DNA of 55,579 nt from a virus (lineage: Duplodnaviria > Caudoviricetes): positions 1 to 55,579 of the IMG/VR virus record IMGVR_UViG_3300035523_000006; one strand, written 5' to 3'. Positions 1 through 55,579 of the stretch are shown one piece after another. Position 1 is the stretch's first letter, and each line of letters starts with the position of its first letter. The notes under the pieces were generated by a model that ran no database searches, had not been told where the DNA came from, and saw nothing but the letters and a program-made list of their open reading frames with translations. The position numbers were made by a program, and so were the translations under genes.

Positions 1-620
1 CCGCCCTTGGCCTTGCCCATCACGTCCTTGAAGTAGTCGTGGATCTGGTGCGCTCCCATCGGCCTCGGCCACTCGCCAGAGCCCCGGCAGTGGTCGCACG
101 TCGTTTCGATCTTGTGCCCCCACCGCAGTACCTTGCCGTGCCCATCGCATACAGAGCACTTTGGAGCGAGGAAATGGAACAGAGCCGGGCTGAGTAAGTC
201 CACGTCCACGCCGACCCGCTGGGCCCACTCGGTCAGCAACCCAAGGACCAGCGAACGCCCGCGCAGCACCATCGCCCGCTCGCGCATTTCCCGCGCGTGC
301 CAAGCAATCGCCTCAGCCCGTGCCCGCTTCATGTCCGGCCGCCCGCGCTTGTCCGGCAGTTCCTTGGCGCGAGCCTCGATGAAAGCCTCGGAGCGCTTGG
401 CGGGCTTGTCTGCGCGATCCCACTCCCCGCGAATGGCGATCAGGGCGAATCCGAGCTGGTGCCGTCCACCGCAAGCGGCCATGCCGGAAGCGATGATTAC
501 GTCAGCGGCGCGGTTCGGGTGGCCCTCGGGGACCATCCCGCCGACAACTGTCATGTCTGACGTGTGCAGCGCCATCGAATACGACTCGTCTATCGTTCTC
601 GGTTCCGTCGCAGTTGCCAT
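1..620 (-). CDS. Q-like late antitermination protein with zinc finger (5' part; continues at 55525-55579 if circular)
   Basis: Not in the ORF track. ATG at 620 after GGAGGG RBS, open to base 1 (MATATEPRTIDESY...CSVCDGHG...CDHCRGSG...). Last large gene of the nin region, upstream of the late promoter. Confidence 0.7.
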   Translation of the reverse strand, partial: MATATEPRTIDESYSMALHTSDMTVVGGMVPEGHPNRAADVIIASGMAACGGRHQLGFALIAIRGEWDRADKPAKRSEAFIEARAKELPDKRGRPDMKRARAEAIAWHAREMRERAMVLRGRSLVLGLLTEWAQRVGVDVDLLSPALFHFLAPKCSVCDGHGKVLRWGHKIETTCDHCRGSGEWPRPMGAHQIHDYFKDVMGKAKG

Positions 621-652
621 CAACCCTCCGATAGTGTTTGTTGTGGGGGCAG

Positions 653-904
653 TTAGTCGCCCTTCTTAAACCATCCCGCAGGCTCGGTAGTCCGCCCCTT
701 GTACGCGAGCCCAAGCTGCCGCAAGCCTTGCTCCATGGCGGCGATGTCGCATTGCAGCCGCTCAATGTCGCTCACCCGGTTATCGTTCTTCCACTTCACC
801 AGCTCGCGCAAATCGGCGACCGCCTTGCGCAGCCCGAGAGCCGCAGCGAGCGCGCAGGCCGACGCGAATCCAATGGCCCCGATTGCTATCCAAGTTGCAT
901 CCAT
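653..904 (-). CDS. small membrane-anchored hypothetical protein
   Basis: ATG at 904 after AGGAGG; hydrophobic N-terminus followed by a coiled-coil-like segment. Confidence 0.6.
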   Translation of the reverse strand: MDATWIAIGAIGFASACALAAALGLRKAVADLRELVKWKNDNRVSDIERLQCDIAAMEQGLRQLGLAYKGRTTEPAGWFKKGD

Positions 905-1126
905 CTCGCCTCCTATGCGCTCACGCGCGGTTAGTTCGCCATCCACCGAAACAGCGCCAAAGCAAGCGCCGCATAGACCCAGCGCGGGCGGTCAGTAGCC
1001 AGCGCCCAAGCCGCAAAAATCAGCCAAGCATCGCAGCCGGTCAGCGGGCTCATCTCTGCCCCCGGCAAGCCGCCAGCGTTGCCGCATGGGCGCGCTCGGA
1101 GTCGAATTCCTGCGCTGCGTCCGTCT

Positions 1127-2203
1127 TCATAGAAGAAACCCTTTTTGCTGCATGTAGTCCACCGGATGTTTGGCGCCTTTCTGCTGATTGCAGCGCGCCC
1201 TCAACAACTGCACGTTAGCGTCGATATTCCTACCGCCAAGCGCCAACGGAACAATGTGATCTAGATGGAAGTCCCGACCAAGCGGCCGACCGCAGCAAGC
1301 GCATTTGCCGCGCTGAAGTTTCTGCAGCCGCTCCAGAATCCCGCGAGATAGTCGGTCGGCCCCAATCAGCCTCCTGCGCTTTCTGTCTTTCAGACGCAGA
1401 TACTCCTTGTTTCGCCTTGCCCATGCTCTTTTGTAGGAGCGATTCTTTTCTGCGTTTTCTTTGATCCACGAAACTCTGGCCGCCCTAGCTCGTTCGGTAT
1501 TTGCTGCGTACCACTCCCGGCTATAGCGGCGGCGTTCCTCCGCCGATCTTTGGTAGCGGTCACGTCGGTATTGACTTAGGTGGTTTCTATTGGCAGCGAC
1601 CCAAGCCTGCCTAGCAGCAACGTAGCCATCTGACCTCCGAACCGCCGCCTCGCACGCCTTGCAACGCCCCCCAGCAATAACCGCTCCGCATCTTCCGCAG
1701 ATGGTCATGGTTATCACTAGCCACGGCGATTTACTCGGACCTGGACCTGCGGAATAGATCGAAGTAGGCCGCGTGCCGTAGTGAGCCAGCACCCCCACGC
1801 GGTGGATCAGACCTCGTCCGGCGGCATTCAGCATCGCCTTTGATACTTGCGCCCACGATTTGCCAGCAAACTGCGGGAGCAAATCATCTGCGGTAGCCTT
1901 TCCAAATTCGCAAACCAACGCTGCGATCTTTTCCTGCTCGCACCATGGTTTGGTCTTGATGATTCCGCCAAGAGGAGGCTTTCCAGCAGAATAGACGGCG
2001 GCAGGACTCCGCCCATCGCGCATCTCGCCGCTCGATCTATGCGCGAGCCCCGACCTCGCCAGCCCGCGCAACGCAGTAGCGATCTGCGCCCTCGAAAATA
2101 CCGCCATGCGCGCCGCAAGACCATCCGCCGTTGATGGGCCGTGCGTCTCCAGCAAGGAGAGCGCGACACTTCTTGCGCTTGTATTTTGCCTCTCAAAACC
2201 CAT
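1127..2203 (-). CDS. tandem winged-helix-like repeats fused to an HNH endonuclease
   Basis: C-terminal CACC...HLDHIVPLALGG.N...NVQLL...CN..K HNH motif; two N-terminal repeats each ending in YSAG. Confidence 0.75.
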   Translation of the reverse strand: MGFERQNTSARSVALSLLETHGPSTADGLAARMAVFSRAQIATALRGLARSGLAHRSSGEMRDGRSPAAVYSAGKPPLGGIIKTKPWCEQEKIAALVCEFGKATADDLLPQFAGKSWAQVSKAMLNAAGRGLIHRVGVLAHYGTRPTSIYSAGPGPSKSPWLVITMTICGRCGAVIAGGRCKACEAAVRRSDGYVAARQAWVAANRNHLSQYRRDRYQRSAEERRRYSREWYAANTERARAARVSWIKENAEKNRSYKRAWARRNKEYLRLKDRKRRRLIGADRLSRGILERLQKLQRGKCACCGRPLGRDFHLDHIVPLALGGRNIDANVQLLRARCNQQKGAKHPVDYMQQKGFLL

Positions 2204-2212
2204 AGATACGCC

Positions 2213-2413
2213 TCACTGGCCCCTGCACGCAAGCTCAGTTGCACGCCACGCCCGCTCCGGGTCAAACTCAGTCACTCGATACACTTCGACGGGCAGCCCA
2301 GGCTTCGCCTCTTTCGGCGGTTCGGAGTATGTCGCCCACATCACCTGTCCGCGCTCGTCCACGCCGTAGGTCGTGCCGTCATAGCCATGGAGCGTTGTGG
2401 TGGCTGTGCTCAT
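2213..2413 (-). CDS. hypothetical protein
   Basis: ATG overlaps the upstream stop in a tightly packed operon. Confidence 0.5.
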   Translation of the reverse strand: MSTATTTLHGYDGTTYGVDERGQVMWATYSEPPKEAKPGLPVEVYRVTEFDPERAWRATELACRGQ

Positions 2414-2676
2414 ACCGTCACTCCCTGCCCGTAGTGCCAAACGCTCGGATAGCGCAGCACGCGCACTGGCGGCTTGATCCGATACGTCGTCTCGATGAGA
2501 AACGACCCGGGAATCGGCCGGCGCGTTGTCACAAGTTGCCCGACCGACGTAGCCTCGCGCAGTGCGTTGGATACCTGCCGTGGCGTCAGGCGTCCTTGAA
2601 GCTCTGAGCAGACCTGCGGATTTGTTGCCGCCCCGAGCACGCGGACAGCTTCTAGCACTTGCTCGCGGTTGGTCAC
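2410..2676 (-). CDS. small winged-helix-like protein
   Basis: GTGA overlap with the upstream gene; resembles the repeats of the 1127-2203 protein. Confidence 0.5.
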   Translation of the reverse strand: MTNREQVLEAVRVLGAATNPQVCSELQGRLTPRQVSNALREATSVGQLVTTRRPIPGSFLIETTYRIKPPVRVLRYPSVWHYGQGVTV

Positions 2677-2876
2677 GTCTTCCCCCATACGTCTTCCAGG
2701 CGCACCGGACGGCTCTCGCTCAGCTTCTGGTCGATCAGGTCGCGCAGGAACTTGCTGCCGCCCATCTCGCGCACCTTCTCTGCCTGCTCTTTGGTCACGC
2801 GGGCGTGAATCCATGCGGGCATCCCGGCTTCGTTGATCGGCGGGCGCCCTGTGGGCTTCGTCTTGAATTGCCTCAT
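2673..2876 (-). CDS. small DNA-binding protein (ribbon-helix-helix-like)
   Basis: GRPP...IHARVT.EQ..KV...GGSKFLRDLID pattern; ATGA overlaps. Confidence 0.55.
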   Translation of the reverse strand: MRQFKTKPTGRPPINEAGMPAWIHARVTKEQAEKVREMGGSKFLRDLIDQKLSESRPVRLEDVWGKT

Positions 2877-3163
2877 GCCTCTACCCCCTTCAACAGCGTC
2901 ATTGCGTCCAGCAGGAGATCGGCCTGAGTGAAGCCGTACCGCTTGACGAATCCTTTTGTTCCGAGTCCGTGAACCCCGGTAGCGCCGCGATGGTGCTCAA
3001 CGCATAGCGGGATCAGGGTTTCGTATCCGCCTTTGCCCCAGCCGCCCGCCCGCAGGTGATGCAGCTCCACGGGGCCTGGTTCGTGCGGCCCGTACATGCG
3101 ACGGCACAGGACGCAGCCAAGCTCCGCGAGTGCTGTCTTGTGGGCGTGTTCGGCTTTGGTCAT
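2873..3163 (-). CDS. Ref-like recombination enhancement HNH nuclease
   Basis: LGCVLC...ELHH...IPLCVEHHRG..GVH motif. Confidence 0.7.
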   Translation of the reverse strand: MTKAEHAHKTALAELGCVLCRRMYGPHEPGPVELHHLRAGGWGKGGYETLIPLCVEHHRGATGVHGLGTKGFVKRYGFTQADLLLDAMTLLKGVEA

Positions 3164-3570
3164 GCCGCCCGCCTCTCGTCTTCCGGGTACACGACAACGC
3201 CCTCTTCAATCGCTGCCGCGTGAAGCCATTCCAGCCAGTCGGAAAACTCGCCCTTGCCGAACTTGCTGGTGCGCTGGCCTAGCAGAATCATTCGCCCACG
3301 GAAGTTCGCAACCCGCGCCATCTCGTCACGGAAAGCGCCGGTAAGCACGTCCTTCCACTCTTCGTCGCTGACGTACTCCATGCGCCCGTTGACGCAAAGC
3401 TGCTTCTGCTTGGCGAAGGCGTCCAGAATCGGCCATTGCGCCGCGTTCTGCTCCAGAGTGCGGGTAGGCTCACCCACCGTCACCACGTAGCCGTGTGGGG
3501 CCGTCCTGACCGCTTCCAGCGCCCTTCCGCGTGACTGCGGGTGGTTGCCAACGACGAAGGTCTGTCTCAT
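3160..3570 (-). CDS. ninB: NinB/Orf-family recombination protein
   Basis: RTLEQNA.QW..L...WKD...G.RTSK..K.EFSD.LE motif; ATG at 3570. Confidence 0.8.
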   Translation of the reverse strand: MRQTFVVGNHPQSRGRALEAVRTAPHGYVVTVGEPTRTLEQNAAQWPILDAFAKQKQLCVNGRMEYVSDEEWKDVLTGAFRDEMARVANFRGRMILLGQRTSKFGKGEFSDWLEWLHAAAIEEGVVVYPEDERRAA

Positions 3571-3718
3571 GCCAGCCCCTTCCCGCCTTCCAGCGCCACC
3601 CGAAACAGCTTCGTTTCCATCAGAGCCTTGGCCTTTGCAGCGTTCCCGCGCGCAAGATCCAGGGCGAGCTTTACCAGGGCGTCTACCTCGCGGGGGATGA
3701 CGCGGTGCTTGCGTGTTC

Positions 3719-4024
3719 TCAAAATGACGGGCCTCCGACGAAAGCCCGCACGAACCCGTCCCACAGCCGCGCAGCACGCGAGAGCAGAGAGTCGGCGGGA
3801 ATGTCTCGCGCTACTTCGGCAAGGATCAAGTCCTCACCGCCATACACGCGGTGCTGGTGCTGGATCACGCGCCCGTCAGCCAGCAGCCGAAACCATGCCG
3901 CCCTGCGCTGCGGGATAGCGTCAAGCCATGCGCGCGATAGGCGTTCGCTGATGCCGATCTCGGCGAGAACTTCAGTCTCCCGGCCGGCGCGGCTTCTGTA
4001 GTCGATTGGGGATTGGTGCGTCAT
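3719..4024 (-). CDS. hypothetical protein
   Basis: Coupled ORF in the operon. Confidence 0.5.
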
Positions 4025-4770
4025 GCGGCCTCCAATCCAAGTTGTTGCGGGGCTTTTGCTGGCTCTGCGACGAACAGCGGACGCTGCTTGTATGCCTGCT
4101 CAATTCGCCTGCACGCAATGTCAAAGTGCTTGCGATCGCGCTCGATTCCCTGAAAGCCGCGCCCCTGGAGGACGGCCGCGACTCCGGTCGTTCCGCTTCC
4201 CATGAACGGGTCGAGAATGACTTGGCCCGGCTCCGTGAAGTCGCTTACAAAGGCCGATAGGAGCCCAAGAGGCTTCTGCGTCGGGATCTCGCCTCGTCCT
4301 TCCACAGGGAACGTCCAAACACCAGCCCCGCCACCACGATTCCACTTTTTTGTGACGGCGGCGGAGTGCATGATCAGCACGGTTTCAAACCCTTGTCCGG
4401 GCCGGTCGCCGCTGATTTGCGGCATGGGGTTCGGCTTGACCCAAGCCCCAAGTCGAACAAAGTTCAGGTGCTCGTAGAACAGCGCGGCATGCTTGTAATC
4501 GCAGGTAGCAATCACCCACTCATAGCAGGCCCCGAGGCACAGCCGCATTGCCGTTACGAACTCTTCGCCAGAAATCGAATCGAACAGCTTGACCCGTGCG
4601 CCGCCTTGAACGCCAGCCGTCGCCTTGTTTGTGCGCATCATCGAATGCGTGTTGGCCGAGTACGGTGGGTCTGTGATGACGTGATCGACCTCCGGCCAAC
4701 CGTTCTCCATGAGGTCGAACATGCTTCCGTGGTACAGCGTGCAGTCTCCGATTTGCGCTGAATCGATCAC
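4021..4770 (-). CDS. DNA N6-adenine/N4-cytosine methyltransferase (beta class)
   Basis: ITDPPY catalytic motif, [20 protein letters not shown]-binding motif; GTG start at 4770. Confidence 0.88.
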
Positions 4771-4906
4771 TTCTTCTCCTTTGGCTTGTGCGCGGCACAC
4801 CGAAAGCCGTTCTTCGTAGTTCCGCCCTTGCTCGGCTTCCAGTCGCAGCACAGCAGGCACCACTTCTGGCTTGGCGACCTCTGCAAAATCTGGCGGTGCG
4901 TGTCGG

Positions 4907-5391
4907 TCATGCGGCTTCCGATTCGTCAGGCTCCAGCACGAAACAGGCGATGTGCCGGCCGGTTCCTTTACCCTGAGAGCCGTCCTCAGTCGCAAGCCAC
5001 CGCACATCCCCGAGGTTGCGCACCTTCGCGCCGGCCGCGAGCAGCATCAGTACCACTTGTCGATGGGGTACACCAGCACAACACGCTTACCCTTCTTCTG
5101 CTCCGCGATGGCCTTGCGCGCCCATGCGGTCGGACCCTTCTTCTTGCCTTCATGCAGGATGGATCCGAAGGGCGGATTCACGTAGCTGGACCGGCCCCAT
5201 TCGCACGTCAGGCCGTCAAATCCGTCCGGCTTCGGGAACGGGCACGGGTCGAAATCGAACCGAAACTCGGCGGCGAGCTTCGCGTACACGTCGGGAGGCG
5301 TCAGCCAGTAGTGCTTGCCGTCCTCGCCGTTGCCGACGTGAAACTTGTTCTCGGCCGGCGCGAGCAGGCTTTGGTGTGCGAGTTCGCTCAA
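4907..5391 (-). pseudogene. phage Dam-like adenine methyltransferase, frameshifted near 5050
   Basis: WLTPP...FDFDPC...W....YVNPPF motifs; frame stops at DKWY* but continues in the adjacent frame as [19 protein letters not shown]...EAA*, whose stop overlaps the next ATG. Confidence 0.7.
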
Positions 5392-5520
5392 TCCCGTCTC
5401 CCAGTAGTCATGCTTTGAGCCAATCGAAGTAAGCCTCGCTCGGCGTGAAGCCAAGTCCCATAACTCGCCTGCCGCGCGCGAAGCAGTGCCAGACTCCGTG
5501 AAACAGGAAGATGCGCGGCT

Positions 5521-6171
5521 TCATGCGAGCGCCCCGATCACGCGCAGGCGAGGAGCACCGACAGGCGTTGTTAACGCACGCTCTTGGCTCCATCCGTAAA
5601 TCAACCTTGCGCTTATCACGCGCAGCGGTATTCCGGTCCGCTCAGACCAGACAGACAACGTAAGCCGGGCGCCGTTCCATTCGATGAGCTTGTTGCTGCT
5701 CTTGTTGTTTTGCTGCTCCCTTACCGTCACCCATCGGACATTTCCCGGTTCGTAGTCGCCGTCGTTGTTGATTCGGTCAAGCTGCAATCCTGGTCGATAG
5801 CCCTCGCCCATGTCCTTAACAAAGGCGTCAAAACTCGCCTCCCATCGCTCGCAGACTCGTATCCCGCGCTTGCCGTACCTATCAAACCGCTTGTTCTTTG
5901 GGTTTGAGCAGCGCTGACGCATCGATGACCAAATGTGGTGCAGAGGATGACGCGACATGCCGTGAGTGCTGGCGCGGCGCTGCGTTGTCTCCGTCCTCAA
6001 ACACCCGCAAGAGCGCGACCAGCCGGAAATCAATTTATCCTGCAATACTGGTTTTACCGTCCCGCATTCGCAGCGACAGATCCAGCGCCGTTTTTTGCCG
6101 TTCGTAGGGGCTAGCTCAATTACGGTCCAGCGCGAATCCGCTGGAAGCCTCATTTCCGGATGCGGTCTCAT
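5521..6171 (-). CDS. HNH homing endonuclease-like protein
   Basis: WICRCECG, SCGC, W.SM.QRC.NP....YG.RGI.VC.RW, LDRINNDGDYEPGNVRW motifs. Confidence 0.8.
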   Translation of the reverse strand: MRPHPEMRLPADSRWTVIELAPTNGKKRRWICRCECGTVKPVLQDKLISGWSRSCGCLRTETTQRRASTHGMSRHPLHHIWSSMRQRCSNPKNKRFDRYGKRGIRVCERWEASFDAFVKDMGEGYRPGLQLDRINNDGDYEPGNVRWVTVREQQNNKSSNKLIEWNGARLTLSVWSERTGIPLRVISARLIYGWSQERALTTPVGAPRLRVIGALA

Positions 6172-6452
6172 TTGATGATTCCTAGAACTCTCAGCGCTTC
6201 GTCCGGCGTGCGAACCACGTAGACGGGGGCCTGCCATGCGATGTGCCAGCGCTTCTGCAACTCATTCGGCTCGGCCTTGCCCGTCTTCAGCTCCATCAGG
6301 TACAGCCGCACGTCCGGCCGCGTGCCGTAGGCGACCAAAATGTCCGGGCAACCTTTTCCGATTGCCGCGAGGCTCTGCACGCGAGCGCCCGCAGCCTTCA
6401 GCGCGGACACAATCTGCTCCTGCACGGCATCGACCTTTGCGGCCCTACGCAT
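6168..6452 (-). CDS. VRR-NUC-like PD-(D/E)XK nuclease, putative resolvase
   Basis: MRRAAKVD...GCPDILV....LMELKT....LQ..W motif. Confidence 0.75.
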   Translation of the reverse strand: MRRAAKVDAVQEQIVSALKAAGARVQSLAAIGKGCPDILVAYGTRPDVRLYLMELKTGKAEPNELQKRWHIAWQAPVYVVRTPDEALRVLGIIK

Positions 6453-6648
6453 TGCGCGCCTCTCGCTTGTGGGCCAGCCGCTCAGGGCATGGCGTCTCTT
6501 TCGGCGCTTCCATCCACTCGACGCCCGGCTCGCCAGCGATGTAGTCGGCAACACCCTGCGAGCGGCGAAAGCAGTTGAAGCACTCCTGCGGTACGGGCTC
6601 GCCTGGATTGCGGCCGGCGCAGCGCTTGACAGACAGCGGCAGGCTCAT
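6445..6648 (-). CDS. hypothetical Cys-rich protein
   Basis: Coupled small ORF. Confidence 0.45.
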   Translation of the reverse strand: MSLPLSVKRCAGRNPGEPVPQECFNCFRRSQGVADYIAGEPGVEWMEAPKETPCPERLAHKREARNA

Positions 6649-6857
6649 GCCTTGCGCCCCTTCACGTCAATGCGCGCCGTCGGGGAATAGCCCGCAGGCA
6701 CCGTGAATACCTCGGCGTACACCGGGGGCTTGCCGACCGTGTGCCCGTTCTCGCTCGCGTAGATCACGACGGGTTTGAATGCCGCGTACTGCTCTACGAA
6801 CGCGGCTACGGTCGGCATGGCTGCTCGGCGGGCTGCACGGCGGGATTCGAGGTTCAC
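6645..6857 (-). CDS. hypothetical protein
   Basis: Coupled small ORF with GTGA overlap. Confidence 0.5.
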   Translation of the reverse strand: MNLESRRAARRAAMPTVAAFVEQYAAFKPVVIYASENGHTVGKPPVYAEVFTVPAGYSPTARIDVKGRKA

Positions 6858-7111
6858 GCCGTCGCCTCCAGAATTTCCAGCACCGGAACGCCAGGCGGAA
6901 CCGTGCAGCGCGGCGTAACGCTGTACTCGTACTGTCTTGGCTCTCCCGCCCGCTCCAAGTAGCCAAGCTGGAATGCAGCCTTCAGCGCCGGGGCGCGTTG
7001 GTTGTGCGACAACTCCGGCAGCGCAGCCGCAATGTCCGCGTACCTCACGGGCCGCTGCGCACGCAGGATCTCAAGCCACACGGCGCTGATGTTGGTGGCC
7101 TCGCGGCTCAT
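6854..7111 (-). CDS. small winged-helix-like protein
   Basis: ATG at 7111 overlaps the upstream stop; helix-turn-helix plus wing pattern. Confidence 0.5.
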   Translation of the reverse strand: MSREATNISAVWLEILRAQRPVRYADIAAALPELSHNQRAPALKAAFQLGYLERAGEPRQYEYSVTPRCTVPPGVPVLEILEATA

Positions 7112-7533
7112 TCCGCACCCCCGGCAGGACGGCGAGCGACAGCCTGCGCCATCTTCAGCACCAGCGGCGTTACGCGAGCACCGTTGCGAACCCGCTCCAC
7201 GATGCGCCGCGCCCAATCCTTGCGCGGATTCTTCTTTGCCGCGACCTCACGCAATGCGGCTACCGCTGCTGCCTTCTCGGCGCGAGACATCGCCTTCGGC
7301 GTCACAGGCTCGCGGCGCTGCCTAGCCTTGTCGGCCATCGATTCGAGTTGTTCCTGAGTGATCTGCGGCCAAAGGTGTGGGTCTGACCATGCGTGCCACG
7401 AACACAGCCGCCCGGCTCCAGCATCGACGCTCCAGCAATGCGGACAGCCGCTTGCCGCGCACATCAACTCTTTCCCGGCCGCGACTTCCTCCACCACGCG
7501 CTGATCGTGGGCGCGCGTTTTGTAGCTGCTCAT
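7108..7533 (-). CDS. replication-region protein (P-gene position)
   Basis: ATG at 7533 after GGAGG; C..GC...W.....LC.WH and KDWARRI motifs; lies downstream of the initiator. Confidence 0.55.
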   Translation of the reverse strand: MSSYKTRAHDQRVVEEVAAGKELMCAASGCPHCWSVDAGAGRLCSWHAWSDPHLWPQITQEQLESMADKARQRREPVTPKAMSRAEKAAAVAALREVAAKKNPRKDWARRIVERVRNGARVTPLVLKMAQAVARRPAGGAE

Positions 7534-7705
7534 TGATACCCTCCTGTGCGCTGAGTGGCGTTGCCCCACCGAATGCGGTATGCCCCCGTTCTTCCGGTGA
7601 GCCAGAACCGCACTTGCAGCCATGCGCTGAACAGGCGACCTCTCCCAAACTCGCGAGCGCGGTGGTATGCGCTTGTGCTGAAACGCACAGCGTTGATGCG
7701 GTACG

Positions 7706-8458
7706 TCATCGCTGATCCTTTGCGGCTCGTTCAAGCCAGTTGCTCCACGATTGCCGCCAGCCCTTGACAGAGCGGCGCTTGCCCTGCCCCTTGCCAGCGG
7801 TCCAGTACTGCCGGAACTTCTCGGATTGGTAGAGCACCTGCGATGGCTTCCAACCGAGGGCTTCGGCATCAACGCCCCAGTCCTCCGGAAGCTCCCAGTC
7901 CCCGGCGATTTGCACGATGGCCTTGCCGTTCAGGGACTGCGCGTTCTTTCCGTTGAAGTCGGGCGGGGGCGACGGGGCCGCGCGTTGCGCGGGGCCGTCA
8001 ACCTCTCCGTTAGGAGAGGTATTGGAATCAGGAAGGGGGAATCCGGAATCCGGAATCAGCCCGGATGGTTCGGTGCCGGGTTGTTCTGCCTTACCGGCGG
8101 GCTTACTTTCTTGTCTGGTACTTGCACCGGGCCGGTCTGGTGCTTGTATGGTGCTTTCGGTTTCCTTGACGTGTGGGTTTTGGTGCTTGTCCCAATTCAC
8201 GATCTGGATCGCGGCCACGTTCCCAGCTTGGTAGCGCTGGACGAACCCTGCCTGATGCAGCTCCTGCAACATCACGTTGATGTCGCAATCGTCATAGGGC
8301 AGCACTTCAGCCTTGATCCGTTTGGGCCTGTCCTCTAGCCGGCCAGCACGGTCGGCTACGGTCCACAGGCCGATGAACAGCAAGCGCGCGAGCGGCGCCA
8401 ACTCGGCGATTCCGTCATGCGTGAAGAAGCCCGGTTTGATGTTTCTTGCGCGCGCCAT
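7706..8458 (-). CDS. phage replication initiator (O-like)
   Basis: MARARNIKPGFF...RLLFIGLWT.ADR.GRL N-terminus, low-complexity linker, C-terminal EKFRQYW...W...W.NW domain. Confidence 0.8.
   Translation of the reverse strand: MARARNIKPGFFTHDGIAELAPLARLLFIGLWTVADRAGRLEDRPKRIKAEVLPYDDCDINVMLQELHQAGFVQRYQAGNVAAIQIVNWDKHQNPHVKETESTIQAPDRPGASTRQESKPAGKAEQPGTEPSGLIPDSGFPLPDSNTSPNGEVDGPAQRAAPSPPPDFNGKNAQSLNGKAIVQIAGDWELPEDWGVDAEALGWKPSQVLYQSEKFRQYWTAGKGQGKRRSVKGWRQSWSNWLERAAKDQR
8024..8189. repeat. putative replication origin iterons inside the initiator gene
   Basis: TCTGGTACTTG (8114), TCTGGTGCTTG (8136), TATGGTGCTTT (8147), TTTGGTGCTTG (8179), plus GGAATC repeats at about 8024-8057; lambdoid origins lie inside O. 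Confidence 0.5.
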
Positions 8459-9223
8459 CTATAGCCCAATCGCATCGTCAAGCCAGGACTCGAAGTCGTT
8501 CCAGCGTCTGGCGTGTTTCGCCTCAAGCTCCATGTCTTCCACGGACACGCCAGCATGGAGAGCTTCAGTCAGGCTCTTGAGGACGTTGTAGGGGACGTAG
8601 GACAGGCGGTTTCTGAGAATGCCCTTGACGTAGTACAGGCGGCGCTCGTCATCGGGTAGTCCGGCCATGCGCAGGAATCCACCCACCTTGGACCATGCGA
8701 GGTCCATCGACTCCTGCGTTGCCTTGCCGTCCTCGTCCAGCTTCACGTATGCCGTGCGCACGTCGTCGATGGCGTCCAGCACCTTCGCCACGCCGTGCTT
8801 TTTGATGTACTTCAGCGCGCTCTTGCGGCCGGCGTCGTTCAGCCGCCATCCGGGAGCGGCCTCGCGCCAAGCATCGCAGACGGTTTCGACCTCGGCCTCG
8901 GCGATGCCCTTCAGACCCTGACGCCACGCCAGCATCATTTCGAGTTGTTCGCGGCGCTCGTTCAGTTCGACCAACTGCGCCCGCTGCTTCTGGAGCGTCG
9001 TGCTGTCGTCGAGGGTTCGGTCGCTCTTGCCTGAGTTACAGGCGTTGCAGGAGGTGATGTAGTTCACCATCTCGTCGGCACCGTCTTTGCTGACGGGCTG
9101 AATGTGGTCCAACTCCAGAATCACGTCCGGCGCGCTGGCGCCGCAGTATTGGCACTTGAAGGAATCGCGCTTGAAGACCTCGAAGCGGATCTTCTTGCTG
9201 ATGGTCTTGCGCTTAGTCGCCAC
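8459..9223 (-). CDS. HNH endonuclease
   Basis: RFEVFKRD.FKCQYCG...LELDHI.PVSK.G......TSC..CNSGKS; GTG start at 9223. Confidence 0.85.
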   Translation of the reverse strand: MATKRKTISKKIRFEVFKRDSFKCQYCGASAPDVILELDHIQPVSKDGADEMVNYITSCNACNSGKSDRTLDDSTTLQKQRAQLVELNERREQLEMMLAWRQGLKGIAEAEVETVCDAWREAAPGWRLNDAGRKSALKYIKKHGVAKVLDAIDDVRTAYVKLDEDGKATQESMDLAWSKVGGFLRMAGLPDDERRLYYVKGILRNRLSYVPYNVLKSLTEALHAGVSVEDMELEAKHARRWNDFESWLDDAIGL

Positions 9224-9415
9224 GGCCCAGCCTTTCAGCGGCAAGCCGCCCTTGCGCCTGGAAGTAATTAGCGCCGTCGTCCAGATCGCTGCCGCCGAGT
9301 CTGCTGGCGCCTACATCGGGAAACGCTTTACGCTGATACGTCACAGCGTCTTGCGGTGGTGTGATGGAATCTGCCGGGATACCGACCGTGATGTTTTCGG
9401 CCGAAGAAAGAGCGC

Positions 9416-9937
9416 TCATGCTCCAAGCCCCTGCCACGGATTGGCCTCGAACTCGCGGCGCATCTGCCCGAGCCGGTACTTGCTGATGGTGGCCTCCGCG
9501 ACACCGTAGCGGCCCGCCAGCACGGCCACAGGCTCATCGCTGGCACGGATGGCACGCACGTCCTCCTGCGTCACCTTAGCCTGCTTGCCGGCGCGTTTGG
9601 CTGCGGCGATCTTGGCGCTTCGCACCGGGCCGCTCATCACGCCGATGGCGCCAAGCTGCAGCGCCAGGCGCTTGTACGTGGTCAGCGTGCAGTGCTCGAT
9701 CTGCACGCACTTGGGCGTGCCGCAGGTGCAGCGCAGGATCTTGCCGGCCGGGATCGGGCCGTGTTTGGCCTGCCACAGCTCGCGGCGAACCAGCACGGTC
9801 TTGCCGTTCTCGCCCCTCATGCCGGGATGGCCGTTGCAGCAAGCGCCCGTCCAGCGCAGGCAGTCACCATCCTCGACGGTATTGGCGCGGATGATCTCCG
9901 CGCGCTCAGGTAGAAGGAACTGCTCGTACTCGTTCAC
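9416..9937 (-). CDS. degenerate HNH-like protein with C-terminal HTH
   Basis: DCLRWTGA...GPIP.G.....CG.PKCV..EH pattern, then a C-terminal HTH. Confidence 0.6.
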   Translation of the reverse strand: MNEYEQFLLPERAEIIRANTVEDGDCLRWTGACCNGHPGMRGENGKTVLVRRELWQAKHGPIPAGKILRCTCGTPKCVQIEHCTLTTYKRLALQLGAIGVMSGPVRSAKIAAAKRAGKQAKVTQEDVRAIRASDEPVAVLAGRYGVAEATISKYRLGQMRREFEANPWQGLGA

Positions 9938-10007
9938 GCCGACCCCTCCGCTTCCGGAGCCGAGTGCGCGAGCAAGTAGCGCTCGAAGGCGGTGGTGATG
10001 CCGCCGC

Positions 10008-10391
10008 TCACCGCAGCACCTCCACCAGTTCTTGCGGTCGGTACAGATCGCGGACCTCGGATTCGGATACGCCGTCTTCCTTCCACGGCTCCAAGAACTC
10101 ATCGGCCATAGCTGTCGCCGCCACCAAGTCCCCGGCATACGCGGTGATGCCCTGCACCATGTAGTTCGTTGTCTTGCGCAGGCGGTACTCTTGCGGAGGA
10201 TCGATGACCCACAAGCCGCCAGCGTCGAGGCGCACCGTCTTGACGGCGCGACCGTTCATAACTTCGGAGCCGTTGTCCTCGCACCGGACGCCACGAATCC
10301 ATGCCATGCCGCCGGGGCGGTTGCGCAGCTTCGGAGCGCTCGGCGGGTCGTTGCGGCCGAACAGGGAGCGAATGGAGTTGAGCAGGTTCAT
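10008..10391 (-). CDS. hypothetical protein
   Basis: ATG at 10391 overlaps the upstream stop. Confidence 0.55.
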   Translation of the reverse strand: MNLLNSIRSLFGRNDPPSAPKLRNRPGGMAWIRGVRCEDNGSEVMNGRAVKTVRLDAGGLWVIDPPQEYRLRKTTNYMVQGITAYAGDLVAATAMADEFLEPWKEDGVSESEVRDLYRPQELVEVLR

Positions 10392-10738
10392 GCGGCCACC
10401 TTCGTTGCCTGAAGTTCTTCGAGCACCGTCAGTTGCGAGCTCGACGCCAGCCACTGCGATACCAGCGTGTTGCCAACGACACCCTCGAATCGCGCGACCG
10501 CATCGGCCGGCAGATCCCGGCGCTGCGGCTTGTCGTCCTCCGCGAGGTAGTCGGTGACGTGCTGCGGGTACAGCTCGGCCTCGGTGGCGAGCTGCTGGCG
10601 CGTCATCGATTGCACGCGGCGCAACTGCCATGCGAGCCTCACCGCCTGCCGGTACGTCTTGGCGTGGTGAATCCACTGACTCGGGACGGCGCTGGGCGCG
10701 TCCAGCCTGCCAAGCAGGGGGAACTCTCGTTGGTCCAT
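10388..10738 (-). CDS. CII-like transcriptional regulator
   Basis: Directly downstream of cro; GGAGG RBS; HTH-like MTRQQLA.E..LYPQHVTDYL. Confidence 0.65.
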   Translation of the reverse strand: MDQREFPLLGRLDAPSAVPSQWIHHAKTYRQAVRLAWQLRRVQSMTRQQLATEAELYPQHVTDYLAEDDKPQRRDLPADAVARFEGVVGNTLVSQWLASSSQLTVLEELQATKVAA

Positions 10739-10770
10739 ATCGGGTGCCTCCGATAGAAGAAATTCACCGT

Positions 10771-10793
10771 CTAACCGGTTGCCTAACCGGTTG
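10771..10793. promoter_or_regulatory. direct repeat CTAACCGGTTG x2, candidate CII site (PRE-like promoter)
   Basis: 11-bp repeat with 12-bp period between cro and the cII-like gene. Confidence 0.4.
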
Positions 10794-10936
10794 GTGAGGG
10801 TCAAAAAATAGAGGTCATGACGACGGTGAAACACACGACCTTTCTGATGCGCCCACGCGCCGCTTCCAGAGTGCCGAGAGGCACCCCGGACACTTCCGGT
10901 TGCTGCGGTGGACACATCAGAAAGAGCGTGCACGGC

Positions 10937-11194
10937 TCAGGCGCCTTGCTTGTCGCCAGCGCGGCGGCGCTTGCCGTTGTCTGGCTTGGCTTTTTTGGGA
11001 TGCGGACTGGCCTTCGGAAGCACCTTCAGCCTTGCCTTCAACGCGCCCTTTGTCAGCAGCTCAATCTGGACCTGCCGCAAGTACGGTGGCTCGTCTTGCC
11101 ATTGGGTCTGGTAGAGGGCGGGGACGGTGACGCCGAGAGCTTTCGCCAACGCCGCTTTGCCTCCGAAGTAGTCGATTGCAGCTTGGGTCTTCAC
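10937..11194 (-). CDS. cro: Cro-like repressor
   Basis: AIDYFGGKAALAKALGVT.PALY..QW..EPP.LRQ.QIE..T.G.LKA; divergent from the repressor. Confidence 0.85.
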   Translation of the reverse strand: MKTQAAIDYFGGKAALAKALGVTVPALYQTQWQDEPPYLRQVQIELLTKGALKARLKVLPKASPHPKKAKPDNGKRRRAGDKQGA

Positions 11195-11203
11195 GAGTGA
11201 GAC

Positions 11204-11231
11204 TTTACCACGCTCAACTTAGCCGGGTAAA
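11204..11231. promoter_or_regulatory. OR operators, YTTA-N6-TAAA-like palindromes
   Basis: TTTACCACGCTCAA (11204) and CTTAGCCGGGTAAA (11218); the same motif recurs at 12446 and 12482. Confidence 0.55.
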
Positions 11232-11256
11232 TATACCCGACGGTCTAATAGGGGTT

Positions 11257-11700
11257 ATGCTCCTGAAGGACCGTGTTCTTGAGGCGATAGACAAGTCGGA
11301 GAAGACGAAGGCCGAAATCGCCCGCGCCTGCAGCGTCACGAACGCTGCTGTCACCCATTGGATTTCCGGCGACACCAAGAACATGAAGGCCGACACGGCG
11401 CTGGCGCTGGAAGAGGCTACCGGCTACCGCGCACGATGGATCTTGTACGGCAAGGGCACCAAGAAGGTAGGGGCGCCCTATTGGCCCTTCACGCAGGAAC
11501 TGCTCGATGCCGTCAAGAAGCTCGAAAGCACCGACCTAGATAGGTTGGAAAACGCCATGCGCCTGCACCTGCGCCTAGAACTTCTTGAGAAGGAACAGCC
11601 GCAGAAACTCGACCGTCGCAACGATCCGCGCATCTCAGAAAACTTACGCGGCTCTGACAGCAAGCCAGCGCCAGCAACCAAAGGTGTTAGGGGAAACTAA
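11257..11700 (+). CDS. cI: CI-like HTH (XRE) repressor lacking an S24 peptidase domain
   Basis: TKAEIARACSVTNAAVTHWISG HTH followed by WILYGKG; only 147 aa; divergent from cro. Confidence 0.8.
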   Translation: MLLKDRVLEAIDKSEKTKAEIARACSVTNAAVTHWISGDTKNMKADTALALEEATGYRARWILYGKGTKKVGAPYWPFTQELLDAVKKLESTDLDRLENAMRLHLRLELLEKEQPQKLDRRNDPRISENLRGSDSKPAPATKGVRGN

Positions 11701-11774
11701 GCAATTGACAGCCCATCCTTAAGAGAGGACAACTATCCGTCAGCAGGGGGTCAGCACGACGAAGGGGATTCCAA

Positions 11775-12005
11775 ATGGCGGTAGTTTTGAGCCTAGCTCG
11801 GTACAAGAATCGACGGATGGCTGAAATGTTCAGAGCGTTTGCGGAGTACGCAGAAAACGGAGAGGCAGTAGGATTCGGCGGGGTTGTGAGATGGTCTGAC
11901 GGCTCGGAGCAAATGGTGCTCGCCGGGCCATATCAGGAGTCGGCGCAGGCGATCAAAGCCGTCGCGAAGATGAAGCACCACCTGCTCGACGACACGAAGT
12001 TTTAG
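11775..12005 (+). CDS. hypothetical immunity-region protein
   Basis: AAGGGG RBS; TTGACA upstream at 11705. Confidence 0.6.
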   Translation: MAVVLSLARYKNRRMAEMFRAFAEYAENGEAVGFGGVVRWSDGSEQMVLAGPYQESAQAIKAVAKMKHHLLDDTKF

Positions 12006-12045
12006 CCCCGCCCGTGGGGTTCGCGGGCAACTGCAGGAGAGTTCT

Positions 12046-12389
12046 ATGCGACTCGCGATCATCGGGGCTGCGGCCATACTCACGGCCTGCGCTGCACCTA
12101 TCACCCCGTCACCAGGCAGGAGTTGTCCGCTGCGTCATCATGGGACGTGTGTCGCTACACCACCATGGGCGGCACGCTGGCCCCAATGGCCGAAGCCGAG
12201 GCGAACCGGCGAGCGCTGAACTGCCTGCCGTACTACCAAGCCATTCAGCAACAACGCAACCGCCAAGCCGACGCCATGGACCAAGCCGCACGCTACTTCC
12301 TTGCGCCGGCAACGACCCCGATGCCACGATCCTCCATGAGCTGCAACAGCTACCGCATGGGGAACACGATTCAGACCGACTGTCGCTGA
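12046..12389 (+). pseudogene. lipoprotein, frameshifted near 12115
   Basis: AGGAGA RBS, signal peptide MRLAIIGAAAILTAC with lipobox; mature domain continues in the frame of ORF 12123-12389. Confidence 0.6.
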
Positions 12390-12408
12390 TCTAGCGTCAC
12401 TCGCCCAC

Positions 12409-12430
12409 GAGCCGCCTTCGGGCGGCTTTT
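12409..12430 (+). terminator. intrinsic terminator
   Basis: AGCCGCC-TTCG-GGCGGCT followed by TTT. Confidence 0.8.
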
Positions 12431-12445
12431 CATTTGCACGAATTC

Positions 12446-12497
12446 CTTACTGCACTAAAGGGTTTTGCGCTTGTGCGGAGCTTTATTGTGCTAAATT
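12446..12497 (+). promoter_or_regulatory. OL operators and PL-like promoter
   Basis: CTTACTGCACTAAA and TTTATTGTGCTAAA; extended -10 TGcTAAATT at 12489-12497. Confidence 0.55.
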
Positions 12498-12543
12498 CTC
12501 TCCATCGACCCGCTGCACTGCAGCCCCACAGGAGAGACGAGCG

Positions 12544-12816
12544 ATGACCCACAAGGAACTGACGAAGCACCTGCGGCACCGTCTCGCCGTCGCCAAGGTT
12601 CCTTGCCGCGTCCGGATGAATTCCTACTGCGGCGAGCGCGTGGTTCAGGTCATCACGCCGACGTTCGATGCGCGCTGGACGCCAGAGCAACTGCACCAGA
12701 TCGGCCAGATCGCCGTCGTGAACCACCTGACGCTGGCGCGCGGCCTGCCGATCGATCTCGCGGTGATCGCGCAACTTACAGGCGCGACTCAATTCGACTT
12801 CAGCCTTCCGGCGTGA
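12544..12816 (+). CDS. hypothetical protein, first PL gene
   Basis: AGGAGA RBS. Confidence 0.6.
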   Translation: MTHKELTKHLRHRLAVAKVPCRVRMNSYCGERVVQVITPTFDARWTPEQLHQIGQIAVVNHLTLARGLPIDLAVIAQLTGATQFDFSLPA

Positions 12817-12879
12817 CGCCCGCCGCCTAACCCATCGACCCCGCACCAGCGGCCCACGCAGTTAAACAGGAGAACAGAG

Positions 12880-13437
12880 TTGGCGAACACCAAATACGAA
12901 TTTGTCCCGGGCGATGAAATCATCATCGCCCCAGGCCGCACGGTCAAGCGCATCCGATCGCTCGTCGCCATCGCTGCACTCGGCCTTCCGGCTGGCGCAC
13001 TCGGCGGGTACGTGGAGGCGGAGAAGTGCCTCGACGTGTCCGGCGACGCGTGGGTGTCCGGCGACGCGTGGGTGTACGGCGACGCGCAGGTGTCCGGCAA
13101 CGCGCAGGTGTCCGGCGACGCGCAGGTGTCCGGCAACGCGTGGGTGTACGGCGACGCGTGGGTGTACGGCGACGCGCAGGTGTACGGCGACGGCCTGCTC
13201 TTCTGGGCGTCCAAGGTTGGGACCGCCAACGGCACGCTGACGGTGTTTGCCGCCAAGGACGGCGCGTTGCTCGCTACGCGCGGGTGCTTTCTCGGAACCA
13301 TCGACGAGTTCCTGGCCAAGTCTGAGCGCGAGCACGACGACGCGACGCATCTGGAATATCGGTTGCTGATCGAGGTCGCGCATTCGCGGATCACGCGGGC
13401 CATCGCTCGCGCCGCCCACCCCGCTAGCGAAGCCTGA
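12880..13437 (+). CDS. hexapeptide-repeat (beta-helix) phage protein
   Basis: LGGYVE.E..L motif followed by (D/N)A(W/Q)V(S/Y)G repeats. Confidence 0.85.
   Translation: MANTKYEFVPGDEIIIAPGRTVKRIRSLVAIAALGLPAGALGGYVEAEKCLDVSGDAWVSGDAWVYGDAQVSGNAQVSGDAQVSGNAWVYGDAWVYGDAQVYGDGLLFWASKVGTANGTLTVFAAKDGALLATRGCFLGTIDEFLAKSEREHDDATHLEYRLLIEVAHSRITRAIARAAHPASEA
13036..13192 (+). repeat. 18-bp coding tandem repeat (about 8.5 units)
   Basis: GTG(TC/TA)CGGC(G/A)ACGCG(TGG/CAG) units. Confidence 0.9.
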
Positions 13438-13456
13438 CCAACAGGAGAACGAAGAC

Positions 13457-13663
13457 ATGCACGAAGCGCACGCCGAGACTGCCGGCCGTTGGTTTGTTCA
13501 GCGCTGGGGAGGCGACCACGGCTACCCCGCTGGCTTCTATCTCTATCGCCACAGCGCCAGCGGTTCGATTGAGTGGATGCAGGACGCGACCGGCAACCCG
13601 CAGCGGTTCGATACCGCGACGGAAGCCGCCGCCGAAGTCAATCTCGCTCCCTCGCAGTCCTGA
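13457..13663 (+). CDS. hypothetical protein
   Basis: AGGAGA RBS. Confidence 0.55.
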   Translation: MHEAHAETAGRWFVQRWGGDHGYPAGFYLYRHSASGSIEWMQDATGNPQRFDTATEAAAEVNLAPSQS

Positions 13664-13688
13664 GCACCCCCTACATAGGAGAAACAGC

Positions 13689-14108
13689 ATGAGCGATTCG
13701 ACACAAGTCTCCGGCACGACATGGCGTGAGGTTGTCGTCTTCGGTTGCCATATCGACCTCGGGCCGGACGAGCGGCCCGATGGCTGCGTGTTCGACAGCG
13801 GCGACATCTGCGACTGCCGGATTGCCGAGACGCTGCAGGCCGCTGGCAAGGGCCGAGACGCCTGCGAGCACTGGAGGCCGGTCACGCTCACGAAGTACGA
13901 AACGGTTTCCGACATCCTCCAGTCGCGCGAAGCTCTCCGCGCCTCTCACGGTGCGCTGGTCAAGGCGCTGACACGGCTCCTTACTCGGTTTCCGACCGAC
14001 GACGACATGGCGGGCGCGGGCTGGGAAACGTCAGCCATCAACGAAGCGTGCAACGCTTACGACGACGCTCGCGCTGCTCTCGCTGTCGCCCAAAAGGTGA
14101 CGGCATGA
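13689..14108 (+). CDS. hypothetical Cys-containing protein
   Basis: AGGAGA RBS; ATG at 13689. Confidence 0.55.
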   Translation: MSDSTQVSGTTWREVVVFGCHIDLGPDERPDGCVFDSGDICDCRIAETLQAAGKGRDACEHWRPVTLTKYETVSDILQSREALRASHGALVKALTRLLTRFPTDDDMAGAGWETSAINEACNAYDDARAALAVAQKVTA

Positions 14109-14280
14109 AGCTCGGCAACGCCTCCGATCGTCGCGCGTGCGCAGCATTTGCCCGCGAGCAGCGCAATCGCTTTCCGACTCTGCAGGGCAACTGGTCGCGC
14201 AGGCTCTGGAACTTCAGCGTTGCGCAGGCCGTTCACAACAAGCTGGCGATGCTGGTCAGGGCGCGAAAGGCGGGTGTGTG

Positions 14281-14484
14281 ATGACCGCAACCCTCGTCAC
14301 CGACCTCCTGCGCGAGCTGCAAGCGGCCGACCGAATCATCACCAACGCGCTGCAACTCATGACGACAGAGCAAAAGCTCCAGTGGGCCGAGGCCAACGAC
14401 AGAGACGGCCTCGTAAACATCGGCGTGACCCGCCACCACGAGCGCGCGGCAGTGATTGCGCGGGCACTGGGAGAGACGTCGTGA
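14281..14484 (+). CDS. hypothetical protein
   Basis: Coupled ORF (MTATLVTDLLREL). Confidence 0.5.
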   Translation: MTATLVTDLLRELQAADRIITNALQLMTTEQKLQWAEANDRDGLVNIGVTRHHERAAVIARALGETS

Positions 14485-14726
14485 GCCACGTCAACAAGCA
14501 CGCATCCCCGAAGCGCACGACGAACTACGCACAGATTGCTGGCATGGGCGACAACTGGACGCCGCCCGACGACGACGGACTGCACGACTGCCCCGTTTGC
14601 GACGGAAATGGCTTCCGCTTCGTTCTGGAGGATGGCAAGAAGGCGCGCGAAGTCTGCCCCGCTTGCGATGGGACGCGGTTTCTGGACGAAAACGGTTATC
14701 CGTACAAACCACAGGAGCAAGCATGA
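14481..14726 (+). CDS. small zinc-finger protein
   Basis: CPVCDGNG...CPACDG motif; GTGA overlap. Confidence 0.55.
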   Translation: MSHVNKHASPKRTTNYAQIAGMGDNWTPPDDDGLHDCPVCDGNGFRFVLEDGKKAREVCPACDGTRFLDENGYPYKPQEQA

Positions 14727-15044
14727 ACGGTCACTCTTTGTTCTCAATCTGGCTCGGCCTGAGCCTCGGCCACTTCGCGTATCAGTTTCTCACGCAAGCG
14801 CTGTACGGGGTAGCGTTGGAGCGCACGTTCTTCACCGGCTGCGCACTGCTCACGGTGTGGGTCATCGGGAAGGCGCGAGCATGAGCGACGTTCTGAACCA
14901 CTGGCACCGTCAAAAGGCCAAGCGCTTTGCACAAGCGCCCGCCGAATACGCCTGCGCCGTGACGCGCTACCGCCAGCCCAGCCACGGCTGGAAGGTTGCG
15001 CTTGCGATTGCTGCTGTTCTGGTGCTTACCGCGTGGAGGATCGC

Positions 15045-15485
15045 ATGAGCCGAGGCTTCGCTGCAATCGGCCTTGACCGCTGCAAGTGCACGGCGAACCT
15101 CGGCGGCGCGCTTCGTGCTGCTCAGGTCTACGGCGCTGCGATGGTGGCCGTGTCAGGTGGTCGCATGGGCGGCTACGCGACCGACACCATGAAGGCGTAC
15201 CGACATCTGCCGTGCGTCAACGTGGACGACATTCTCGCGGCTACGCCCTACGGCGCGACCCCGGTGGTGATCGAGCTTTGCGACCGCGCCAAGCCGCTGA
15301 TGGACTTCAAGCATCCGCAGTCGGCCTTCTACATCTTCGGGCCGGAAGACGGCTCGGTCCGCAAAGACATCGTGGACCGAATCGAGCGCGTCGTGTACGT
15401 GCCGATGGACGGATGCATGAATCTCGCCGCCACGGTGAACGTGGTGCTCTACGACCGCCTCGCCAAGCAAGGAGCCTCATCGTGA
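15045..15485 (+). CDS. SpoU/TrmH-family (SPOUT) RNA methyltransferase, TrmL-sized
   Basis: Motif 1 NLGGALRAA..YG, motif 2 IFGPEDG, motif 3 VPM..CMNLA.TV.VVLYDR. Confidence 0.85.
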   Translation: MSRGFAAIGLDRCKCTANLGGALRAAQVYGAAMVAVSGGRMGGYATDTMKAYRHLPCVNVDDILAATPYGATPVVIELCDRAKPLMDFKHPQSAFYIFGPEDGSVRKDIVDRIERVVYVPMDGCMNLAATVNVVLYDRLAKQGASS

Positions 15486-15748
15486 CCCTGCGCCACATCG
15501 CCACCAACCGCCTCACCGAGCGCGACATGCTGACCGCCTGCGTCCGCTCGGGACAGGTTGACTCGCGCCAGATCGCCGCGCACATCCGGGCGTCAGAGCT
15601 GGACGGCATCGGCAACGAGTGCGCCTTGCCCATCGTGGTCAACGACCTGCAGCCGGTTCGCAAGCCGCACAACTGGCAGAGCATCGGCTGGCAATGCTTC
15701 TGGGCCGCGTTCGCGCTGTACATGCTGATCGCGTTCGTCGGGCGGTGA
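15482..15748 (+). CDS. hypothetical protein with C-terminal TM helix
   Basis: GTGA overlap; hydrophobic C-terminus. Confidence 0.5.
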   Translation: MTLRHIATNRLTERDMLTACVRSGQVDSRQIAAHIRASELDGIGNECALPIVVNDLQPVRKPHNWQSIGWQCFWAAFALYMLIAFVGR

Positions 15749-15874
15749 CATGGACGACGACCTTGACCTGATAGACGACATGGCCGCCACATGGCCGTGG
15801 TTCGCTGTCGTGCTGGCCGTCTTCGTCATCGCTGCCGTCGCTTTCGTCGGCTGATTCATCACAGGAGATAGAGC

Positions 15875-16081
15875 ATGAGCAACAGCATGAAATTCCCAGG
15901 CCGCAACATCGTGACGCTGTGCCAGTCCGCTGTGATGTTGGTGGTCCAGCAGGCGATGAACGAACGAACATACGACAGCGACAAGGCGCCCATTCGCGTG
16001 CTCGGCATCGGCGCCCGCACCGATGGCGGGGCAACCGTTTTCGATATTGAGGTAACTACCGACCCGGAGGCGGCACCATGA
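15875..16081 (+). CDS. hypothetical protein
   Basis: AGGAGA RBS. Confidence 0.5.
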   Translation: MSNSMKFPGRNIVTLCQSAVMLVVQQAMNERTYDSDKAPIRVLGIGARTDGGATVFDIEVTTDPEAAP

Positions 16082-16398
16082 ATGCCCGCACCGAGCTAGA
16101 CGAAGCCGAATGCCGCGCCCGCGAGGTTGCCGCGTTCCGCTCCGAGTTCCTGCGCTATGCCGCGAAGGACGATCTGACGCAGCCCTGCCCGGTCGGCCGC
16201 ATGGTGCACTACTACGGCTCGTCTCGCCGCGAAACCATCGCAGAAATGATCGGCTACGACATGGACTGTGGCGACAACCTCACCGAAGCCGTCCGTCTGC
16301 TGTGCGCCGCAAGCAAGGGCGAGGACATCCAGGCCGAAGCCTGCAACCTGCTGGTGAAGCTGGCCGACCGCTGGGCAGAAAACCGGAGCGAGATGTGA
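16078..16398 (+). CDS. hypothetical protein
   Basis: GGAGG RBS; ATGA overlap. Confidence 0.55.
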   Translation: MNARTELDEAECRAREVAAFRSEFLRYAAKDDLTQPCPVGRMVHYYGSSRRETIAEMIGYDMDCGDNLTEAVRLLCAASKGEDIQAEACNLLVKLADRWAENRSEM

Positions 16399-16700
16399 AG
16401 CAAGCCGCGAAAGACATCCTGTGGGCCTTCTGCCAGGTGCCCGTGATCTACCGCAGGCTGCGCTCGCTGCGCGTTAGCCGCTTGCGGGCTCTGTGGCAGG
16501 CGGTCGATACGGCCTCACCTCTGTGAAAGGACACACCATGTTTGATGACCTGATCGCCGCAATGCACGCCGCCGTCAATGCAGCCGTGCGCGAGTTCCGC
16601 CGCCGCCGCGTCATGCGCCAGCGCGTGCGGCAAGCCAATCTCCCCTTTTGATGGGTCAGCCGCTACCCGTTGACAGCGGCATTTTCTAAGGAGCTACACC

Positions 16701-17351
16701 ATGGGTTTCATTGCATCTGACGCCGGCGGGTCCGGCAACTTCAAGCGCGTTCCGGCTGGCGTTCACATCGGGCGCTGCTATTCGCTCGTAGACTTGGGCA
16801 CGCAGACCACGGACGGCCAGTACGGCGTGAAGCAGCAGCACAAGATCCGCATCGGCTGGGAACTGTTCGGCGAGGACGAGAACGGCGGCCCGCTCGTGGT
16901 GGACGTGGACGGCCGGCAGATGCCGATGACGATCAGCAAAAGCTACACCGTCAGCCTGCACGAAAAAGCCAGCCTGCGCAAAGACCTGTCGGCATGGCGC
17001 GGGAAGGACTTCAGCGAGGAAGAGGCCAAGGCGTTCGACATTTCCCGCCTCGTCGGCGCTTACTGCATGGTCAACGTCACCACCAGCGAGACGAACGGCA
17101 AGACGTACAGCAACGTCGCCGGCCTGACGCCGCTCCCGGCTGCGCTCAAGAACAGCAAGCCGGCGGCCATCCATGCGAACGTCATGTTCAACCTGGACGA
17201 GCCCGACATGGAAGTGTTCGCCACGTTCCACGAGAAGCTGCAGGACGCAATCAAGCGCAGCCCGGAATGGTCGAAGGCGACCGGCAGCAAGTCATCCCAC
17301 AAGGGGCCGGACTTCGACGATGTACCGGACTTCGAGGAAACCCCGTTCTGA
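16701..17351 (+). CDS. phage ssDNA-binding/replication-recombination protein
   Basis: P.G.H.GRCY..VDLGTQ...SLHEKA.LRKDL..WRG motifs; acidic tail ending PF, as in SSBs. Confidence 0.7.
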   Translation: MGFIASDAGGSGNFKRVPAGVHIGRCYSLVDLGTQTTDGQYGVKQQHKIRIGWELFGEDENGGPLVVDVDGRQMPMTISKSYTVSLHEKASLRKDLSAWRGKDFSEEEAKAFDISRLVGAYCMVNVTTSETNGKTYSNVAGLTPLPAALKNSKPAAIHANVMFNLDEPDMEVFATFHEKLQDAIKRSPEWSKATGSKSSHKGPDFDDVPDFEETPF

Positions 17352-17363
17352 CCGGGAGCCAGC

Positions 17364-18122
17364 ATGAACCTGTTTCTCGATATCGAATCCATCCCGACGC
17401 AGCGCGACGACGTGCGCGCCTACCTCGAAGAGTCCCTGCGCGACGAACTGACGCAGGCCATCGAGGCAGTCTGCGCGCCGTCCAACTACAAGGACGAGGC
17501 CAAGATCGCCGAGTTCTGCGATAACAAGCGGGCGCAGCTCAAGTCTGACTTTGCCGCGAAGATCACCGAGAAGGTCAATGCGACCGGCCTGGACGGCTCA
17601 TTCGGCCACGTCTGCGTGATCGGCTGGGCCTGCGACGACGACGAGCCGCAATGCGTGCTCAGCGCCGACAACGAAGCCGCCCTGTTGGGCGAGTTCTCCA
17701 AGCGGCTGCTGGTGACGCCGTCCGAGCGCTTCACCACAACCATCATCGGGCACAACGTTGCGTCGTTCGACCTGCGGTTTCTGACGCAGCGCTACATCGT
17801 CAACGGCATCCGGCCGCCGCTCGCCATCGCCCGCGCCGCTCAAGCCAAGCCGTGGGAGGGCGACAAGGTATTCGACACGATGGTGCAGTGGGCTGGGATC
17901 GGCGGGCGCATCAGCCTGGATAAGCTCTGCCTGGCACTGTCCATCCCCTCGCCCAAGGGCGACATGGACGGTTCGATGGTTGCCGAGTACGTTGCCGCCG
18001 GCCGCATCGAAGAGGTCGCCGCGTACTGCAAGCGTGACGTGGAAGCCGCCCGCGCTGTCTGGCGCCGGATGACGTTCGCCCCAACGCCGATCATGCGGCA
18101 GTTCGACGACGTGCCCGCCTGA
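17364..18122 (+). CDS. DnaQ/PolB-like 3'-5' exonuclease
   Basis: ExoI FLDIES, ExoII IGHN..SFDL.FL, ExoIII YC.RDV. Confidence 0.85.
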   Translation: MNLFLDIESIPTQRDDVRAYLEESLRDELTQAIEAVCAPSNYKDEAKIAEFCDNKRAQLKSDFAAKITEKVNATGLDGSFGHVCVIGWACDDDEPQCVLSADNEAALLGEFSKRLLVTPSERFTTTIIGHNVASFDLRFLTQRYIVNGIRPPLAIARAAQAKPWEGDKVFDTMVQWAGIGGRISLDKLCLALSIPSPKGDMDGSMVAEYVAAGRIEEVAAYCKRDVEAARAVWRRMTFAPTPIMRQFDDVPA

Positions 18123-18134
18123 CCGGACCCCACC

Positions 18135-18323
18135 ATGACCGAACCGAAAAAGCAAGGCTTCGCGACGATGGACCCGACCCGCGTCCGGCAAATCGCCGTG
18201 ATGGGCGGCCGTCGTTCGCAGGAGAGCGGTCGCGGCCACGCCTTCACGTCAGCCGAAGCGCGCGAGGCTGGACGCAAGGGTGGCGCGGCTCGTGCGGCAG
18301 CGAACAGGGCGAAATCCGCCTGA
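18135..18323 (+). CDS. KGG-repeat stress-induced protein
   Basis: GFATMD....QIA..GG and EAREAGRKGG motifs. Confidence 0.8.
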   Translation: MTEPKKQGFATMDPTRVRQIAVMGGRRSQESGRGHAFTSAEAREAGRKGGAARAAANRAKSA

Positions 18324-18333
18324 AGGACACAAG

Positions 18334-19173
18334 ATGAGCGATACCCGACCCGACCCCATTCGACTTCTGCCGGCGCAAGCTGAGCGCGTCGAAACCGGCC
18401 CCGTGCAGTTCGGCGACGACTGGCCCGGCGTGTTCATCCGGGGCGACAACGCATTCGGCTATGCCGGCGTGCTGGACGCGGCTCTTCGCCGTGCGGACGA
18501 TGGAATGGAGCGGGTCATGCTGCAAAGCCTGCGCGATGTGCTGTCCGCGTCCGACCTGACCGGCTTGAGCAAGCGCGCCCCCATTGCTGCACCGCTGGTG
18601 CAGCCCGTAGCGAGCGCCGAGCCGAAGGCGTGGTTGCACGATGACGGCGAGCGCGTGATTCCTGCGCACACCAAGGCAACCGCCCTGCGCGATGGTGGCG
18701 CGTCGGCGTCCTCTGTCGCCGCATTCCGTACAGCGCTTGTGATCGCCGCTCCTGCCACATCTCCGGCAGAACCTGACATCTACCAGTTCCGCGTCAAAGA
18801 CGGCGGCGCGCTATATGGCGGGTGGAACTCCACCGACCGTGGCGGTTACGAGAAGGCGCGAGCGCAGCCAGAGATTGACAAAGTGCGCTCGCTCTACGCC
18901 GCCCCTGTAGCGCAGGCTGCCCCGATAGAGCTGGATCAGAAGTGTCTGCCGAACGGCGTGATGTTCGACGCATTCGGCAACGAGCGCGTGCGCTACGTGC
19001 GCGTTACCTATGACGGCTCGCACCTGATCCTGACACCTGCCGGGGCCGAGGCATGGAAGCGCGAGGCCGAAGCGTCTGCGGCATCCATTGGGCAGACCGA
19101 CCCACACGCCTATTCCGACGTTTATCTCAGCAAGGAGGAAGCAGATGCGCTCCCTGAATTCGATGGATTCTGA
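18334..19173 (+). CDS. mosaic hypothetical protein
   Basis: AAGGA RBS; RVETGPVQFGDDWPGVFIRGDNA segment and Ala/Pro linkers. Confidence 0.6.
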   Translation: MSDTRPDPIRLLPAQAERVETGPVQFGDDWPGVFIRGDNAFGYAGVLDAALRRADDGMERVMLQSLRDVLSASDLTGLSKRAPIAAPLVQPVASAEPKAWLHDDGERVIPAHTKATALRDGGASASSVAAFRTALVIAAPATSPAEPDIYQFRVKDGGALYGGWNSTDRGGYEKARAQPEIDKVRSLYAAPVAQAAPIELDQKCLPNGVMFDAFGNERVRYVRVTYDGSHLILTPAGAEAWKREAEASAASIGQTDPHAYSDVYLSKEEADALPEFDGF

Positions 19174-19552
19174 AGCCGCCGAGGTAGTGCAGGCCGGGGC
19201 GATGGATGAATGGCTGACAGAGGCGGAAATCAAGCGTATCTGGCTGTCGTGCAAGAGCATCGACAACGAAGCGTTTTGCGTGGAGTTCGCTCGCGCCGTC
19301 CTCGCCGCAGCGCAGCCGAAACAGCCGAATACCGAATTGCCTCATTTGACCTCGCACTCCGGCCGCGATGCTACGGCTCGGGATGCTGCGCGATACCACT
19401 GGCTGAGCGCCCGCCTGTTAGCCGCCGACTTCGCGTGGGGTGATCCGCCGCAGCCGGCGCTCGTGTTCGCGTGGCCCAAGGACGTTGCGGTCGGCGGGAA
19501 CTGTGACATGAACATCGACGCCGCGATGCGGGCGGGAGGAAGCCAGAAATGA
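19163..19552 (+). CDS. hypothetical protein
   Basis: RDAARY.WL...IDAAM motif typical of phage early genes. Confidence 0.55.
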   Translation: MDSEAAEVVQAGAMDEWLTEAEIKRIWLSCKSIDNEAFCVEFARAVLAAAQPKQPNTELPHLTSHSGRDATARDAARYHWLSARLLAADFAWGDPPQPALVFAWPKDVAVGGNCDMNIDAAMRAGGSQK

Positions 19553-19770
19553 GCGCCACCAACTACGCCAAGCTGGCCGAAGTGGCGGCCGAACATCACT
19601 CAACGCTCAGTGTGTTCGCCGCCGTCACGGAATTGATGGAGGGCGCGCTGGTGTACGACCCGGCTGCCTATGCGACGGCGCAGCGAATCATCCGGTTGTG
19701 CCGGCAAGAGCGCCAACGGCAGCTGAAGAAGTACGACGCAGCGATTGCAAAACTCAAGGAGTCGAAATGA
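19549..19770 (+). CDS. hypothetical protein
   Basis: ATGA overlap. Confidence 0.5.
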   Translation: MSATNYAKLAEVAAEHHSTLSVFAAVTELMEGALVYDPAAYATAQRIIRLCRQERQRQLKKYDAAIAKLKESK

Positions 19771-19894
19771 GCGCCGAGTTCTGGTTCGGCTTTTTCTATG
19801 GGGCCGCTGCCGTGGCGCTGCCAGTATGCGGCGTGATCGCGTGGCGCGCCAATCAGAGAGTGCAAGAGTGGCTTTCATCAAGCAAGGAGCCGAA

Positions 19895-20365
19895 ATGAGC
19901 GCAGACCAATTCTTTGACGGCGGCTGGTGCTGGATGGCGCATCCTGAATACAACGTCGGCAACCCGATTCCGGTGTTCATGTCCGGGATCGACGGCGAGC
20001 GTTGGTTCTACCCGCTGGACCCGAGCAACGCGGAGGAATGCGATTGGGACCGCCGCGACGACATGTGGGAAATGGTGTCCCAGCCGCATGCCGATCCAGC
20101 CTTCGATACCGAACTGGAACTGTTTGCCGCGCGCGTCCAAGTCAGAAAACTCACCAGCTTGGTGGGAGAACTGATCGCGTCGCGTGAGAGGTGGTTAGCG
20201 GCCATTCGGCAGGCGCGCGATGCGCTGGATGCGCTCTACCGCCACAACGCCGTTACGCGCGGACTTGTTGTTCTGGTTTTCGGAATCACGCACACACGCA
20301 TCGATTCCGCAATCTCGGCCCTCGACGCCGCCATCCAGGCCAGTGCCGCAACCGGGAAGGAGTGA
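19895..20365 (+). CDS. hypothetical protein
   Basis: AAGGAG RBS; ATG at 19895. Confidence 0.55.
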   Translation: MSADQFFDGGWCWMAHPEYNVGNPIPVFMSGIDGERWFYPLDPSNAEECDWDRRDDMWEMVSQPHADPAFDTELELFAARVQVRKLTSLVGELIASRERWLAAIRQARDALDALYRHNAVTRGLVVLVFGITHTRIDSAISALDAAIQASAATGKE

Positions 20366-20368
20366 GCG

Positions 20369-20845
20369 ATGAACGACGTTGACGAAGAATTTACCGCGTC
20401 CAAGTACGGCGGCACGGCAGACGTGGTGATCGCCATGTCCAAGGAAATCCAGCGCCTTCGCGCCCTTCTCGCGCTCCAGACACAGACAGCCCAGCCCGAG
20501 CCGGTATGGTGCAGTTGCGGCGATGGCATCGTCCCCGACACCGGGGCTCTGTGCGGGACTTGTGCATCGCTCGCTACCCCGCTATCAGTGCCGGTGCCAG
20601 CGCAGCCGCAGGGGTGGAAGAGCATCGACACAGCGCCCAAGGACGGGACGCGCGAAATGTTCGTCGTCAAGGCGTTCGGCGTGTCCAACGGATTCACCGG
20701 CGGTAAGCCGTACACCAGCGACCCGTGGTGCGTCTGGCGCGAGTCGGATGGCAGTTTCGCGCGCTGGCCGCATCACTTCGCTCCGACGCACTGGCAACCG
20801 CTCGCCGCCGCTCCTGCTGCTACCGATACGGAGAAACAGCCGTGA
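20369..20845 (+). CDS. DUF551-like early protein
   Basis: WKSIDTAPKDGT...PTHWQPL motif. Confidence 0.65.
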   Translation: MNDVDEEFTASKYGGTADVVIAMSKEIQRLRALLALQTQTAQPEPVWCSCGDGIVPDTGALCGTCASLATPLSVPVPAQPQGWKSIDTAPKDGTREMFVVKAFGVSNGFTGGKPYTSDPWCVWRESDGSFARWPHHFAPTHWQPLAAAPAATDTEKQP

Positions 20846-20914
20846 TCGACGCACTGGCAACCGCTCGCCGCCGCTCCTGCTGCTACCGATACGGAGAAAC
20901 AGCCGTGATCGACG
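20784..20914 (+). repeat. perfect 63-bp tandem duplication
   Basis: 20784-20846 is identical to 20847-20909, then CGACG recurs. Confidence 0.95.
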
Positions 20915-21193
20915 AACTGGAACGACTGGCTCGCGAAGCCGCAGACGAAGCGGGCGGCGATTGGTTCGCCCCTGACTTGATCGAATCAGACGAGCCGATT
21001 CTGCCATCGCGCAAGGCTCGCAGATACATCGCGGCCGCATCGCCAGATGTGGTGGCAAATCTGATCGCGGCGGTGCGGGCAGCGGAGGAATGGACGAGCG
21101 CGGCTGACTCGCCAATCGTGGACATCGAGCGCGCCACCAAGGCCACAACCGGCCCTGCGCGAAGCTCTCGCCGCCTTGGAGAAACAGCCGTGA
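20905..21193 (+). CDS. Ead/Ea22-like protein (apparent +1 frameshift near 21151)
   Basis: IDELERLA...YIAAASPDVV.NLI motif; removing one base gives the ending TTALREALAALEKQP*. Confidence 0.55.
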
Positions 21194-21350
21194 AACAAGC
21201 CCTGAATACTCTGTCGATTCTTCTGCTCGGCTGGCCGTCCCTTATTGCCGGCTATTGCGTGGCAGCGATCCGCTCCGGCTTTGCCACTGGCGTATTCCTG
21301 TACGAACGCGCAGAAACAGCGAATCTCGCCGCTTTGAAGGAACAGCCGAA

Positions 21351-21668
21351 ATGACCGCGAAGCTCGGATTCTGCGAACTGCTGAAGCGCGCCGCCGAAGT
21401 GCTGGAGCAAGAGGCGCAATGCCTGCGCGAATCGCACACGGTCAAGGGCAAATGGCGCGGAGAGTACAGCAAGGACGCACGCGCCGACTACACCGAACTG
21501 CGCGACCTCGCCAAAGCCCTGCGCCGCGCCAGCAAGTACGCCAAGCCCAACCCGATGGGCGGTCCGGCTGCCATCTTCGATGCCTGCGCTGACGCGATCC
21601 GTGCTGGCGAGCCGGTCAAGAGCGCGATGGCCGACTACGGCTTGAGGTTCAGCAAGGAACGTCCGTGA
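21351..21668 (+). CDS. hypothetical protein
   Basis: ATGA overlap. Confidence 0.55.
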   Translation: MTAKLGFCELLKRAAEVLEQEAQCLRESHTVKGKWRGEYSKDARADYTELRDLAKALRRASKYAKPNPMGGPAAIFDACADAIRAGEPVKSAMADYGLRFSKERP

Positions 21669-21908
21669 TCACCTTCACCATTCTCGGCCTGATCGTGTTC
21701 TACATCTGGTGTTTCCAAGCCGGCTACTGGCTTGCCTTCGCCTTGGACGTGCTGGTGCCGATGTGGCTATCCATCAAGGCCAGCGAATCGCACTTGCTGG
21801 CCGTCATTGCCGCGATGTGCCCGCCAGATCCCGGAGCCACTGCATGAAGCGCATCCAAGTCCTTTTATCCTGCATCTGCCCTCCGGGTAAGGGTGCTAAG
21901 GGGGTGAC

Positions 21909-22229
21909 GTGAGCTTCGTCAACTGCAACGGCGAACCTATCGACATGAAGGCGCTCATCGCCAAGGCGCTGGTTCATCGGAAAGTTCTCGGTCCTGACGG
22001 CCGCAAGCGCAAGCCGACGATCCCGAGCGGCTACGCTGCGCTTCCCGGCACCGGCCCCGAGGGCAAGACCTGCCGCGACTGCAAGCACAAGCAGACGCAG
22101 TCCAACACGGGCGCGAAAAGCTGGATCAAGTGCGTGCTGATGCGCGCCGCGTGGACGCACGGGCCGGGCAGCGACATCCGCGCCGGCTCGCCCGCTTGCC
22201 GCCGATTCGAGCCGAAGGGGGTGATGTGA
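21909..22229 (+). CDS. Cys-rich hypothetical protein
   Basis: PGTGPEGKTCRDCKH...KC.LM...DIR...PAC..F pattern. Confidence 0.6.
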   Translation: MSFVNCNGEPIDMKALIAKALVHRKVLGPDGRKRKPTIPSGYAALPGTGPEGKTCRDCKHKQTQSNTGAKSWIKCVLMRAAWTHGPGSDIRAGSPACRRFEPKGVM

Positions 22230-22786
22230 GCGACTTGACCGCCATCAGATCAGACGAAGCCGATGCGCCGAAGCGCCGCAAACGGCCGGATCCGCTCAAG
22301 ATCGAGCCAATGGTTGCGCGGCGAGCAGAGGCGGCGGCAATGCTTGGCGTCAGTGAATTCGTCTTCACGGCTGGCGTTAAGTCCGGGCTCTATCCGGCGC
22401 CGTGCATCGACATCCTGCGTACACAGCGATGGAGCCTGAAGCATCTGCGCGACTTCCTGCATCCGCCAGGACATGCCGTGGCCCCCGTGCCAGTGGCGGC
22501 GAAGGTCAAGTGGCCGCGTATGCCGAGAAGGGTTCCGCTTGGTCCGGGAGTGCAGCACCTGTACCGCCACTTCGACGCAGACGGTCGGCTGCTGTATGTC
22601 GGCGTTTCGCTCAGCGCAATCGGTCGGCTCGCCGAACACAAGCAGGGCGCGGAATGGTTCTGGCTCATCGCCCGGGTGGAAGTCACCGCATACGCCAACC
22701 GTCGCACCGTCCTGAAGGCCGAGCGCATCGCTATCCAGCGCGAGAAGCCGCTGCACAACATCAGACACGCCAAGCGCACAGCATGA
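22226..22786 (+). CDS. excisionase-like HTH fused to a GIY-YIG nuclease
   Basis: AEAAAMLGVSE HTH; LYRHFDADGRLLYVGVS...R..EH...AE..AI.REKP.HN. Confidence 0.75.
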   Translation: MSDLTAIRSDEADAPKRRKRPDPLKIEPMVARRAEAAAMLGVSEFVFTAGVKSGLYPAPCIDILRTQRWSLKHLRDFLHPPGHAVAPVPVAAKVKWPRMPRRVPLGPGVQHLYRHFDADGRLLYVGVSLSAIGRLAEHKQGAEWFWLIARVEVTAYANRRTVLKAERIAIQREKPLHNIRHAKRTA

Positions 22787-23061
22787 AAACCGAACTTGCC
22801 CTCTTACTGGTTCACGCCGGCCCAGTCATACCCGCCGCCGCGATAGCGGAAATGATGCGGATCACCGAGCGCACCCTTGAGAATCGCATCTACGCCAAGG
22901 AGTGCCCGATCCCGATGTTCAAGATCGGGAACAAGTGGGCGGCCCACGTTTCCGACGTGGCCTGCTACATCGACGCTCAGCGCGCGGTCGCTCAGGCCGA
23001 TGTGGACGCTGCGAACGGGGCTGCTATGACAGTGCTACAGACGGCCCGGAAAGCCGCATGA
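22783..23061 (+). CDS. PrtN-like/excisionase-like protein
   Basis: Small HTH protein immediately before attP and int; ATGA overlap. Confidence 0.65.
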   Translation: MKTELALLLVHAGPVIPAAAIAEMMRITERTLENRIYAKECPIPMFKIGNKWAAHVSDVACYIDAQRAVAQADVDAANGAAMTVLQTARKAA

Positions 23062-23065
23062 ACTC

Positions 23066-23134
23066 TCACAATTGCGCCCAATCCATCATGGGTGCAGTGG
23101 ACATGCGCCACCTGTCGGGAGGAATACCGTTCAC
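23066..23134 (-). mobile_element. attP with replacement 5' end of dusA (core about 23078-23095)
   Basis: Minus strand encodes (V/M)NGIPPDRWRMSTAPMMDW-AQL*; APMMDW is the DusA N-terminal motif; flanked by TGCTAC repeats. Confidence 0.8.
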
Positions 23135-23228
23135 TTATAAATCAATGGGTTTGCCGCTTCAGGGCTGCATAAATAGCCAGTATTGGCCACGTCTGTACAC
23201 TCTGCCATTGCTACAGGAGTGCTACGGC

Positions 23229-24230
23229 ATGGCGTCCATCATCCAGATCGGCGGGAAGTGGCGGGCTCAGGTTCGCCGCAAAGGGTTCCCGTACCGTACC
23301 GCAACATTTCCGACCAAGATTCTCGCCGAGAAGTGGGGGCGGCAGGTAGAGCAGGAAATCGACAGCGGGCGGGCCGGGCAGCTCGCGCCCAGTCATGTCA
23401 CCGTAGGCAACCTGATCGAGCGCTACATCGAGGAAATCGGCAGGGTCAAGCCGTTCGGGAAGAACAAGGGGGCCACGCTCAAGCTGATCGACAAGCACCT
23501 CGGCAAGCTGTCGGTGAACGCGCTGACGGCGGAACGGCTGGTGGAGTACATCACCGAGGACCGCCAGATCACGGGCGTGACGGCGGCTATCGACCTGACC
23601 TACATCAAAGGCGTCCTGAAGGTCGCCAGAGCCTTGTGGAAGGTCGGCGTCGTGCCCGGAGTGGTGGAGGATGCCCGCGAGATCCTGAAGTACATGGGGA
23701 TGGCGAACCGCTCCAACGAACGGGACCGCCGGCCGACTGCCGACGAACTGACGAAGTTGCGGGGATGGTTTGCCGAGCGCTCGGAAACGCTCACCGTGGA
23801 TCACATCGATTTCATTCTGGCTTCGTGCTTCCGCCCACCGAGCGAGGTCTGCCGCCTGCGCTGGGAAGACCTGAACGAGCAGGACAAGACGATCCTGATC
23901 CGCGACCGGAAAGACCCGCGCCGCAAGATCGGAAACAACCAGACGGTGCCGCTGCTGCACGGCAGTTTCGACATCATCCAGCGCCAGCCGAAGGGCGGGG
24001 AACTGATCTTCCCGGTGAACGGCAAGAGTTGGAGCAGCCTGTTCCCGCGTGCCTGCGCTGACCTGGGCATCGTGGACTTGACCCTGTACGACCTGCGGCA
24101 TGAGGCGATCAGCCGCCTTGTGGAGTCTGGCAAGTACAGCATCCCGGAAATGATGCTCGTGACAGGCCACAAAGACCCGAAGCAGTTGATGCGGTACACG
24201 CAGCTCAAGGCGCGGGATCTGCACCGATGA
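23229..24230 (+). CDS. int: tyrosine integrase, dusA-associated type
   Basis: MASI....KWRAQVRRKG N-terminus; catalytic R..SE, DLRHEAISR, VTGH, RY; AGGAG RBS. Confidence 0.92.
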   Translation: MASIIQIGGKWRAQVRRKGFPYRTATFPTKILAEKWGRQVEQEIDSGRAGQLAPSHVTVGNLIERYIEEIGRVKPFGKNKGATLKLIDKHLGKLSVNALTAERLVEYITEDRQITGVTAAIDLTYIKGVLKVARALWKVGVVPGVVEDAREILKYMGMANRSNERDRRPTADELTKLRGWFAERSETLTVDHIDFILASCFRPPSEVCRLRWEDLNEQDKTILIRDRKDPRRKIGNNQTVPLLHGSFDIIQRQPKGGELIFPVNGKSWSSLFPRACADLGIVDLTLYDLRHEAISRLVESGKYSIPEMMLVTGHKDPKQLMRYTQLKARDLHR

Positions 24231-24256
24231 ACCGATCAGCACCAATAGGAGCGACG

Positions 24257-24580
24257 ATGGAAGACCGAGAACTACAAGTCAAAACCGTGCAGGCGCTGAC
24301 GAAGCTGGCGCGCGAACTTGCCACCAACGGATCTTGCGGATCAAGTTTCAGTGGCGCCGAAGCCCTTGCAATTTTGCACGATGCCGACGCCCTTCTAGCG
24401 CAACTCCAGAAAGAGGCGCGGCCGGTGAGGATGCTGACACGGGAAGAGTTACACGAACTGGCCGAAACAGTAGGACTCGGCTCCGTTACGGTGCAGCGCA
24501 AGTTCTGCGAAGTGAACAACCTGACCGTCGTTCGTGCTGCCGCAGCCCTTGCGCCAGTACAGACACCGCAGGAGAAGTGA
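24257..24580 (+). CDS. hypothetical protein
   Basis: AGGAG RBS. Confidence 0.55.
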   Translation: MEDRELQVKTVQALTKLARELATNGSCGSSFSGAEALAILHDADALLAQLQKEARPVRMLTREELHELAETVGLGSVTVQRKFCEVNNLTVVRAAAALAPVQTPQEK

Positions 24581-24939
24581 TGACCACCGACACGCCGGAT
24601 ATGCCGGAACTGCCAGAGCCGATCAAGCGTGGCACGGGGAAGCTAGCCGATGAGACGACGGCTGTAGTGCGAGGCCAATTCCAGCACTACTACGATGTGA
24701 TGGGGATGACCGAGGATGACCGCCGCATCATGACAGTGGTCGAGGCGAAGGCATACGCCAGATCCTATGGCGCTGCCTGCATGGAGGCTGGCGCGAAGCT
24801 GGAACGTGAGCGGCTATCCGAAGCGCACGTGCTTCTGGACTCCCTCGCCAATCACCACCTGAGCCGCAACAACCTAGAGCAGTTGGCTGCGGAGTGGGTC
24901 GAGCAATACGACGCTGCAATCCGAAAGGAGCCGCTGTGA
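24580..24939 (+). CDS. hypothetical protein
   Basis: TGATG coupling; PELPEP motif. Confidence 0.55.
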   Translation: MTTDTPDMPELPEPIKRGTGKLADETTAVVRGQFQHYYDVMGMTEDDRRIMTVVEAKAYARSYGAACMEAGAKLERERLSEAHVLLDSLANHHLSRNNLEQLAAEWVEQYDAAIRKEPL

Positions 24940-25298
24940 ACCTGCCTGAACTGCCGCCGCCATATCCGACGATGCGCAATCAAACGCTCGCGGCACAGCG
25001 GAACTTTAGCCCGCTGGAGTTTCTTGCTCAAGGGCAACCGAACGTTGCATACACCGCCGACCAGATGCGCGCCTTCTACGCAGAGGGTTTTCGCGCTGGA
25101 ATGGAGCGAGCCGCCGTGATCGCGTCCGCGCACAGCAAAGAGCCTCTGCACCCAGACGTGCCATTTGCCGATCAGGACGATAAGGTGACGCACATAGCAC
25201 ATTGGCAGGCCCAGAACATCGCCGCTGCCATCCGCACAGAAGCCGCCAGCATAGAAAAACCCGAGAAGCTCTCGCCCAGTGCGAACAACGGCGGCTGA
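24936..25298 (+). CDS. hypothetical protein
   Basis: GTGA coupling; YTADQMRA motif. Confidence 0.55.
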   Translation: MNLPELPPPYPTMRNQTLAAQRNFSPLEFLAQGQPNVAYTADQMRAFYAEGFRAGMERAAVIASAHSKEPLHPDVPFADQDDKVTHIAHWQAQNIAAAIRTEAASIEKPEKLSPSANNGG

Positions 25299-25425
25299 AA
25301 CATGCAAGGAGACGGAATGAAAGGCTTGCTTCTGTTGCTCAACGCGGCGTGCATCGATTGTTGCGCTGACGGCGCGTGAAGCGTAAACCGCGCCTTTGCG
25401 CTTCAGAAACGAGAAAGGTGACGAG

Positions 25426-25749
25426 ATGAGTGACATCAAGCGCGGCGACTACGTTCTCGCCACGAAGTACCACGACGGCGATCCCGGCGACCAATGGTCT
25501 GTCGGCTTCTACGACCGATTCGAGCGGGAGCGCCACTACGTCACGGACGGCAATGGCAACCAGTTTCGCGGCAACGGTTTCCGGCGTGTCTGCAAGATCA
25601 GCGCAGAGCGTGGCGCATGGCTGCTGGCACATGCCAAGGACATCGAATACTCTGGCCGCAGCGTGTGGGGATGGAAGCGGGCGAGCATGAAGGACAACGA
25701 AGAAAACCCGCCCATCCCAGTGAAGGGACAGGCGGGCGAAGGTCGCTGA
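25426..25749 (+). CDS. hypothetical protein
   Basis: AAGGTG RBS. Confidence 0.55.
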   Translation: MSDIKRGDYVLATKYHDGDPGDQWSVGFYDRFERERHYVTDGNGNQFRGNGFRRVCKISAERGAWLLAHAKDIEYSGRSVWGWKRASMKDNEENPPIPVKGQAGEGR

Positions 25750-25819
25750 GCGACTGCGAGATGCGAGATTTTTTGCGAGATGCGCGGGCGCGTTAAAGCC
25801 AGATCAGCGCAGAGTACGG

Positions 25820-26098
25820 CTACAGGTAGATGATCGGCATGTCCAGATCGCACGCAATCGAGTGCTCCCGACGTGCCCCTCTGGACTGCTCCCAATGCGG
25901 CAGGAAGGCTGCGGCCTCGCACGTCACGAGCTGGCCTATCGCCTTGCGCATGTAGCGCCCCCACGACGGCTGATCGGGATTCTCGGCCGGGTTGATGACG
26001 ATGTGCCCCTCGGCGCGCAGTCGCTTCGCAGCAGCAGCGAACTTGGCGCGGTAGCCGTCAAGGTCTGACGAGATCGGGCCGGCGATGTAGATCAGCAT
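25820..26098 (-). CDS. DUF4406 / nucleoside deoxyribosyltransferase-like protein
   Basis: IYIAGP...F..AA..LR..GH.VINPA...YM......L..C....LP.WE.S.GA..E motif. Confidence 0.8.
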   Translation of the reverse strand: MLIYIAGPISSDLDGYRAKFAAAAKRLRAEGHIVINPAENPDQPSWGRYMRKAIGQLVTCEAAAFLPHWEQSRGARREHSIACDLDMPIIYL

Positions 26099-26628
26099 CA
26101 GCGGCTCTCGATGATCCACTGCGCCACTTCGCAGTACCCGGCGGCATCGACCAGCGAATCGCGCTTGGGCTTGTTGATCTGCCGCGACAGCTTCAGGCAG
26201 ACCATGATGTACGCGAGATCCTCCGGTGCCAGCGGTTCGCGCAGCTTGGCGGCAAGCATCGCGTTGACCATGCCCACGGTGCGCGTGTATTCCTCGGCTG
26301 GCGCCCCGTACTGCTCGTTGCGGTCGCCGTGAACCAAGCCCTGCGCTTCGGTCAGCACGCTCACCCTACCCACATTGGGTAGCGACAAACCCACTTCGCC
26401 ATGCCGGTTCTCCGGCGTGATCTGCTCCACCATCGCCTCAAGCGCGGGACTGACAACGCCGTCCGGCTCATGGCGCCTGTCAGGGTTGTCCAGACCGACG
26501 GCGCCAGCCATGCGGTCAGCGCGTTGCGTGAGAAAGTCGTCGTTCATGGTCTCTCCGTCTTGTTTCAGGGCGTGCGCGTCCGGTTTTGGGGCGGCATCCG
26601 TCCGAAATTCGTGGCGTTTTTCGGTCAC
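26098..26628 (-). CDS. DUF6378-domain protein
   Basis: L.EA..LV.GDR..QYG.P....M..LKLSR.......DS.VD.AGY motif. Confidence 0.75.
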   Translation of the reverse strand: MTEKRHEFRTDAAPKPDAHALKQDGETMNDDFLTQRADRMAGAVGLDNPDRRHEPDGVVSPALEAMVEQITPENRHGEVGLSLPNVGRVSVLTEAQGLVHGDRNEQYGAPAEEYTRTVGMVNAMLAAKLREPLAPEDLAYIMVCLKLSRQINKPKRDSLVDAAGYCEVAQWIIESR

Positions 26629-26855
26629 GGCGGCCAAGCCACACCGGCCCAGGTTCCCGCGAAGGTGCCAACGGTCGCCGGCAGGATCAGCCACGGGTCG
26701 GCGGTGTACGAGAGCACGCCGGCAGCGGTCGGCAGGAAGATCGCCACGGCCCACAGTGCGGCAGCGATGGGGGAGTCGTCGCGGACCTTGCGCACGCACA
26801 CTGCCCACGCGAAGTCAGCGACGAACAGGGCGCAGAAGACTGCTAGCCAGGTCAT
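26625..26855 (-). CDS. small multi-pass membrane protein
   Basis: About three hydrophobic segments; coupled at both ends. Confidence 0.65.
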   Translation of the reverse strand: MTWLAVFCALFVADFAWAVCVRKVRDDSPIAAALWAVAIFLPTAAGVLSYTADPWLILPATVGTFAGTWAGVAWPP

Positions 26856-27379
26856 AGGGTGCAGCCTTCGTGTAACCTGCGCTTTGCGGTTAGGTAGGCT
26901 TCGTGGGCCGCATCCGCAGTTCTGAAGCAGCCGAGATTTATCTGCTTTCCATGAACCGTGATCCGCGCATAGAACCATGGCTTACGTGTGTCCTTGCAGA
27001 CGCCCAATAGCCCGGTCAAGCTGTCGCCCCTCGCCCGCAACTGGTTCTGCATGTTGATAGATCGACTTACATCTCTCAAATTTGCGATTCGGTTGTTCGA
27101 CGGATCGCCGTCAATGTGGTCTAAGTGTCTGCTGGGCCATTCGCCGTGGACATAGAGCCACGCTAACCGATGCGCCAAGTACCTCTTTGCGTCGACTTTG
27201 ATCGTGACGTACTTGTCGCTTCTGGTGCACCCAGCTTCCATGCCGGGTTGCGTCCGTCGTGCGGTTCGCAACAGCCAAGTAAAACGGCCGCTGTCTGCGT
27301 CGTAGCGAACGACGCTCTTCAATCGCTCGTGAGTAAGCGGCGCCGTCGATTTGCGAAGGGATAAAATAGCCGAAGCCAT
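26852..27379 (-). CDS. HNH homing endonuclease with AP2-like C-terminus
   Basis: AHRLAWLY..G.WP...DHIDG...NNRI.NLR; LG.F.T...AH.AY..AK..LH. Confidence 0.88.
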   Translation of the reverse strand: MASAILSLRKSTAPLTHERLKSVVRYDADSGRFTWLLRTARRTQPGMEAGCTRSDKYVTIKVDAKRYLAHRLAWLYVHGEWPSRHLDHIDGDPSNNRIANLRDVSRSINMQNQLRARGDSLTGLLGVCKDTRKPWFYARITVHGKQINLGCFRTADAAHEAYLTAKRRLHEGCTL

Positions 27380-27448
27380 CGCTGAACCTCTCAATCAGGT
27401 TTGGTGTTGGTTAGGCCCGGCTTGTGTTACCAGCACTTGTCGGGCCGC
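27374..27448 (+). ncRNA. candidate SymR-like cis-antisense RNA to the HNH gene leader
   Basis: TAAAAT at 27362; transcript covers ATG and RBS, then TGGTTAG and a hairpin with GTGTTACCAGCAC. Confidence 0.5.
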
Positions 27449-27449
27449 T

Positions 27450-28613
27450 TCATTTTACCATCGACATATCAAAACGCGACCGCTGAATCTCACCAAATTC
27501 ACGGTGGTAAACGATGGCGTTCATGTCTGATTGCGCGCGGTAGCCTTTGCCCGCAGCCCACGCATCCTGCGGCGCAAGTGTCCGGTGAGTTTCGACCACG
27601 CAGCCAGGAAACTCTTTTGCCGTCTTGTGGTGGATGTGCCCGCAATGCCATACGCGGTGCCTCGTCTGGCCCCAATCCTCGGCCCGATCTGTCGCCATGA
27701 TTAGCGGGAGGTCCGAGCCCTTCGCGCCGTTACCGTGGTGGGAGCCGATCAGGTTCTGTCCGAAGCGCAGGTATTTGTAAAGCGACGTTCCGAGGTCAAC
27801 GACGACGCGCGGCTCATTGTGGAAATAGAAGCTCACGGCGAGCGCCAGAGCCTGCGCCGAGTCCGGGTCGTGGTTCCCGCGCATACACCAGAAGATCACG
27901 CGCTTGTGCTTCGTCAGAAGCCGTTGAATAGCTCGGACTAGCGACAGCCCGGCCGAGTGCATGACTTGCCCGTAGCGGGTGTCTACGTCGAGCCGATTAC
28001 CATGTCCCGGCGTTTCGTTGGTGCTGTCATTTCCATGAAGGTAGTCACCGACGTTAATCAGCAGCGCATCCTCTGACGGAGGCGTGATTGATGCTAGGTA
28101 GTCAACCGCCCGTTCGAGCGCGTTGGACGCGATCTTGCAGTCATAGTCCGCGTCGCCCGTTTCCGTAGCGTCCGCATACATGCCGTGGTGCATGTCGCCT
28201 ATGGGATACACGGCGAGCATGTCGGCGTTCGTGAACGTCGGAGGCTCAATCTTCGGCGACTTTCCTTTGACTTCGGCGCAGAGGTCTTCCACGAACTGGC
28301 GAATGAACCGCTCGCGGGCTTCTTGGTCAAGGGAACTTTTGACCCACTGTCCGCGAGGCTTGCCCTCTTCGTCGTAATAGGTGCTGACGCCCTTGACCTT
28401 GAACCCATCTGGCACGGTGTGGGTCATGTCGTGCTCGGGCGAATGCCCTTGCAGCGCAGCCCGCAGTTTCAGCGCCTGCAGCGACCGCTCGATGGTGCGC
28501 GGGTTGACGTTCAGCGCCTTCGCGGCCTTGCGGGTCGAGCCGTGCTTTTCGATGGCCTCGATAAACTCAAGCTGCCGAACCGTCCCCCATGAGCGCAACT
28601 CGGCGTCCATCAT
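27450..28613 (-). CDS. HTH plus calcineurin-like metallophosphoesterase
   Basis: GDMHHG, GDYLH, GNHD, HHG, GHIHH motifs. Confidence 0.88.
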   Translation of the reverse strand: MMDAELRSWGTVRQLEFIEAIEKHGSTRKAAKALNVNPRTIERSLQALKLRAALQGHSPEHDMTHTVPDGFKVKGVSTYYDEEGKPRGQWVKSSLDQEARERFIRQFVEDLCAEVKGKSPKIEPPTFTNADMLAVYPIGDMHHGMYADATETGDADYDCKIASNALERAVDYLASITPPSEDALLINVGDYLHGNDSTNETPGHGNRLDVDTRYGQVMHSAGLSLVRAIQRLLTKHKRVIFWCMRGNHDPDSAQALALAVSFYFHNEPRVVVDLGTSLYKYLRFGQNLIGSHHGNGAKGSDLPLIMATDRAEDWGQTRHRVWHCGHIHHKTAKEFPGCVVETHRTLAPQDAWAAGKGYRAQSDMNAIVYHREFGEIQRSRFDMSMVK

Positions 28614-28885
28614 TTTCGTCCGCGCTTGGCGGGAAGGGCGTGCAGAAACTTCACCTCTCGCACCATCCCGCGCGGGATCTGATCTCGTGGACCGGTGCGG
28701 TCAGGTGACCAGGCACCTGTGATGATCAGCCCCTCGTCGCTCTGGTGCAGCAAGAAGCCCACCGTCGTGACCAGGACCGGGGAATACTTCGGCGGCTCGT
28801 CGGTGGTGTGCACCCACGGCTCCGAATCGAGGCAGGCCGCGTCTTCCCACGTAACCATCACCAGACTAGGTTGTTCTTGATGCAT
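28610..28885 (-). CDS. conserved phage hypothetical protein
   Basis: V.VTWEDA...TVGFL....IPRGMV pattern; coupled to the phosphoesterase. Confidence 0.65.
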   Translation of the reverse strand: MHQEQPSLVMVTWEDAACLDSEPWVHTTDEPPKYSPVLVTTVGFLLHQSDEGLIITGAWSPDRTGPRDQIPRGMVREVKFLHALPAKRGRK

Positions 28886-28905
28886 ATAGTGCGACGCCTT
28901 AAAAT

Positions 28906-28978
28906 AGCGAAGCCCGCGCAGTGCTGCTAACACTGGCGGGCTTCTAACCAATCAGACTATCTAGGAGTCATCATGGCT
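28906..28978 (-). ncRNA. candidate SymR-like cis-antisense RNA to the second HNH gene leader
   Basis: Minus-strand TAAGAT at 28986-28991; TGGTTAG and a hairpin with GTGTTAGCAGCAC. Confidence 0.5.
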
Positions 28979-29473
28979 GGTGCCGATCTTACCGCGCAGA
29001 GATTGCGCGATCTTCTTGATTACGAACCCAACACCGGGATATTCACGCGCCGCGTTTGGCGTGGTGGAACATCAAGAGCCGGGAGCGTAGCTGGTGCCAG
29101 TCACGGTAAGACCGGCTATCTCCAAATATCAGTGGACGGACGCCTGTACTTTGCCCACCGATTAGCTTGGCTGCACTATTACGGCGAGCACCCGAAGAAA
29201 CACATCGACCATATCAACGGCGACAAGTCGGACAATCGCATTTCAAACTTGCGTGACGTGTCGCGGTCTGTCAACTTGCAGAACGTGCGCCGCGCTAGAG
29301 TTGATAACTTAGCGACTGGGCTTCTTGGCGTAATCCGCAGTAGAGACAAGTTCTCGGCGCACATTTTCGTCGATGGAAAATCTAAGCACCTCGGCGTCTA
29401 TTCAACGGCACCAGAAGCTCACGCGGCTTACCTCATTGCCAAGCGCGCGATGCACGAAGGGTGCACCATATAG
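28973..29473 (+). CDS. HNH homing endonuclease with AP2-like C-terminus (paralog of 26852-27379)
   Basis: AHRLAWL, DHING.KSDNRISNLRDVSRS, TGLLGV, HEGCT. Confidence 0.88.
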   Translation: MAGADLTAQRLRDLLDYEPNTGIFTRRVWRGGTSRAGSVAGASHGKTGYLQISVDGRLYFAHRLAWLHYYGEHPKKHIDHINGDKSDNRISNLRDVSRSVNLQNVRRARVDNLATGLLGVIRSRDKFSAHIFVDGKSKHLGVYSTAPEAHAAYLIAKRAMHEGCTI

Positions 29474-29501
29474 ACGCTGACCAGCGGTGGTTGCACGGCA
29501 G

Positions 29502-29726
29502 TCATGCACCAGGCTCGTCGTGAACTTCGCGCTCCGGCCCGCCGATGTGTGCGTGAGCCTTGCGAAGCCGCTCCCGGAGCTCCAGCGGCGCCAGTGCGGC
29601 AATCTCGGCGGGGCACTCGGCTTGCGTGAAGCGCACCGAATCGCCGTTGGCAGCGCGTGCGATTGGGTCGGCAATGGCTGCGCCTGCCGCGAGCGTGAAA
29701 GCTGCGGCGAGAATTACTCGCTTCAT
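29502..29726 (-). CDS. small secreted protein
   Basis: Sec signal MKRVILAAAFTLAAGAAIA. Confidence 0.5.
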   Translation of the reverse strand: MKRVILAAAFTLAAGAAIADPIARAANGDSVRFTQAECPAEIAALAPLELRERLRKAHAHIGGPEREVHDEPGA

Positions 29727-30250
29727 GGGAAGGCTCCTAGTTGGGGGGCTGTTAGGGCTTCGTAGGCGCGGACGCACTGCTGGCCGGCAATGCGGGCTGC
29801 GTCGGCGTATTCCGCCAAGACTCCCGCGCGCTCGTCAGATTTGCGGAGCACGTCGGCAAGCACTCTGGCGGAATCGGCGGCTGCTTCGCGGTTGTCGCTA
29901 GTGGCGGGATTGCTGGCGGCTCGACGTGCAGCGGCGGCGATTCCTTCGGCCCACTGGCGCAGGCTGTCAGCAGACACGCGAGCAGTAGCGGCATCATTGC
30001 GAGCAGCGAAAATCTCTTGATCGTGGACACGTTGCGCCTCCTGTTGCCGCTCCAAGCGGCGTAGTGTTTCTCTGGCGTTGGACTGGCTCTCAGCGAGTGC
30101 TTGCGCGGTCTGCCTCTGGCGCTCGGCGTCCCAGCGTTGCTGCACTTCGGCGCGTCCAGCCACCACGCCCATGTGATGCGCCTTCCAGCCGATGCCGAGA
30201 ATCAGCAGCACGGCCACGGCAAGCGCGGCGAGTCGGGCGTAGAGGCTCAT
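29723..30250 (-). CDS. i-spanin (Rz-like)
   Basis: N-terminal TM helix, Ala-rich coiled coil, AG..C.RAY end; follows the endolysin. Confidence 0.8.
   Translation of the reverse strand: MSLYARLAALAVAVLLILGIGWKAHHMGVVAGRAEVQQRWDAERQRQTAQALAESQSNARETLRRLERQQEAQRVHDQEIFAARNDAATARVSADSLRQWAEGIAAAARRAASNPATSDNREAAADSARVLADVLRKSDERAGVLAEYADAARIAGQQCVRAYEALTAPQLGAFP
29752..30030 (-). CDS. o-spanin lipoprotein (Rz1-like), nested in Rz
   Basis: Lipobox LTAC and Pro-rich mature part in an alternate frame. Confidence 0.7.
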   Translation of the reverse strand: MSTIKRFSLLAMMPLLLACLLTACASGPKESPPLHVEPPAIPPLATTAKQPPIPPECLPTCSANLTSARESWRNTPTQPALPASSASAPTKP

Positions 30251-30425
30251 CGCGTCACCCACCCGCCGGCCAGGGTGTTGCCGCCCCAGACAAACAGGCG
30301 GTAGATGCCGTAGCCGTACAGTGCGAAAAGAAGAGCGATGGTCATGCGGGTCTCCCGTTCACGGGCAGGTGTGCGCCAGCGCGGGCACTGGCTCAACTCG
30401 TGCGGCTCTCCACAGAGCGGGCACG

Positions 30426-31004
30426 TCAGGACTTCGGGGCAAGGCATAGCTCGTCCTCCTGCATGCGGCGGATCGGCTGGCCCTGGCAGTTGGAGCCCGA
30501 CTTGCGGCAGTCCTTGCCCTGGTCGCGGATCCACAAGGTCAGCGCCGCGCACCCTTCGTTGCGCTTGCCCTCGTTGAGCAGGCGCACGGCCGACGAATCG
30601 CGGGCCTTGGCCTTGCCGACGTTGTGCACGAAGTCGCCCAGCGCAGCCTTCGCAGCCTCGGACAGACCGGCCCACACGTCGGGGCGAATGATCGACTGCG
30701 CTTCGGCGAGGTCACGCGCGAAGAACGCTGCATCTGCTTCCTTGCACTCCTGCGCCGTGAGCGTCATGTCGATGGTCACGGGCTTGCCCTGGTACTTCGT
30801 CAGGCCGGTGCAAATCGTTGCGATGTGCGCGCCGTCGTAGTAGGCGTGCAGGCGGGTGGCCTCCTTCTCGCCCGCGAACTGCTCCAGAAGCTGCGGCGCC
30901 GAGGCGCCGGCCGAGATCAGCGCCACCATGGCGAGCGACAGCGTCGTCTTGCGGTAGCGGCCCGGGTCGCGGTTGCCTGGCGTCATCTTGACGTCAGTTG
31001 CCAT
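30426..31004 (-). CDS. SAR endolysin (GH24 lysozyme)
   Basis: Ala/Gly-rich N-terminal anchor; E-8x-D-5x-T catalytic triad (EATRLHAYYDGAHIAT); RR..E..LC. Confidence 0.88.
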   Translation of the reverse strand: MATDVKMTPGNRDPGRYRKTTLSLAMVALISAGASAPQLLEQFAGEKEATRLHAYYDGAHIATICTGLTKYQGKPVTIDMTLTAQECKEADAAFFARDLAEAQSIIRPDVWAGLSEAAKAALGDFVHNVGKAKARDSSAVRLLNEGKRNEGCAALTLWIRDQGKDCRKSGSNCQGQPIRRMQEDELCLAPKS

Positions 31005-31209
31005 CGTGCAGCTCCGGCTGCGCCTTCACGCGCATGACCATCGAGCCCACCGCAGCGAACATCGAAGCAGCAGCGAACCAGCCACGCGGAATCGCGTCGG
31101 CGAACAGCGGCAGGATCACCTCGAGTCCGCCGAAGATGCCGGCACAAGCCGCCCACCGGACGCTGTACGCGCCCTTCAGGATGCGTTTCCAGTCGTCGAT
31201 CAGTTTCAT
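30994..31209 (-). CDS. holin
   Basis: MKLIDDWK....YSVRW, two TM helices, directly upstream of the endolysin. Confidence 0.7.
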   Translation of the reverse strand: MKLIDDWKRILKGAYSVRWAACAGIFGGLEVILPLFADAIPRGWFAAASMFAAVGSMVMRVKAQPELHDGN

Positions 31210-31445
31210 GGCAGCAGCCTCATGTGGCTCGCGGCCCACGCAATCGCGGCCCCGACAGCCCCCGACGCGCCCCCGAGTGCCACCAGCAATCTCCAGCCGC
31301 CTCGAGCCTCTGCCAGTTGCAGGCGCACGGCTTGCATGTCGTCGGCCAGCTTGGTCAGCAGGTCCGTCTTGGCCGCGTCGGATGCGATGAGAGTTTCGAC
31401 CTGCGCCTGAAGGCGGCCGAACTCTTGCGGGTCGATGTCACTCAT
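31206..31445 (-). CDS. lysis-region coiled-coil plus TM protein
   Basis: DPQEFGRL.AQV...RGGWR followed by a TM helix. Confidence 0.65.
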   Translation of the reverse strand: MSDIDPQEFGRLQAQVETLIASDAAKTDLLTKLADDMQAVRLQLAEARGGWRLLVALGGASGAVGAAIAWAASHMRLLP

Positions 31446-31551
31446 TACCGCGGCTCCTTCTTCGCGTCGGGTTGAACCGGCGGCGCCGGCCGGGGTGGCG
31501 GGTCCAGGCGCATCGACTCGCGCAGCGCCCACTTCAGTTGTTCGGCGGCGG

Positions 31552-31839
31552 TCACGGCCAGATACCCCGGGAGAAGTTGTTGGCGACGCACACAGCTTCA
31601 GCCGTGCATGCGGAAATGGCGATGGCGAGCCGCCAGTCCGGTAGCAGGTACAGCGCCGCTGCAAGCAGCACGCAGGCCAGCGTGAACCAGAGGTGCACGC
31701 CGTTCGCTCCGTACCGCTCGATCAGCCACGCGATGGCGGGATTGCGCTCCCACCACCCTCCCGGCAGCGCGATCACCAGCGTCTGGCGCCAGTCGATCAG
31801 CAGCAGGACGGCCAGGGCGATGTAGAGGATGGTCAGCAT
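31552..31839 (-). CDS. small membrane protein
   Basis: D..QT......ERNP motif and hydrophobic helices. Confidence 0.6.
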   Translation of the reverse strand: MLTILYIALAVLLLIDWRQTLVIALPGGWWERNPAIAWLIERYGANGVHLWFTLACVLLAAALYLLPDWRLAIAISACTAEAVCVANNFSRGIWP

Positions 31840-31883
31840 GATTGCGAGGGCGTAAAATCGCCCATCCCAATAGGAGCTAGACC

Positions 31884-32357
31884 ATGGCGAGTCGGCGAGC
31901 GTTTCTCAGCGGAATGGCGGGCATACTGGCGAGCGCAGCCGCGCCAGCGGTGATTGCCTCGGGTGTGCTGATGCCAGTTCGCCGCGTCTGGCGCCCCGCG
32001 CCCAACTTCCTCGCGTCCGACATTCTCGATGCGCTGCACAGGGCGTCTCGCGGCCTTTACGACGGCGTCGACGATGTCATATACCTGGAGCCGGTTGGCA
32101 TGAGAATGAACGGCGGCCGAGTGTGGCAAGACGCCGCCGGAACCATTCCCGTGACCGCGCCCGGACAGCCTGTTGGTCGCGTAGACCATCACATGCTGAC
32201 GCCGCGCGGCTGGGTTGCGTCTACTGCCACAAGTGCGGCGAATCGCCCTTCCTTCGGGATTGATCCGGTTCATGGTGGGTACATCGAGTTTCATGGTTCC
32301 AGCGATCCTCGTGGTCCATCCGAACTCGTCATGAATTCGGGGTTGTGGCGGGCCTGA
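31884..32357 (+). CDS. Tat-signal protein with a tail-fibre-like domain (moron)
   Basis: SRRAFL twin-arginine signal, AGGAG RBS, TGGTCA-17-TAAAAT upstream; QDAAGTIPVTAPGQPVG segment. Confidence 0.7.
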   Translation: MASRRAFLSGMAGILASAAAPAVIASGVLMPVRRVWRPAPNFLASDILDALHRASRGLYDGVDDVIYLEPVGMRMNGGRVWQDAAGTIPVTAPGQPVGRVDHHMLTPRGWVASTATSAANRPSFGIDPVHGGYIEFHGSSDPRGPSELVMNSGLWRA

Positions 32358-32382
32358 GAGGATGTAGAGCGCGGTCATGGCG

Positions 32383-32667
32383 TCAGGGGTTCGGGTCCGA
32401 CCACATCACGAGGCTGAGCCGATCCAGCGTGGCGAACACGCCTTCGGCATCCGCGTCCTGCACGACAGCGACGCTGGGCCACATCACGTCGATGACCGAC
32501 TGCGGCCAGTAGCCGCTGCACGCCCAGTACGTGATGACCGTGGGGTTCGCCGCGTCCGCGAGGGGCACAGAGAACATGCCTTCGCCGCCGCCAGCAGCAG
32601 CGCCAGCAGCCACTGCGGCGGCCTTGTCGATCGCCTTGACGATGAGGGTTCTGTTCAGGTCGGTCAT
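32383..32667 (-). CDS. tail-fibre-associated small protein
   Basis: AGGAG RBS; directly downstream of the fibre gene. Confidence 0.55.
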   Translation of the reverse strand: MTDLNRTLIVKAIDKAAAVAAGAAAGGGEGMFSVPLADAANPTVITYWACSGYWPQSVIDVMWPSVAVVQDADAEGVFATLDRLSLVMWSDPNP

Positions 32668-32676
32668 GGTTTGCTC

Positions 32677-34161
32677 CTAGAAAGACAGGCCCATTGCGCG
32701 AGCGATGTAGCGCTCCGCGTTGGCGATCTGAGATGCAGTGCTTGCAGCACCGCGAACGATCTGGCCGTAGTCGCGGCCATTGAAGGGGAGCGACGTTCCG
32801 GCGCGGCGGAACAGGTAGATCGGGGCATTCACAAATGCTCCACCGCCAGGGTTTGCTCCGACACCTTGACCTGAGATATCTTTGGCCGCACCGTTTGAAC
32901 GCATCTGAATCGTGGTCGTTTGATCGGTGCCTGCCAGATTCATCTGCTGCGTGATGACATTGGATGTCGGAGCCAAGGCAGTAAACCCGCCAGACGTTGC
33001 GTTCACCGCGCCCTTAACAAGGGCGTAGTAGTTGTTGGCAGCGGCCCCGTTCGGAGCCTGCAAAGAGAACGAACCAGCAACAGAACCGGAATTGGTGCCA
33101 AGTTCAATCGGTGAACCACCAGCCGCATCACTGAGCTTCGTCACTCCCGCCCACACCGTCATCTTGTCCGTGCCGGTGAAGTCGATGGTGTTCGTCACCA
33201 TGCCGTCATCGAAGCCATCGGGCTTCAGGTACCAGGGGAAGCCAGCGGTGTCGTAGGTGTTCGCGTTGGTGACGCTCTGGTACGCGGGAATCGCCAGTGC
33301 AGCATCGGCACTGAGTCGCAGATCGGCCAGCGTGACGGAGCCAGTCACCGTGAGCGTCAGCGTGCCTGCCGTGGGCGTGAACGTCAGCGAAACCCGGTCG
33401 CTCGCGCCAGTGCCGACCAGGGGTCCAGCGGTGGACGTACCCGAGAGCGTGACGGTCCCGGTTCCGGTGAAGGACAGCTTGTACGAAGCCACGACGGTAG
33501 TGACGGATTGCGTAGAGAGCGTCGCCGTCGCCAGCAGCAGGTTGTACCTTGCGCTCAGCGTCGGGCGGCTTCCCGCAACGGACTGAGAGGCGTGGTTGCC
33601 GTCCAGCAGCTTGAAACTGACTCCGCTAATCTGGTAGTCCGTGGCGACCCCAGAGTTGATCGTGATGCTGGCCGACGTCGCGTTCGCCAGAATGATCGCG
33701 CGCTTGGCTCCGGTGGTTGTCCACGTCGGAGTGGCGGCCGTGCTGGCGAGCTTGATCCCGGTCCCGGCCGTAGCAATCGAGTCGATGGTCAGCGTGACCT
33801 CGTACCACTTGCCGGAGACCAGCACGGAAGGCACGTTGACGGCCGAAGCAGCGCCAGCAGCGGAGTAGACGCGGTAAACGCCGGCAGATGCCTTCGTGGA
33901 CTCGCCCGTCAGCGTGACGGAGCCATCGGCCCACAGTTCCGCTCCGCGTGCGAGGCTGAACCGCTTATCCAGTCGCAGCCCGACCGGGCAATCCGCAGAG
34001 CCCTGCCCCGGAGCGTAGGCAGGGGTGACTCCGGTGGACTCCTGGTACATCGAGGACAGGTCGCTGCTGTCGTACCAGTAGCCCTGCTCGCCGGCCTTGA
34101 ACAGGTCCAGAACGTTGAACCGACGCGCCCCCAGCAAAATCGCCCGTACTCCCGGCGTCAT
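32677..34161 (-). CDS. tail fibre/receptor-binding protein with lectin-like beta domains
   Basis: Thr/Ser/Gly-rich beta protein at the tailspike position; WYD.SDLS.MYQ...PVG and L..DG.DD motifs. Confidence 0.7.
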   Translation of the reverse strand: MTPGVRAILLGARRFNVLDLFKAGEQGYWYDSSDLSSMYQESTGVTPAYAPGQGSADCPVGLRLDKRFSLARGAELWADGSVTLTGESTKASAGVYRVYSAAGAASAVNVPSVLVSGKWYEVTLTIDSIATAGTGIKLASTAATPTWTTTGAKRAIILANATSASITINSGVATDYQISGVSFKLLDGNHASQSVAGSRPTLSARYNLLLATATLSTQSVTTVVASYKLSFTGTGTVTLSGTSTAGPLVGTGASDRVSLTFTPTAGTLTLTVTGSVTLADLRLSADAALAIPAYQSVTNANTYDTAGFPWYLKPDGFDDGMVTNTIDFTGTDKMTVWAGVTKLSDAAGGSPIELGTNSGSVAGSFSLQAPNGAAANNYYALVKGAVNATSGGFTALAPTSNVITQQMNLAGTDQTTTIQMRSNGAAKDISGQGVGANPGGGAFVNAPIYLFRRAGTSLPFNGRDYGQIVRGAASTASQIANAERYIARAMGLSF

Positions 34162-34193
34162 AGCGAACCTCTTGTAGACATGCGGTGTCCTTC

Positions 34194-34221
34194 AAAGAAA
34201 ATGCCGCCTCAGGGGCGGCTT
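34194..34221 (-). terminator. intrinsic terminator
   Basis: GCCGCC-CCTGA-GGCGGC followed by ATTTTCTTT. Confidence 0.7.
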
Positions 34222-34268
34222 GGGATGGGGATGACCGCTCGGGGCGGTGCAAGTGCTATGCTTGGCGA

Positions 34269-34391
34269 GTGGAACGATTCTTAGCAATCGCCCTGGTCGT
34301 CGGGGTTATCGGCCCGTTGTTCTGGCTAGGAGTAAACCTGCTGGAAAACGGCCTGCAGCGCTTATTGAGCCGTCGCCGAAAGGCCAAGTAG
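34269..34391 (+). CDS. 40-aa antisense-strand membrane protein (sieA-like position)
   Basis: TGcTATGCT extended -10 just before GTG; one TM helix plus basic tail. Confidence 0.55.
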   Translation: MERFLAIALVVGVIGPLFWLGVNLLENGLQRLLSRRRKAK

Positions 34392-36197
34392 CCCGGCGCT
34401 TCTCATCGCCGCTTGCTCAAGCGCTTGTCTTGCCTTAGGGTTGTCGGCGAGCATTTTTTGTTGCGCTTTGGTCATCAGCAGCCCGGCGGATGCCGGATCA
34501 AGCATTGTGCTTGCGAGCAAGTTCTGCACTTGCGCATCCGAGTCGCGGTAGACCCAATTCGTCGCTCGATTGATGCCGGGCAGGCTCAGAAGCCCGCGCG
34601 TCAAGCGCGGCATTCCAGACTGCTCTGCGATGTTCTGCATCGCAAGGTTTTGGAAGGTGTTCGAGCCGATGCCGCGCCCAAGGTCTTGCGAGTTCGCCTT
34701 GCGCGCCAAGTCCTGAGCGACAGCGTTTAGGGTCGCCATCTGGTCAGGCGTCATGATGTCTTTCATCTTGGCGCCCTGGAACCCGGTTACTCTTGCGGCA
34801 GTTGCGTCGGCATTGCGCAAGGCGGTGCCATACGTAGCCCCCGTTTCCCTTCCAAGGGCGCCATAGTCGGCCAGCGCTGGCTGCACCTTCTTAAGCAGGT
34901 CCTGCCCGATTTCCATTTGGTTGACAGGCTTAGACAGCGCTGCGAATTGAGTGCGCGCCTGCCCGTAGGCGGGAATGGCGTTGTCAAGGTAGCCAAGGTA
35001 ATCTTGTTTGAGCCCCTGTACGGCGCTCTTCATCGTGTTGCCCATGGACGAATCGCCGGTCTTGCTCATGGCGTCGTCCAAGGCCAATTTGATGTAGTGC
35101 AGCGCCTTGCCGCTGTACTCTGCGGGCTGCGCGGCAACATCTTGCAGGATCGGAGCGCCCGTAGCGTCTGTCGCAGCGGTGAAGCTCGCCGGGATGTCCT
35201 TGCCGATCTTCAGCGGTTCGCCCTTGACCTTTGCAAGCTCCATCGCGGACTGAATCACGCCGTTATGGCCCCCGCCTGGCATTCTGGCGAGCAGCTCCTT
35301 CAGTTGCGCATCCGCCGGAACCACGGCCTGATCCGCCTGCGCGTACAGCCCTTTAGTAGCCGAATCTCTAGCAGCGGTCGCCGCCGCCAGCGCCGCATCG
35401 TCCTGAGCAACGCCACGCAAAGCGCTCAGGCGGGCCGACGCCTGTTCCATTGCCCTCGTCGTAAACGGAGTCGGGTTGGAGCCCATTACAGAGCGCTCTA
35501 GCGCGGCAATCCCGCCGTTTTCGGCCACCTGACCGGCGGTCGGCATGGAATTCGGCACCAGCGGCTGGGCGCTCACCATACGGGCGGCGGCGGCTGCTGC
35601 GTCATCTCCTGCCAAACGGTTAAGGGTGCGGGCCGCGATTGCCTCCCGTCCACCTTGATACAGCGGTTCGGCCAGCGATTTGGCGGTGCGGAACCCAGCG
35701 ATTCCCAACGGAAGCGCCGCCCCTGCCGCCGCTCCGATTCCTGCTCGGCTTGCCCGCTCGCCAAGCGTCCCATATTCGAGCGCACCAGGCAATCCGCTGG
35801 CAAGCGCCATCCGGCCGGCTGTACTGAGCGCAGTGGCTCCCGCTCCAAACGGCACAGCCATGGACGGCAACGCCTCGCCCAACCCGGTGGCGAACGGTCG
35901 CACCTGTTGAAGTGCTTTGTACGGGCCGGCGTTGTTATCGACGTTCTGTTTCAGCCCGCCGAGCGCCGACGTTTCCCCGCGTGCAGCCAAATACGCCTGC
36001 GTCAGCCCGTCAAGAACGCTGTTTGTAGTCTTGCCCGCGCCAATTAGCATGGCGTTCCAAAACCCAGGGTCTTCTGTCGGGGCCTTCGGCGCGGCAGCGG
36101 CCACCCACTGAACTGCCGGAGCGGTGAACACCTGAGGGTCGAACCCCTGCGGCGCGGACGGCGCCGAGAAGACATCAGGATCGAAACCGGCCATCAC
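34362..36197 (-). CDS. DNA ejection protein (P22 gp16-like position)
   Basis: Large Ala-rich helical protein, last of the ejection cluster. Confidence 0.65.
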   Translation of the reverse strand: MMAGFDPDVFSAPSAPQGFDPQVFTAPAVQWVAAAAPKAPTEDPGFWNAMLIGAGKTTNSVLDGLTQAYLAARGETSALGGLKQNVDNNAGPYKALQQVRPFATGLGEALPSMAVPFGAGATALSTAGRMALASGLPGALEYGTLGERASRAGIGAAAGAALPLGIAGFRTAKSLAEPLYQGGREAIAARTLNRLAGDDAAAAAARMVSAQPLVPNSMPTAGQVAENGGIAALERSVMGSNPTPFTTRAMEQASARLSALRGVAQDDAALAAATAARDSATKGLYAQADQAVVPADAQLKELLARMPGGGHNGVIQSAMELAKVKGEPLKIGKDIPASFTAATDATGAPILQDVAAQPAEYSGKALHYIKLALDDAMSKTGDSSMGNTMKSAVQGLKQDYLGYLDNAIPAYGQARTQFAALSKPVNQMEIGQDLLKKVQPALADYGALGRETGATYGTALRNADATAARVTGFQGAKMKDIMTPDQMATLNAVAQDLARKANSQDLGRGIGSNTFQNLAMQNIAEQSGMPRLTRGLLSLPGINRATNWVYRDSDAQVQNLLASTMLDPASAGLLMTKAQQKMLADNPKARQALEQAAMRSAGLLGLSATAQ

Positions 36198-37744
36198 TTC
36201 GCCCCAAACAGCGGATTGGCGTTAGCCCACGCCGACAGTTGATCGAAGAATCCGCTATCGAGCCGCCCGTACTTCTTTTCGTAGTTGGTGGCGAACTGCG
36301 CGACCTGCTGGTTTCGCTTCTGGAGCGAAATGTACGAGTCGATCATGATTTTTCGCCCCTGAGAGGTCTGGTTCGCGTTCGGGACCATGCCGGTCAAGAA
36401 TTCGCGGTCCTTGTCCGACAGCGCGCCAGGCATCCCCGCGCCGCCGGCAGGGCTGCGCAGTTGCAGCGCCATCTCGTTGCCGAGCGCGGCGGCGGCTTCC
36501 TTGTTCGGCAGGTTCTTGTCGATCTTCAGTCCGATAGAGTTCGCGGCGCTGGCGATGTTGGTGCCTGTCTGCGTGAGCTTGCCGCCATCCACATCGGCGA
36601 GTAGGCTCCCGAGCTGTTGGTACTTGGCAATGTTCACCGGAGCCGTCTGCCCTGCCGTCAGGATGTTCTTTCGCGTCTCCACCATGTCTTTCGCTGCGCC
36701 CTCGGCATACGCCTTGTCGGCTGCGGCTGCGTTCTGCTGCCCAGTGGACATGCCGTAGCCCTGTGCAGGCGTCGGAGCACCGCCGGAAGCGCCTTGCTGC
36801 GCCTTGAGTGCGGCCATCGCGTTCGCGCGTTCCTGCGGGTCTTTGATGTCGTTGACCGCCGCAATCAGCGCAGGGTCGGATAGGTCATAGTTGCCGGTGA
36901 CGCCAGGTTGCGCGGCAACTGGACGCGCCGGAGCCCGAGTAACCGGAGGGGCGAACGCGGGAGCCGCAGGAGTAGCGGGCGCCGCAGTCGGAGCGCCGAG
37001 CTTGCCGCCGAGGCCGTACCGTGCGAGAACGCTTTGCAGGGGCTGGTTTTCTTCAATGCTGGCGAACGGAAACTCTCTCCCGTTGTCTCCCTTGCGCAGG
37101 TTGACCGTCCCGATAGACGTGGCAAACGTCTTCGCAAGCTCTCCCGGCAGCGAAGCCTCCAACTGCGCCTGACCGAAGTTCGGGATCACGGCTGCGTTGC
37201 CGCTCGCGTCCATCGTCAGTCCGCTCTTTAGGTCCGGCGTGTACGAGCGCCGCCCTTGCAGGTCTTCGTAGAAGGTGCCGGGTTTGCGTTCGATGCCAGT
37301 ACGCGCGAACTCGTATGCTTTCGTGAGGTCTGGACCGCCCGCGAGGTGATAGCCGACGATGGAGTTGAAGTCGGCGTTTTCGATGCCGCCACGACGCGGG
37401 GCGATGTCGGGCTGACCGGCAGGCGGCTGCACGATTCCGAACGAGCCGCTACCAAGTTGCCCCGGCTGCGGTTGCGACTGACCGCCGATCAGACGCTGCC
37501 CCATTGCCATCAAGTCCTGCTGCTTCTTGATTGCGGCCGCGCGTTGCTCGACTTCGCTGTTGAAGTTCGCAATCTGCGCCTTCATCAGGTCCGTCTTCAT
37601 GCGGCGGTCTGGCGCCTCGCTCAGGTACGTGTTCGCTGCGAGCAGCCCTTGCGGCATGTTGCCGGCAGCCATACTCGCGCCGAGCAGCCCGAGGGCCGCA
37701 GCGGCGTCGTCGTTCGGGAAGATTGCGCTCAGGAGATTTGCCAT
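36194..37744 (-). CDS. DNA ejection protein (gp20-like position)
   Basis: Ala/Gly/Gln-rich; G.LSD.D..FL C-terminal motif. Confidence 0.65.
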   Translation of the reverse strand: MANLLSAIFPNDDAAAALGLLGASMAAGNMPQGLLAANTYLSEAPDRRMKTDLMKAQIANFNSEVEQRAAAIKKQQDLMAMGQRLIGGQSQPQPGQLGSGSFGIVQPPAGQPDIAPRRGGIENADFNSIVGYHLAGGPDLTKAYEFARTGIERKPGTFYEDLQGRRSYTPDLKSGLTMDASGNAAVIPNFGQAQLEASLPGELAKTFATSIGTVNLRKGDNGREFPFASIEENQPLQSVLARYGLGGKLGAPTAAPATPAAPAFAPPVTRAPARPVAAQPGVTGNYDLSDPALIAAVNDIKDPQERANAMAALKAQQGASGGAPTPAQGYGMSTGQQNAAAADKAYAEGAAKDMVETRKNILTAGQTAPVNIAKYQQLGSLLADVDGGKLTQTGTNIASAANSIGLKIDKNLPNKEAAAALGNEMALQLRSPAGGAGMPGALSDKDREFLTGMVPNANQTSQGRKIMIDSYISLQKRNQQVAQFATNYEKKYGRLDSGFFDQLSAWANANPLFGAK

Positions 37745-37747
37745 GTT

Positions 37748-39706
37748 TTAACCCCACCATCCAAGGCGGCTACCGAGCGCGCCCCAGCCAAGCGCGCCGC
37801 CGATAGCGCCAGTAGCGCCGCCGCCTTGCTGAGAGCCGCCGGTAGTGGTGCCGAACCCGGTGAACGGCTGATACGTGCCAGCCGCGCTGTTCAGCGGGCC
37901 CCATGCGCCTTGCTGCCCCATCTGGTACAGGTTCGCGCCAAGAGCCGCGCCTGATTGGTCCTGTCCGCGCTGCTGGGTGTAGAAGTTCATTTGTTGGCCC
38001 TGGTTGGTCAGCGCTTGACTGCCCCGCCCGAGGTCATAGTTCTGATTGAGCCCGAGTCGCTGATTCGCCAACCCGCCTAGGCCGATGCCGTAATTGAGCA
38101 TCTGCCCCTGGTTGCCCAGATATGCGTTCGTGTCGGTGTTGTATTGATTGAGTCCCCTGTTCTGCTGGCCCTCGAAAGCACCGCCGTACAGGTTCCCGAG
38201 ATTGCCTTGCAGCGAGTCCATCGCACGACCGATTGCCACGCCTTGCGCGACCCCCTGGCGCGTCCCGCCGAGCCCGCCAGTGCCGATGGAGTTGCTGCGG
38301 ATCTGGTTGAATGCGTCGTTCAGGCCGAGTTGCGTCTGCCGCTGCATGTTGCCGGCCATCTGGTCAAGGTGCGGGTTGCTCTGAGTGCCGAAATACCCGT
38401 ATCCGCCAGCAGGACCGAAGGCGCCGCCGCCGATCCCGCCCATCTGACCAGACGGCGAATCAAGACGACCGCTCGGCTGGTTCACGACCGAGGGTGGCAG
38501 CATTCCGCCGCCAGACAATCCGTAATCGTTGCCAAAGCCGGGCGAAACCGACGAGCCTCCGGGCGTACCCGTGAACGGAAACGGCGTGGCGCTCGGAGAC
38601 AAGCCCCGCGCTGTGCCGCCGCCGTAGACCGCGCCGGGCGTGCCGGTGCTGCCGGCCGGACCCATGGGAAAACCGTCGCCGCCAAAGCCAGAAGTCTCAC
38701 GCGGGTCGATCAAGCTGCTTCCGCTGGGCATACTGCCGCCGCCTGTGCCCTCTGGGTTTCCGGCAAGCAATCCGCTGCCGCTCATTCCGGCGGGGGCGGC
38801 AGGCGTTCCAGTGGTGCCTGCAGGCTGACCAAGCAGTCCGCTGCCAATCGTCGGCGTGGTCGCAGCGTCATACCGCTGCTGGATGTAGTTCGGGTCCGCG
38901 CCGATAGCGCCGGCCATCTGCTGCGGCGTCACGCCGTATTGACTCATCGCCTGTGCGATTTGCGGGTCGGTGACGCCTGGATGCGAAGCCAGCCAGCCGG
39001 TGATGTCAGAGTTACTCACCTGACCAGAAGCCGGAACGCCAGTTGTGCCCAACGTCGGCTGGATCTGAATCGCTGGCGCAGGAGCCGGCGCGGAATACGT
39101 TGTGCTAACTGGCGCAGGCGGCGTAACGCTAGTCAGCGCAGGCGCGTCTTGCGTGAAGTACGGCGAATGCGAAGTACCGTTGAGCGCCATCTGCCCGAGC
39201 GCAGAGCGTTGCTCGAACTGATCTTTCGTGACCGGATTGGTGTTGATCTGCCCCGTGTTGTAGAAGCCGGTTGCCTGGTCAACGCTGCCCGTGTTCGTCG
39301 CCGAGACGATGTTAGGCATGTACTGCTGCGAGTAGTTATTGAGTTTGTTGGCGTCCCATCCCGTGACCGCCTGAATCTGTGAGTCATTCAACCCACGCGC
39401 CCGCAGCGCACCAATAATGCCGGTCGTGCGCAGTGCGTCGCTGTCGTCCAGCGTGCCGTTGTTGAACGCGGATTGCTGCTTTTGCAAGCCGGTGTTGCGG
39501 TCGAGCACCGTGCCGAACTGCGAATCGACGAAGTTGCGGTTGTTCGCGATGTCGAAGCGGTTCTGCACAGCCGCCGGGTCAAGCCCCGTCACCTGCGCTA
39601 GTTGTTGCGGGCTCACCCCGTACTGACTCATCGCCTGTGCGATTTGGCCGTCCGACGCTCCCGGGTTTGCCGACAGCCATTGAAGGATTTCTTGATTCGT
39701 TGCCAC
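37748..39706 (-). CDS. Gly/Gln-rich ejection/pilot protein with a duplicated domain
   Basis: Low-complexity G/Q/N body; two copies of WL...PG..D.QIAQAMSQYGV.PQQ.A. Confidence 0.65.
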   Translation of the reverse strand: MATNQEILQWLSANPGASDGQIAQAMSQYGVSPQQLAQVTGLDPAAVQNRFDIANNRNFVDSQFGTVLDRNTGLQKQQSAFNNGTLDDSDALRTTGIIGALRARGLNDSQIQAVTGWDANKLNNYSQQYMPNIVSATNTGSVDQATGFYNTGQINTNPVTKDQFEQRSALGQMALNGTSHSPYFTQDAPALTSVTPPAPVSTTYSAPAPAPAIQIQPTLGTTGVPASGQVSNSDITGWLASHPGVTDPQIAQAMSQYGVTPQQMAGAIGADPNYIQQRYDAATTPTIGSGLLGQPAGTTGTPAAPAGMSGSGLLAGNPEGTGGGSMPSGSSLIDPRETSGFGGDGFPMGPAGSTGTPGAVYGGGTARGLSPSATPFPFTGTPGGSSVSPGFGNDYGLSGGGMLPPSVVNQPSGRLDSPSGQMGGIGGGAFGPAGGYGYFGTQSNPHLDQMAGNMQRQTQLGLNDAFNQIRSNSIGTGGLGGTRQGVAQGVAIGRAMDSLQGNLGNLYGGAFEGQQNRGLNQYNTDTNAYLGNQGQMLNYGIGLGGLANQRLGLNQNYDLGRGSQALTNQGQQMNFYTQQRGQDQSGAALGANLYQMGQQGAWGPLNSAAGTYQPFTGFGTTTGGSQQGGGATGAIGGALGWGALGSRLGWWG

Positions 39707-39718
39707 GTTGGACGCTCC

Positions 39719-39748
39719 AAAAGAAAAAGGCCGCCGAAGCAGCCCTTT
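39719..39748 (-). terminator. intrinsic terminator
   Basis: GGCTGC-TTCG-GCGGCC followed by TTTTCTTTT. Confidence 0.75.
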
Positions 39749-39768
39749 GGATGTGTTGTGGTGGAGTC

Positions 39769-40695
39769 TTAGCGACCAGGGAAGAAGCGCGAGAAGCCGT
39801 TACCCGCCACCGGATGGGTCAGCAGCCCAAGGCCGGTGTTCTGGATCTGCTTCCAGCCTTGTTGCGCCTCTGGGCTCATCTGCTGCGCGAGCAGGCCCTG
39901 AACGCGAGGCGCGAGGTCGCCGTAAAAGAGCGCGTCCATGCGCGGGTCCATGCTCTTGGTGACGTTCTCGTCTTTCTTGACGCCTTGCGAGCCAGCCAGA
40001 GCGCCGAGCGCAGTTGCGCCGAGCCCGAGGTATGGCGCGAGCGCTGATCCAGCGCCGAGCGTTGCCATCTCACCGGGCATAGACGCCAGCGCGGGCATCC
40101 CCGCTGTGCTCAGCGTGCCCATCGTCCCGAGCGTTCCAGCACCGCCAGCCGCCCCGCCATTCATCACGGCGCTGTTCAGTGCGCCGCCGTCGAACGAGTT
40201 GCCGAGCGCCGCGCCTGCCGCACCTTCGGCGCCACCCGCACCGCCGACGCCGTTCATGACCGTGCTATTGAGGATGCCGCCGTCAAAGGAGTTGCCAGCC
40301 GCACCGGCAGCGCCCGCACCCATCGAGCCGAGCACCGCAGGCGCCATCCCCGCCGCAACCAGCGCAAACGGCAGGTACGGGTTCGCATACGCGGGCGAGG
40401 ACATGTCCCACGTCCCCGAGCCGGTGTTGTTGCCCTGCGTGTCGTACAGATCGACAGCGGTGTTGCGGTTGCCAGCCTGCCCGTCAGCCGTGCGATACCC
40501 AGCAAGCCCGCTGTATTGGCTGTTGCCGCTGCCGCTTTCCGCACCGGAACCGTCACCAGCGAACTGATACCGCGGCACGTAGTTGTAGCCGTCTCTCTGC
40601 GCCAGGGCATCGGTCGGGTTGATGTGGCCCAACATCGATTGCTGCCATATGCGCTGCAGTTCCGCGAGTTGATCCGCCGTCAAATTGTTTGCCAT
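39769..40695 (-). CDS. Gly/Ala-rich ejection protein (gp7-like position)
   Basis: Gly-zipper hydrophobic segments; GNSFDGG.LNS.VMNG x2. Confidence 0.6.
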   Translation of the reverse strand: MANNLTADQLAELQRIWQQSMLGHINPTDALAQRDGYNYVPRYQFAGDGSGAESGSGNSQYSGLAGYRTADGQAGNRNTAVDLYDTQGNNTGSGTWDMSSPAYANPYLPFALVAAGMAPAVLGSMGAGAAGAAGNSFDGGILNSTVMNGVGGAGGAEGAAGAALGNSFDGGALNSAVMNGGAAGGAGTLGTMGTLSTAGMPALASMPGEMATLGAGSALAPYLGLGATALGALAGSQGVKKDENVTKSMDPRMDALFYGDLAPRVQGLLAQQMSPEAQQGWKQIQNTGLGLLTHPVAGNGFSRFFPGR

Positions 40696-40704
40696 GAGGC
40701 CCCC

Positions 40705-41007
40705 TTAAGCTGCTGTCGTGACAGCCGCCCACGTTGTGGCGCCGTCCGTGTTGATGTAAGCCCGCGTGCTGGTGCTAGAACCGTCCGAGCGCAGGTAGAG
40801 AGAGCCCTTGCCCGCTGAAAACGTAGGTGCGCCAGTGCCAAAGAAGATTCCAATCAGCGCCTTGTCCGGCGCCGCCTTCATTGCTTCCAATGTGATGTAC
40901 GGCTCTGCGCGGTTCGCAGCCGCCCTGATGGCCTGTTGAAGCCGTTGCAGGAACGTGCGCGACGGCCCGACATCTGGCGGAACATCCAGCGGAACGAACG
41001 TCCTCAT
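40705..41007 (-). CDS. small tail protein
   Basis: G.GAP...A.KGSLYLRSDG......YI motif seen in fibre domains. Confidence 0.6.
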   Translation of the reverse strand: MRTFVPLDVPPDVGPSRTFLQRLQQAIRAAANRAEPYITLEAMKAAPDKALIGIFFGTGAPTFSAGKGSLYLRSDGSSTSTRAYINTDGATTWAAVTTAA

Positions 41008-42743
41008 CGCTTGCCGCCAGACTTCACATCAAGGTCAGCGGAGCGCAATTTCAGCTTGTTCCCACCCGGGACCGCCGCCGTGACAAGCTTGAGTGCGACG
41101 AATCGGTCCTGTTTTCCCCTCAACTTCGCCATGTCGGTCGTTCCGGGCGTGTATGAGGCAGGGCCGGCGTAGGTAACGGCGCCGTCAGCCGTGTGTGAAG
41201 CTCCATGGTAGACCGAAACTCCGTTGCCGACAGAATCCTTGAAGTTCAGGCGTGACGAGTCGATATATTTCATCGTGTCGCGGTCGTCGAGATCGATGCC
41301 GACTCGCTCAAGGGTTCCCTGCACACCGGTTGACGCGGAGCTGTCCACGAGATCGATGTGAAACGAGTTGTCCACGACCACAAGGCGGCTCTGCGTGGTG
41401 ATCTGTGAAGGCCACAGGCCCTCGTTGGCAAACGAGATGCCGCCAGCGCTGCCAACCGTCGTCCCCAGATCGAAGATGCCCCACCCTTCACCAGGAGGCG
41501 CCTCCCAGTTCCACACCAGCGCCTTATCGCAGCCCTTCGTGCTCGAAGTAGTGGCGAAGCACACCCAAACCTCGGCCTTTTCCGGGTTGACGGTCAGAAA
41601 TATGCGGTCTGAGTGGCCGGAAATGTCAAAATTGGACGCGAGCCAGCGGCGAACGCAGCCCTCGGCGATGCTCTGCGCGTAGCCGCCCTGATGGATCTTG
41701 ATATCGAGGTTCTGCGTCAGGAAGACGTGACCCTTAGGCGTGTTGACCACGCACCAAGCCGCATACAGCCCGTCTTCCCCCGGAATGCGCGTGAACGAGA
41801 AAACGTCGTTTCCGCCGATGTACTGCATCGCATACATCGAGTCGCGCTTATAGACGATGTTCACGTCACCAAGCGGCAGGCAGTCGATCATCGTTCCCGG
41901 AGTTTCAGCCAGCGTCACGGAACCAGCGTCGTTCGTGTCCGATGCAGCGAAGGTCGTCGGCAGCGTTCCGGGCTCGGCCGCGTTCGACCAATACACCTCC
42001 TGATTACCGATGACAACGAGATAGTCCTTGAACGGGCGAACCGCGTTGACGCCGTTGATGATCGGGACGGCAAACGGTAACTGGGTGAGCTTTACCCCCG
42101 TGTTGCCGAGCCAATAGTAGATTCCGTCCAGCCGAGCGTGCAGGAAGAAGACGCCATTCAACGACCCTCCAGTCGGATAGGTAGCAAACCGCACGAAAGC
42201 AGCCGGGGTAGCTGCGTTGACGACGATGTACTGACCGACCGTCGTCGCGTTCGCGGCAATAGCCGTGTCAGTTGTGTACTGGAAGTGCGTCGCGTCAATG
42301 ACGGTGACGGGTTTCGAGACAACGTTGTAACCAGACTCCACCGCACCGATCCAGTGAATCGTGTCACCTGTAGCGAGGCCGTGCGCCGCTGTAGTGGCTT
42401 GCGCGGTGTTCGCCCCGATGCGGGTCAACGCGCTGACAGCAGCGGCCTGTCGGTTCGTCGGCGTGAGGGACGAGTGCACGCCTGACGAGAAGGCCGATAT
42501 GTTTTGGCGGTTCCCGTAGACGGCGCTTGCCGTGCCAGCGATAGGAGCAAACGGAAACAGGAACGCCGCGCCATCATCGGTCAGCGACGCCGCCGTGTTC
42601 TTGGAGATCACACCCTCGAACGTCTCTTCAAACCCGTTCTTGCTGCGGATGTTGAGCACGTCGGACCAGAAGCCGGCCGGCAGCTCCGATGGCAGCACGT
42701 CCTTGTTGACGCCCCTACCGAACGTGAGTCGTACATTGCTCAT
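41004..42743 (-). CDS. tail hub / packaged-DNA stabilization protein (gp10-like)
   Basis: About 580-aa beta-rich protein after the adaptor; V.WS and G.N.D..P motifs. Confidence 0.7.
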   Translation of the reverse strand: MSNVRLTFGRGVNKDVLPSELPAGFWSDVLNIRSKNGFEETFEGVISKNTAASLTDDGAAFLFPFAPIAGTASAVYGNRQNISAFSSGVHSSLTPTNRQAAAVSALTRIGANTAQATTAAHGLATGDTIHWIGAVESGYNVVSKPVTVIDATHFQYTTDTAIAANATTVGQYIVVNAATPAAFVRFATYPTGGSLNGVFFLHARLDGIYYWLGNTGVKLTQLPFAVPIINGVNAVRPFKDYLVVIGNQEVYWSNAAEPGTLPTTFAASDTNDAGSVTLAETPGTMIDCLPLGDVNIVYKRDSMYAMQYIGGNDVFSFTRIPGEDGLYAAWCVVNTPKGHVFLTQNLDIKIHQGGYAQSIAEGCVRRWLASNFDISGHSDRIFLTVNPEKAEVWVCFATTSSTKGCDKALVWNWEAPPGEGWGIFDLGTTVGSAGGISFANEGLWPSQITTQSRLVVVDNSFHIDLVDSSASTGVQGTLERVGIDLDDRDTMKYIDSSRLNFKDSVGNGVSVYHGASHTADGAVTYAGPASYTPGTTDMAKLRGKQDRFVALKLVTAAVPGGNKLKLRSADLDVKSGGKR

Positions 42744-42868
42744 CTGATCACCCAGGAGACGCAGCGAACCATTCCACTGGCAGAGACGGTGGACAGCGTG
42801 CAGAACTGCTGGTCATACGGACCAGAAGCGCAGCCGACCAAAGCAAGGCAGAGGACAAGCGCTTTCAT
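42740..42868 (-). CDS. 42-aa lipoprotein
   Basis: MKALVLCLALVGC lipobox; overlaps both neighbours; below the ORF track cutoff. Confidence 0.6.
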   Translation of the reverse strand: MKALVLCLALVGCASGPYDQQFCTLSTVSASGMVRCVSWVIR

Positions 42869-43512
42869 CATTCGCCATTGAAGATGTTGGAGCGCACGCG
42901 CGTCGAGAAGTCGGTACGAAGCGGCACGGCGCCACGAGCCCGGTTCTCTGTCGCCTTTAGCTCAGAGCACGCCTTGACGAATTTGGACTCCCACACGTTG
43001 AACAGATCAACGTCCTTCGTGTAGCGCGCAAGCTCCGAGAGAGCGCCCGACAGGTAGATGTCAGGACGGCGAGCCAGGAGGTAGTTCGTCGCGGTTGAGC
43101 CGCTGAGGTTCGACGATTTGATGTAGCGGAAGTACAGCGTGTACGCAGCCGCAGCGGGACAGTCGAATCGGATGTTGGCGCCGTCAATCGCGTAGTAGCG
43201 AGGAATTGAGTTGCTCGGGCTGTATGGAAGTTCTTCGGGCGCAGCTGGGTCGAGCATCGTGCGCACGTTTGTTCCGCTGCTGGCGACGATCCACAGCGCA
43301 ATCGGGCTGATGTAGCCGGCCGGAAGAGCGACGTAGTTCTGACCGATGACGCAGGTCAGCGGATCTTCCTGATCCATGTTCTTCAGGAGCAGCATGTCAT
43401 TCAGACGCGCTTCCGTCAGCGTCACGAAGTCAACGATCTGCGTCGTCAGGTCGGAGCGGTTGGCGAAGTCGGCAATCGCCGCCTTCAAGTTGGTATAGGT
43501 GTCGAGTGCCAT
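42868..43512 (-). CDS. head-tail adaptor protein
   Basis: TY..LKAAIADF.NRSDLT.QI.DF..L.EARLN; TNYL....PD.YL motifs. Confidence 0.8.
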   Translation of the reverse strand: MALDTYTNLKAAIADFANRSDLTTQIVDFVTLTEARLNDMLLLKNMDQEDPLTCVIGQNYVALPAGYISPIALWIVASSGTNVRTMLDPAAPEELPYSPSNSIPRYYAIDGANIRFDCPAAAAYTLYFRYIKSSNLSGSTATNYLLARRPDIYLSGALSELARYTKDVDLFNVWESKFVKACSELKATENRARGAVPLRTDFSTRVRSNIFNGE

Positions 43513-43515
43513 TTG

Positions 43516-43854
43516 CTACGCCTTACGGGGACGGCCAGGTTTGCGCTTGGGCGGTGTGCCCTCGTCGCGTGCTTCGTGCAGGCTCTCGGCACGCACGAAG
43601 CCATCGCGCTCGTAAGAGCGCGCCGTGGGCGCTTCAACGACTGGCAAGGCGACGACTTCGACGGGGACGATTGGCGCCTCCACAAAGGAGAATTCATCGC
43701 GCTTCTCTCCGCCAGTTGCACCCCCCGAGAAGTTTCCGACGACTGCGATAACTTCGCCCTCCGGCACCCACCCGTACTTGCGATGGCGCTCCAACTCGCC
43801 CGCGTCGTAAACGTGCGTAGCCCCGTGCTCGGGATGTACCATGCGAACAATCAT
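43516..43854 (-). CDS. small head-region protein
   Basis: GW motif and KRKPGRPRK tail. Confidence 0.6.
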   Translation of the reverse strand: MIVRMVHPEHGATHVYDAGELERHRKYGWVPEGEVIAVVGNFSGGATGGEKRDEFSFVEAPIVPVEVVALPVVEAPTARSYERDGFVRAESLHEARDEGTPPKRKPGRPRKA

Positions 43855-44621
43855 CTTTTCACCTCGTAAGGCTCGTCGTACAGGCCAGAGTCGCCGTTCG
43901 TCTCAATGAGCTTCTTCTTCAGCGCATCGGACACGGCGACCGTCGTCCATTCCTCGTCAGCGAGCAGCGCTGCAAGCAGCCCATCGCTCTTGTTCACGAC
44001 GTAATCAGGGAATGTGCGCATCAGAAGCGCTAGGTTCTCGGCCTGCAGCAGGAAATCTGGCGCGGTGATGAACTCGGCGCCATTCGCGCGCACGATCAGC
44101 AGTTCTTCATCCTGGTACGCACCGCTGGAAACGTGCCCGATCTCGCCAAAATCTGAATCGCACCCGAAGAACGCAACTCCGGGATAGCCCATACGCAGCG
44201 CCAACGCTGGCGCGCGTGATGCCGTCGTCACGCCACCGATAACGCCGTCCGTGGCGTGTTCGAGCATGTCGAACATCCGCACATCACGGCCCTCAAACAC
44301 TGATGGATGGCACGTAGAGGCGAGAATCGCCCGCTTTGCCTTTGACGCAAACGGCTTCGGGTCTACCGAAAACAACACTGAATCGATCCCTCTGGCCTCA
44401 AGCCAGTCGGGCATTGAATTGATGGCCCAGATGTCTCCGGGCCAGGCTCGCAACTCGTCCAGCCGCCCCAACAGCGACGGCCCGCCGCCAACAACAGCCA
44501 CAGCGTGCGGATGCACGCCCTTTTCCACCCTCGGATACGCAGAGGATGCGGCCATGTTGTCGGCCAGCCGCGTGTCTGACACATCGACATGCGGCCGGAA
44601 CGAGATGCGAAACGGCATCAA
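43851..44621 (-). CDS. MptE-like/Maf (DUF115)-type glycosyltransferase-fold protein
   Basis: VAVVGGGPSL...IWAIN...L...GI......VDP...GG.T....A..LA..MGY...FFGCDS...H motifs. Confidence 0.7.
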   Translation of the reverse strand: MMPFRISFRPHVDVSDTRLADNMAASSAYPRVEKGVHPHAVAVVGGGPSLLGRLDELRAWPGDIWAINSMPDWLEARGIDSVLFSVDPKPFASKAKRAILASTCHPSVFEGRDVRMFDMLEHATDGVIGGVTTASRAPALALRMGYPGVAFFGCDSDFGEIGHVSSGAYQDEELLIVRANGAEFITAPDFLLQAENLALLMRTFPDYVVNKSDGLLAALLADEEWTTVAVSDALKKKLIETNGDSGLYDEPYEVKR

Positions 44622-44875
44622 GAGCCCTTCAGCAGGCCCATGAGCACCAGAGAAGCACGAATGTTCTCCAGTTGCGCCGTGAAGGCAGCGAAAGCCGCCG
44701 AGGTCGTGAAGCCGAAGCCCCCGCTCAGCGCCGTCGTCAGCGTCAGCGCGGCTTGCGCCGAGCTGGTCGGCTGCGTGATCGGGGTCGCGCCCCAGAACGC
44801 CACTTTGTCAGCGGCGGCTTGGCCGAGTCGCGCGCCATCGGGGCGGCTGTCGGACAGTTCGTTGTAATCAGCCAT
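44618..44875 (-). CDS. small capsid-associated protein
   Basis: DG..LGQ...DKVAFWGATP..Q motif; immediately after the coat gene. Confidence 0.65.
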   Translation of the reverse strand: MADYNELSDSRPDGARLGQAAADKVAFWGATPITQPTSSAQAALTLTTALSGGFGFTTSAAFAAFTAQLENIRASLVLMGLLKGS

Positions 44876-44903
44876 GTTATTGGCTCCTTTGTCGAAATGA
44901 TGG

Positions 44904-44935
44904 GAAGAAAAGGGAAAGGGGGCCGAAGCCCCTTG
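44904..44935 (-). terminator. intrinsic terminator after the coat gene
   Basis: GGGGC-TTCG-GCCCC followed by a pyrimidine tract. Confidence 0.7.
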
Positions 44936-44951
44936 GTGGCGAGCGCTAGGC

Positions 44952-46196
44952 TCAGTTCGTCAGACGAGTGGCCCACGCCGGGCGGAACGTCTTGAAGCCG
45001 TAGATAACGTCGAGACGGACCAGCAGTTCGTCGTTGCGGATGTCCGAGGCCATCCACACGCGCATGGACAGGCCGTCCAACTTGCGCACCACGCACTTGG
45101 CGGCGTCGTCCATGATCGGCAGGTCGGCCGTCACGAACGCGAACGCGTCGCGGTGGTACATCAGGTTCTGGCGGTACGCCGTGGAGGCGGAACCGACTGC
45201 CGTCAGCGTCTGCGAGTTGAAGTCGGTCGTCGCCAGTTGCGCGCCGGCAGCGCTGCAGACGTTCTGCTTGGCGCCGGTGAGGTACGTCGCCGGGCTGATC
45301 GTCATGTCGCCGCCAGAACCCGTGCCGGCGGTGTTCGTGAACTGCTGCAGGTAGCCCAGCGACTGCTTCGTTTCCGGGTGGCAGGCGTAGACACCAGCGA
45401 TGGTGAACACCTGGCCGACCGTGTACGTCACAGGCGATGCGGTGTCAGCCGACAGGGTAGTGCCGCCATCCGTCACGCCGGCCGCCGCGTCGGTCGTGCC
45501 GGTCACGTCCGAGCCGTTGGTCATCGTCCAGCAGCGCTCGTTCTCGTAGAAGTCGGCCATCGCCGAACGGCCGTAGAAGCCCTCGGTGAACGCCTTCTTG
45601 ACTTGCGAGTCCGGGTAGAACAGCGCCTTGTTGGCGTTCACGATGTTCGCCATCGTGATTGAGTCCAACTGAATCGAGCGGTTGGCATCCTTCGGGGCCA
45701 GACCCTGATTCAGACGAGCGCGAGCTAGGCCGAGCGCCGTGGTATCACCAGACGTGCCAATGGCGGTGCCGGCGGTGCCGACGAGGTTGTACGTCTCCTT
45801 GGTCGCCGTGGTTAGGCAGTCGCCGTCGATGCCCGACACCAGAACCGACATGGCCGGCTCGATGTAGCGCTTCGAGAACGAAGCCACTTGGCTGGGGTCG
45901 TCCGTGTTCAGGAGCAACTCGGCGCTGTTGAACTTCATGTCCACGCCGTCTTGCGTGGCGAGGGTCACCGTCTGGGTGCTTTCCGCTTGGTCTTGCACGT
46001 CCATGACGCGCGAGCCCTGACGGCGGATGTATTGGTTCGGCTCGCGAACCCGCAGCGTCGATCCGACCTTTTCGCCGGCCTTGCCGAACGAATCGTCGAA
46101 CTGACGGTTGATGCTGGAGATGAAGGTCGCCTTCTCGTGTGCGATGGCGAGCCCTTCCTTGGCGATCATGTCGATCACCTTGAACGTGTTGCTCAT
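44952..46196 (-). CDS. major capsid protein (P22 gp5-like)
   Basis: K.G.TLRVR.P, FS.RYI.PAM..L, NL.YHRDAFAFVTADL, R.DV.YG....RP.WA.R. Confidence 0.9.
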   Translation of the reverse strand: MSNTFKVIDMIAKEGLAIAHEKATFISSINRQFDDSFGKAGEKVGSTLRVREPNQYIRRQGSRVMDVQDQAESTQTVTLATQDGVDMKFNSAELLLNTDDPSQVASFSKRYIEPAMSVLVSGIDGDCLTTATKETYNLVGTAGTAIGTSGDTTALGLARARLNQGLAPKDANRSIQLDSITMANIVNANKALFYPDSQVKKAFTEGFYGRSAMADFYENERCWTMTNGSDVTGTTDAAAGVTDGGTTLSADTASPVTYTVGQVFTIAGVYACHPETKQSLGYLQQFTNTAGTGSGGDMTISPATYLTGAKQNVCSAAGAQLATTDFNSQTLTAVGSASTAYRQNLMYHRDAFAFVTADLPIMDDAAKCVVRKLDGLSMRVWMASDIRNDELLVRLDVIYGFKTFRPAWATRLTN

Positions 46197-46246
46197 TGGG
46201 GAACCTTTCAGCGCCTCTCGGCGTTAGAAATTGCTGACAGTGCGTG

Positions 46247-47167
46247 TCAGCGGCGTTTGTCCATCCGCTCGCGTCTCTTCGCCGCGTATTCCTCGGGCGT
46301 CAAGTCACTCAGGGACTTCGTGTTGGTCGCACTGCCGCCGCCCACCTTCGTCACCGGCTTTGGAAGCGGCGCCGCAGCGGGTTTCGCAGTACGTTGCTTG
46401 AGGAACTGGCTGTGTTGCAGTGCCGTATCGAAGACCTTCGCAACCTGTGGCGCGCTGATGAAAAGCTGCCGCAGCGTCTCGGGTTCAACCCCGTTGGACC
46501 GTGCGAAATCCTGTAGCTCTGCGTACTTCTTGGGGGACCAGTTCTTTACCTCGCGCATCACCACCGCCTCAGCGTCATTGGCGCGCTTAGAGGCCATGCT
46601 CTGCGCTGCCAACTGCATCTGCTGATTTTTCTGCGCCAAAGAGTTCGCCAACTGTCCGCGAGCGGTTTGTAGTTGCGTGAACTCCATCAGGGCCTCTTGG
46701 CCCTTTACCGGGTCTTGCGCGGCAATCGCGCGCATGTTCTGCGCCAGCCATGCCATGCGGTCGTCCAGCCCGTGCAGTTGCGCGATCTCTCGCACGTTCT
46801 CCTGCTGGAACTGTCGGAACTGCTGGAGTTGCTCGCGCTCGCCCTCGATTGCCCGGCGTTGCTCGGCTACCTCCTGCGTCTTCTGGGTGTAATCCTTCTG
46901 ACGGAGAAAGGCGTCCTTGAGCTTCTTGGGGATCTTGAGCTTTTCGCCCTCGTAGTCGATTTCCTCGCTGTCGTCCTCTGCGGGAAGCAGGGCGGCGGCG
47001 TCGGAGTCGTCGGCTAGAAGCGAGCCAGATTCCTCGGCTGCGTCCGTTTCCGGAGCTGCGTTGGCTTCTGGGGGTGCGGTGTTATCCACCGCAGGAGCAG
47101 CGAAGAGGCTTGCTGCATCCGGGGCGGAATTCTGCGGGGCCGCAGATTGTTCCTGAGAGTCTGACAT
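46247..47167 (-). CDS. scaffolding protein
   Basis: Acidic N-terminus, LRQKDYTQKTQ.VAEQR, coiled coil; precedes the coat gene. Confidence 0.85.
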   Translation of the reverse strand: MSDSQEQSAAPQNSAPDAASLFAAPAVDNTAPPEANAAPETDAAEESGSLLADDSDAAALLPAEDDSEEIDYEGEKLKIPKKLKDAFLRQKDYTQKTQEVAEQRRAIEGEREQLQQFRQFQQENVREIAQLHGLDDRMAWLAQNMRAIAAQDPVKGQEALMEFTQLQTARGQLANSLAQKNQQMQLAAQSMASKRANDAEAVVMREVKNWSPKKYAELQDFARSNGVEPETLRQLFISAPQVAKVFDTALQHSQFLKQRTAKPAAAPLPKPVTKVGGGSATNTKSLSDLTPEEYAAKRRERMDKRR

Positions 47168-47206
47168 TGAATGTCCTATGGGCGTCTCGCGACGGACCAT
47201 TGCTCC

Positions 47207-47234
47207 AATAAGAAAGCCGCCCGGAGGCGGCTCT
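47207..47234 (-). terminator. intrinsic terminator
   Basis: AGCCGCC-TCCG-GGCGGCT followed by TTCTTATT. Confidence 0.75.
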
Positions 47235-47268
47235 ACTCAGCGCGGGAGCTGTTCGCGCTTGGGTTCTA

Positions 47269-47805
47269 TCAATCTTTCAGCGCCAGCGTGTCAATGCCGT
47301 TGCCGCAACCTTGGCATACAACCGAAGCGATCTCGACCGCCTTACGCGCATCGAAGCCGCAAAGCATGACCGCCATTGCGGCCTCTGAGCCGACGCCTAC
47401 TGCGTATTGCTCGTTGAGCAGTTCAATCGGGTACGGAGTGCGCTGATACAGCCGCACAGCGCCGTCCCTCGTTATCGACAGCAGGCTTGAGTGACCGTCC
47501 TTGTCGCGCTGGCTTTCCGGGAAATCGGCCACGCTCGCGCCGGCCATGAACCACAGCGCGCCGTCCATAGCCTCAACGACTGGATAGCCGCCGAACTTCT
47601 GTTTCGCGTGCTTAAAGCTCGCAGCCGTGCCCAGCAAGCGCCAGTTCTTCACGCGATGCCAGCGCACAACCTTGCCCTCGGCGTCGATGCTCGTCTCGCC
47701 CGTTGGCTCGGTGATCGGCGCGCAGCGGTACACGCGCATACGCTCGGCGCCGCAGTCGCAGCACAGCATGCCAGCGCCAGTGGAGCAGTCGAGAGCGTGT
47801 TTCAT
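47269..47805 (-). CDS. chimeric protein with C-terminal half of an Ntn-hydrolase-like domain
   Basis: AVG.GS..AMA.M.CG.DA.KAVEIA C-terminus; no N-terminal Thr-start segment. Confidence 0.5.
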   Translation of the reverse strand: MKHALDCSTGAGMLCCDCGAERMRVYRCAPITEPTGETSIDAEGKVVRWHRVKNWRLLGTAASFKHAKQKFGGYPVVEAMDGALWFMAGASVADFPESQRDKDGHSSLLSITRDGAVRLYQRTPYPIELLNEQYAVGVGSEAAMAVMLCGFDARKAVEIASVVCQGCGNGIDTLALKD

Positions 47806-50303
47806 GCGCCCATGCCGTCAGGCGGCATCGTTTGTTGACCCATCGCAGCACCTTGCATCGGCATTGCGCCCATATCGCAGCCCTCGCCCGCATCCATCGG
47901 CTCGGATTCACCAGCCGCAAGCATCTGCCCGCCCATCTCGCCGGATTCCGCGCTTTGCGGGGTCGTCGTGAGCGCTTCCTGCACCGTTTTCATCACCAGC
48001 GCCTGAATCGACACCGGATCAAGCGTCGTCCCGAGCACCTTCAGCCGCTCAGTCTCGGCGTTGTATTCGGCAACGCGCATTTCGCGCTCGGCCAACTCGT
48101 GCGCCGCAGCCTTGAACGGGTCGATTTGCTGCGGCTGCATCACTTCGGGCTTCATCACCTCCGCGCGGCGCGTTTCGGCCTCGAATTGCTTGACCTGGAC
48201 CTCTTGCGCCTTGATCTGCAGCTCGCCTTGCTTGTCCTGGACCTGCTTTGTCAGCCCGCCAATCTGCTGCTGCAACTGCCCGATAGCCTGTTTCGCCTGC
48301 GCGTCCTGCTGCTGCAGCATGTTCTGCAGGTTCTGCACCATCGGATTGATCTGCCCCGCAGCCTGCGGCGGCAACACCGCCTTGAGACGCTGCGCAACCT
48401 GCTCCGCGCCGGGCCAATCCAGATTCTTCGCGAGCAGATCGCCAATGAGCGGCGCCGACTGCGGGAAGATGCGGATGAATTCCATCATCTGCTGGCTGGC
48501 TTCCTCGCGCCTAGTCGCAAAGCCAGGACCAGCCGTCACGGTCACGTCGTATTTGCCCGTCGTGAGGTCGAAAACCTTCGTGATCTTGCGCAGGTGCTCC
48601 AGCGCTTCGGGTGGCAGTTGCGCGGTCAACTCCGGCGTGACCGGAACGTACTCGGGCGGGCCTCCGGCCTCTTCCTGCGGCTCTTGCTGCGTCGGAGCGC
48701 CCATCGGCGGCATTGGCCCTTGCATCGGTCCTTGCGGGCCTTGCGGCGGCATTCCCGGCCCCATCGGAGCCGGACCCATCGGACCCATCTGCGGGGGCAT
48801 CGGCTGCGGCATCGGCTGCTGCAGTTTGCGCACCTCCTGCGCCGGGGCAACCTCCTGATTAACCGGAACCGCGTAGGTCGTGCCGTCCTCCTGCACGCAT
48901 CGCATGATCCGCTGCGCGCTGTACACCTTCGGGATCAGATCGATGATGATCCGCCCACCGTGCTCAACAGCCCGGTTGCGGTTGTCGATGAAATCGAACG
49001 TGGCAACGTCGCTTTGCCGATCGCGCGCATTGATCGCTCGCCCGCTCGTCTCGTTTGAGCGCTGGCCGAGGCTGGCGTCGTAAATGTTCATGATCGACTT
49101 CATGTCGTCTTGAGCATTCGCCGCCTCTTGCAGCGCACCGGCCGGAACGCCGGCAAAAGGCTGGCGCTGCGGGTACATGCCTTCAGCACCCGGCACCACG
49201 TCAAACTCGATGTACTGATGCGCGACACGGTTGGCCGTCTGCCACTTCGCATGATCGGTGACGAACATCCCGACCGGGCCGACCCACGGCGCTTTCGGGC
49301 TCAGCGCAACCAGTTCCGTCGCCGAGGTGCGCCAGTAGTTGAAGTTGCGCTGCGAGTCCTTGGCGCGGCGAACAAGCGAAATGAAGTAACGCTTGCCGTT
49401 GATGTTCACTTCCTCGCCATACATCGGGACAATCGGGATGTACTTGCCGAGCCAGTCGTTTTCCTCGATTACGTCCGTGCCAGTCAAGATGCGCTGCTTG
49501 ACCTTGTGCGTTTTCGTCTCACGGTCGCCAACAATCGTAATGCCCTGCGCCGTCAGCGCCTCGGCAATCTTGACCATCTCGGCCTCAAACATCACCATGC
49601 CGTTGGACAGCTTGAAGATGCGAGCGTCTACCTTCTCGCGCGTCCAGTATTCGGCTACGCGGATGCCGTCGCCATCGAACCAGTTCTGGTCATCGTAATC
49701 ACCACCGCCGCTCTCGAAGCTCGCCGCCTTCCACTGTTTGCCAAATTTGGCCTCGAAGCTCGCCTTCCGGTACTTCTCTGTCACAAAGGCTCGGTTCCAG
49801 TCAATCGAGGTCGCTTCCTTGGACTCGTAGTCGCCGTACACGCTGAACGGGTTAGAGATGCGAGACAGGCGGATGTCCTGCTCGAATTCGTCCTCCGTCG
49901 CGTAGTCAACGTCAACGCGGAAGTACCCGAGCCCGCAGGAAACCGCGAAGTCGAACGCCGTGTCGTAAACGATGTCCGCTTGGCTCATCGTCTCGATGTT
50001 GCGCACCAGATCTGACAAGATGTTTGCCGTGTCCTTCGTCGCGCCAGAGCCGACCGGCTTGACGTTGATTGCGGGCCGGTTGATCCGGCCGTCGTTCGTG
50101 ACATGCTTGATGAAAGACGGCAGGCGGTTGATCGTCAGGCAGGGGCGCCCCTCTTCGCGGCGCTGGTCGATGTCGCGCTGGTCCCACTGCTTTTCCAGCT
50201 TGGCGAATTCGAGGTCGTCCTGAGACGCCTTGCGCTGCTCAGACTCGTTGTCTAGGCTAGCCTTGAACTCGTCGCGGGCGTCTTTGAGGGTGTCGTTTTC
50301 CAT
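47802..50303 (-). CDS. portal protein (P22 gp1-like)
   Basis: RPCLTINRLP, KYIPIVP.YG, AKDSQR..NYW, SNETSGRAI.AR, GKYDVTV..GP...TRR; ATG at 50303. Confidence 0.92.
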   Translation of the reverse strand: MENDTLKDARDEFKASLDNESEQRKASQDDLEFAKLEKQWDQRDIDQRREEGRPCLTINRLPSFIKHVTNDGRINRPAINVKPVGSGATKDTANILSDLVRNIETMSQADIVYDTAFDFAVSCGLGYFRVDVDYATEDEFEQDIRLSRISNPFSVYGDYESKEATSIDWNRAFVTEKYRKASFEAKFGKQWKAASFESGGGDYDDQNWFDGDGIRVAEYWTREKVDARIFKLSNGMVMFEAEMVKIAEALTAQGITIVGDRETKTHKVKQRILTGTDVIEENDWLGKYIPIVPMYGEEVNINGKRYFISLVRRAKDSQRNFNYWRTSATELVALSPKAPWVGPVGMFVTDHAKWQTANRVAHQYIEFDVVPGAEGMYPQRQPFAGVPAGALQEAANAQDDMKSIMNIYDASLGQRSNETSGRAINARDRQSDVATFDFIDNRNRAVEHGGRIIIDLIPKVYSAQRIMRCVQEDGTTYAVPVNQEVAPAQEVRKLQQPMPQPMPPQMGPMGPAPMGPGMPPQGPQGPMQGPMPPMGAPTQQEPQEEAGGPPEYVPVTPELTAQLPPEALEHLRKITKVFDLTTGKYDVTVTAGPGFATRREEASQQMMEFIRIFPQSAPLIGDLLAKNLDWPGAEQVAQRLKAVLPPQAAGQINPMVQNLQNMLQQQDAQAKQAIGQLQQQIGGLTKQVQDKQGELQIKAQEVQVKQFEAETRRAEVMKPEVMQPQQIDPFKAAAHELAEREMRVAEYNAETERLKVLGTTLDPVSIQALVMKTVQEALTTTPQSAESGEMGGQMLAAGESEPMDAGEGCDMGAMPMQGAAMGQQTMPPDGMGA

Positions 50304-50340
50304 TTTTCTCCGGCGTCTCTCGACGTTGGGAGGGCGGGTG

Positions 50341-51561
50341 TTAGCCCATCCAAGAGGTTCTGACAGGCGGCGTGATCGCCCGCTTGATCGCTTTGCCGGC
50401 TCGCCTCGCTCCCTCGCAGGCATACCGCAGCGCATCAATCGTGTGGTTGTTTTTGTCTTCCAGAATTGGAATGACTACGCCAGTCAGCGGGTCGGTCTTG
50501 TAGCAATACATCGTCAGTTCGTCGATGACGTGCTGACAGCGCGGATGCACCACGATATCGAAGCTGCGAAGGAACTCGACGCCTTCCTCCAACGACTTGG
50601 CGCCCTTGATCGCCGCCGTCATCTTCGGGAAACCGTTCTTCTGCATGTGGCTGATCGTTTCAGGCCGCGCCGAGTCGGCCACAATCGGCCACTTCTCAGC
50701 CTCCGGCACCGAAAAAAACAACTCCGGCAGGTTCACGATCTCACAGCCGACGCGGTACGCCTCGTAATCGACGTACAGCCGGTTTTCCTCAATCGAGCAG
50801 CGCACCAGCACGCTCGGATCAATCGAAAAGCCCCAATCAGCACCTAGCCGGTGAATCGTGCCTTTGGGCCGCTCGAATTCCTCAATCGTCCAGTTCTTGA
50901 AGACCCGCGCCTCAGAGTTGCGCTGGTACTCGCCTAGCCAGATATGCGCGTACTTCTCCGGGTCGCGCTTCCGGTCGTACTCAAGCTCCGCTCTCAGTTC
51001 CTCGGGGAGCCATGGGTTATCGCTGTAGTTCGCCTGCACCACAACCGCGCCAGGTGGCGGGCTTTCTCCGCGCAGGAGAACGTCAATCGGATCGGTCGGC
51101 AGGTTCGGGTTCCACGAGAACCACAGTTCGGAGCCGGCCTTGCGAATCGTCGGCCGGATCAGGTCAAGGCTGCGCTGACTCAGCGACTGCGCCTCTTCCC
51201 CCCATAGAACGTCATAGCCCTCCAGCGACTTGATCGACTCGCTGGTGTGGTCCTGCAACCCCTGGAAGATGATGACGCCGCCATGAACGCTTTTAATCTT
51301 GCTATCCAGAACCTCGAAGTAGGCCCCGGCGTTCATGCTGGCGATCTTGCTGGCAAGCAGCTTCTTGACCGACTGCTCCAGCGACTTCTGAATCTCACGG
51401 GCGCAGACCGCATCGGTCTTCGCCATCACCGAGCGCTCAATCAACAGCTCGGCGAAGAAGTGCGACTTACCGGATCCACGGCCACCGTGAGCACCTTTGT
51501 AGCGCGCAGGCTCTAGCAGCGGCTCGAAGACTGCCGCCGTCTCTATCGTGAGCGCCGTCAC
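50341..51561 (-). CDS. terL: terminase large subunit (PBSX family)
   Basis: GGRGSGKS Walker A, W.EEA Walker B, GADWGF..DP, NH.IDALRYA. Confidence 0.95.
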   Translation of the reverse strand: MTALTIETAAVFEPLLEPARYKGAHGGRGSGKSHFFAELLIERSVMAKTDAVCAREIQKSLEQSVKKLLASKIASMNAGAYFEVLDSKIKSVHGGVIIFQGLQDHTSESIKSLEGYDVLWGEEAQSLSQRSLDLIRPTIRKAGSELWFSWNPNLPTDPIDVLLRGESPPPGAVVVQANYSDNPWLPEELRAELEYDRKRDPEKYAHIWLGEYQRNSEARVFKNWTIEEFERPKGTIHRLGADWGFSIDPSVLVRCSIEENRLYVDYEAYRVGCEIVNLPELFFSVPEAEKWPIVADSARPETISHMQKNGFPKMTAAIKGAKSLEEGVEFLRSFDIVVHPRCQHVIDELTMYCYKTDPLTGVVIPILEDKNNHTIDALRYACEGARRAGKAIKRAITPPVRTSWMG

Positions 51562-51664
51562 TGCTTAAAAACTAAGCAGATTTCCGCGAACCCCTGTCTC
51601 AGCCCGCGTTTCACGGCACTTTTTCGGCGAAATGAATACTTGCGCATTGCAAAGTTATCCACAG

Positions 51665-51982
51665 TCACGCCTTGACGATTCGCCGAACGATCTCAGAGAA
51701 CAGGTGTTCGCCGTTCTCGCCTGGACCGACAATCGACTGCTCCGGCTTACCCCAGCCTCGATCAAGCAGCGCATTGGCCGCTGCCACCTTGCCAGCCGCG
51801 CTGTCGGACTCCAGCACTTCAACCAGCGCCGCGACAGCAGACGCGGTGTACTGCCTTGCCAGCTCGCGGACGTGCTTTACGTCCTCGGGCAGCTTTGGTC
51901 TGCCACCCGGATTGCCGCTCTTGCCTTTCGGAAAGGACCGGCCACGCGGTTTTTTACTGCTCTCAGCGGCTTTGTTAGCCAC
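51665..51982 (-). CDS. terS: terminase small subunit (DUF5681-type)
   Basis: F.KGKSGNPGGRPK; AA..LLDRGWGKP.Q; upstream of terL. Confidence 0.8.
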   Translation of the reverse strand: MANKAAESSKKPRGRSFPKGKSGNPGGRPKLPEDVKHVRELARQYTASAVAALVEVLESDSAAGKVAAANALLDRGWGKPEQSIVGPGENGEHLFSEIVRRIVKA

Positions 51983-52268
51983 GACTAACTTTCGTATACG
52001 GCCCGCGATCCACGAGGTAGGTCCCGTTCTTCACATGCCCGTGCGAGCGCAGGAGCATGGCGAGACGGCGCTTACCCTCAACGTGAATCACGCATTCGTC
52101 GCCCACTCTCCGGGGCGGGAGCGATTCAAAGAGCGGCTTGTCGTCAAGCTCGGAGGCAACGGGCACTAGCCCGGATCCGCTGAAGGACACGCAAAAGCGG
52201 TTTGCCCTGCGGCGGAACAGTTCTGGTTGTTTGCTCATAGTACGAATCCCTCGCGGGTTGTTCGCTGG

Positions 52269-52529
52269 TTAAGCGCGTTCCTCGTTGCAATGGACCAACT
52301 CAATCCCGAGTGCCGCCAAGGATTGATGCGCCGCCAAGATCCTCTCAATCAGCTCTTTGCGCACTGCGTCACTCGGGACGGCAACGTTAATCGTCTCCTG
52401 GTCGAAAGCCTCACGAACCACAAACGGCACCGTCCATCCTTGCAGACGGTCTTTCGCCGCTTCGTACTGGCGAACCTTGCGCGCCAACTCCAGTGCGGAA
52501 TACAGTTGATCGATGGTGAGTTTCTTCAT
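52269..52529 (-). CDS. hypothetical protein
   Basis: AGGA RBS; late-strand ORF. Confidence 0.5.
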   Translation of the reverse strand: MKKLTIDQLYSALELARKVRQYEAAKDRLQGWTVPFVVREAFDQETINVAVPSDAVRKELIERILAAHQSLAALGIELVHCNEERA

Positions 52530-52565
52530 GGTGCGATTCCTCTAGGGTTGTTCGCGGTCACTAAC

Positions 52566-53027
52566 TTAGATCTGCGCGATGGCGTAAGCCTCGACCGTCT
52601 TCACGGCGGCGCTAGTCGGGGTGTAAGCGGCGTTGGTCACGAGGTAGCCCCAGACGCCGTTATCGCCTGCGCGGATCTGCTTGTTCACTTGATCGGTGCC
52701 GACGTACAGGGTCGAGCCAACATCAACCGGTGAGCCCATGCTGATCGAGCCAAGGTAGTTGTCGCGGTCACCAGCCGGCAAGTCCCATGCGGCGTTGTCG
52801 GGAAGGGCGCTGGGCGGATCGGCGTTGTAGAGATGCAGCGTGAAGCTGGCCATGCCCGCAGGGATGCTCGTCACGTGGATCGCCAGGGCAACCGACGTAA
52901 TCATCAGGTCGTATTTGTTGACCGGCATGCCTTTGAGCTTGAACGCGCCGCCGGCTACTACGTCACCAGCCGCGTAGGCGGTGGTATCGGCCGGGCGGGT
53001 CAGTGTTGATTTGGATTTGTATGCCAT
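52566..53027 (-). CDS. putative virion beta-sandwich protein
   Basis: TRPADTTAYAAGDVV; GGAG RBS; shares the leader hairpin of the head genes. Confidence 0.65.
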   Translation of the reverse strand: MAYKSKSTLTRPADTTAYAAGDVVAGGAFKLKGMPVNKYDLMITSVALAIHVTSIPAGMASFTLHLYNADPPSALPDNAAWDLPAGDRDNYLGSISMGSPVDVGSTLYVGTDQVNKQIRAGDNGVWGYLVTNAAYTPTSAAVKTVEAYAIAQI

Positions 53028-53245
53028 GTTCTACTCCGGCGCCTCGCGGCGTTAGAAGTGGTGGGAAAAGGGCTGGGCAGACGATTGCTTGTTGCGAGGT
53101 GGTGAGCGTCGAAGGCCCTCTAACCGGGCAATGCTCCCTGAGTGCTGCTTGCTCTCGCTGCCCATGCGGGTGGCGTCGATTGACGCGAATTCAGTTCAAT
53201 GCCGATTTGGTTTCGGCCTTACGGTGTCTGCGGGTTTACGCGCGG

Positions 53246-53554
53246 TCAGCACAGAACCGTGCCGGGCGGGAAGTGCTTGGCGATGTCCTGCAGCGTCCAC
53301 GAATAGGGATCGGGCGTCTGCGGAATCGGGCTGAGCGGCATCAGGCGAGCGGTTCCCTGCTCAAGCCGCGCCAGCCGCCCGCGCAGATCGTCCACTTCCC
53401 GGCGCAGTCGCTCAACCTCCGATGGCATAGCGGGCGCTTCCATGTCGCTGCGCCTCTGCTCGCAGTGGCAGAACGCCCCGGCGAAGCCATAGGCTTTGTT
53501 CGGCTCGGCGATCAGCCCGCCGCAGTGCTGGCAAGCGGTGTTGTATTGGCGCAT
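53246..53554 (-). CDS. hypothetical protein
   Basis: ATG at 53554; CxxC...CxC followed by a coiled coil. Confidence 0.5.
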   Translation of the reverse strand: MRQYNTACQHCGGLIAEPNKAYGFAGAFCHCEQRRSDMEAPAMPSEVERLRREVDDLRGRLARLEQGTARLMPLSPIPQTPDPYSWTLQDIAKHFPPGTVLC

Positions 53555-53581
53555 AGGAGGGCGGCGGCTTTGTTGCGCCGC

Positions 53582-53721
53582 AAAAGGAAAGCCCGCGTAT
53601 GGCGGGCTCTTGGGTGAGGGGTGCCGGGTCGCCCCGCCGTGAATGTCTGGCAAGACGTGAGGCTCCGAAAGCAAAGCGGCCCGGCGAACTCTGTTATACC
53701 GAAAGTCGATAGCGCCGTCCA
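53582..53721 (-). ncRNA. candidate ~100-nt sRNA with its own promoter and terminator (RNA C)
   Basis: TGGACG-17-TATAAC (53721-53693), GCCGGG/CCCGGC-closed multiloop, terminator GCCCGC-CATAC-GCGGGC-TTTCCTTTT. Confidence 0.5.
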
Positions 53722-53734
53722 GATATATCAATCC

Positions 53735-54085
53735 GGCATAGCTTAGGGAACGGGGCAAGACCCTAGGATGGACTTCCCTAGGCTGTCAGACTCTTTGCCC
53801 TGCGTTGTCCTGCCGGGGGAGGCGCGTAGCCTCTGGAGTCGTCTTGTGCAGTACCCTGTCTGTCTATCGAGGAACCCGTAACGTGGGCGATCCGCTTCAC
53901 CGCTTGCGCGGCGTCCATTTTCCTAGAGCCTCGTTTTGCCGTTTCACAGGGGATTACGGCCCGCCGGTCTTGCCATTGCAGCGGGTAGCGGTTCGCCGCT
54001 ACACGTCCACCTCTTTGATCCGTTCGGTTCAGTGGAGTACCAATGTCACGGCCCGGAGTGCCGCCAGCCTTTTACGTGGGCCAGA
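53735..54085 (-). ncRNA. candidate structured RNA B
   Basis: No credible ORF; multiple hairpins including CCGC-GCAA-GCGG; motif blocks shared with RNA A. Confidence 0.5.
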
Positions 54086-54088
54086 AAC

Positions 54089-54112
54089 GCAAAAACCGCC
54101 ACAAGGGCGGTT
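54089..54112 (-). terminator. tR'-like terminator
   Basis: AACCGCC-CTTGT-GGCGGTT followed by TTT. Confidence 0.75.
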
Positions 54113-54241
54113 CAGGGAAATCGGAGACGAGTTCGTCCATCGCAGTTCGATCCCCTTTCGGGGCATCGGCTCGGATGGTCGGGTGCGACAGGTCAAGCGG
54201 CCTGTGCGGTCCCTAGGGCCACTTCGCGCGGTCCTTGCGCG

Positions 54242-54270
54242 ATTATCGACCCTTGTCAAGTGGTAGTCAA
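54242..54270 (-). promoter_or_regulatory. late promoter (pR'-like, sigma70)
   Basis: TTGACT-17 nt-GATAAT, downstream of the Q-like gene, with a terminator about 130-145 nt later. Confidence 0.75.
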
Positions 54271-54286
54271 GCGTTTTTAGTGGTTT

Positions 54287-54757
54287 TCACGCTTTTAGGC
54301 ACGCCGGACAGTTTTTGCTCATACCGATGCCGCGGACGCACCGTCCTGGAGCAAGCGGGTGATCCGGCCGCAAGGCGTTGCTTTTCTCCGCCCCGCAATC
54401 ACAAGGGCCGGCCGGAAACGCTGGCTCGTTATGAACGGCGCAGTCGCTCGCGTGGCCGCAACAAGACGACGATTCAGTCTCCGTCAGGAACGCATACAAA
54501 TCATGCGTTTCCTTGCGGTGCGGCATGTGCTGCGCCATCGCAACAGCGGCCTCTTTAGCCGCCTGCCGAAGAGCCAGCAGCTCGCCCTCCAGCAGCTTGA
54601 CTTCGCGCGCCCCATTCGGCCGGACCTTCGCTAGGTCGTTCTTGTGGCAGTACATCGTCAGCGTCGAATCGTTGTCCAACGCTACGTCTGCAACCATCAT
54701 CCCCTCGCCCCATTCGGTGCGCGTCGGAGCCGTCGACCATTTCAGTTCATCGCCCAT
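54287..54757 (-). CDS. hypothetical protein
   Basis: ATG at 54757; HASDCAVHNEPA.PAGPCDCG motif. Confidence 0.6.
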   Translation of the reverse strand: MGDELKWSTAPTRTEWGEGMMVADVALDNDSTLTMYCHKNDLAKVRPNGAREVKLLEGELLALRQAAKEAAVAMAQHMPHRKETHDLYAFLTETESSSCCGHASDCAVHNEPAFPAGPCDCGAEKSNALRPDHPLAPGRCVRGIGMSKNCPACLKA

Positions 54758-54799
54758 GTTTCGCCCTTTCGCCCCGTATTCAGGGTATTTGGTATTCCT

Positions 54800-55176
54800 A
54801 GACTGCTTCTTGGTGGAGGGTTTAGGGTGCAGAAAGCCAACCCTGTCACCAGAGTTCTTTCCGCGTCTGCTTCCCGGAGCCAGGGCCTGAGAGCACAGAG
54901 CAAGGTCGAAACGCAGCCACCTTGCCTCGGAATCCTTTCGCGGGGCTGTGACCCACGCCTGTCGGGCGATTCCATTGCGCCAAAACCCGTCACGCTCCGC
55001 GATCCTGTTGGAGCCGATAACTGCCCGCTGCACAGTCGTCCCACAGCGGCTTAAGAACGAAGAAAGGCCAATTCCTACTGCGCTCTTGGTGCTGCCACAC
55101 AACCCGGTTGCCCGGCAAGAACGCATGAGGAATTGGCCTCGCGCGCGAGTATCGTTGGGCGGCAGCACATTGACAT
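54800..55176 (-). ncRNA. candidate structured RNA A with 5' three-way-junction hairpin and promoter
   Basis: ATGTCA-17-GATACT; 12-bp perfect stem AGGCCAATTCCT plus a 10-bp stem; CCGG-GCAA-CCGG; further stems downstream. Confidence 0.55.
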
Positions 55177-55238
55177 TAGGGATTTTGCTACCAAACCACT
55201 GTATAACACTGTTCGGCCCAAGTAAAGTTCTTGTAAAG

Positions 55239-55532
55239 CTACGCACAGGCGGCTCCCGATTCTGTTAGGAGCGCTTCGATTTCCTGCGCCAGCTTCGCTA
55301 TCTGCCGTGTCCGCTGTATCACCCCTGCCAAGCGGCTATCCGGGGCTACAGGCGCTCGCAGTGCTTCGGACGGCACATAGGAGCCAGCGTCCTCGATAAC
55401 GCGCTGTAGGCTCTTTCCGGCGTCCCATGCGCTATGCGGGCAGTCCTCCCACGGCAGCACGTCACAGCCGCAGGAACGCACCTCCGCAGGCCCTGTGCTG
55501 CCGAATGATCGGGAGTGGATGCGATCACCCAT
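55239..55532 (-). CDS. hypothetical protein
   Basis: ATG overlaps the end of the Q-like ORF. Confidence 0.5.
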   Translation of the reverse strand: MGDRIHSRSFGSTGPAEVRSCGCDVLPWEDCPHSAWDAGKSLQRVIEDAGSYVPSEALRAPVAPDSRLAGVIQRTRQIAKLAQEIEALLTESGAACA

Positions 55533-55579
55533 AGAACGCCTGCGCCGCGCCCTTCTTGGCCTGCCCGATGCAGCCCCTA
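55525..55579 (-). CDS. 3' end of the Q-like gene (wraps from position 1)
   Basis: Joining the ends reads ...MGKAKGG-RGCIGQAKKGAAQAFYG*. Confidence 0.6.
   Translation of the reverse strand, partial: RGCIGQAKKGAAQAFYG

Follow-up and report, generated by a model that had tools for sequence, protein, structure and literature searches.

In phage lambda, late control depends on the Q protein acting at PR'-6S RNA-tR'. The put elements are RNAs of about 70 nt with two stem-loops, placed ahead of the first terminator. In the early operons of the lambdoid phage HK022, put gives RNA-only control, in cis, of polymerase read-through (PMC9378689). The mobile element Tn916 carries canT, a cis-acting RNA processive antiterminator of 452 nt that lies beneath a spurious reading frame, 'orf5' (PMC11658703). 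Long-stem terminators that resist antitermination have been described as TerR of pLS20 (PMC10325885). Finally, by comparative genomics, Fremin et al. (2023) assembled a catalogue of unnamed structured RNA candidates from intergenic regions of IMG/VR phages, the csRNA 'DNAVirus_X' set (PMC10690425).

The window analysed here, a stretch of 55,579 nucleotides, is an IMG/VR contig of a lambdoid-like, temperate phage. In descending order of position, and with the evidence in brackets, the features discussed are the following:

55239..55577, minus strand: upstream gene P3, cut by the contig end (open reading frame and translation)
55052..55170, minus strand: terminator-like long hairpin and U-rich tract (inverted repeats, fold z, GNRA hairpin)
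54795..55052, minus strand: tract A, here called element E, conserved, non-coding and RNA-like, about 255 nt (covariance model, homologue in viral contig L245, conservation in other runs)
54287..54754, minus strand: gene P0001, 155 aa, start MGDELKW (GC3 periodicity)
54242..54270, minus strand: sigma70-like promoter TTGACT-17-GATAAT, putative late promoter (10/12 consensus matches)
54083..54232, minus strand: short structured leader ending in an intrinsic terminator (terminator scan, fold z, GNRA hairpin)
53746..54064, minus strand: core of tract B, a non-coding module (conserved in close relatives only)
53575..53607, minus strand: second terminator-like hairpin, GCCCGC-CAUAC-GCGGGC then UUUCCUUUU (by eye; just upstream of P0002)
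53246..53554, minus strand: gene P0002, 102 aa, first open reading frame after tract B (translation, GC3 periodicity)
50341-51561: TerL
47802-50438: portal

P0002 is followed by small genes and then by the terminase. P3 is without a Pfam or PHROG match, and other runs conserve its DNA at 55329-55534. P0001 occupies the position of lambda Q and contains a Cys motif, CCGHASDCAVHNEPAFPAGPCDCG, which by itself is found again in many phage loci. A search with P0001 by tblastn against the phage collection returned no match, and its AlphaFold model (pLDDT 43) is too poor for a fold search. The terminator scan did not flag the hairpin at 53575..53607.

Both tracts are non-coding stretches of the minus strand. 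Across about 55238-54755 and 54286-53555 the GC3 frame plot stays flat, against a spread of 0.3-0.5 in the flanking genes, and none of the eight open reading frames that overlap the tracts has a Pfam family match, in agreement with the sequence-only reading, which had seen two minus-strand tracts without convincing proteins. Between tract A and its relative in L245, substitutions are distributed over the codon positions as 23/18/21, 18/21/22 and 21/22/17 in the three frames. One contig of run X2 carries five separate 1-nt deletions over tract A, and its listed changes, counted by hand, fall 6/8/10 by codon position, with no third-position bias. The reading frame 55044-54742 was considered as a coding interpretation of tract A and ruled out by the even spread of substitutions and the 1-nt indels. 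The non-coding assignment of tract A thus follows from the flat GC3, the even substitutions, the 1-nt indels and, as described below, the occurrence of conserved blocks in different frames.

Relatives of E are found at several distances. In three other runs (soil, groundwater), contigs cover P3, the hairpin and both tracts with 80-100% identity, but not P0001. The conserved stretches in other metagenomes end at 54804-55050 (A) and 53746-54064 (B), which match the tract boundaries proposed earlier from the letters of the DNA. Viral contig L245 carries, at its positions 5148-5400, a stretch about 70% identical to tract A, and the 21-nt block at 54882-54862 (TGGCTCCGGGAAGCAGACGCG) is the same in both. 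An 18-mer search of viral contigs retrieved this contig and one other, L246, the latter as a chance match inside a coding region. Further relatives came from a profile of the spurious reading frame, which matched 21 protein clusters (P0004 and P0006-P0025) at E <= 1e-3. The conserved nucleotide blocks of these clusters recur in differing reading frames, and the clusters are spurious open reading frames across relatives of tract A. A covariance model made from the relatives of tract A, R1, scores 288 bits on tract A (E = 1.5e-75). The members of E available as real DNA are two, the window and L245, both from IMG/VR. R1 also gives a weak match at 19412-19549 (12.7 bits), which involves the outer helices only.

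Viral contigs gave no exact match to 20-22-mers from either tract, and blastn of the region gave none in the phage and plasmid collections. Loci related through TerL (80), P0001 (73 viral, 80 metagenome), a 153-aa protein (2) and P3 (4) were probed with nhmmer, blastn and R1 and yielded no tract homologue. At gathering thresholds, Rfam 15, whose families include ribozymes, group I/II introns, riboswitches, GOLLD/ROOL/HEARO and c4/IsrK, gave no match anywhere in the window; over 53000-55579 it gave three, all at E >= 0.88 and far below gathering, none in tract A or in the core of tract B, and two of them fall elsewhere in the span covered by the sequence-only reading. The Rfam comparison proposed with that reading has matched neither tract to a catalogued family. 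E is a conserved, RNA-like element family of about 255 nt, with no match in Rfam 15.

The sequence-only reading had taken A and B for two diverged copies of one non-coding RNA, on the basis of ordered motif blocks aligned by eye. This similarity does not exceed chance: the local alignment scores 22, compared to 21.0 +/- 2.3 for shuffled sequences (101 of 300 as high). With three alternative scoring schemes, the score of A against B is equalled or exceeded by 82-126 of 300 shuffles and by 136-195 of 300 native segments of the window. A nucleotide profile built from relatives of tract A (A1) and run with nhmmer at E <= 10 finds nothing in the window outside tract A. R1 detects nothing in tract B with default filters, and with filters off its best hit is a 15-nt hairpin of 0.5 bits (E = 0.79). 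By-eye motif chains in GC-rich DNA are here at chance level. By these sequence comparisons, tracts A and B are not paralogues. What stands of the proposal of an unnamed non-coding RNA class is its tract A half, conserved, non-coding and without an Rfam match; tract B is not a copy of it.

E is probably structured. The helices predicted for it (5' arm / 3' arm) are H2 (55033-55022 / 54902-54893), H3 (55016-55010 / 54998-54991), H5 (54974-54968 / 54934-54928), H7 (54957-54952 / 54944-54939), the hairpin H10 (54856-54839) and the 5-bp H11 (54837-54833 / 54809-54805). The RNAalifold consensus of the window and L245 contains 56 pairs, of which 11 are changed on both sides and none is broken, and its energy is -59.15, compared to -35.95 +/- 4.99 in 300 column shuffles, none of which is as low; the opposite strand gives -46.05. 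The 11 compensatory pairs are in themselves unexceptional in RNAalifold, column-shuffled alignments giving 8.1 +/- 2.1 and reaching 11 in 36 of 300 cases, and they were counted on the same two sequences from which the consensus structure was derived. When the partners are slid in this two-sequence alignment, 0-1 double changes are seen and 33-45% of positions are paired. IUPAC back-translations of the protein clusters, 18 of 21 of which align to the nucleotide HMM, show standard pairs in 91.8% of 182 informative cells (28-60% with slid partners) and 13 double changes that keep pairing (0-6 in slid controls). Among the independent cells that differ from the window, 22 of 37 (59.5%) are paired, and two slid controls give 58-59%; the independent sequences are these HMM-aligned back-translations, with one third of positions unknown. 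H8-H11 are invariant. The positions changed in run X2 are more likely to be unpaired on the minus strand (probability 0.54 vs 0.38; naive permutation p = 0.011), with no effect on the plus strand. As a single sequence, minus-strand tract A folds with z = +0.87, 157 of 200 shuffles being equally stable. Taken together, these comparisons lend moderate support to a conserved secondary structure of E on the minus strand.

The motif GAAGCAG(A/U)C occurs in two copies in the window and in two in L245. BoxA-like UGCUCU repeats in tract A are not kept in L245 and were set aside, as was a sigma54-type reading of TGGCTCC..GCA, rejected by eye on a spacing one base short.

Immediately upstream of E, a long hairpin is formed by arms at 55139-55116 and 55088-55065, with a GCAA-capped hairpin (55115-55104) in its loop. 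It is terminator-like because a U-rich tract, at about 55064-55052, follows directly on its 3' side; the simple terminator scan did not flag 55139-55065. The main arms are interleaved with those of another repeat pair, 55168-55154 and 55103-55089. The region 55052..55170 folds with z = -3.18 (0 of 200 shuffles equally stable), and the hairpin upstream of E in L245 with z = -5.24. By a reading made by hand, a variant at 55087 (T>C on the plus strand) replaces A-U with G-U, and does so on the minus strand alone. A U-tract motif lies 24-26 residues ahead of the core in 15 of the 21 spurious reading frames. E sits about 75 nt past the U-tract of the long terminator-like hairpin, at a distance fixed in most members, and ends 50 nt or less from the next start codon. 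It stands at the head of different operons: in the window it precedes the gene in the Q position; in L245, E precedes replication genes, a 40-aa peptide and an O-like replication gene lying downstream. A 15-nt inverted repeat, 55215-55201 / 53699-53685, brackets the whole region; it was judged to be due to chance, several equally good pairs being present.

That a small structured RNA lies beside each tract is borne out, by this long hairpin with its U-tract before A and, before B, by the leader whose terminator lies at 54113-54093. GNRA-capped hairpins favour the minus strand, as had been noted: they are found at 55115-55104, 54163-54152 and 53913-53898, and the counts are 5 against 1.37 expected on the minus strand and 0 against 0.94 on the plus strand. 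The claim of a sigma70-like promoter upstream of each tract is confirmed for B only (54270-54242); the scan flags none upstream of A, where a weak TTTACT..TATACA can be seen by eye.

The promoter TTGACT-17-GATAAT is the sole such site on either strand of 35000-54999, where shuffled sequences give 3.6. The short leader that follows it contains a GAAA-capped hairpin (54163-54152), ends in the intrinsic terminator 54113-54093 with its T-run, found by the terminator scan, and folds with z = -1.94 (7 of 200 shuffles equally stable). The arrangement at 54270-54083 resembles lambda PR'-6S RNA-tR' in its strong constitutive-type promoter, its transcript of about 140 nt and the terminator that ends it, and also in its setting, after a small gene and ahead of packaging and head genes. 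Lambda has, 3' of its terminator, an untranslated stretch of several hundred nucleotides, in the place that tract B takes here; tract B is the leader that runs from the late promoter's own terminator to the first late gene. To our knowledge, lambda has no counterpart of tract A. In contrast to what a lambda-type Q/PR'/tR' switch would predict, no Q-family gene was found just upstream in Pfam, PHROG or PDB sequences, where P0001 is without a match. Tract B (53746-54064) is matched by contigs of runs X2 and X4, in several variants with differing flanks. All of its relatives are at least about 80% identical, more distant ones having not been found, and searches with its spurious reading frames in two frames gave no relatives. 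Its single-sequence fold on the minus strand (z = +0.86) is no more stable than that of shuffles, and recent common descent could be the source of its conservation.

The explanation that we prefer, and to which we give about even credence, is that of two unrelated leaders, of which tract A is a conserved cis-acting RNA element. E probably belongs to long, terminator-studded phage operons, and control of transcription read-through is, by analogy, its most likely role. E would be transcribed in the same sense as the genes and would fold into a multi-helix domain (H2, H3, H5, H7), followed by the small hairpin H10 and the 5-bp H11. As a promoter-proximal leader RNA, it would then act in cis on the transcribing RNA polymerase, and polymerases that have passed the promoter-proximal terminator would proceed through later ones. 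The context suits such a function: 20 kb contain a single sigma70-like promoter, and the late operon has terminator-like sites within it; downstream terminators lie at 54113, about 53607, 44932 and 39748. That E drives read-through in the manner of HK022 put or Tn916 canT is a tentative proposal, which we rate somewhat below an even chance, its mechanism being drawn from these parallels. The put, EAR and canT elements act from a site between the promoter and the first terminator that they suppress, whereas E follows the hairpin and U-tract 55139-55052 and is thus on the wrong side of its nearest terminator for an action of the put or canT type on it; it does precede the later ones. Of the roles suggested earlier, antitermination RNA remains a live reading, while a catalytic RNA and a primer for an R-loop origin find no support here. 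A bolder version, possible in our view if rather doubtful, is that E together with the hairpin and U-tract constitutes a new class of RNA-only transcription-elongation switch in temperate phages. In that case the leader of about 255 nt would reprogramme polymerases that have just escaped from the promoter-proximal terminator, or would sense a host signal, and would thereby control whether the phage enters replication or expresses its late genes; its absence from RNA catalogues would be due to spurious ORF calls.

Several other explanations can be set against a read-through leader. It is unlikely that E is a riboswitch-like or translation-control leader, in which an aptamer-like junction formed by H2-H7 would select one of the GAAGCAG copies (54875-54869 or 54809-54803) to pair with GGCUUU at 54838-54833, thereby opening or closing a downstream hairpin or ribosome-binding site. 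The conserved junction nucleotides between helices that covary, the double occurrence of GAAGCAG(A/U)C in both the window and L245, the short distance to the start codon, and the spurious frame P0019, where the second repeat is immediately followed by what appears to be a real protein start, all agree with this mechanism. However, the downstream genes differ (P0001; the peptide and O-like gene in L245), which is unusual for a metabolite switch, H8-H11 are invariant and so give no support for switching, and there is no known ligand candidate. If E were instead excised from the leader and became a stable phage non-coding RNA working in trans, for instance by countering a host factor or defence system as a decoy or sponge, one could understand why it is a discrete module whose flanks vary between relatives, why an X2 contig that covers tract A is about 10 times as deep as its neighbouring contigs, and why a 21-nt block, then a putative binding site, is identical in the window and L245. 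We consider this quite unlikely, since the scan gives E neither a terminator nor a promoter of its own and its constant location, next to a terminator and to a start codon, points to a cis-acting role.

Phage mosaicism is common, and tract B, or less plausibly tract A, might be ordinary spacer that looks conserved in recent mosaic relatives with swapped flanking genes. Tract B, known only from relatives of at least 80% identity and devoid of a folding signal, would suit this explanation, despite its several distinct variants with different flanks within one run; tract A, with a copy at about 70% identity that keeps the 21-nt block and with 21 diverged clusters, would not, and as a whole the spacer explanation appears very unlikely. 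It is still more improbable that the tracts act as DNA, as operator or activator sites, a packaging site or an origin, with the hairpins as palindromic protein-binding sites. Their position, ahead of the terminase operon here and beside replication genes in L245, would fit, as would the unremarkable single-sequence folding energies, but the strand asymmetry argues the other way: G-U pairs are conserved (e.g. 16/16 U-G at columns 69/135), the consensus energy is better on the minus strand, and GNRA loops and the unpaired-position signal are on that strand only. A repeat search also found no iterons or repeated boxes. As to the view that one large non-coding RNA class is represented by two diverged copies, A and B do share an analogous anatomy, each coming after a short structured RNA with a U-tract and before a gene, and each recurs in other runs as a conserved, discrete module; with the alignment at chance and tract B missed by both A1 and R1, the idea is scarcely credible.

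The preferred reading of E as a cis-acting leader can be placed beside the described systems, from which it differs in several respects. At about 255 nt, with at least five helices and a position after a terminator, E departs from put in size, architecture and placement, and the Rfam search matched nothing of the put kind. What the two would have in common is the RNA-only control in cis of polymerase read-through in a lambdoid phage (PMC9378689). The likeness to canT is one of description, not of sequence: canT too (PMC11658703) is a non-coding element of several hundred nucleotides in a mobile element, orientation-specific and promoter-proximal, in an operon with several intrinsic terminators, and what 'orf5' is to canT, the frame 55044-54742 and P0004-P0025 would be to E. 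The canT element lies upstream of the terminators that it suppresses, whereas E comes directly after a terminator-like hairpin, and its hosts are Firmicutes, which differ from those of E; a canT-like activity of E would be by analogy. The hairpins before E recall TerR in their unusually long stems, the arms measuring 24 nt in the window and the hairpin of L245 spanning about 100 nt (PMC10325885); if they served as insulators of the TerR type, E would need its own promoter, and the scan found none. Like E, some of the csRNA 'DNAVirus_X' candidates lie beside terminators and upstream of genes, but that set (PMC10690425) covers RNAs of 29-151 nt, present in at least 3 IMG/VR regions and taken from uncalled regions only. 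E, with its 255 or so nucleotides, its 2 IMG/VR members in our scans and its location beneath called open reading frames, is set apart by description, and an overlap is possible.

The E family was recovered by a protein-database search with a spurious open reading frame, and RNA discovery pipelines restricted to intergenic regions would miss it, since gene callers place 'hypothetical proteins' over it. It comprises at least 21 diverged clusters in public metagenomes. Should E prove to function as a leader RNA, it would be a sizeable and apparently widespread addition to the few RNA-based controls of read-through in phages, such as put and canT, and would offer a testable handle on the timing of replication and late-gene expression in non-model temperate soil phages.

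The record is 55,579 b long, classed as linear, with a completeness estimate of 77%, and its gene layout is lambdoid-like. The region studied is the end of the window, upstream of the packaging genes, and the landmarks are the following:

11257-11700, plus strand: CI-like repressor gene
23058-24230, plus strand: integrase gene
7706-8458, minus strand: replication initiator gene, early
3160-3570, minus strand: NinB gene, early
gene run exiting the window start, minus strand: methyltransferase and several HNH endonuclease genes, early
50341-51561, minus strand: TerL gene, late
47802-50438, minus strand: P22-type portal gene, late
54270-54242, minus strand: promoter TTGACT-17-GATAAT, predicted by scan
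54113-54093, minus strand: terminator, predicted by scan

No tRNAs were found, and five ORFs of HNH or endonuclease families (1127-2203, 5521-6237, 8459-9244, 9416-9937 and 22130-22786) are unusually many for one phage contig. On the minus strand, the gene P3, cut by the contig end, is followed by a long hairpin with a U-tract, element E (tract A), 41 nt, the gene P0001, the strong promoter and a 140-nt leader with its terminator; then come tract B, a second terminator-like hairpin (seen by eye), the gene P0002, small genes and the terminase.

The anatomy described in the sequence-only reading exists. Its view that the tracts hold no convincing proteins also stands: the minus-strand GC3 frame plot is clearly periodic in P0001 (54754-54287), P0002 (53554-53246) and the genes beyond, and is flat across ~55238-54755 and 54286-53555, and for the eight ORFs that overlap the tracts Pfam gives no match at E <= 1. 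Between 53555 and 55240, five GNRA-closed hairpins (stem of at least 4 bp) lie on the minus strand, where the window-wide rate predicts 1.37, and none on the plus strand. Upstream of tract A, the long inverted repeat 55139-55116 / 55088-55065 is followed by UUUCUUCGUUCUU, and this hairpin with its U-tract has a fold z of -3.18. In 55168-55065 two inverted-repeat pairs are interleaved as A-B-A'-B' (55168-55154 with 55103-55089; 55139-55116 with 55088-55065), which suggests a pseudoknot or two competing folds. The single-sequence folds of the tracts are unremarkable: on the minus strand z is +0.87 for tract A and +0.86 for tract B, on the plus strand +1.01 and +1.55 respectively. For the whole gaps z falls no lower than -1.45 and -1.73, an effect owed mostly to hairpins and terminators. 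A search of Rfam 15 supplied no named family, with no match at gathering thresholds and only noise at E <= 10.

Searching for relatives by blastn against phage and plasmid collections gave no match, and no tract homologue was found by nhmmer in 235 loci fetched via neighbour proteins (TerL, P0001 and a 153-aa protein), or by nhmmer and blastn in four loci fetched via P3. TerL itself is shared, with 66-80% identity; the region upstream of it is not. A protein collection was also queried with the spurious 100-aa ORF over tract A (55044-54742), which returned one 'hypothetical protein', P0004, of 83% identity, and scanning viral contigs with P0004 led to the contig L245. Positions 5148-5400 of L245 are ~70% identical to tract A, with one identical 21-nt block and several shorter conserved ones. 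Substitutions between the two are about equally frequent at each codon position, whichever frame is taken (23/18/21, 18/21/22 and 21/22/17), so that their conservation is not protein-coding. A profile built from three translations of spurious ORFs and run against 1.84 billion representatives yielded 21 clusters at E <= 1e-3, 8 at <= 1e-10. In the cluster alignment, made without P0024, the conserved blocks appear in shifted frames (PWLREA / HGSGKQ / ALAPRS; TGLA / RVGF; LNRSPRS / PSTVHQEA), which only nucleotide-level conservation explains. These 21 clusters of database 'proteins' (P0004 and P0006-P0025) come from translating a non-coding element in various frames.

For tract A and L245, RNAalifold predicts 56 base pairs in 11 helices, with 11 pairs changed on both sides and none broken; these counts were made on the same sequences that defined the structure, and column shuffles also give 8.1 +/- 2.1 'compensatory' pairs, 36 of 300 reaching 11. 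The compensatory changes fall in helices H2, H3, H5 and H7 (e.g. UGGAAUC/GAUUCCG versus CCAGAUC/GAUCUGG). The consensus energy is -59.15, as against -35.95 +/- 4.99 in 300 column shuffles, none of them lower, and -46.05 on the opposite strand; with 3' partners slid by 1-3 columns, 33-45% are paired, with 0-1 double changes. Of the 21 proteins, back-translated to IUPAC codes, 18 could be placed on the nucleotide HMM; the exceptions are P0021, P0022 and P0024. At positions fixed by the genetic code, the two structure-defining sequences being excluded, standard pairs make up 91.8% of 182 cells, as against 28-60% in slid controls, and pairing survives in 13 double changes, as against 0-6; among cells differing from the window, 22 of 37 (59.5%) stay paired, and two slid controls reach 58-59%. 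This evidence for a conserved fold of element E is moderate and not decisive. The covariance model R1, built from the tract A relatives, scores tract A at 288 and L245 at 285 bits, finds one copy across the whole L245 record and has no significant match in 241 other loci (best 12.4 bits, E = 0.37, in locus L006). A weak match (12.7 bits, E = 0.023, outer helices only) is seen at 19412-19549 on the plus strand, within a 375-nt stretch without a gene by crude gene finding.

The sequence-only reading had taken A and B for two diverged copies of one structured RNA around the late promoter; it was partly right, in that tract A is a genuine candidate RNA family, and wrong as to the two copies. Aligned locally, the two gaps reach a score of 22, which is shuffle level (dinucleotide shuffles 21.0 +/- 2.3; 101 of 300 as high). 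When the exact tracts are compared by three other scoring schemes, scores as good come from 82-126 of 300 shuffles and from 136-195 of 300 native segments drawn at random from the window. A nucleotide profile from the tract A relatives matches its two source sequences only, R1 does not recognise tract B (with filters off its best score there is 0.5 bits, for a 15-nt hairpin), and searches from spurious ORFs of tract B in two frames gave no relatives. Several distinct contigs of the public run X2 match tract B with differing flanks. By these comparisons tract B is not a member of the tract A family; its conservation as a module is seen in close relatives only.

Contigs from four other public runs, aligned to 53200-55579 at >= 80% likeness, cover 54783-55212 (tract A and hairpin), 53620-54064 (tract B and beyond) and 55329-55534 (P3), and leave P0001 essentially uncovered; with their divergent flanks, this indicates that both tracts are discrete modules, better conserved than the adjacent genes. 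Contigs of X2 and of a further run, X6, connect ~55190/55212 with 55372/55393, omitting 180-181 nt, which points to relatives that lack, or have replaced, the P3 end and, ahead of the hairpin, the region of the putative promoter. An X2 contig over 54804-55050 carries 26 substitutions and five single-base deletions, with diverging flanks. Relative to the overlapping ORF, the 24 listed substitutions divide 6/8/10 among codon positions (manual count). On the minus strand the positions they occupy have a higher unpaired probability (0.54 versus 0.38; naive permutation p = 0.011, inflated by clustering); on the plus strand no shift toward unpaired positions is seen. About half of the 29 listed changes, deletions included, are unpaired in the single-sequence MFE, and four keep a standard pair; most paired ones break their pair, so this MFE is not a good model.

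In L245 a 67-aa HTH-like gene precedes TTGTCA-18-TATAGT (by eye), a ~100-nt hairpin (fold z = -5.24) with UUUUGCUUUU, and E; 48 nt, a 40-aa hydrophobic ORF, an O-like replication gene and a helicase gene follow. The downstream genes thus differ from those of the window, and the unit of hairpin, U-tract, E and start codon is kept. The U-tract, read as G-F-C-V/F-S/W, lies 24-26 residues upstream of the core block in 15 of the 21 spurious ORFs, and two more begin too late to show it. A clean intrinsic terminator (GCCCGCC..GGCGGGC, then T8) at L245:4715-4760, directly upstream of the HTH-like gene, suggests an operon likewise punctuated by terminators.

The putative late promoter is the single sigma70-like promoter on either strand of 35000-54999, where shuffles give 3.6, and strong terminator-like hairpins stand between late genes on the minus strand (44932-44919 and 39748-39725), with a further such site at 54113. 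One promoter in 20 kb and internal terminators imply a single long late transcript that can be completed only by processive read-through of some kind. The unit 54270-54083 resembles the PR'/tR' cassette of lambda, and P0001 stands in what would be the Q position; P0001 has no match to any Q family. Its residues 100-123 (window 54385-54456) carry a Cys motif of 22-24 residues, ..DCAVHNEPAxPAGPCDCG, without a Pfam family match, which recurs in ~150 viral and metagenome loci, gut phages included, at up to 95% identity. Elsewhere this motif forms the N-terminus of otherwise unrelated proteins (e.g. L084:4085-4786 and L103:3983-4315), in the former fused to what we take to be a Gp49-like region.

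Element E is non-coding, conserved, strand-specific and fixed in position, and we infer that it works in cis on the nascent leader. It may control elongation and read-through, as HK022 put and Tn916 canT do; the latter is described as a 452-nt cis-acting RNA, annotated for long as orf5 (PMC11658703). Our preference for this reading is tentative, and the chief obstacle to it is the position of E, beyond the nearest terminator. A less likely reading, as a riboswitch or translation leader, is suggested by the conserved GAAGCAG repeat, which occurs twice in E; GGCUUU could pair with one copy or the other, in helices that are invariant. A processed RNA acting in trans is improbable; that the tracts act as a DNA-level site is more doubtful still. 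Mere shared descent is a further reading of the conservation, plausible mainly for tract B.

The literature searched holds no description of an element like E. The IMG/VR csRNA catalogue, by its published description (PMC10690425), comprises elements of 29-151 nt from regions not gene-called, with at least 3 IMG/VR members required; by these criteria of size, non-gene origin and member count E would probably be missed, although an overlapping model may exist. Spurious gene calls hide element E from intergenic RNA screens, and the candidate RNA family of tract A is worth follow-up.
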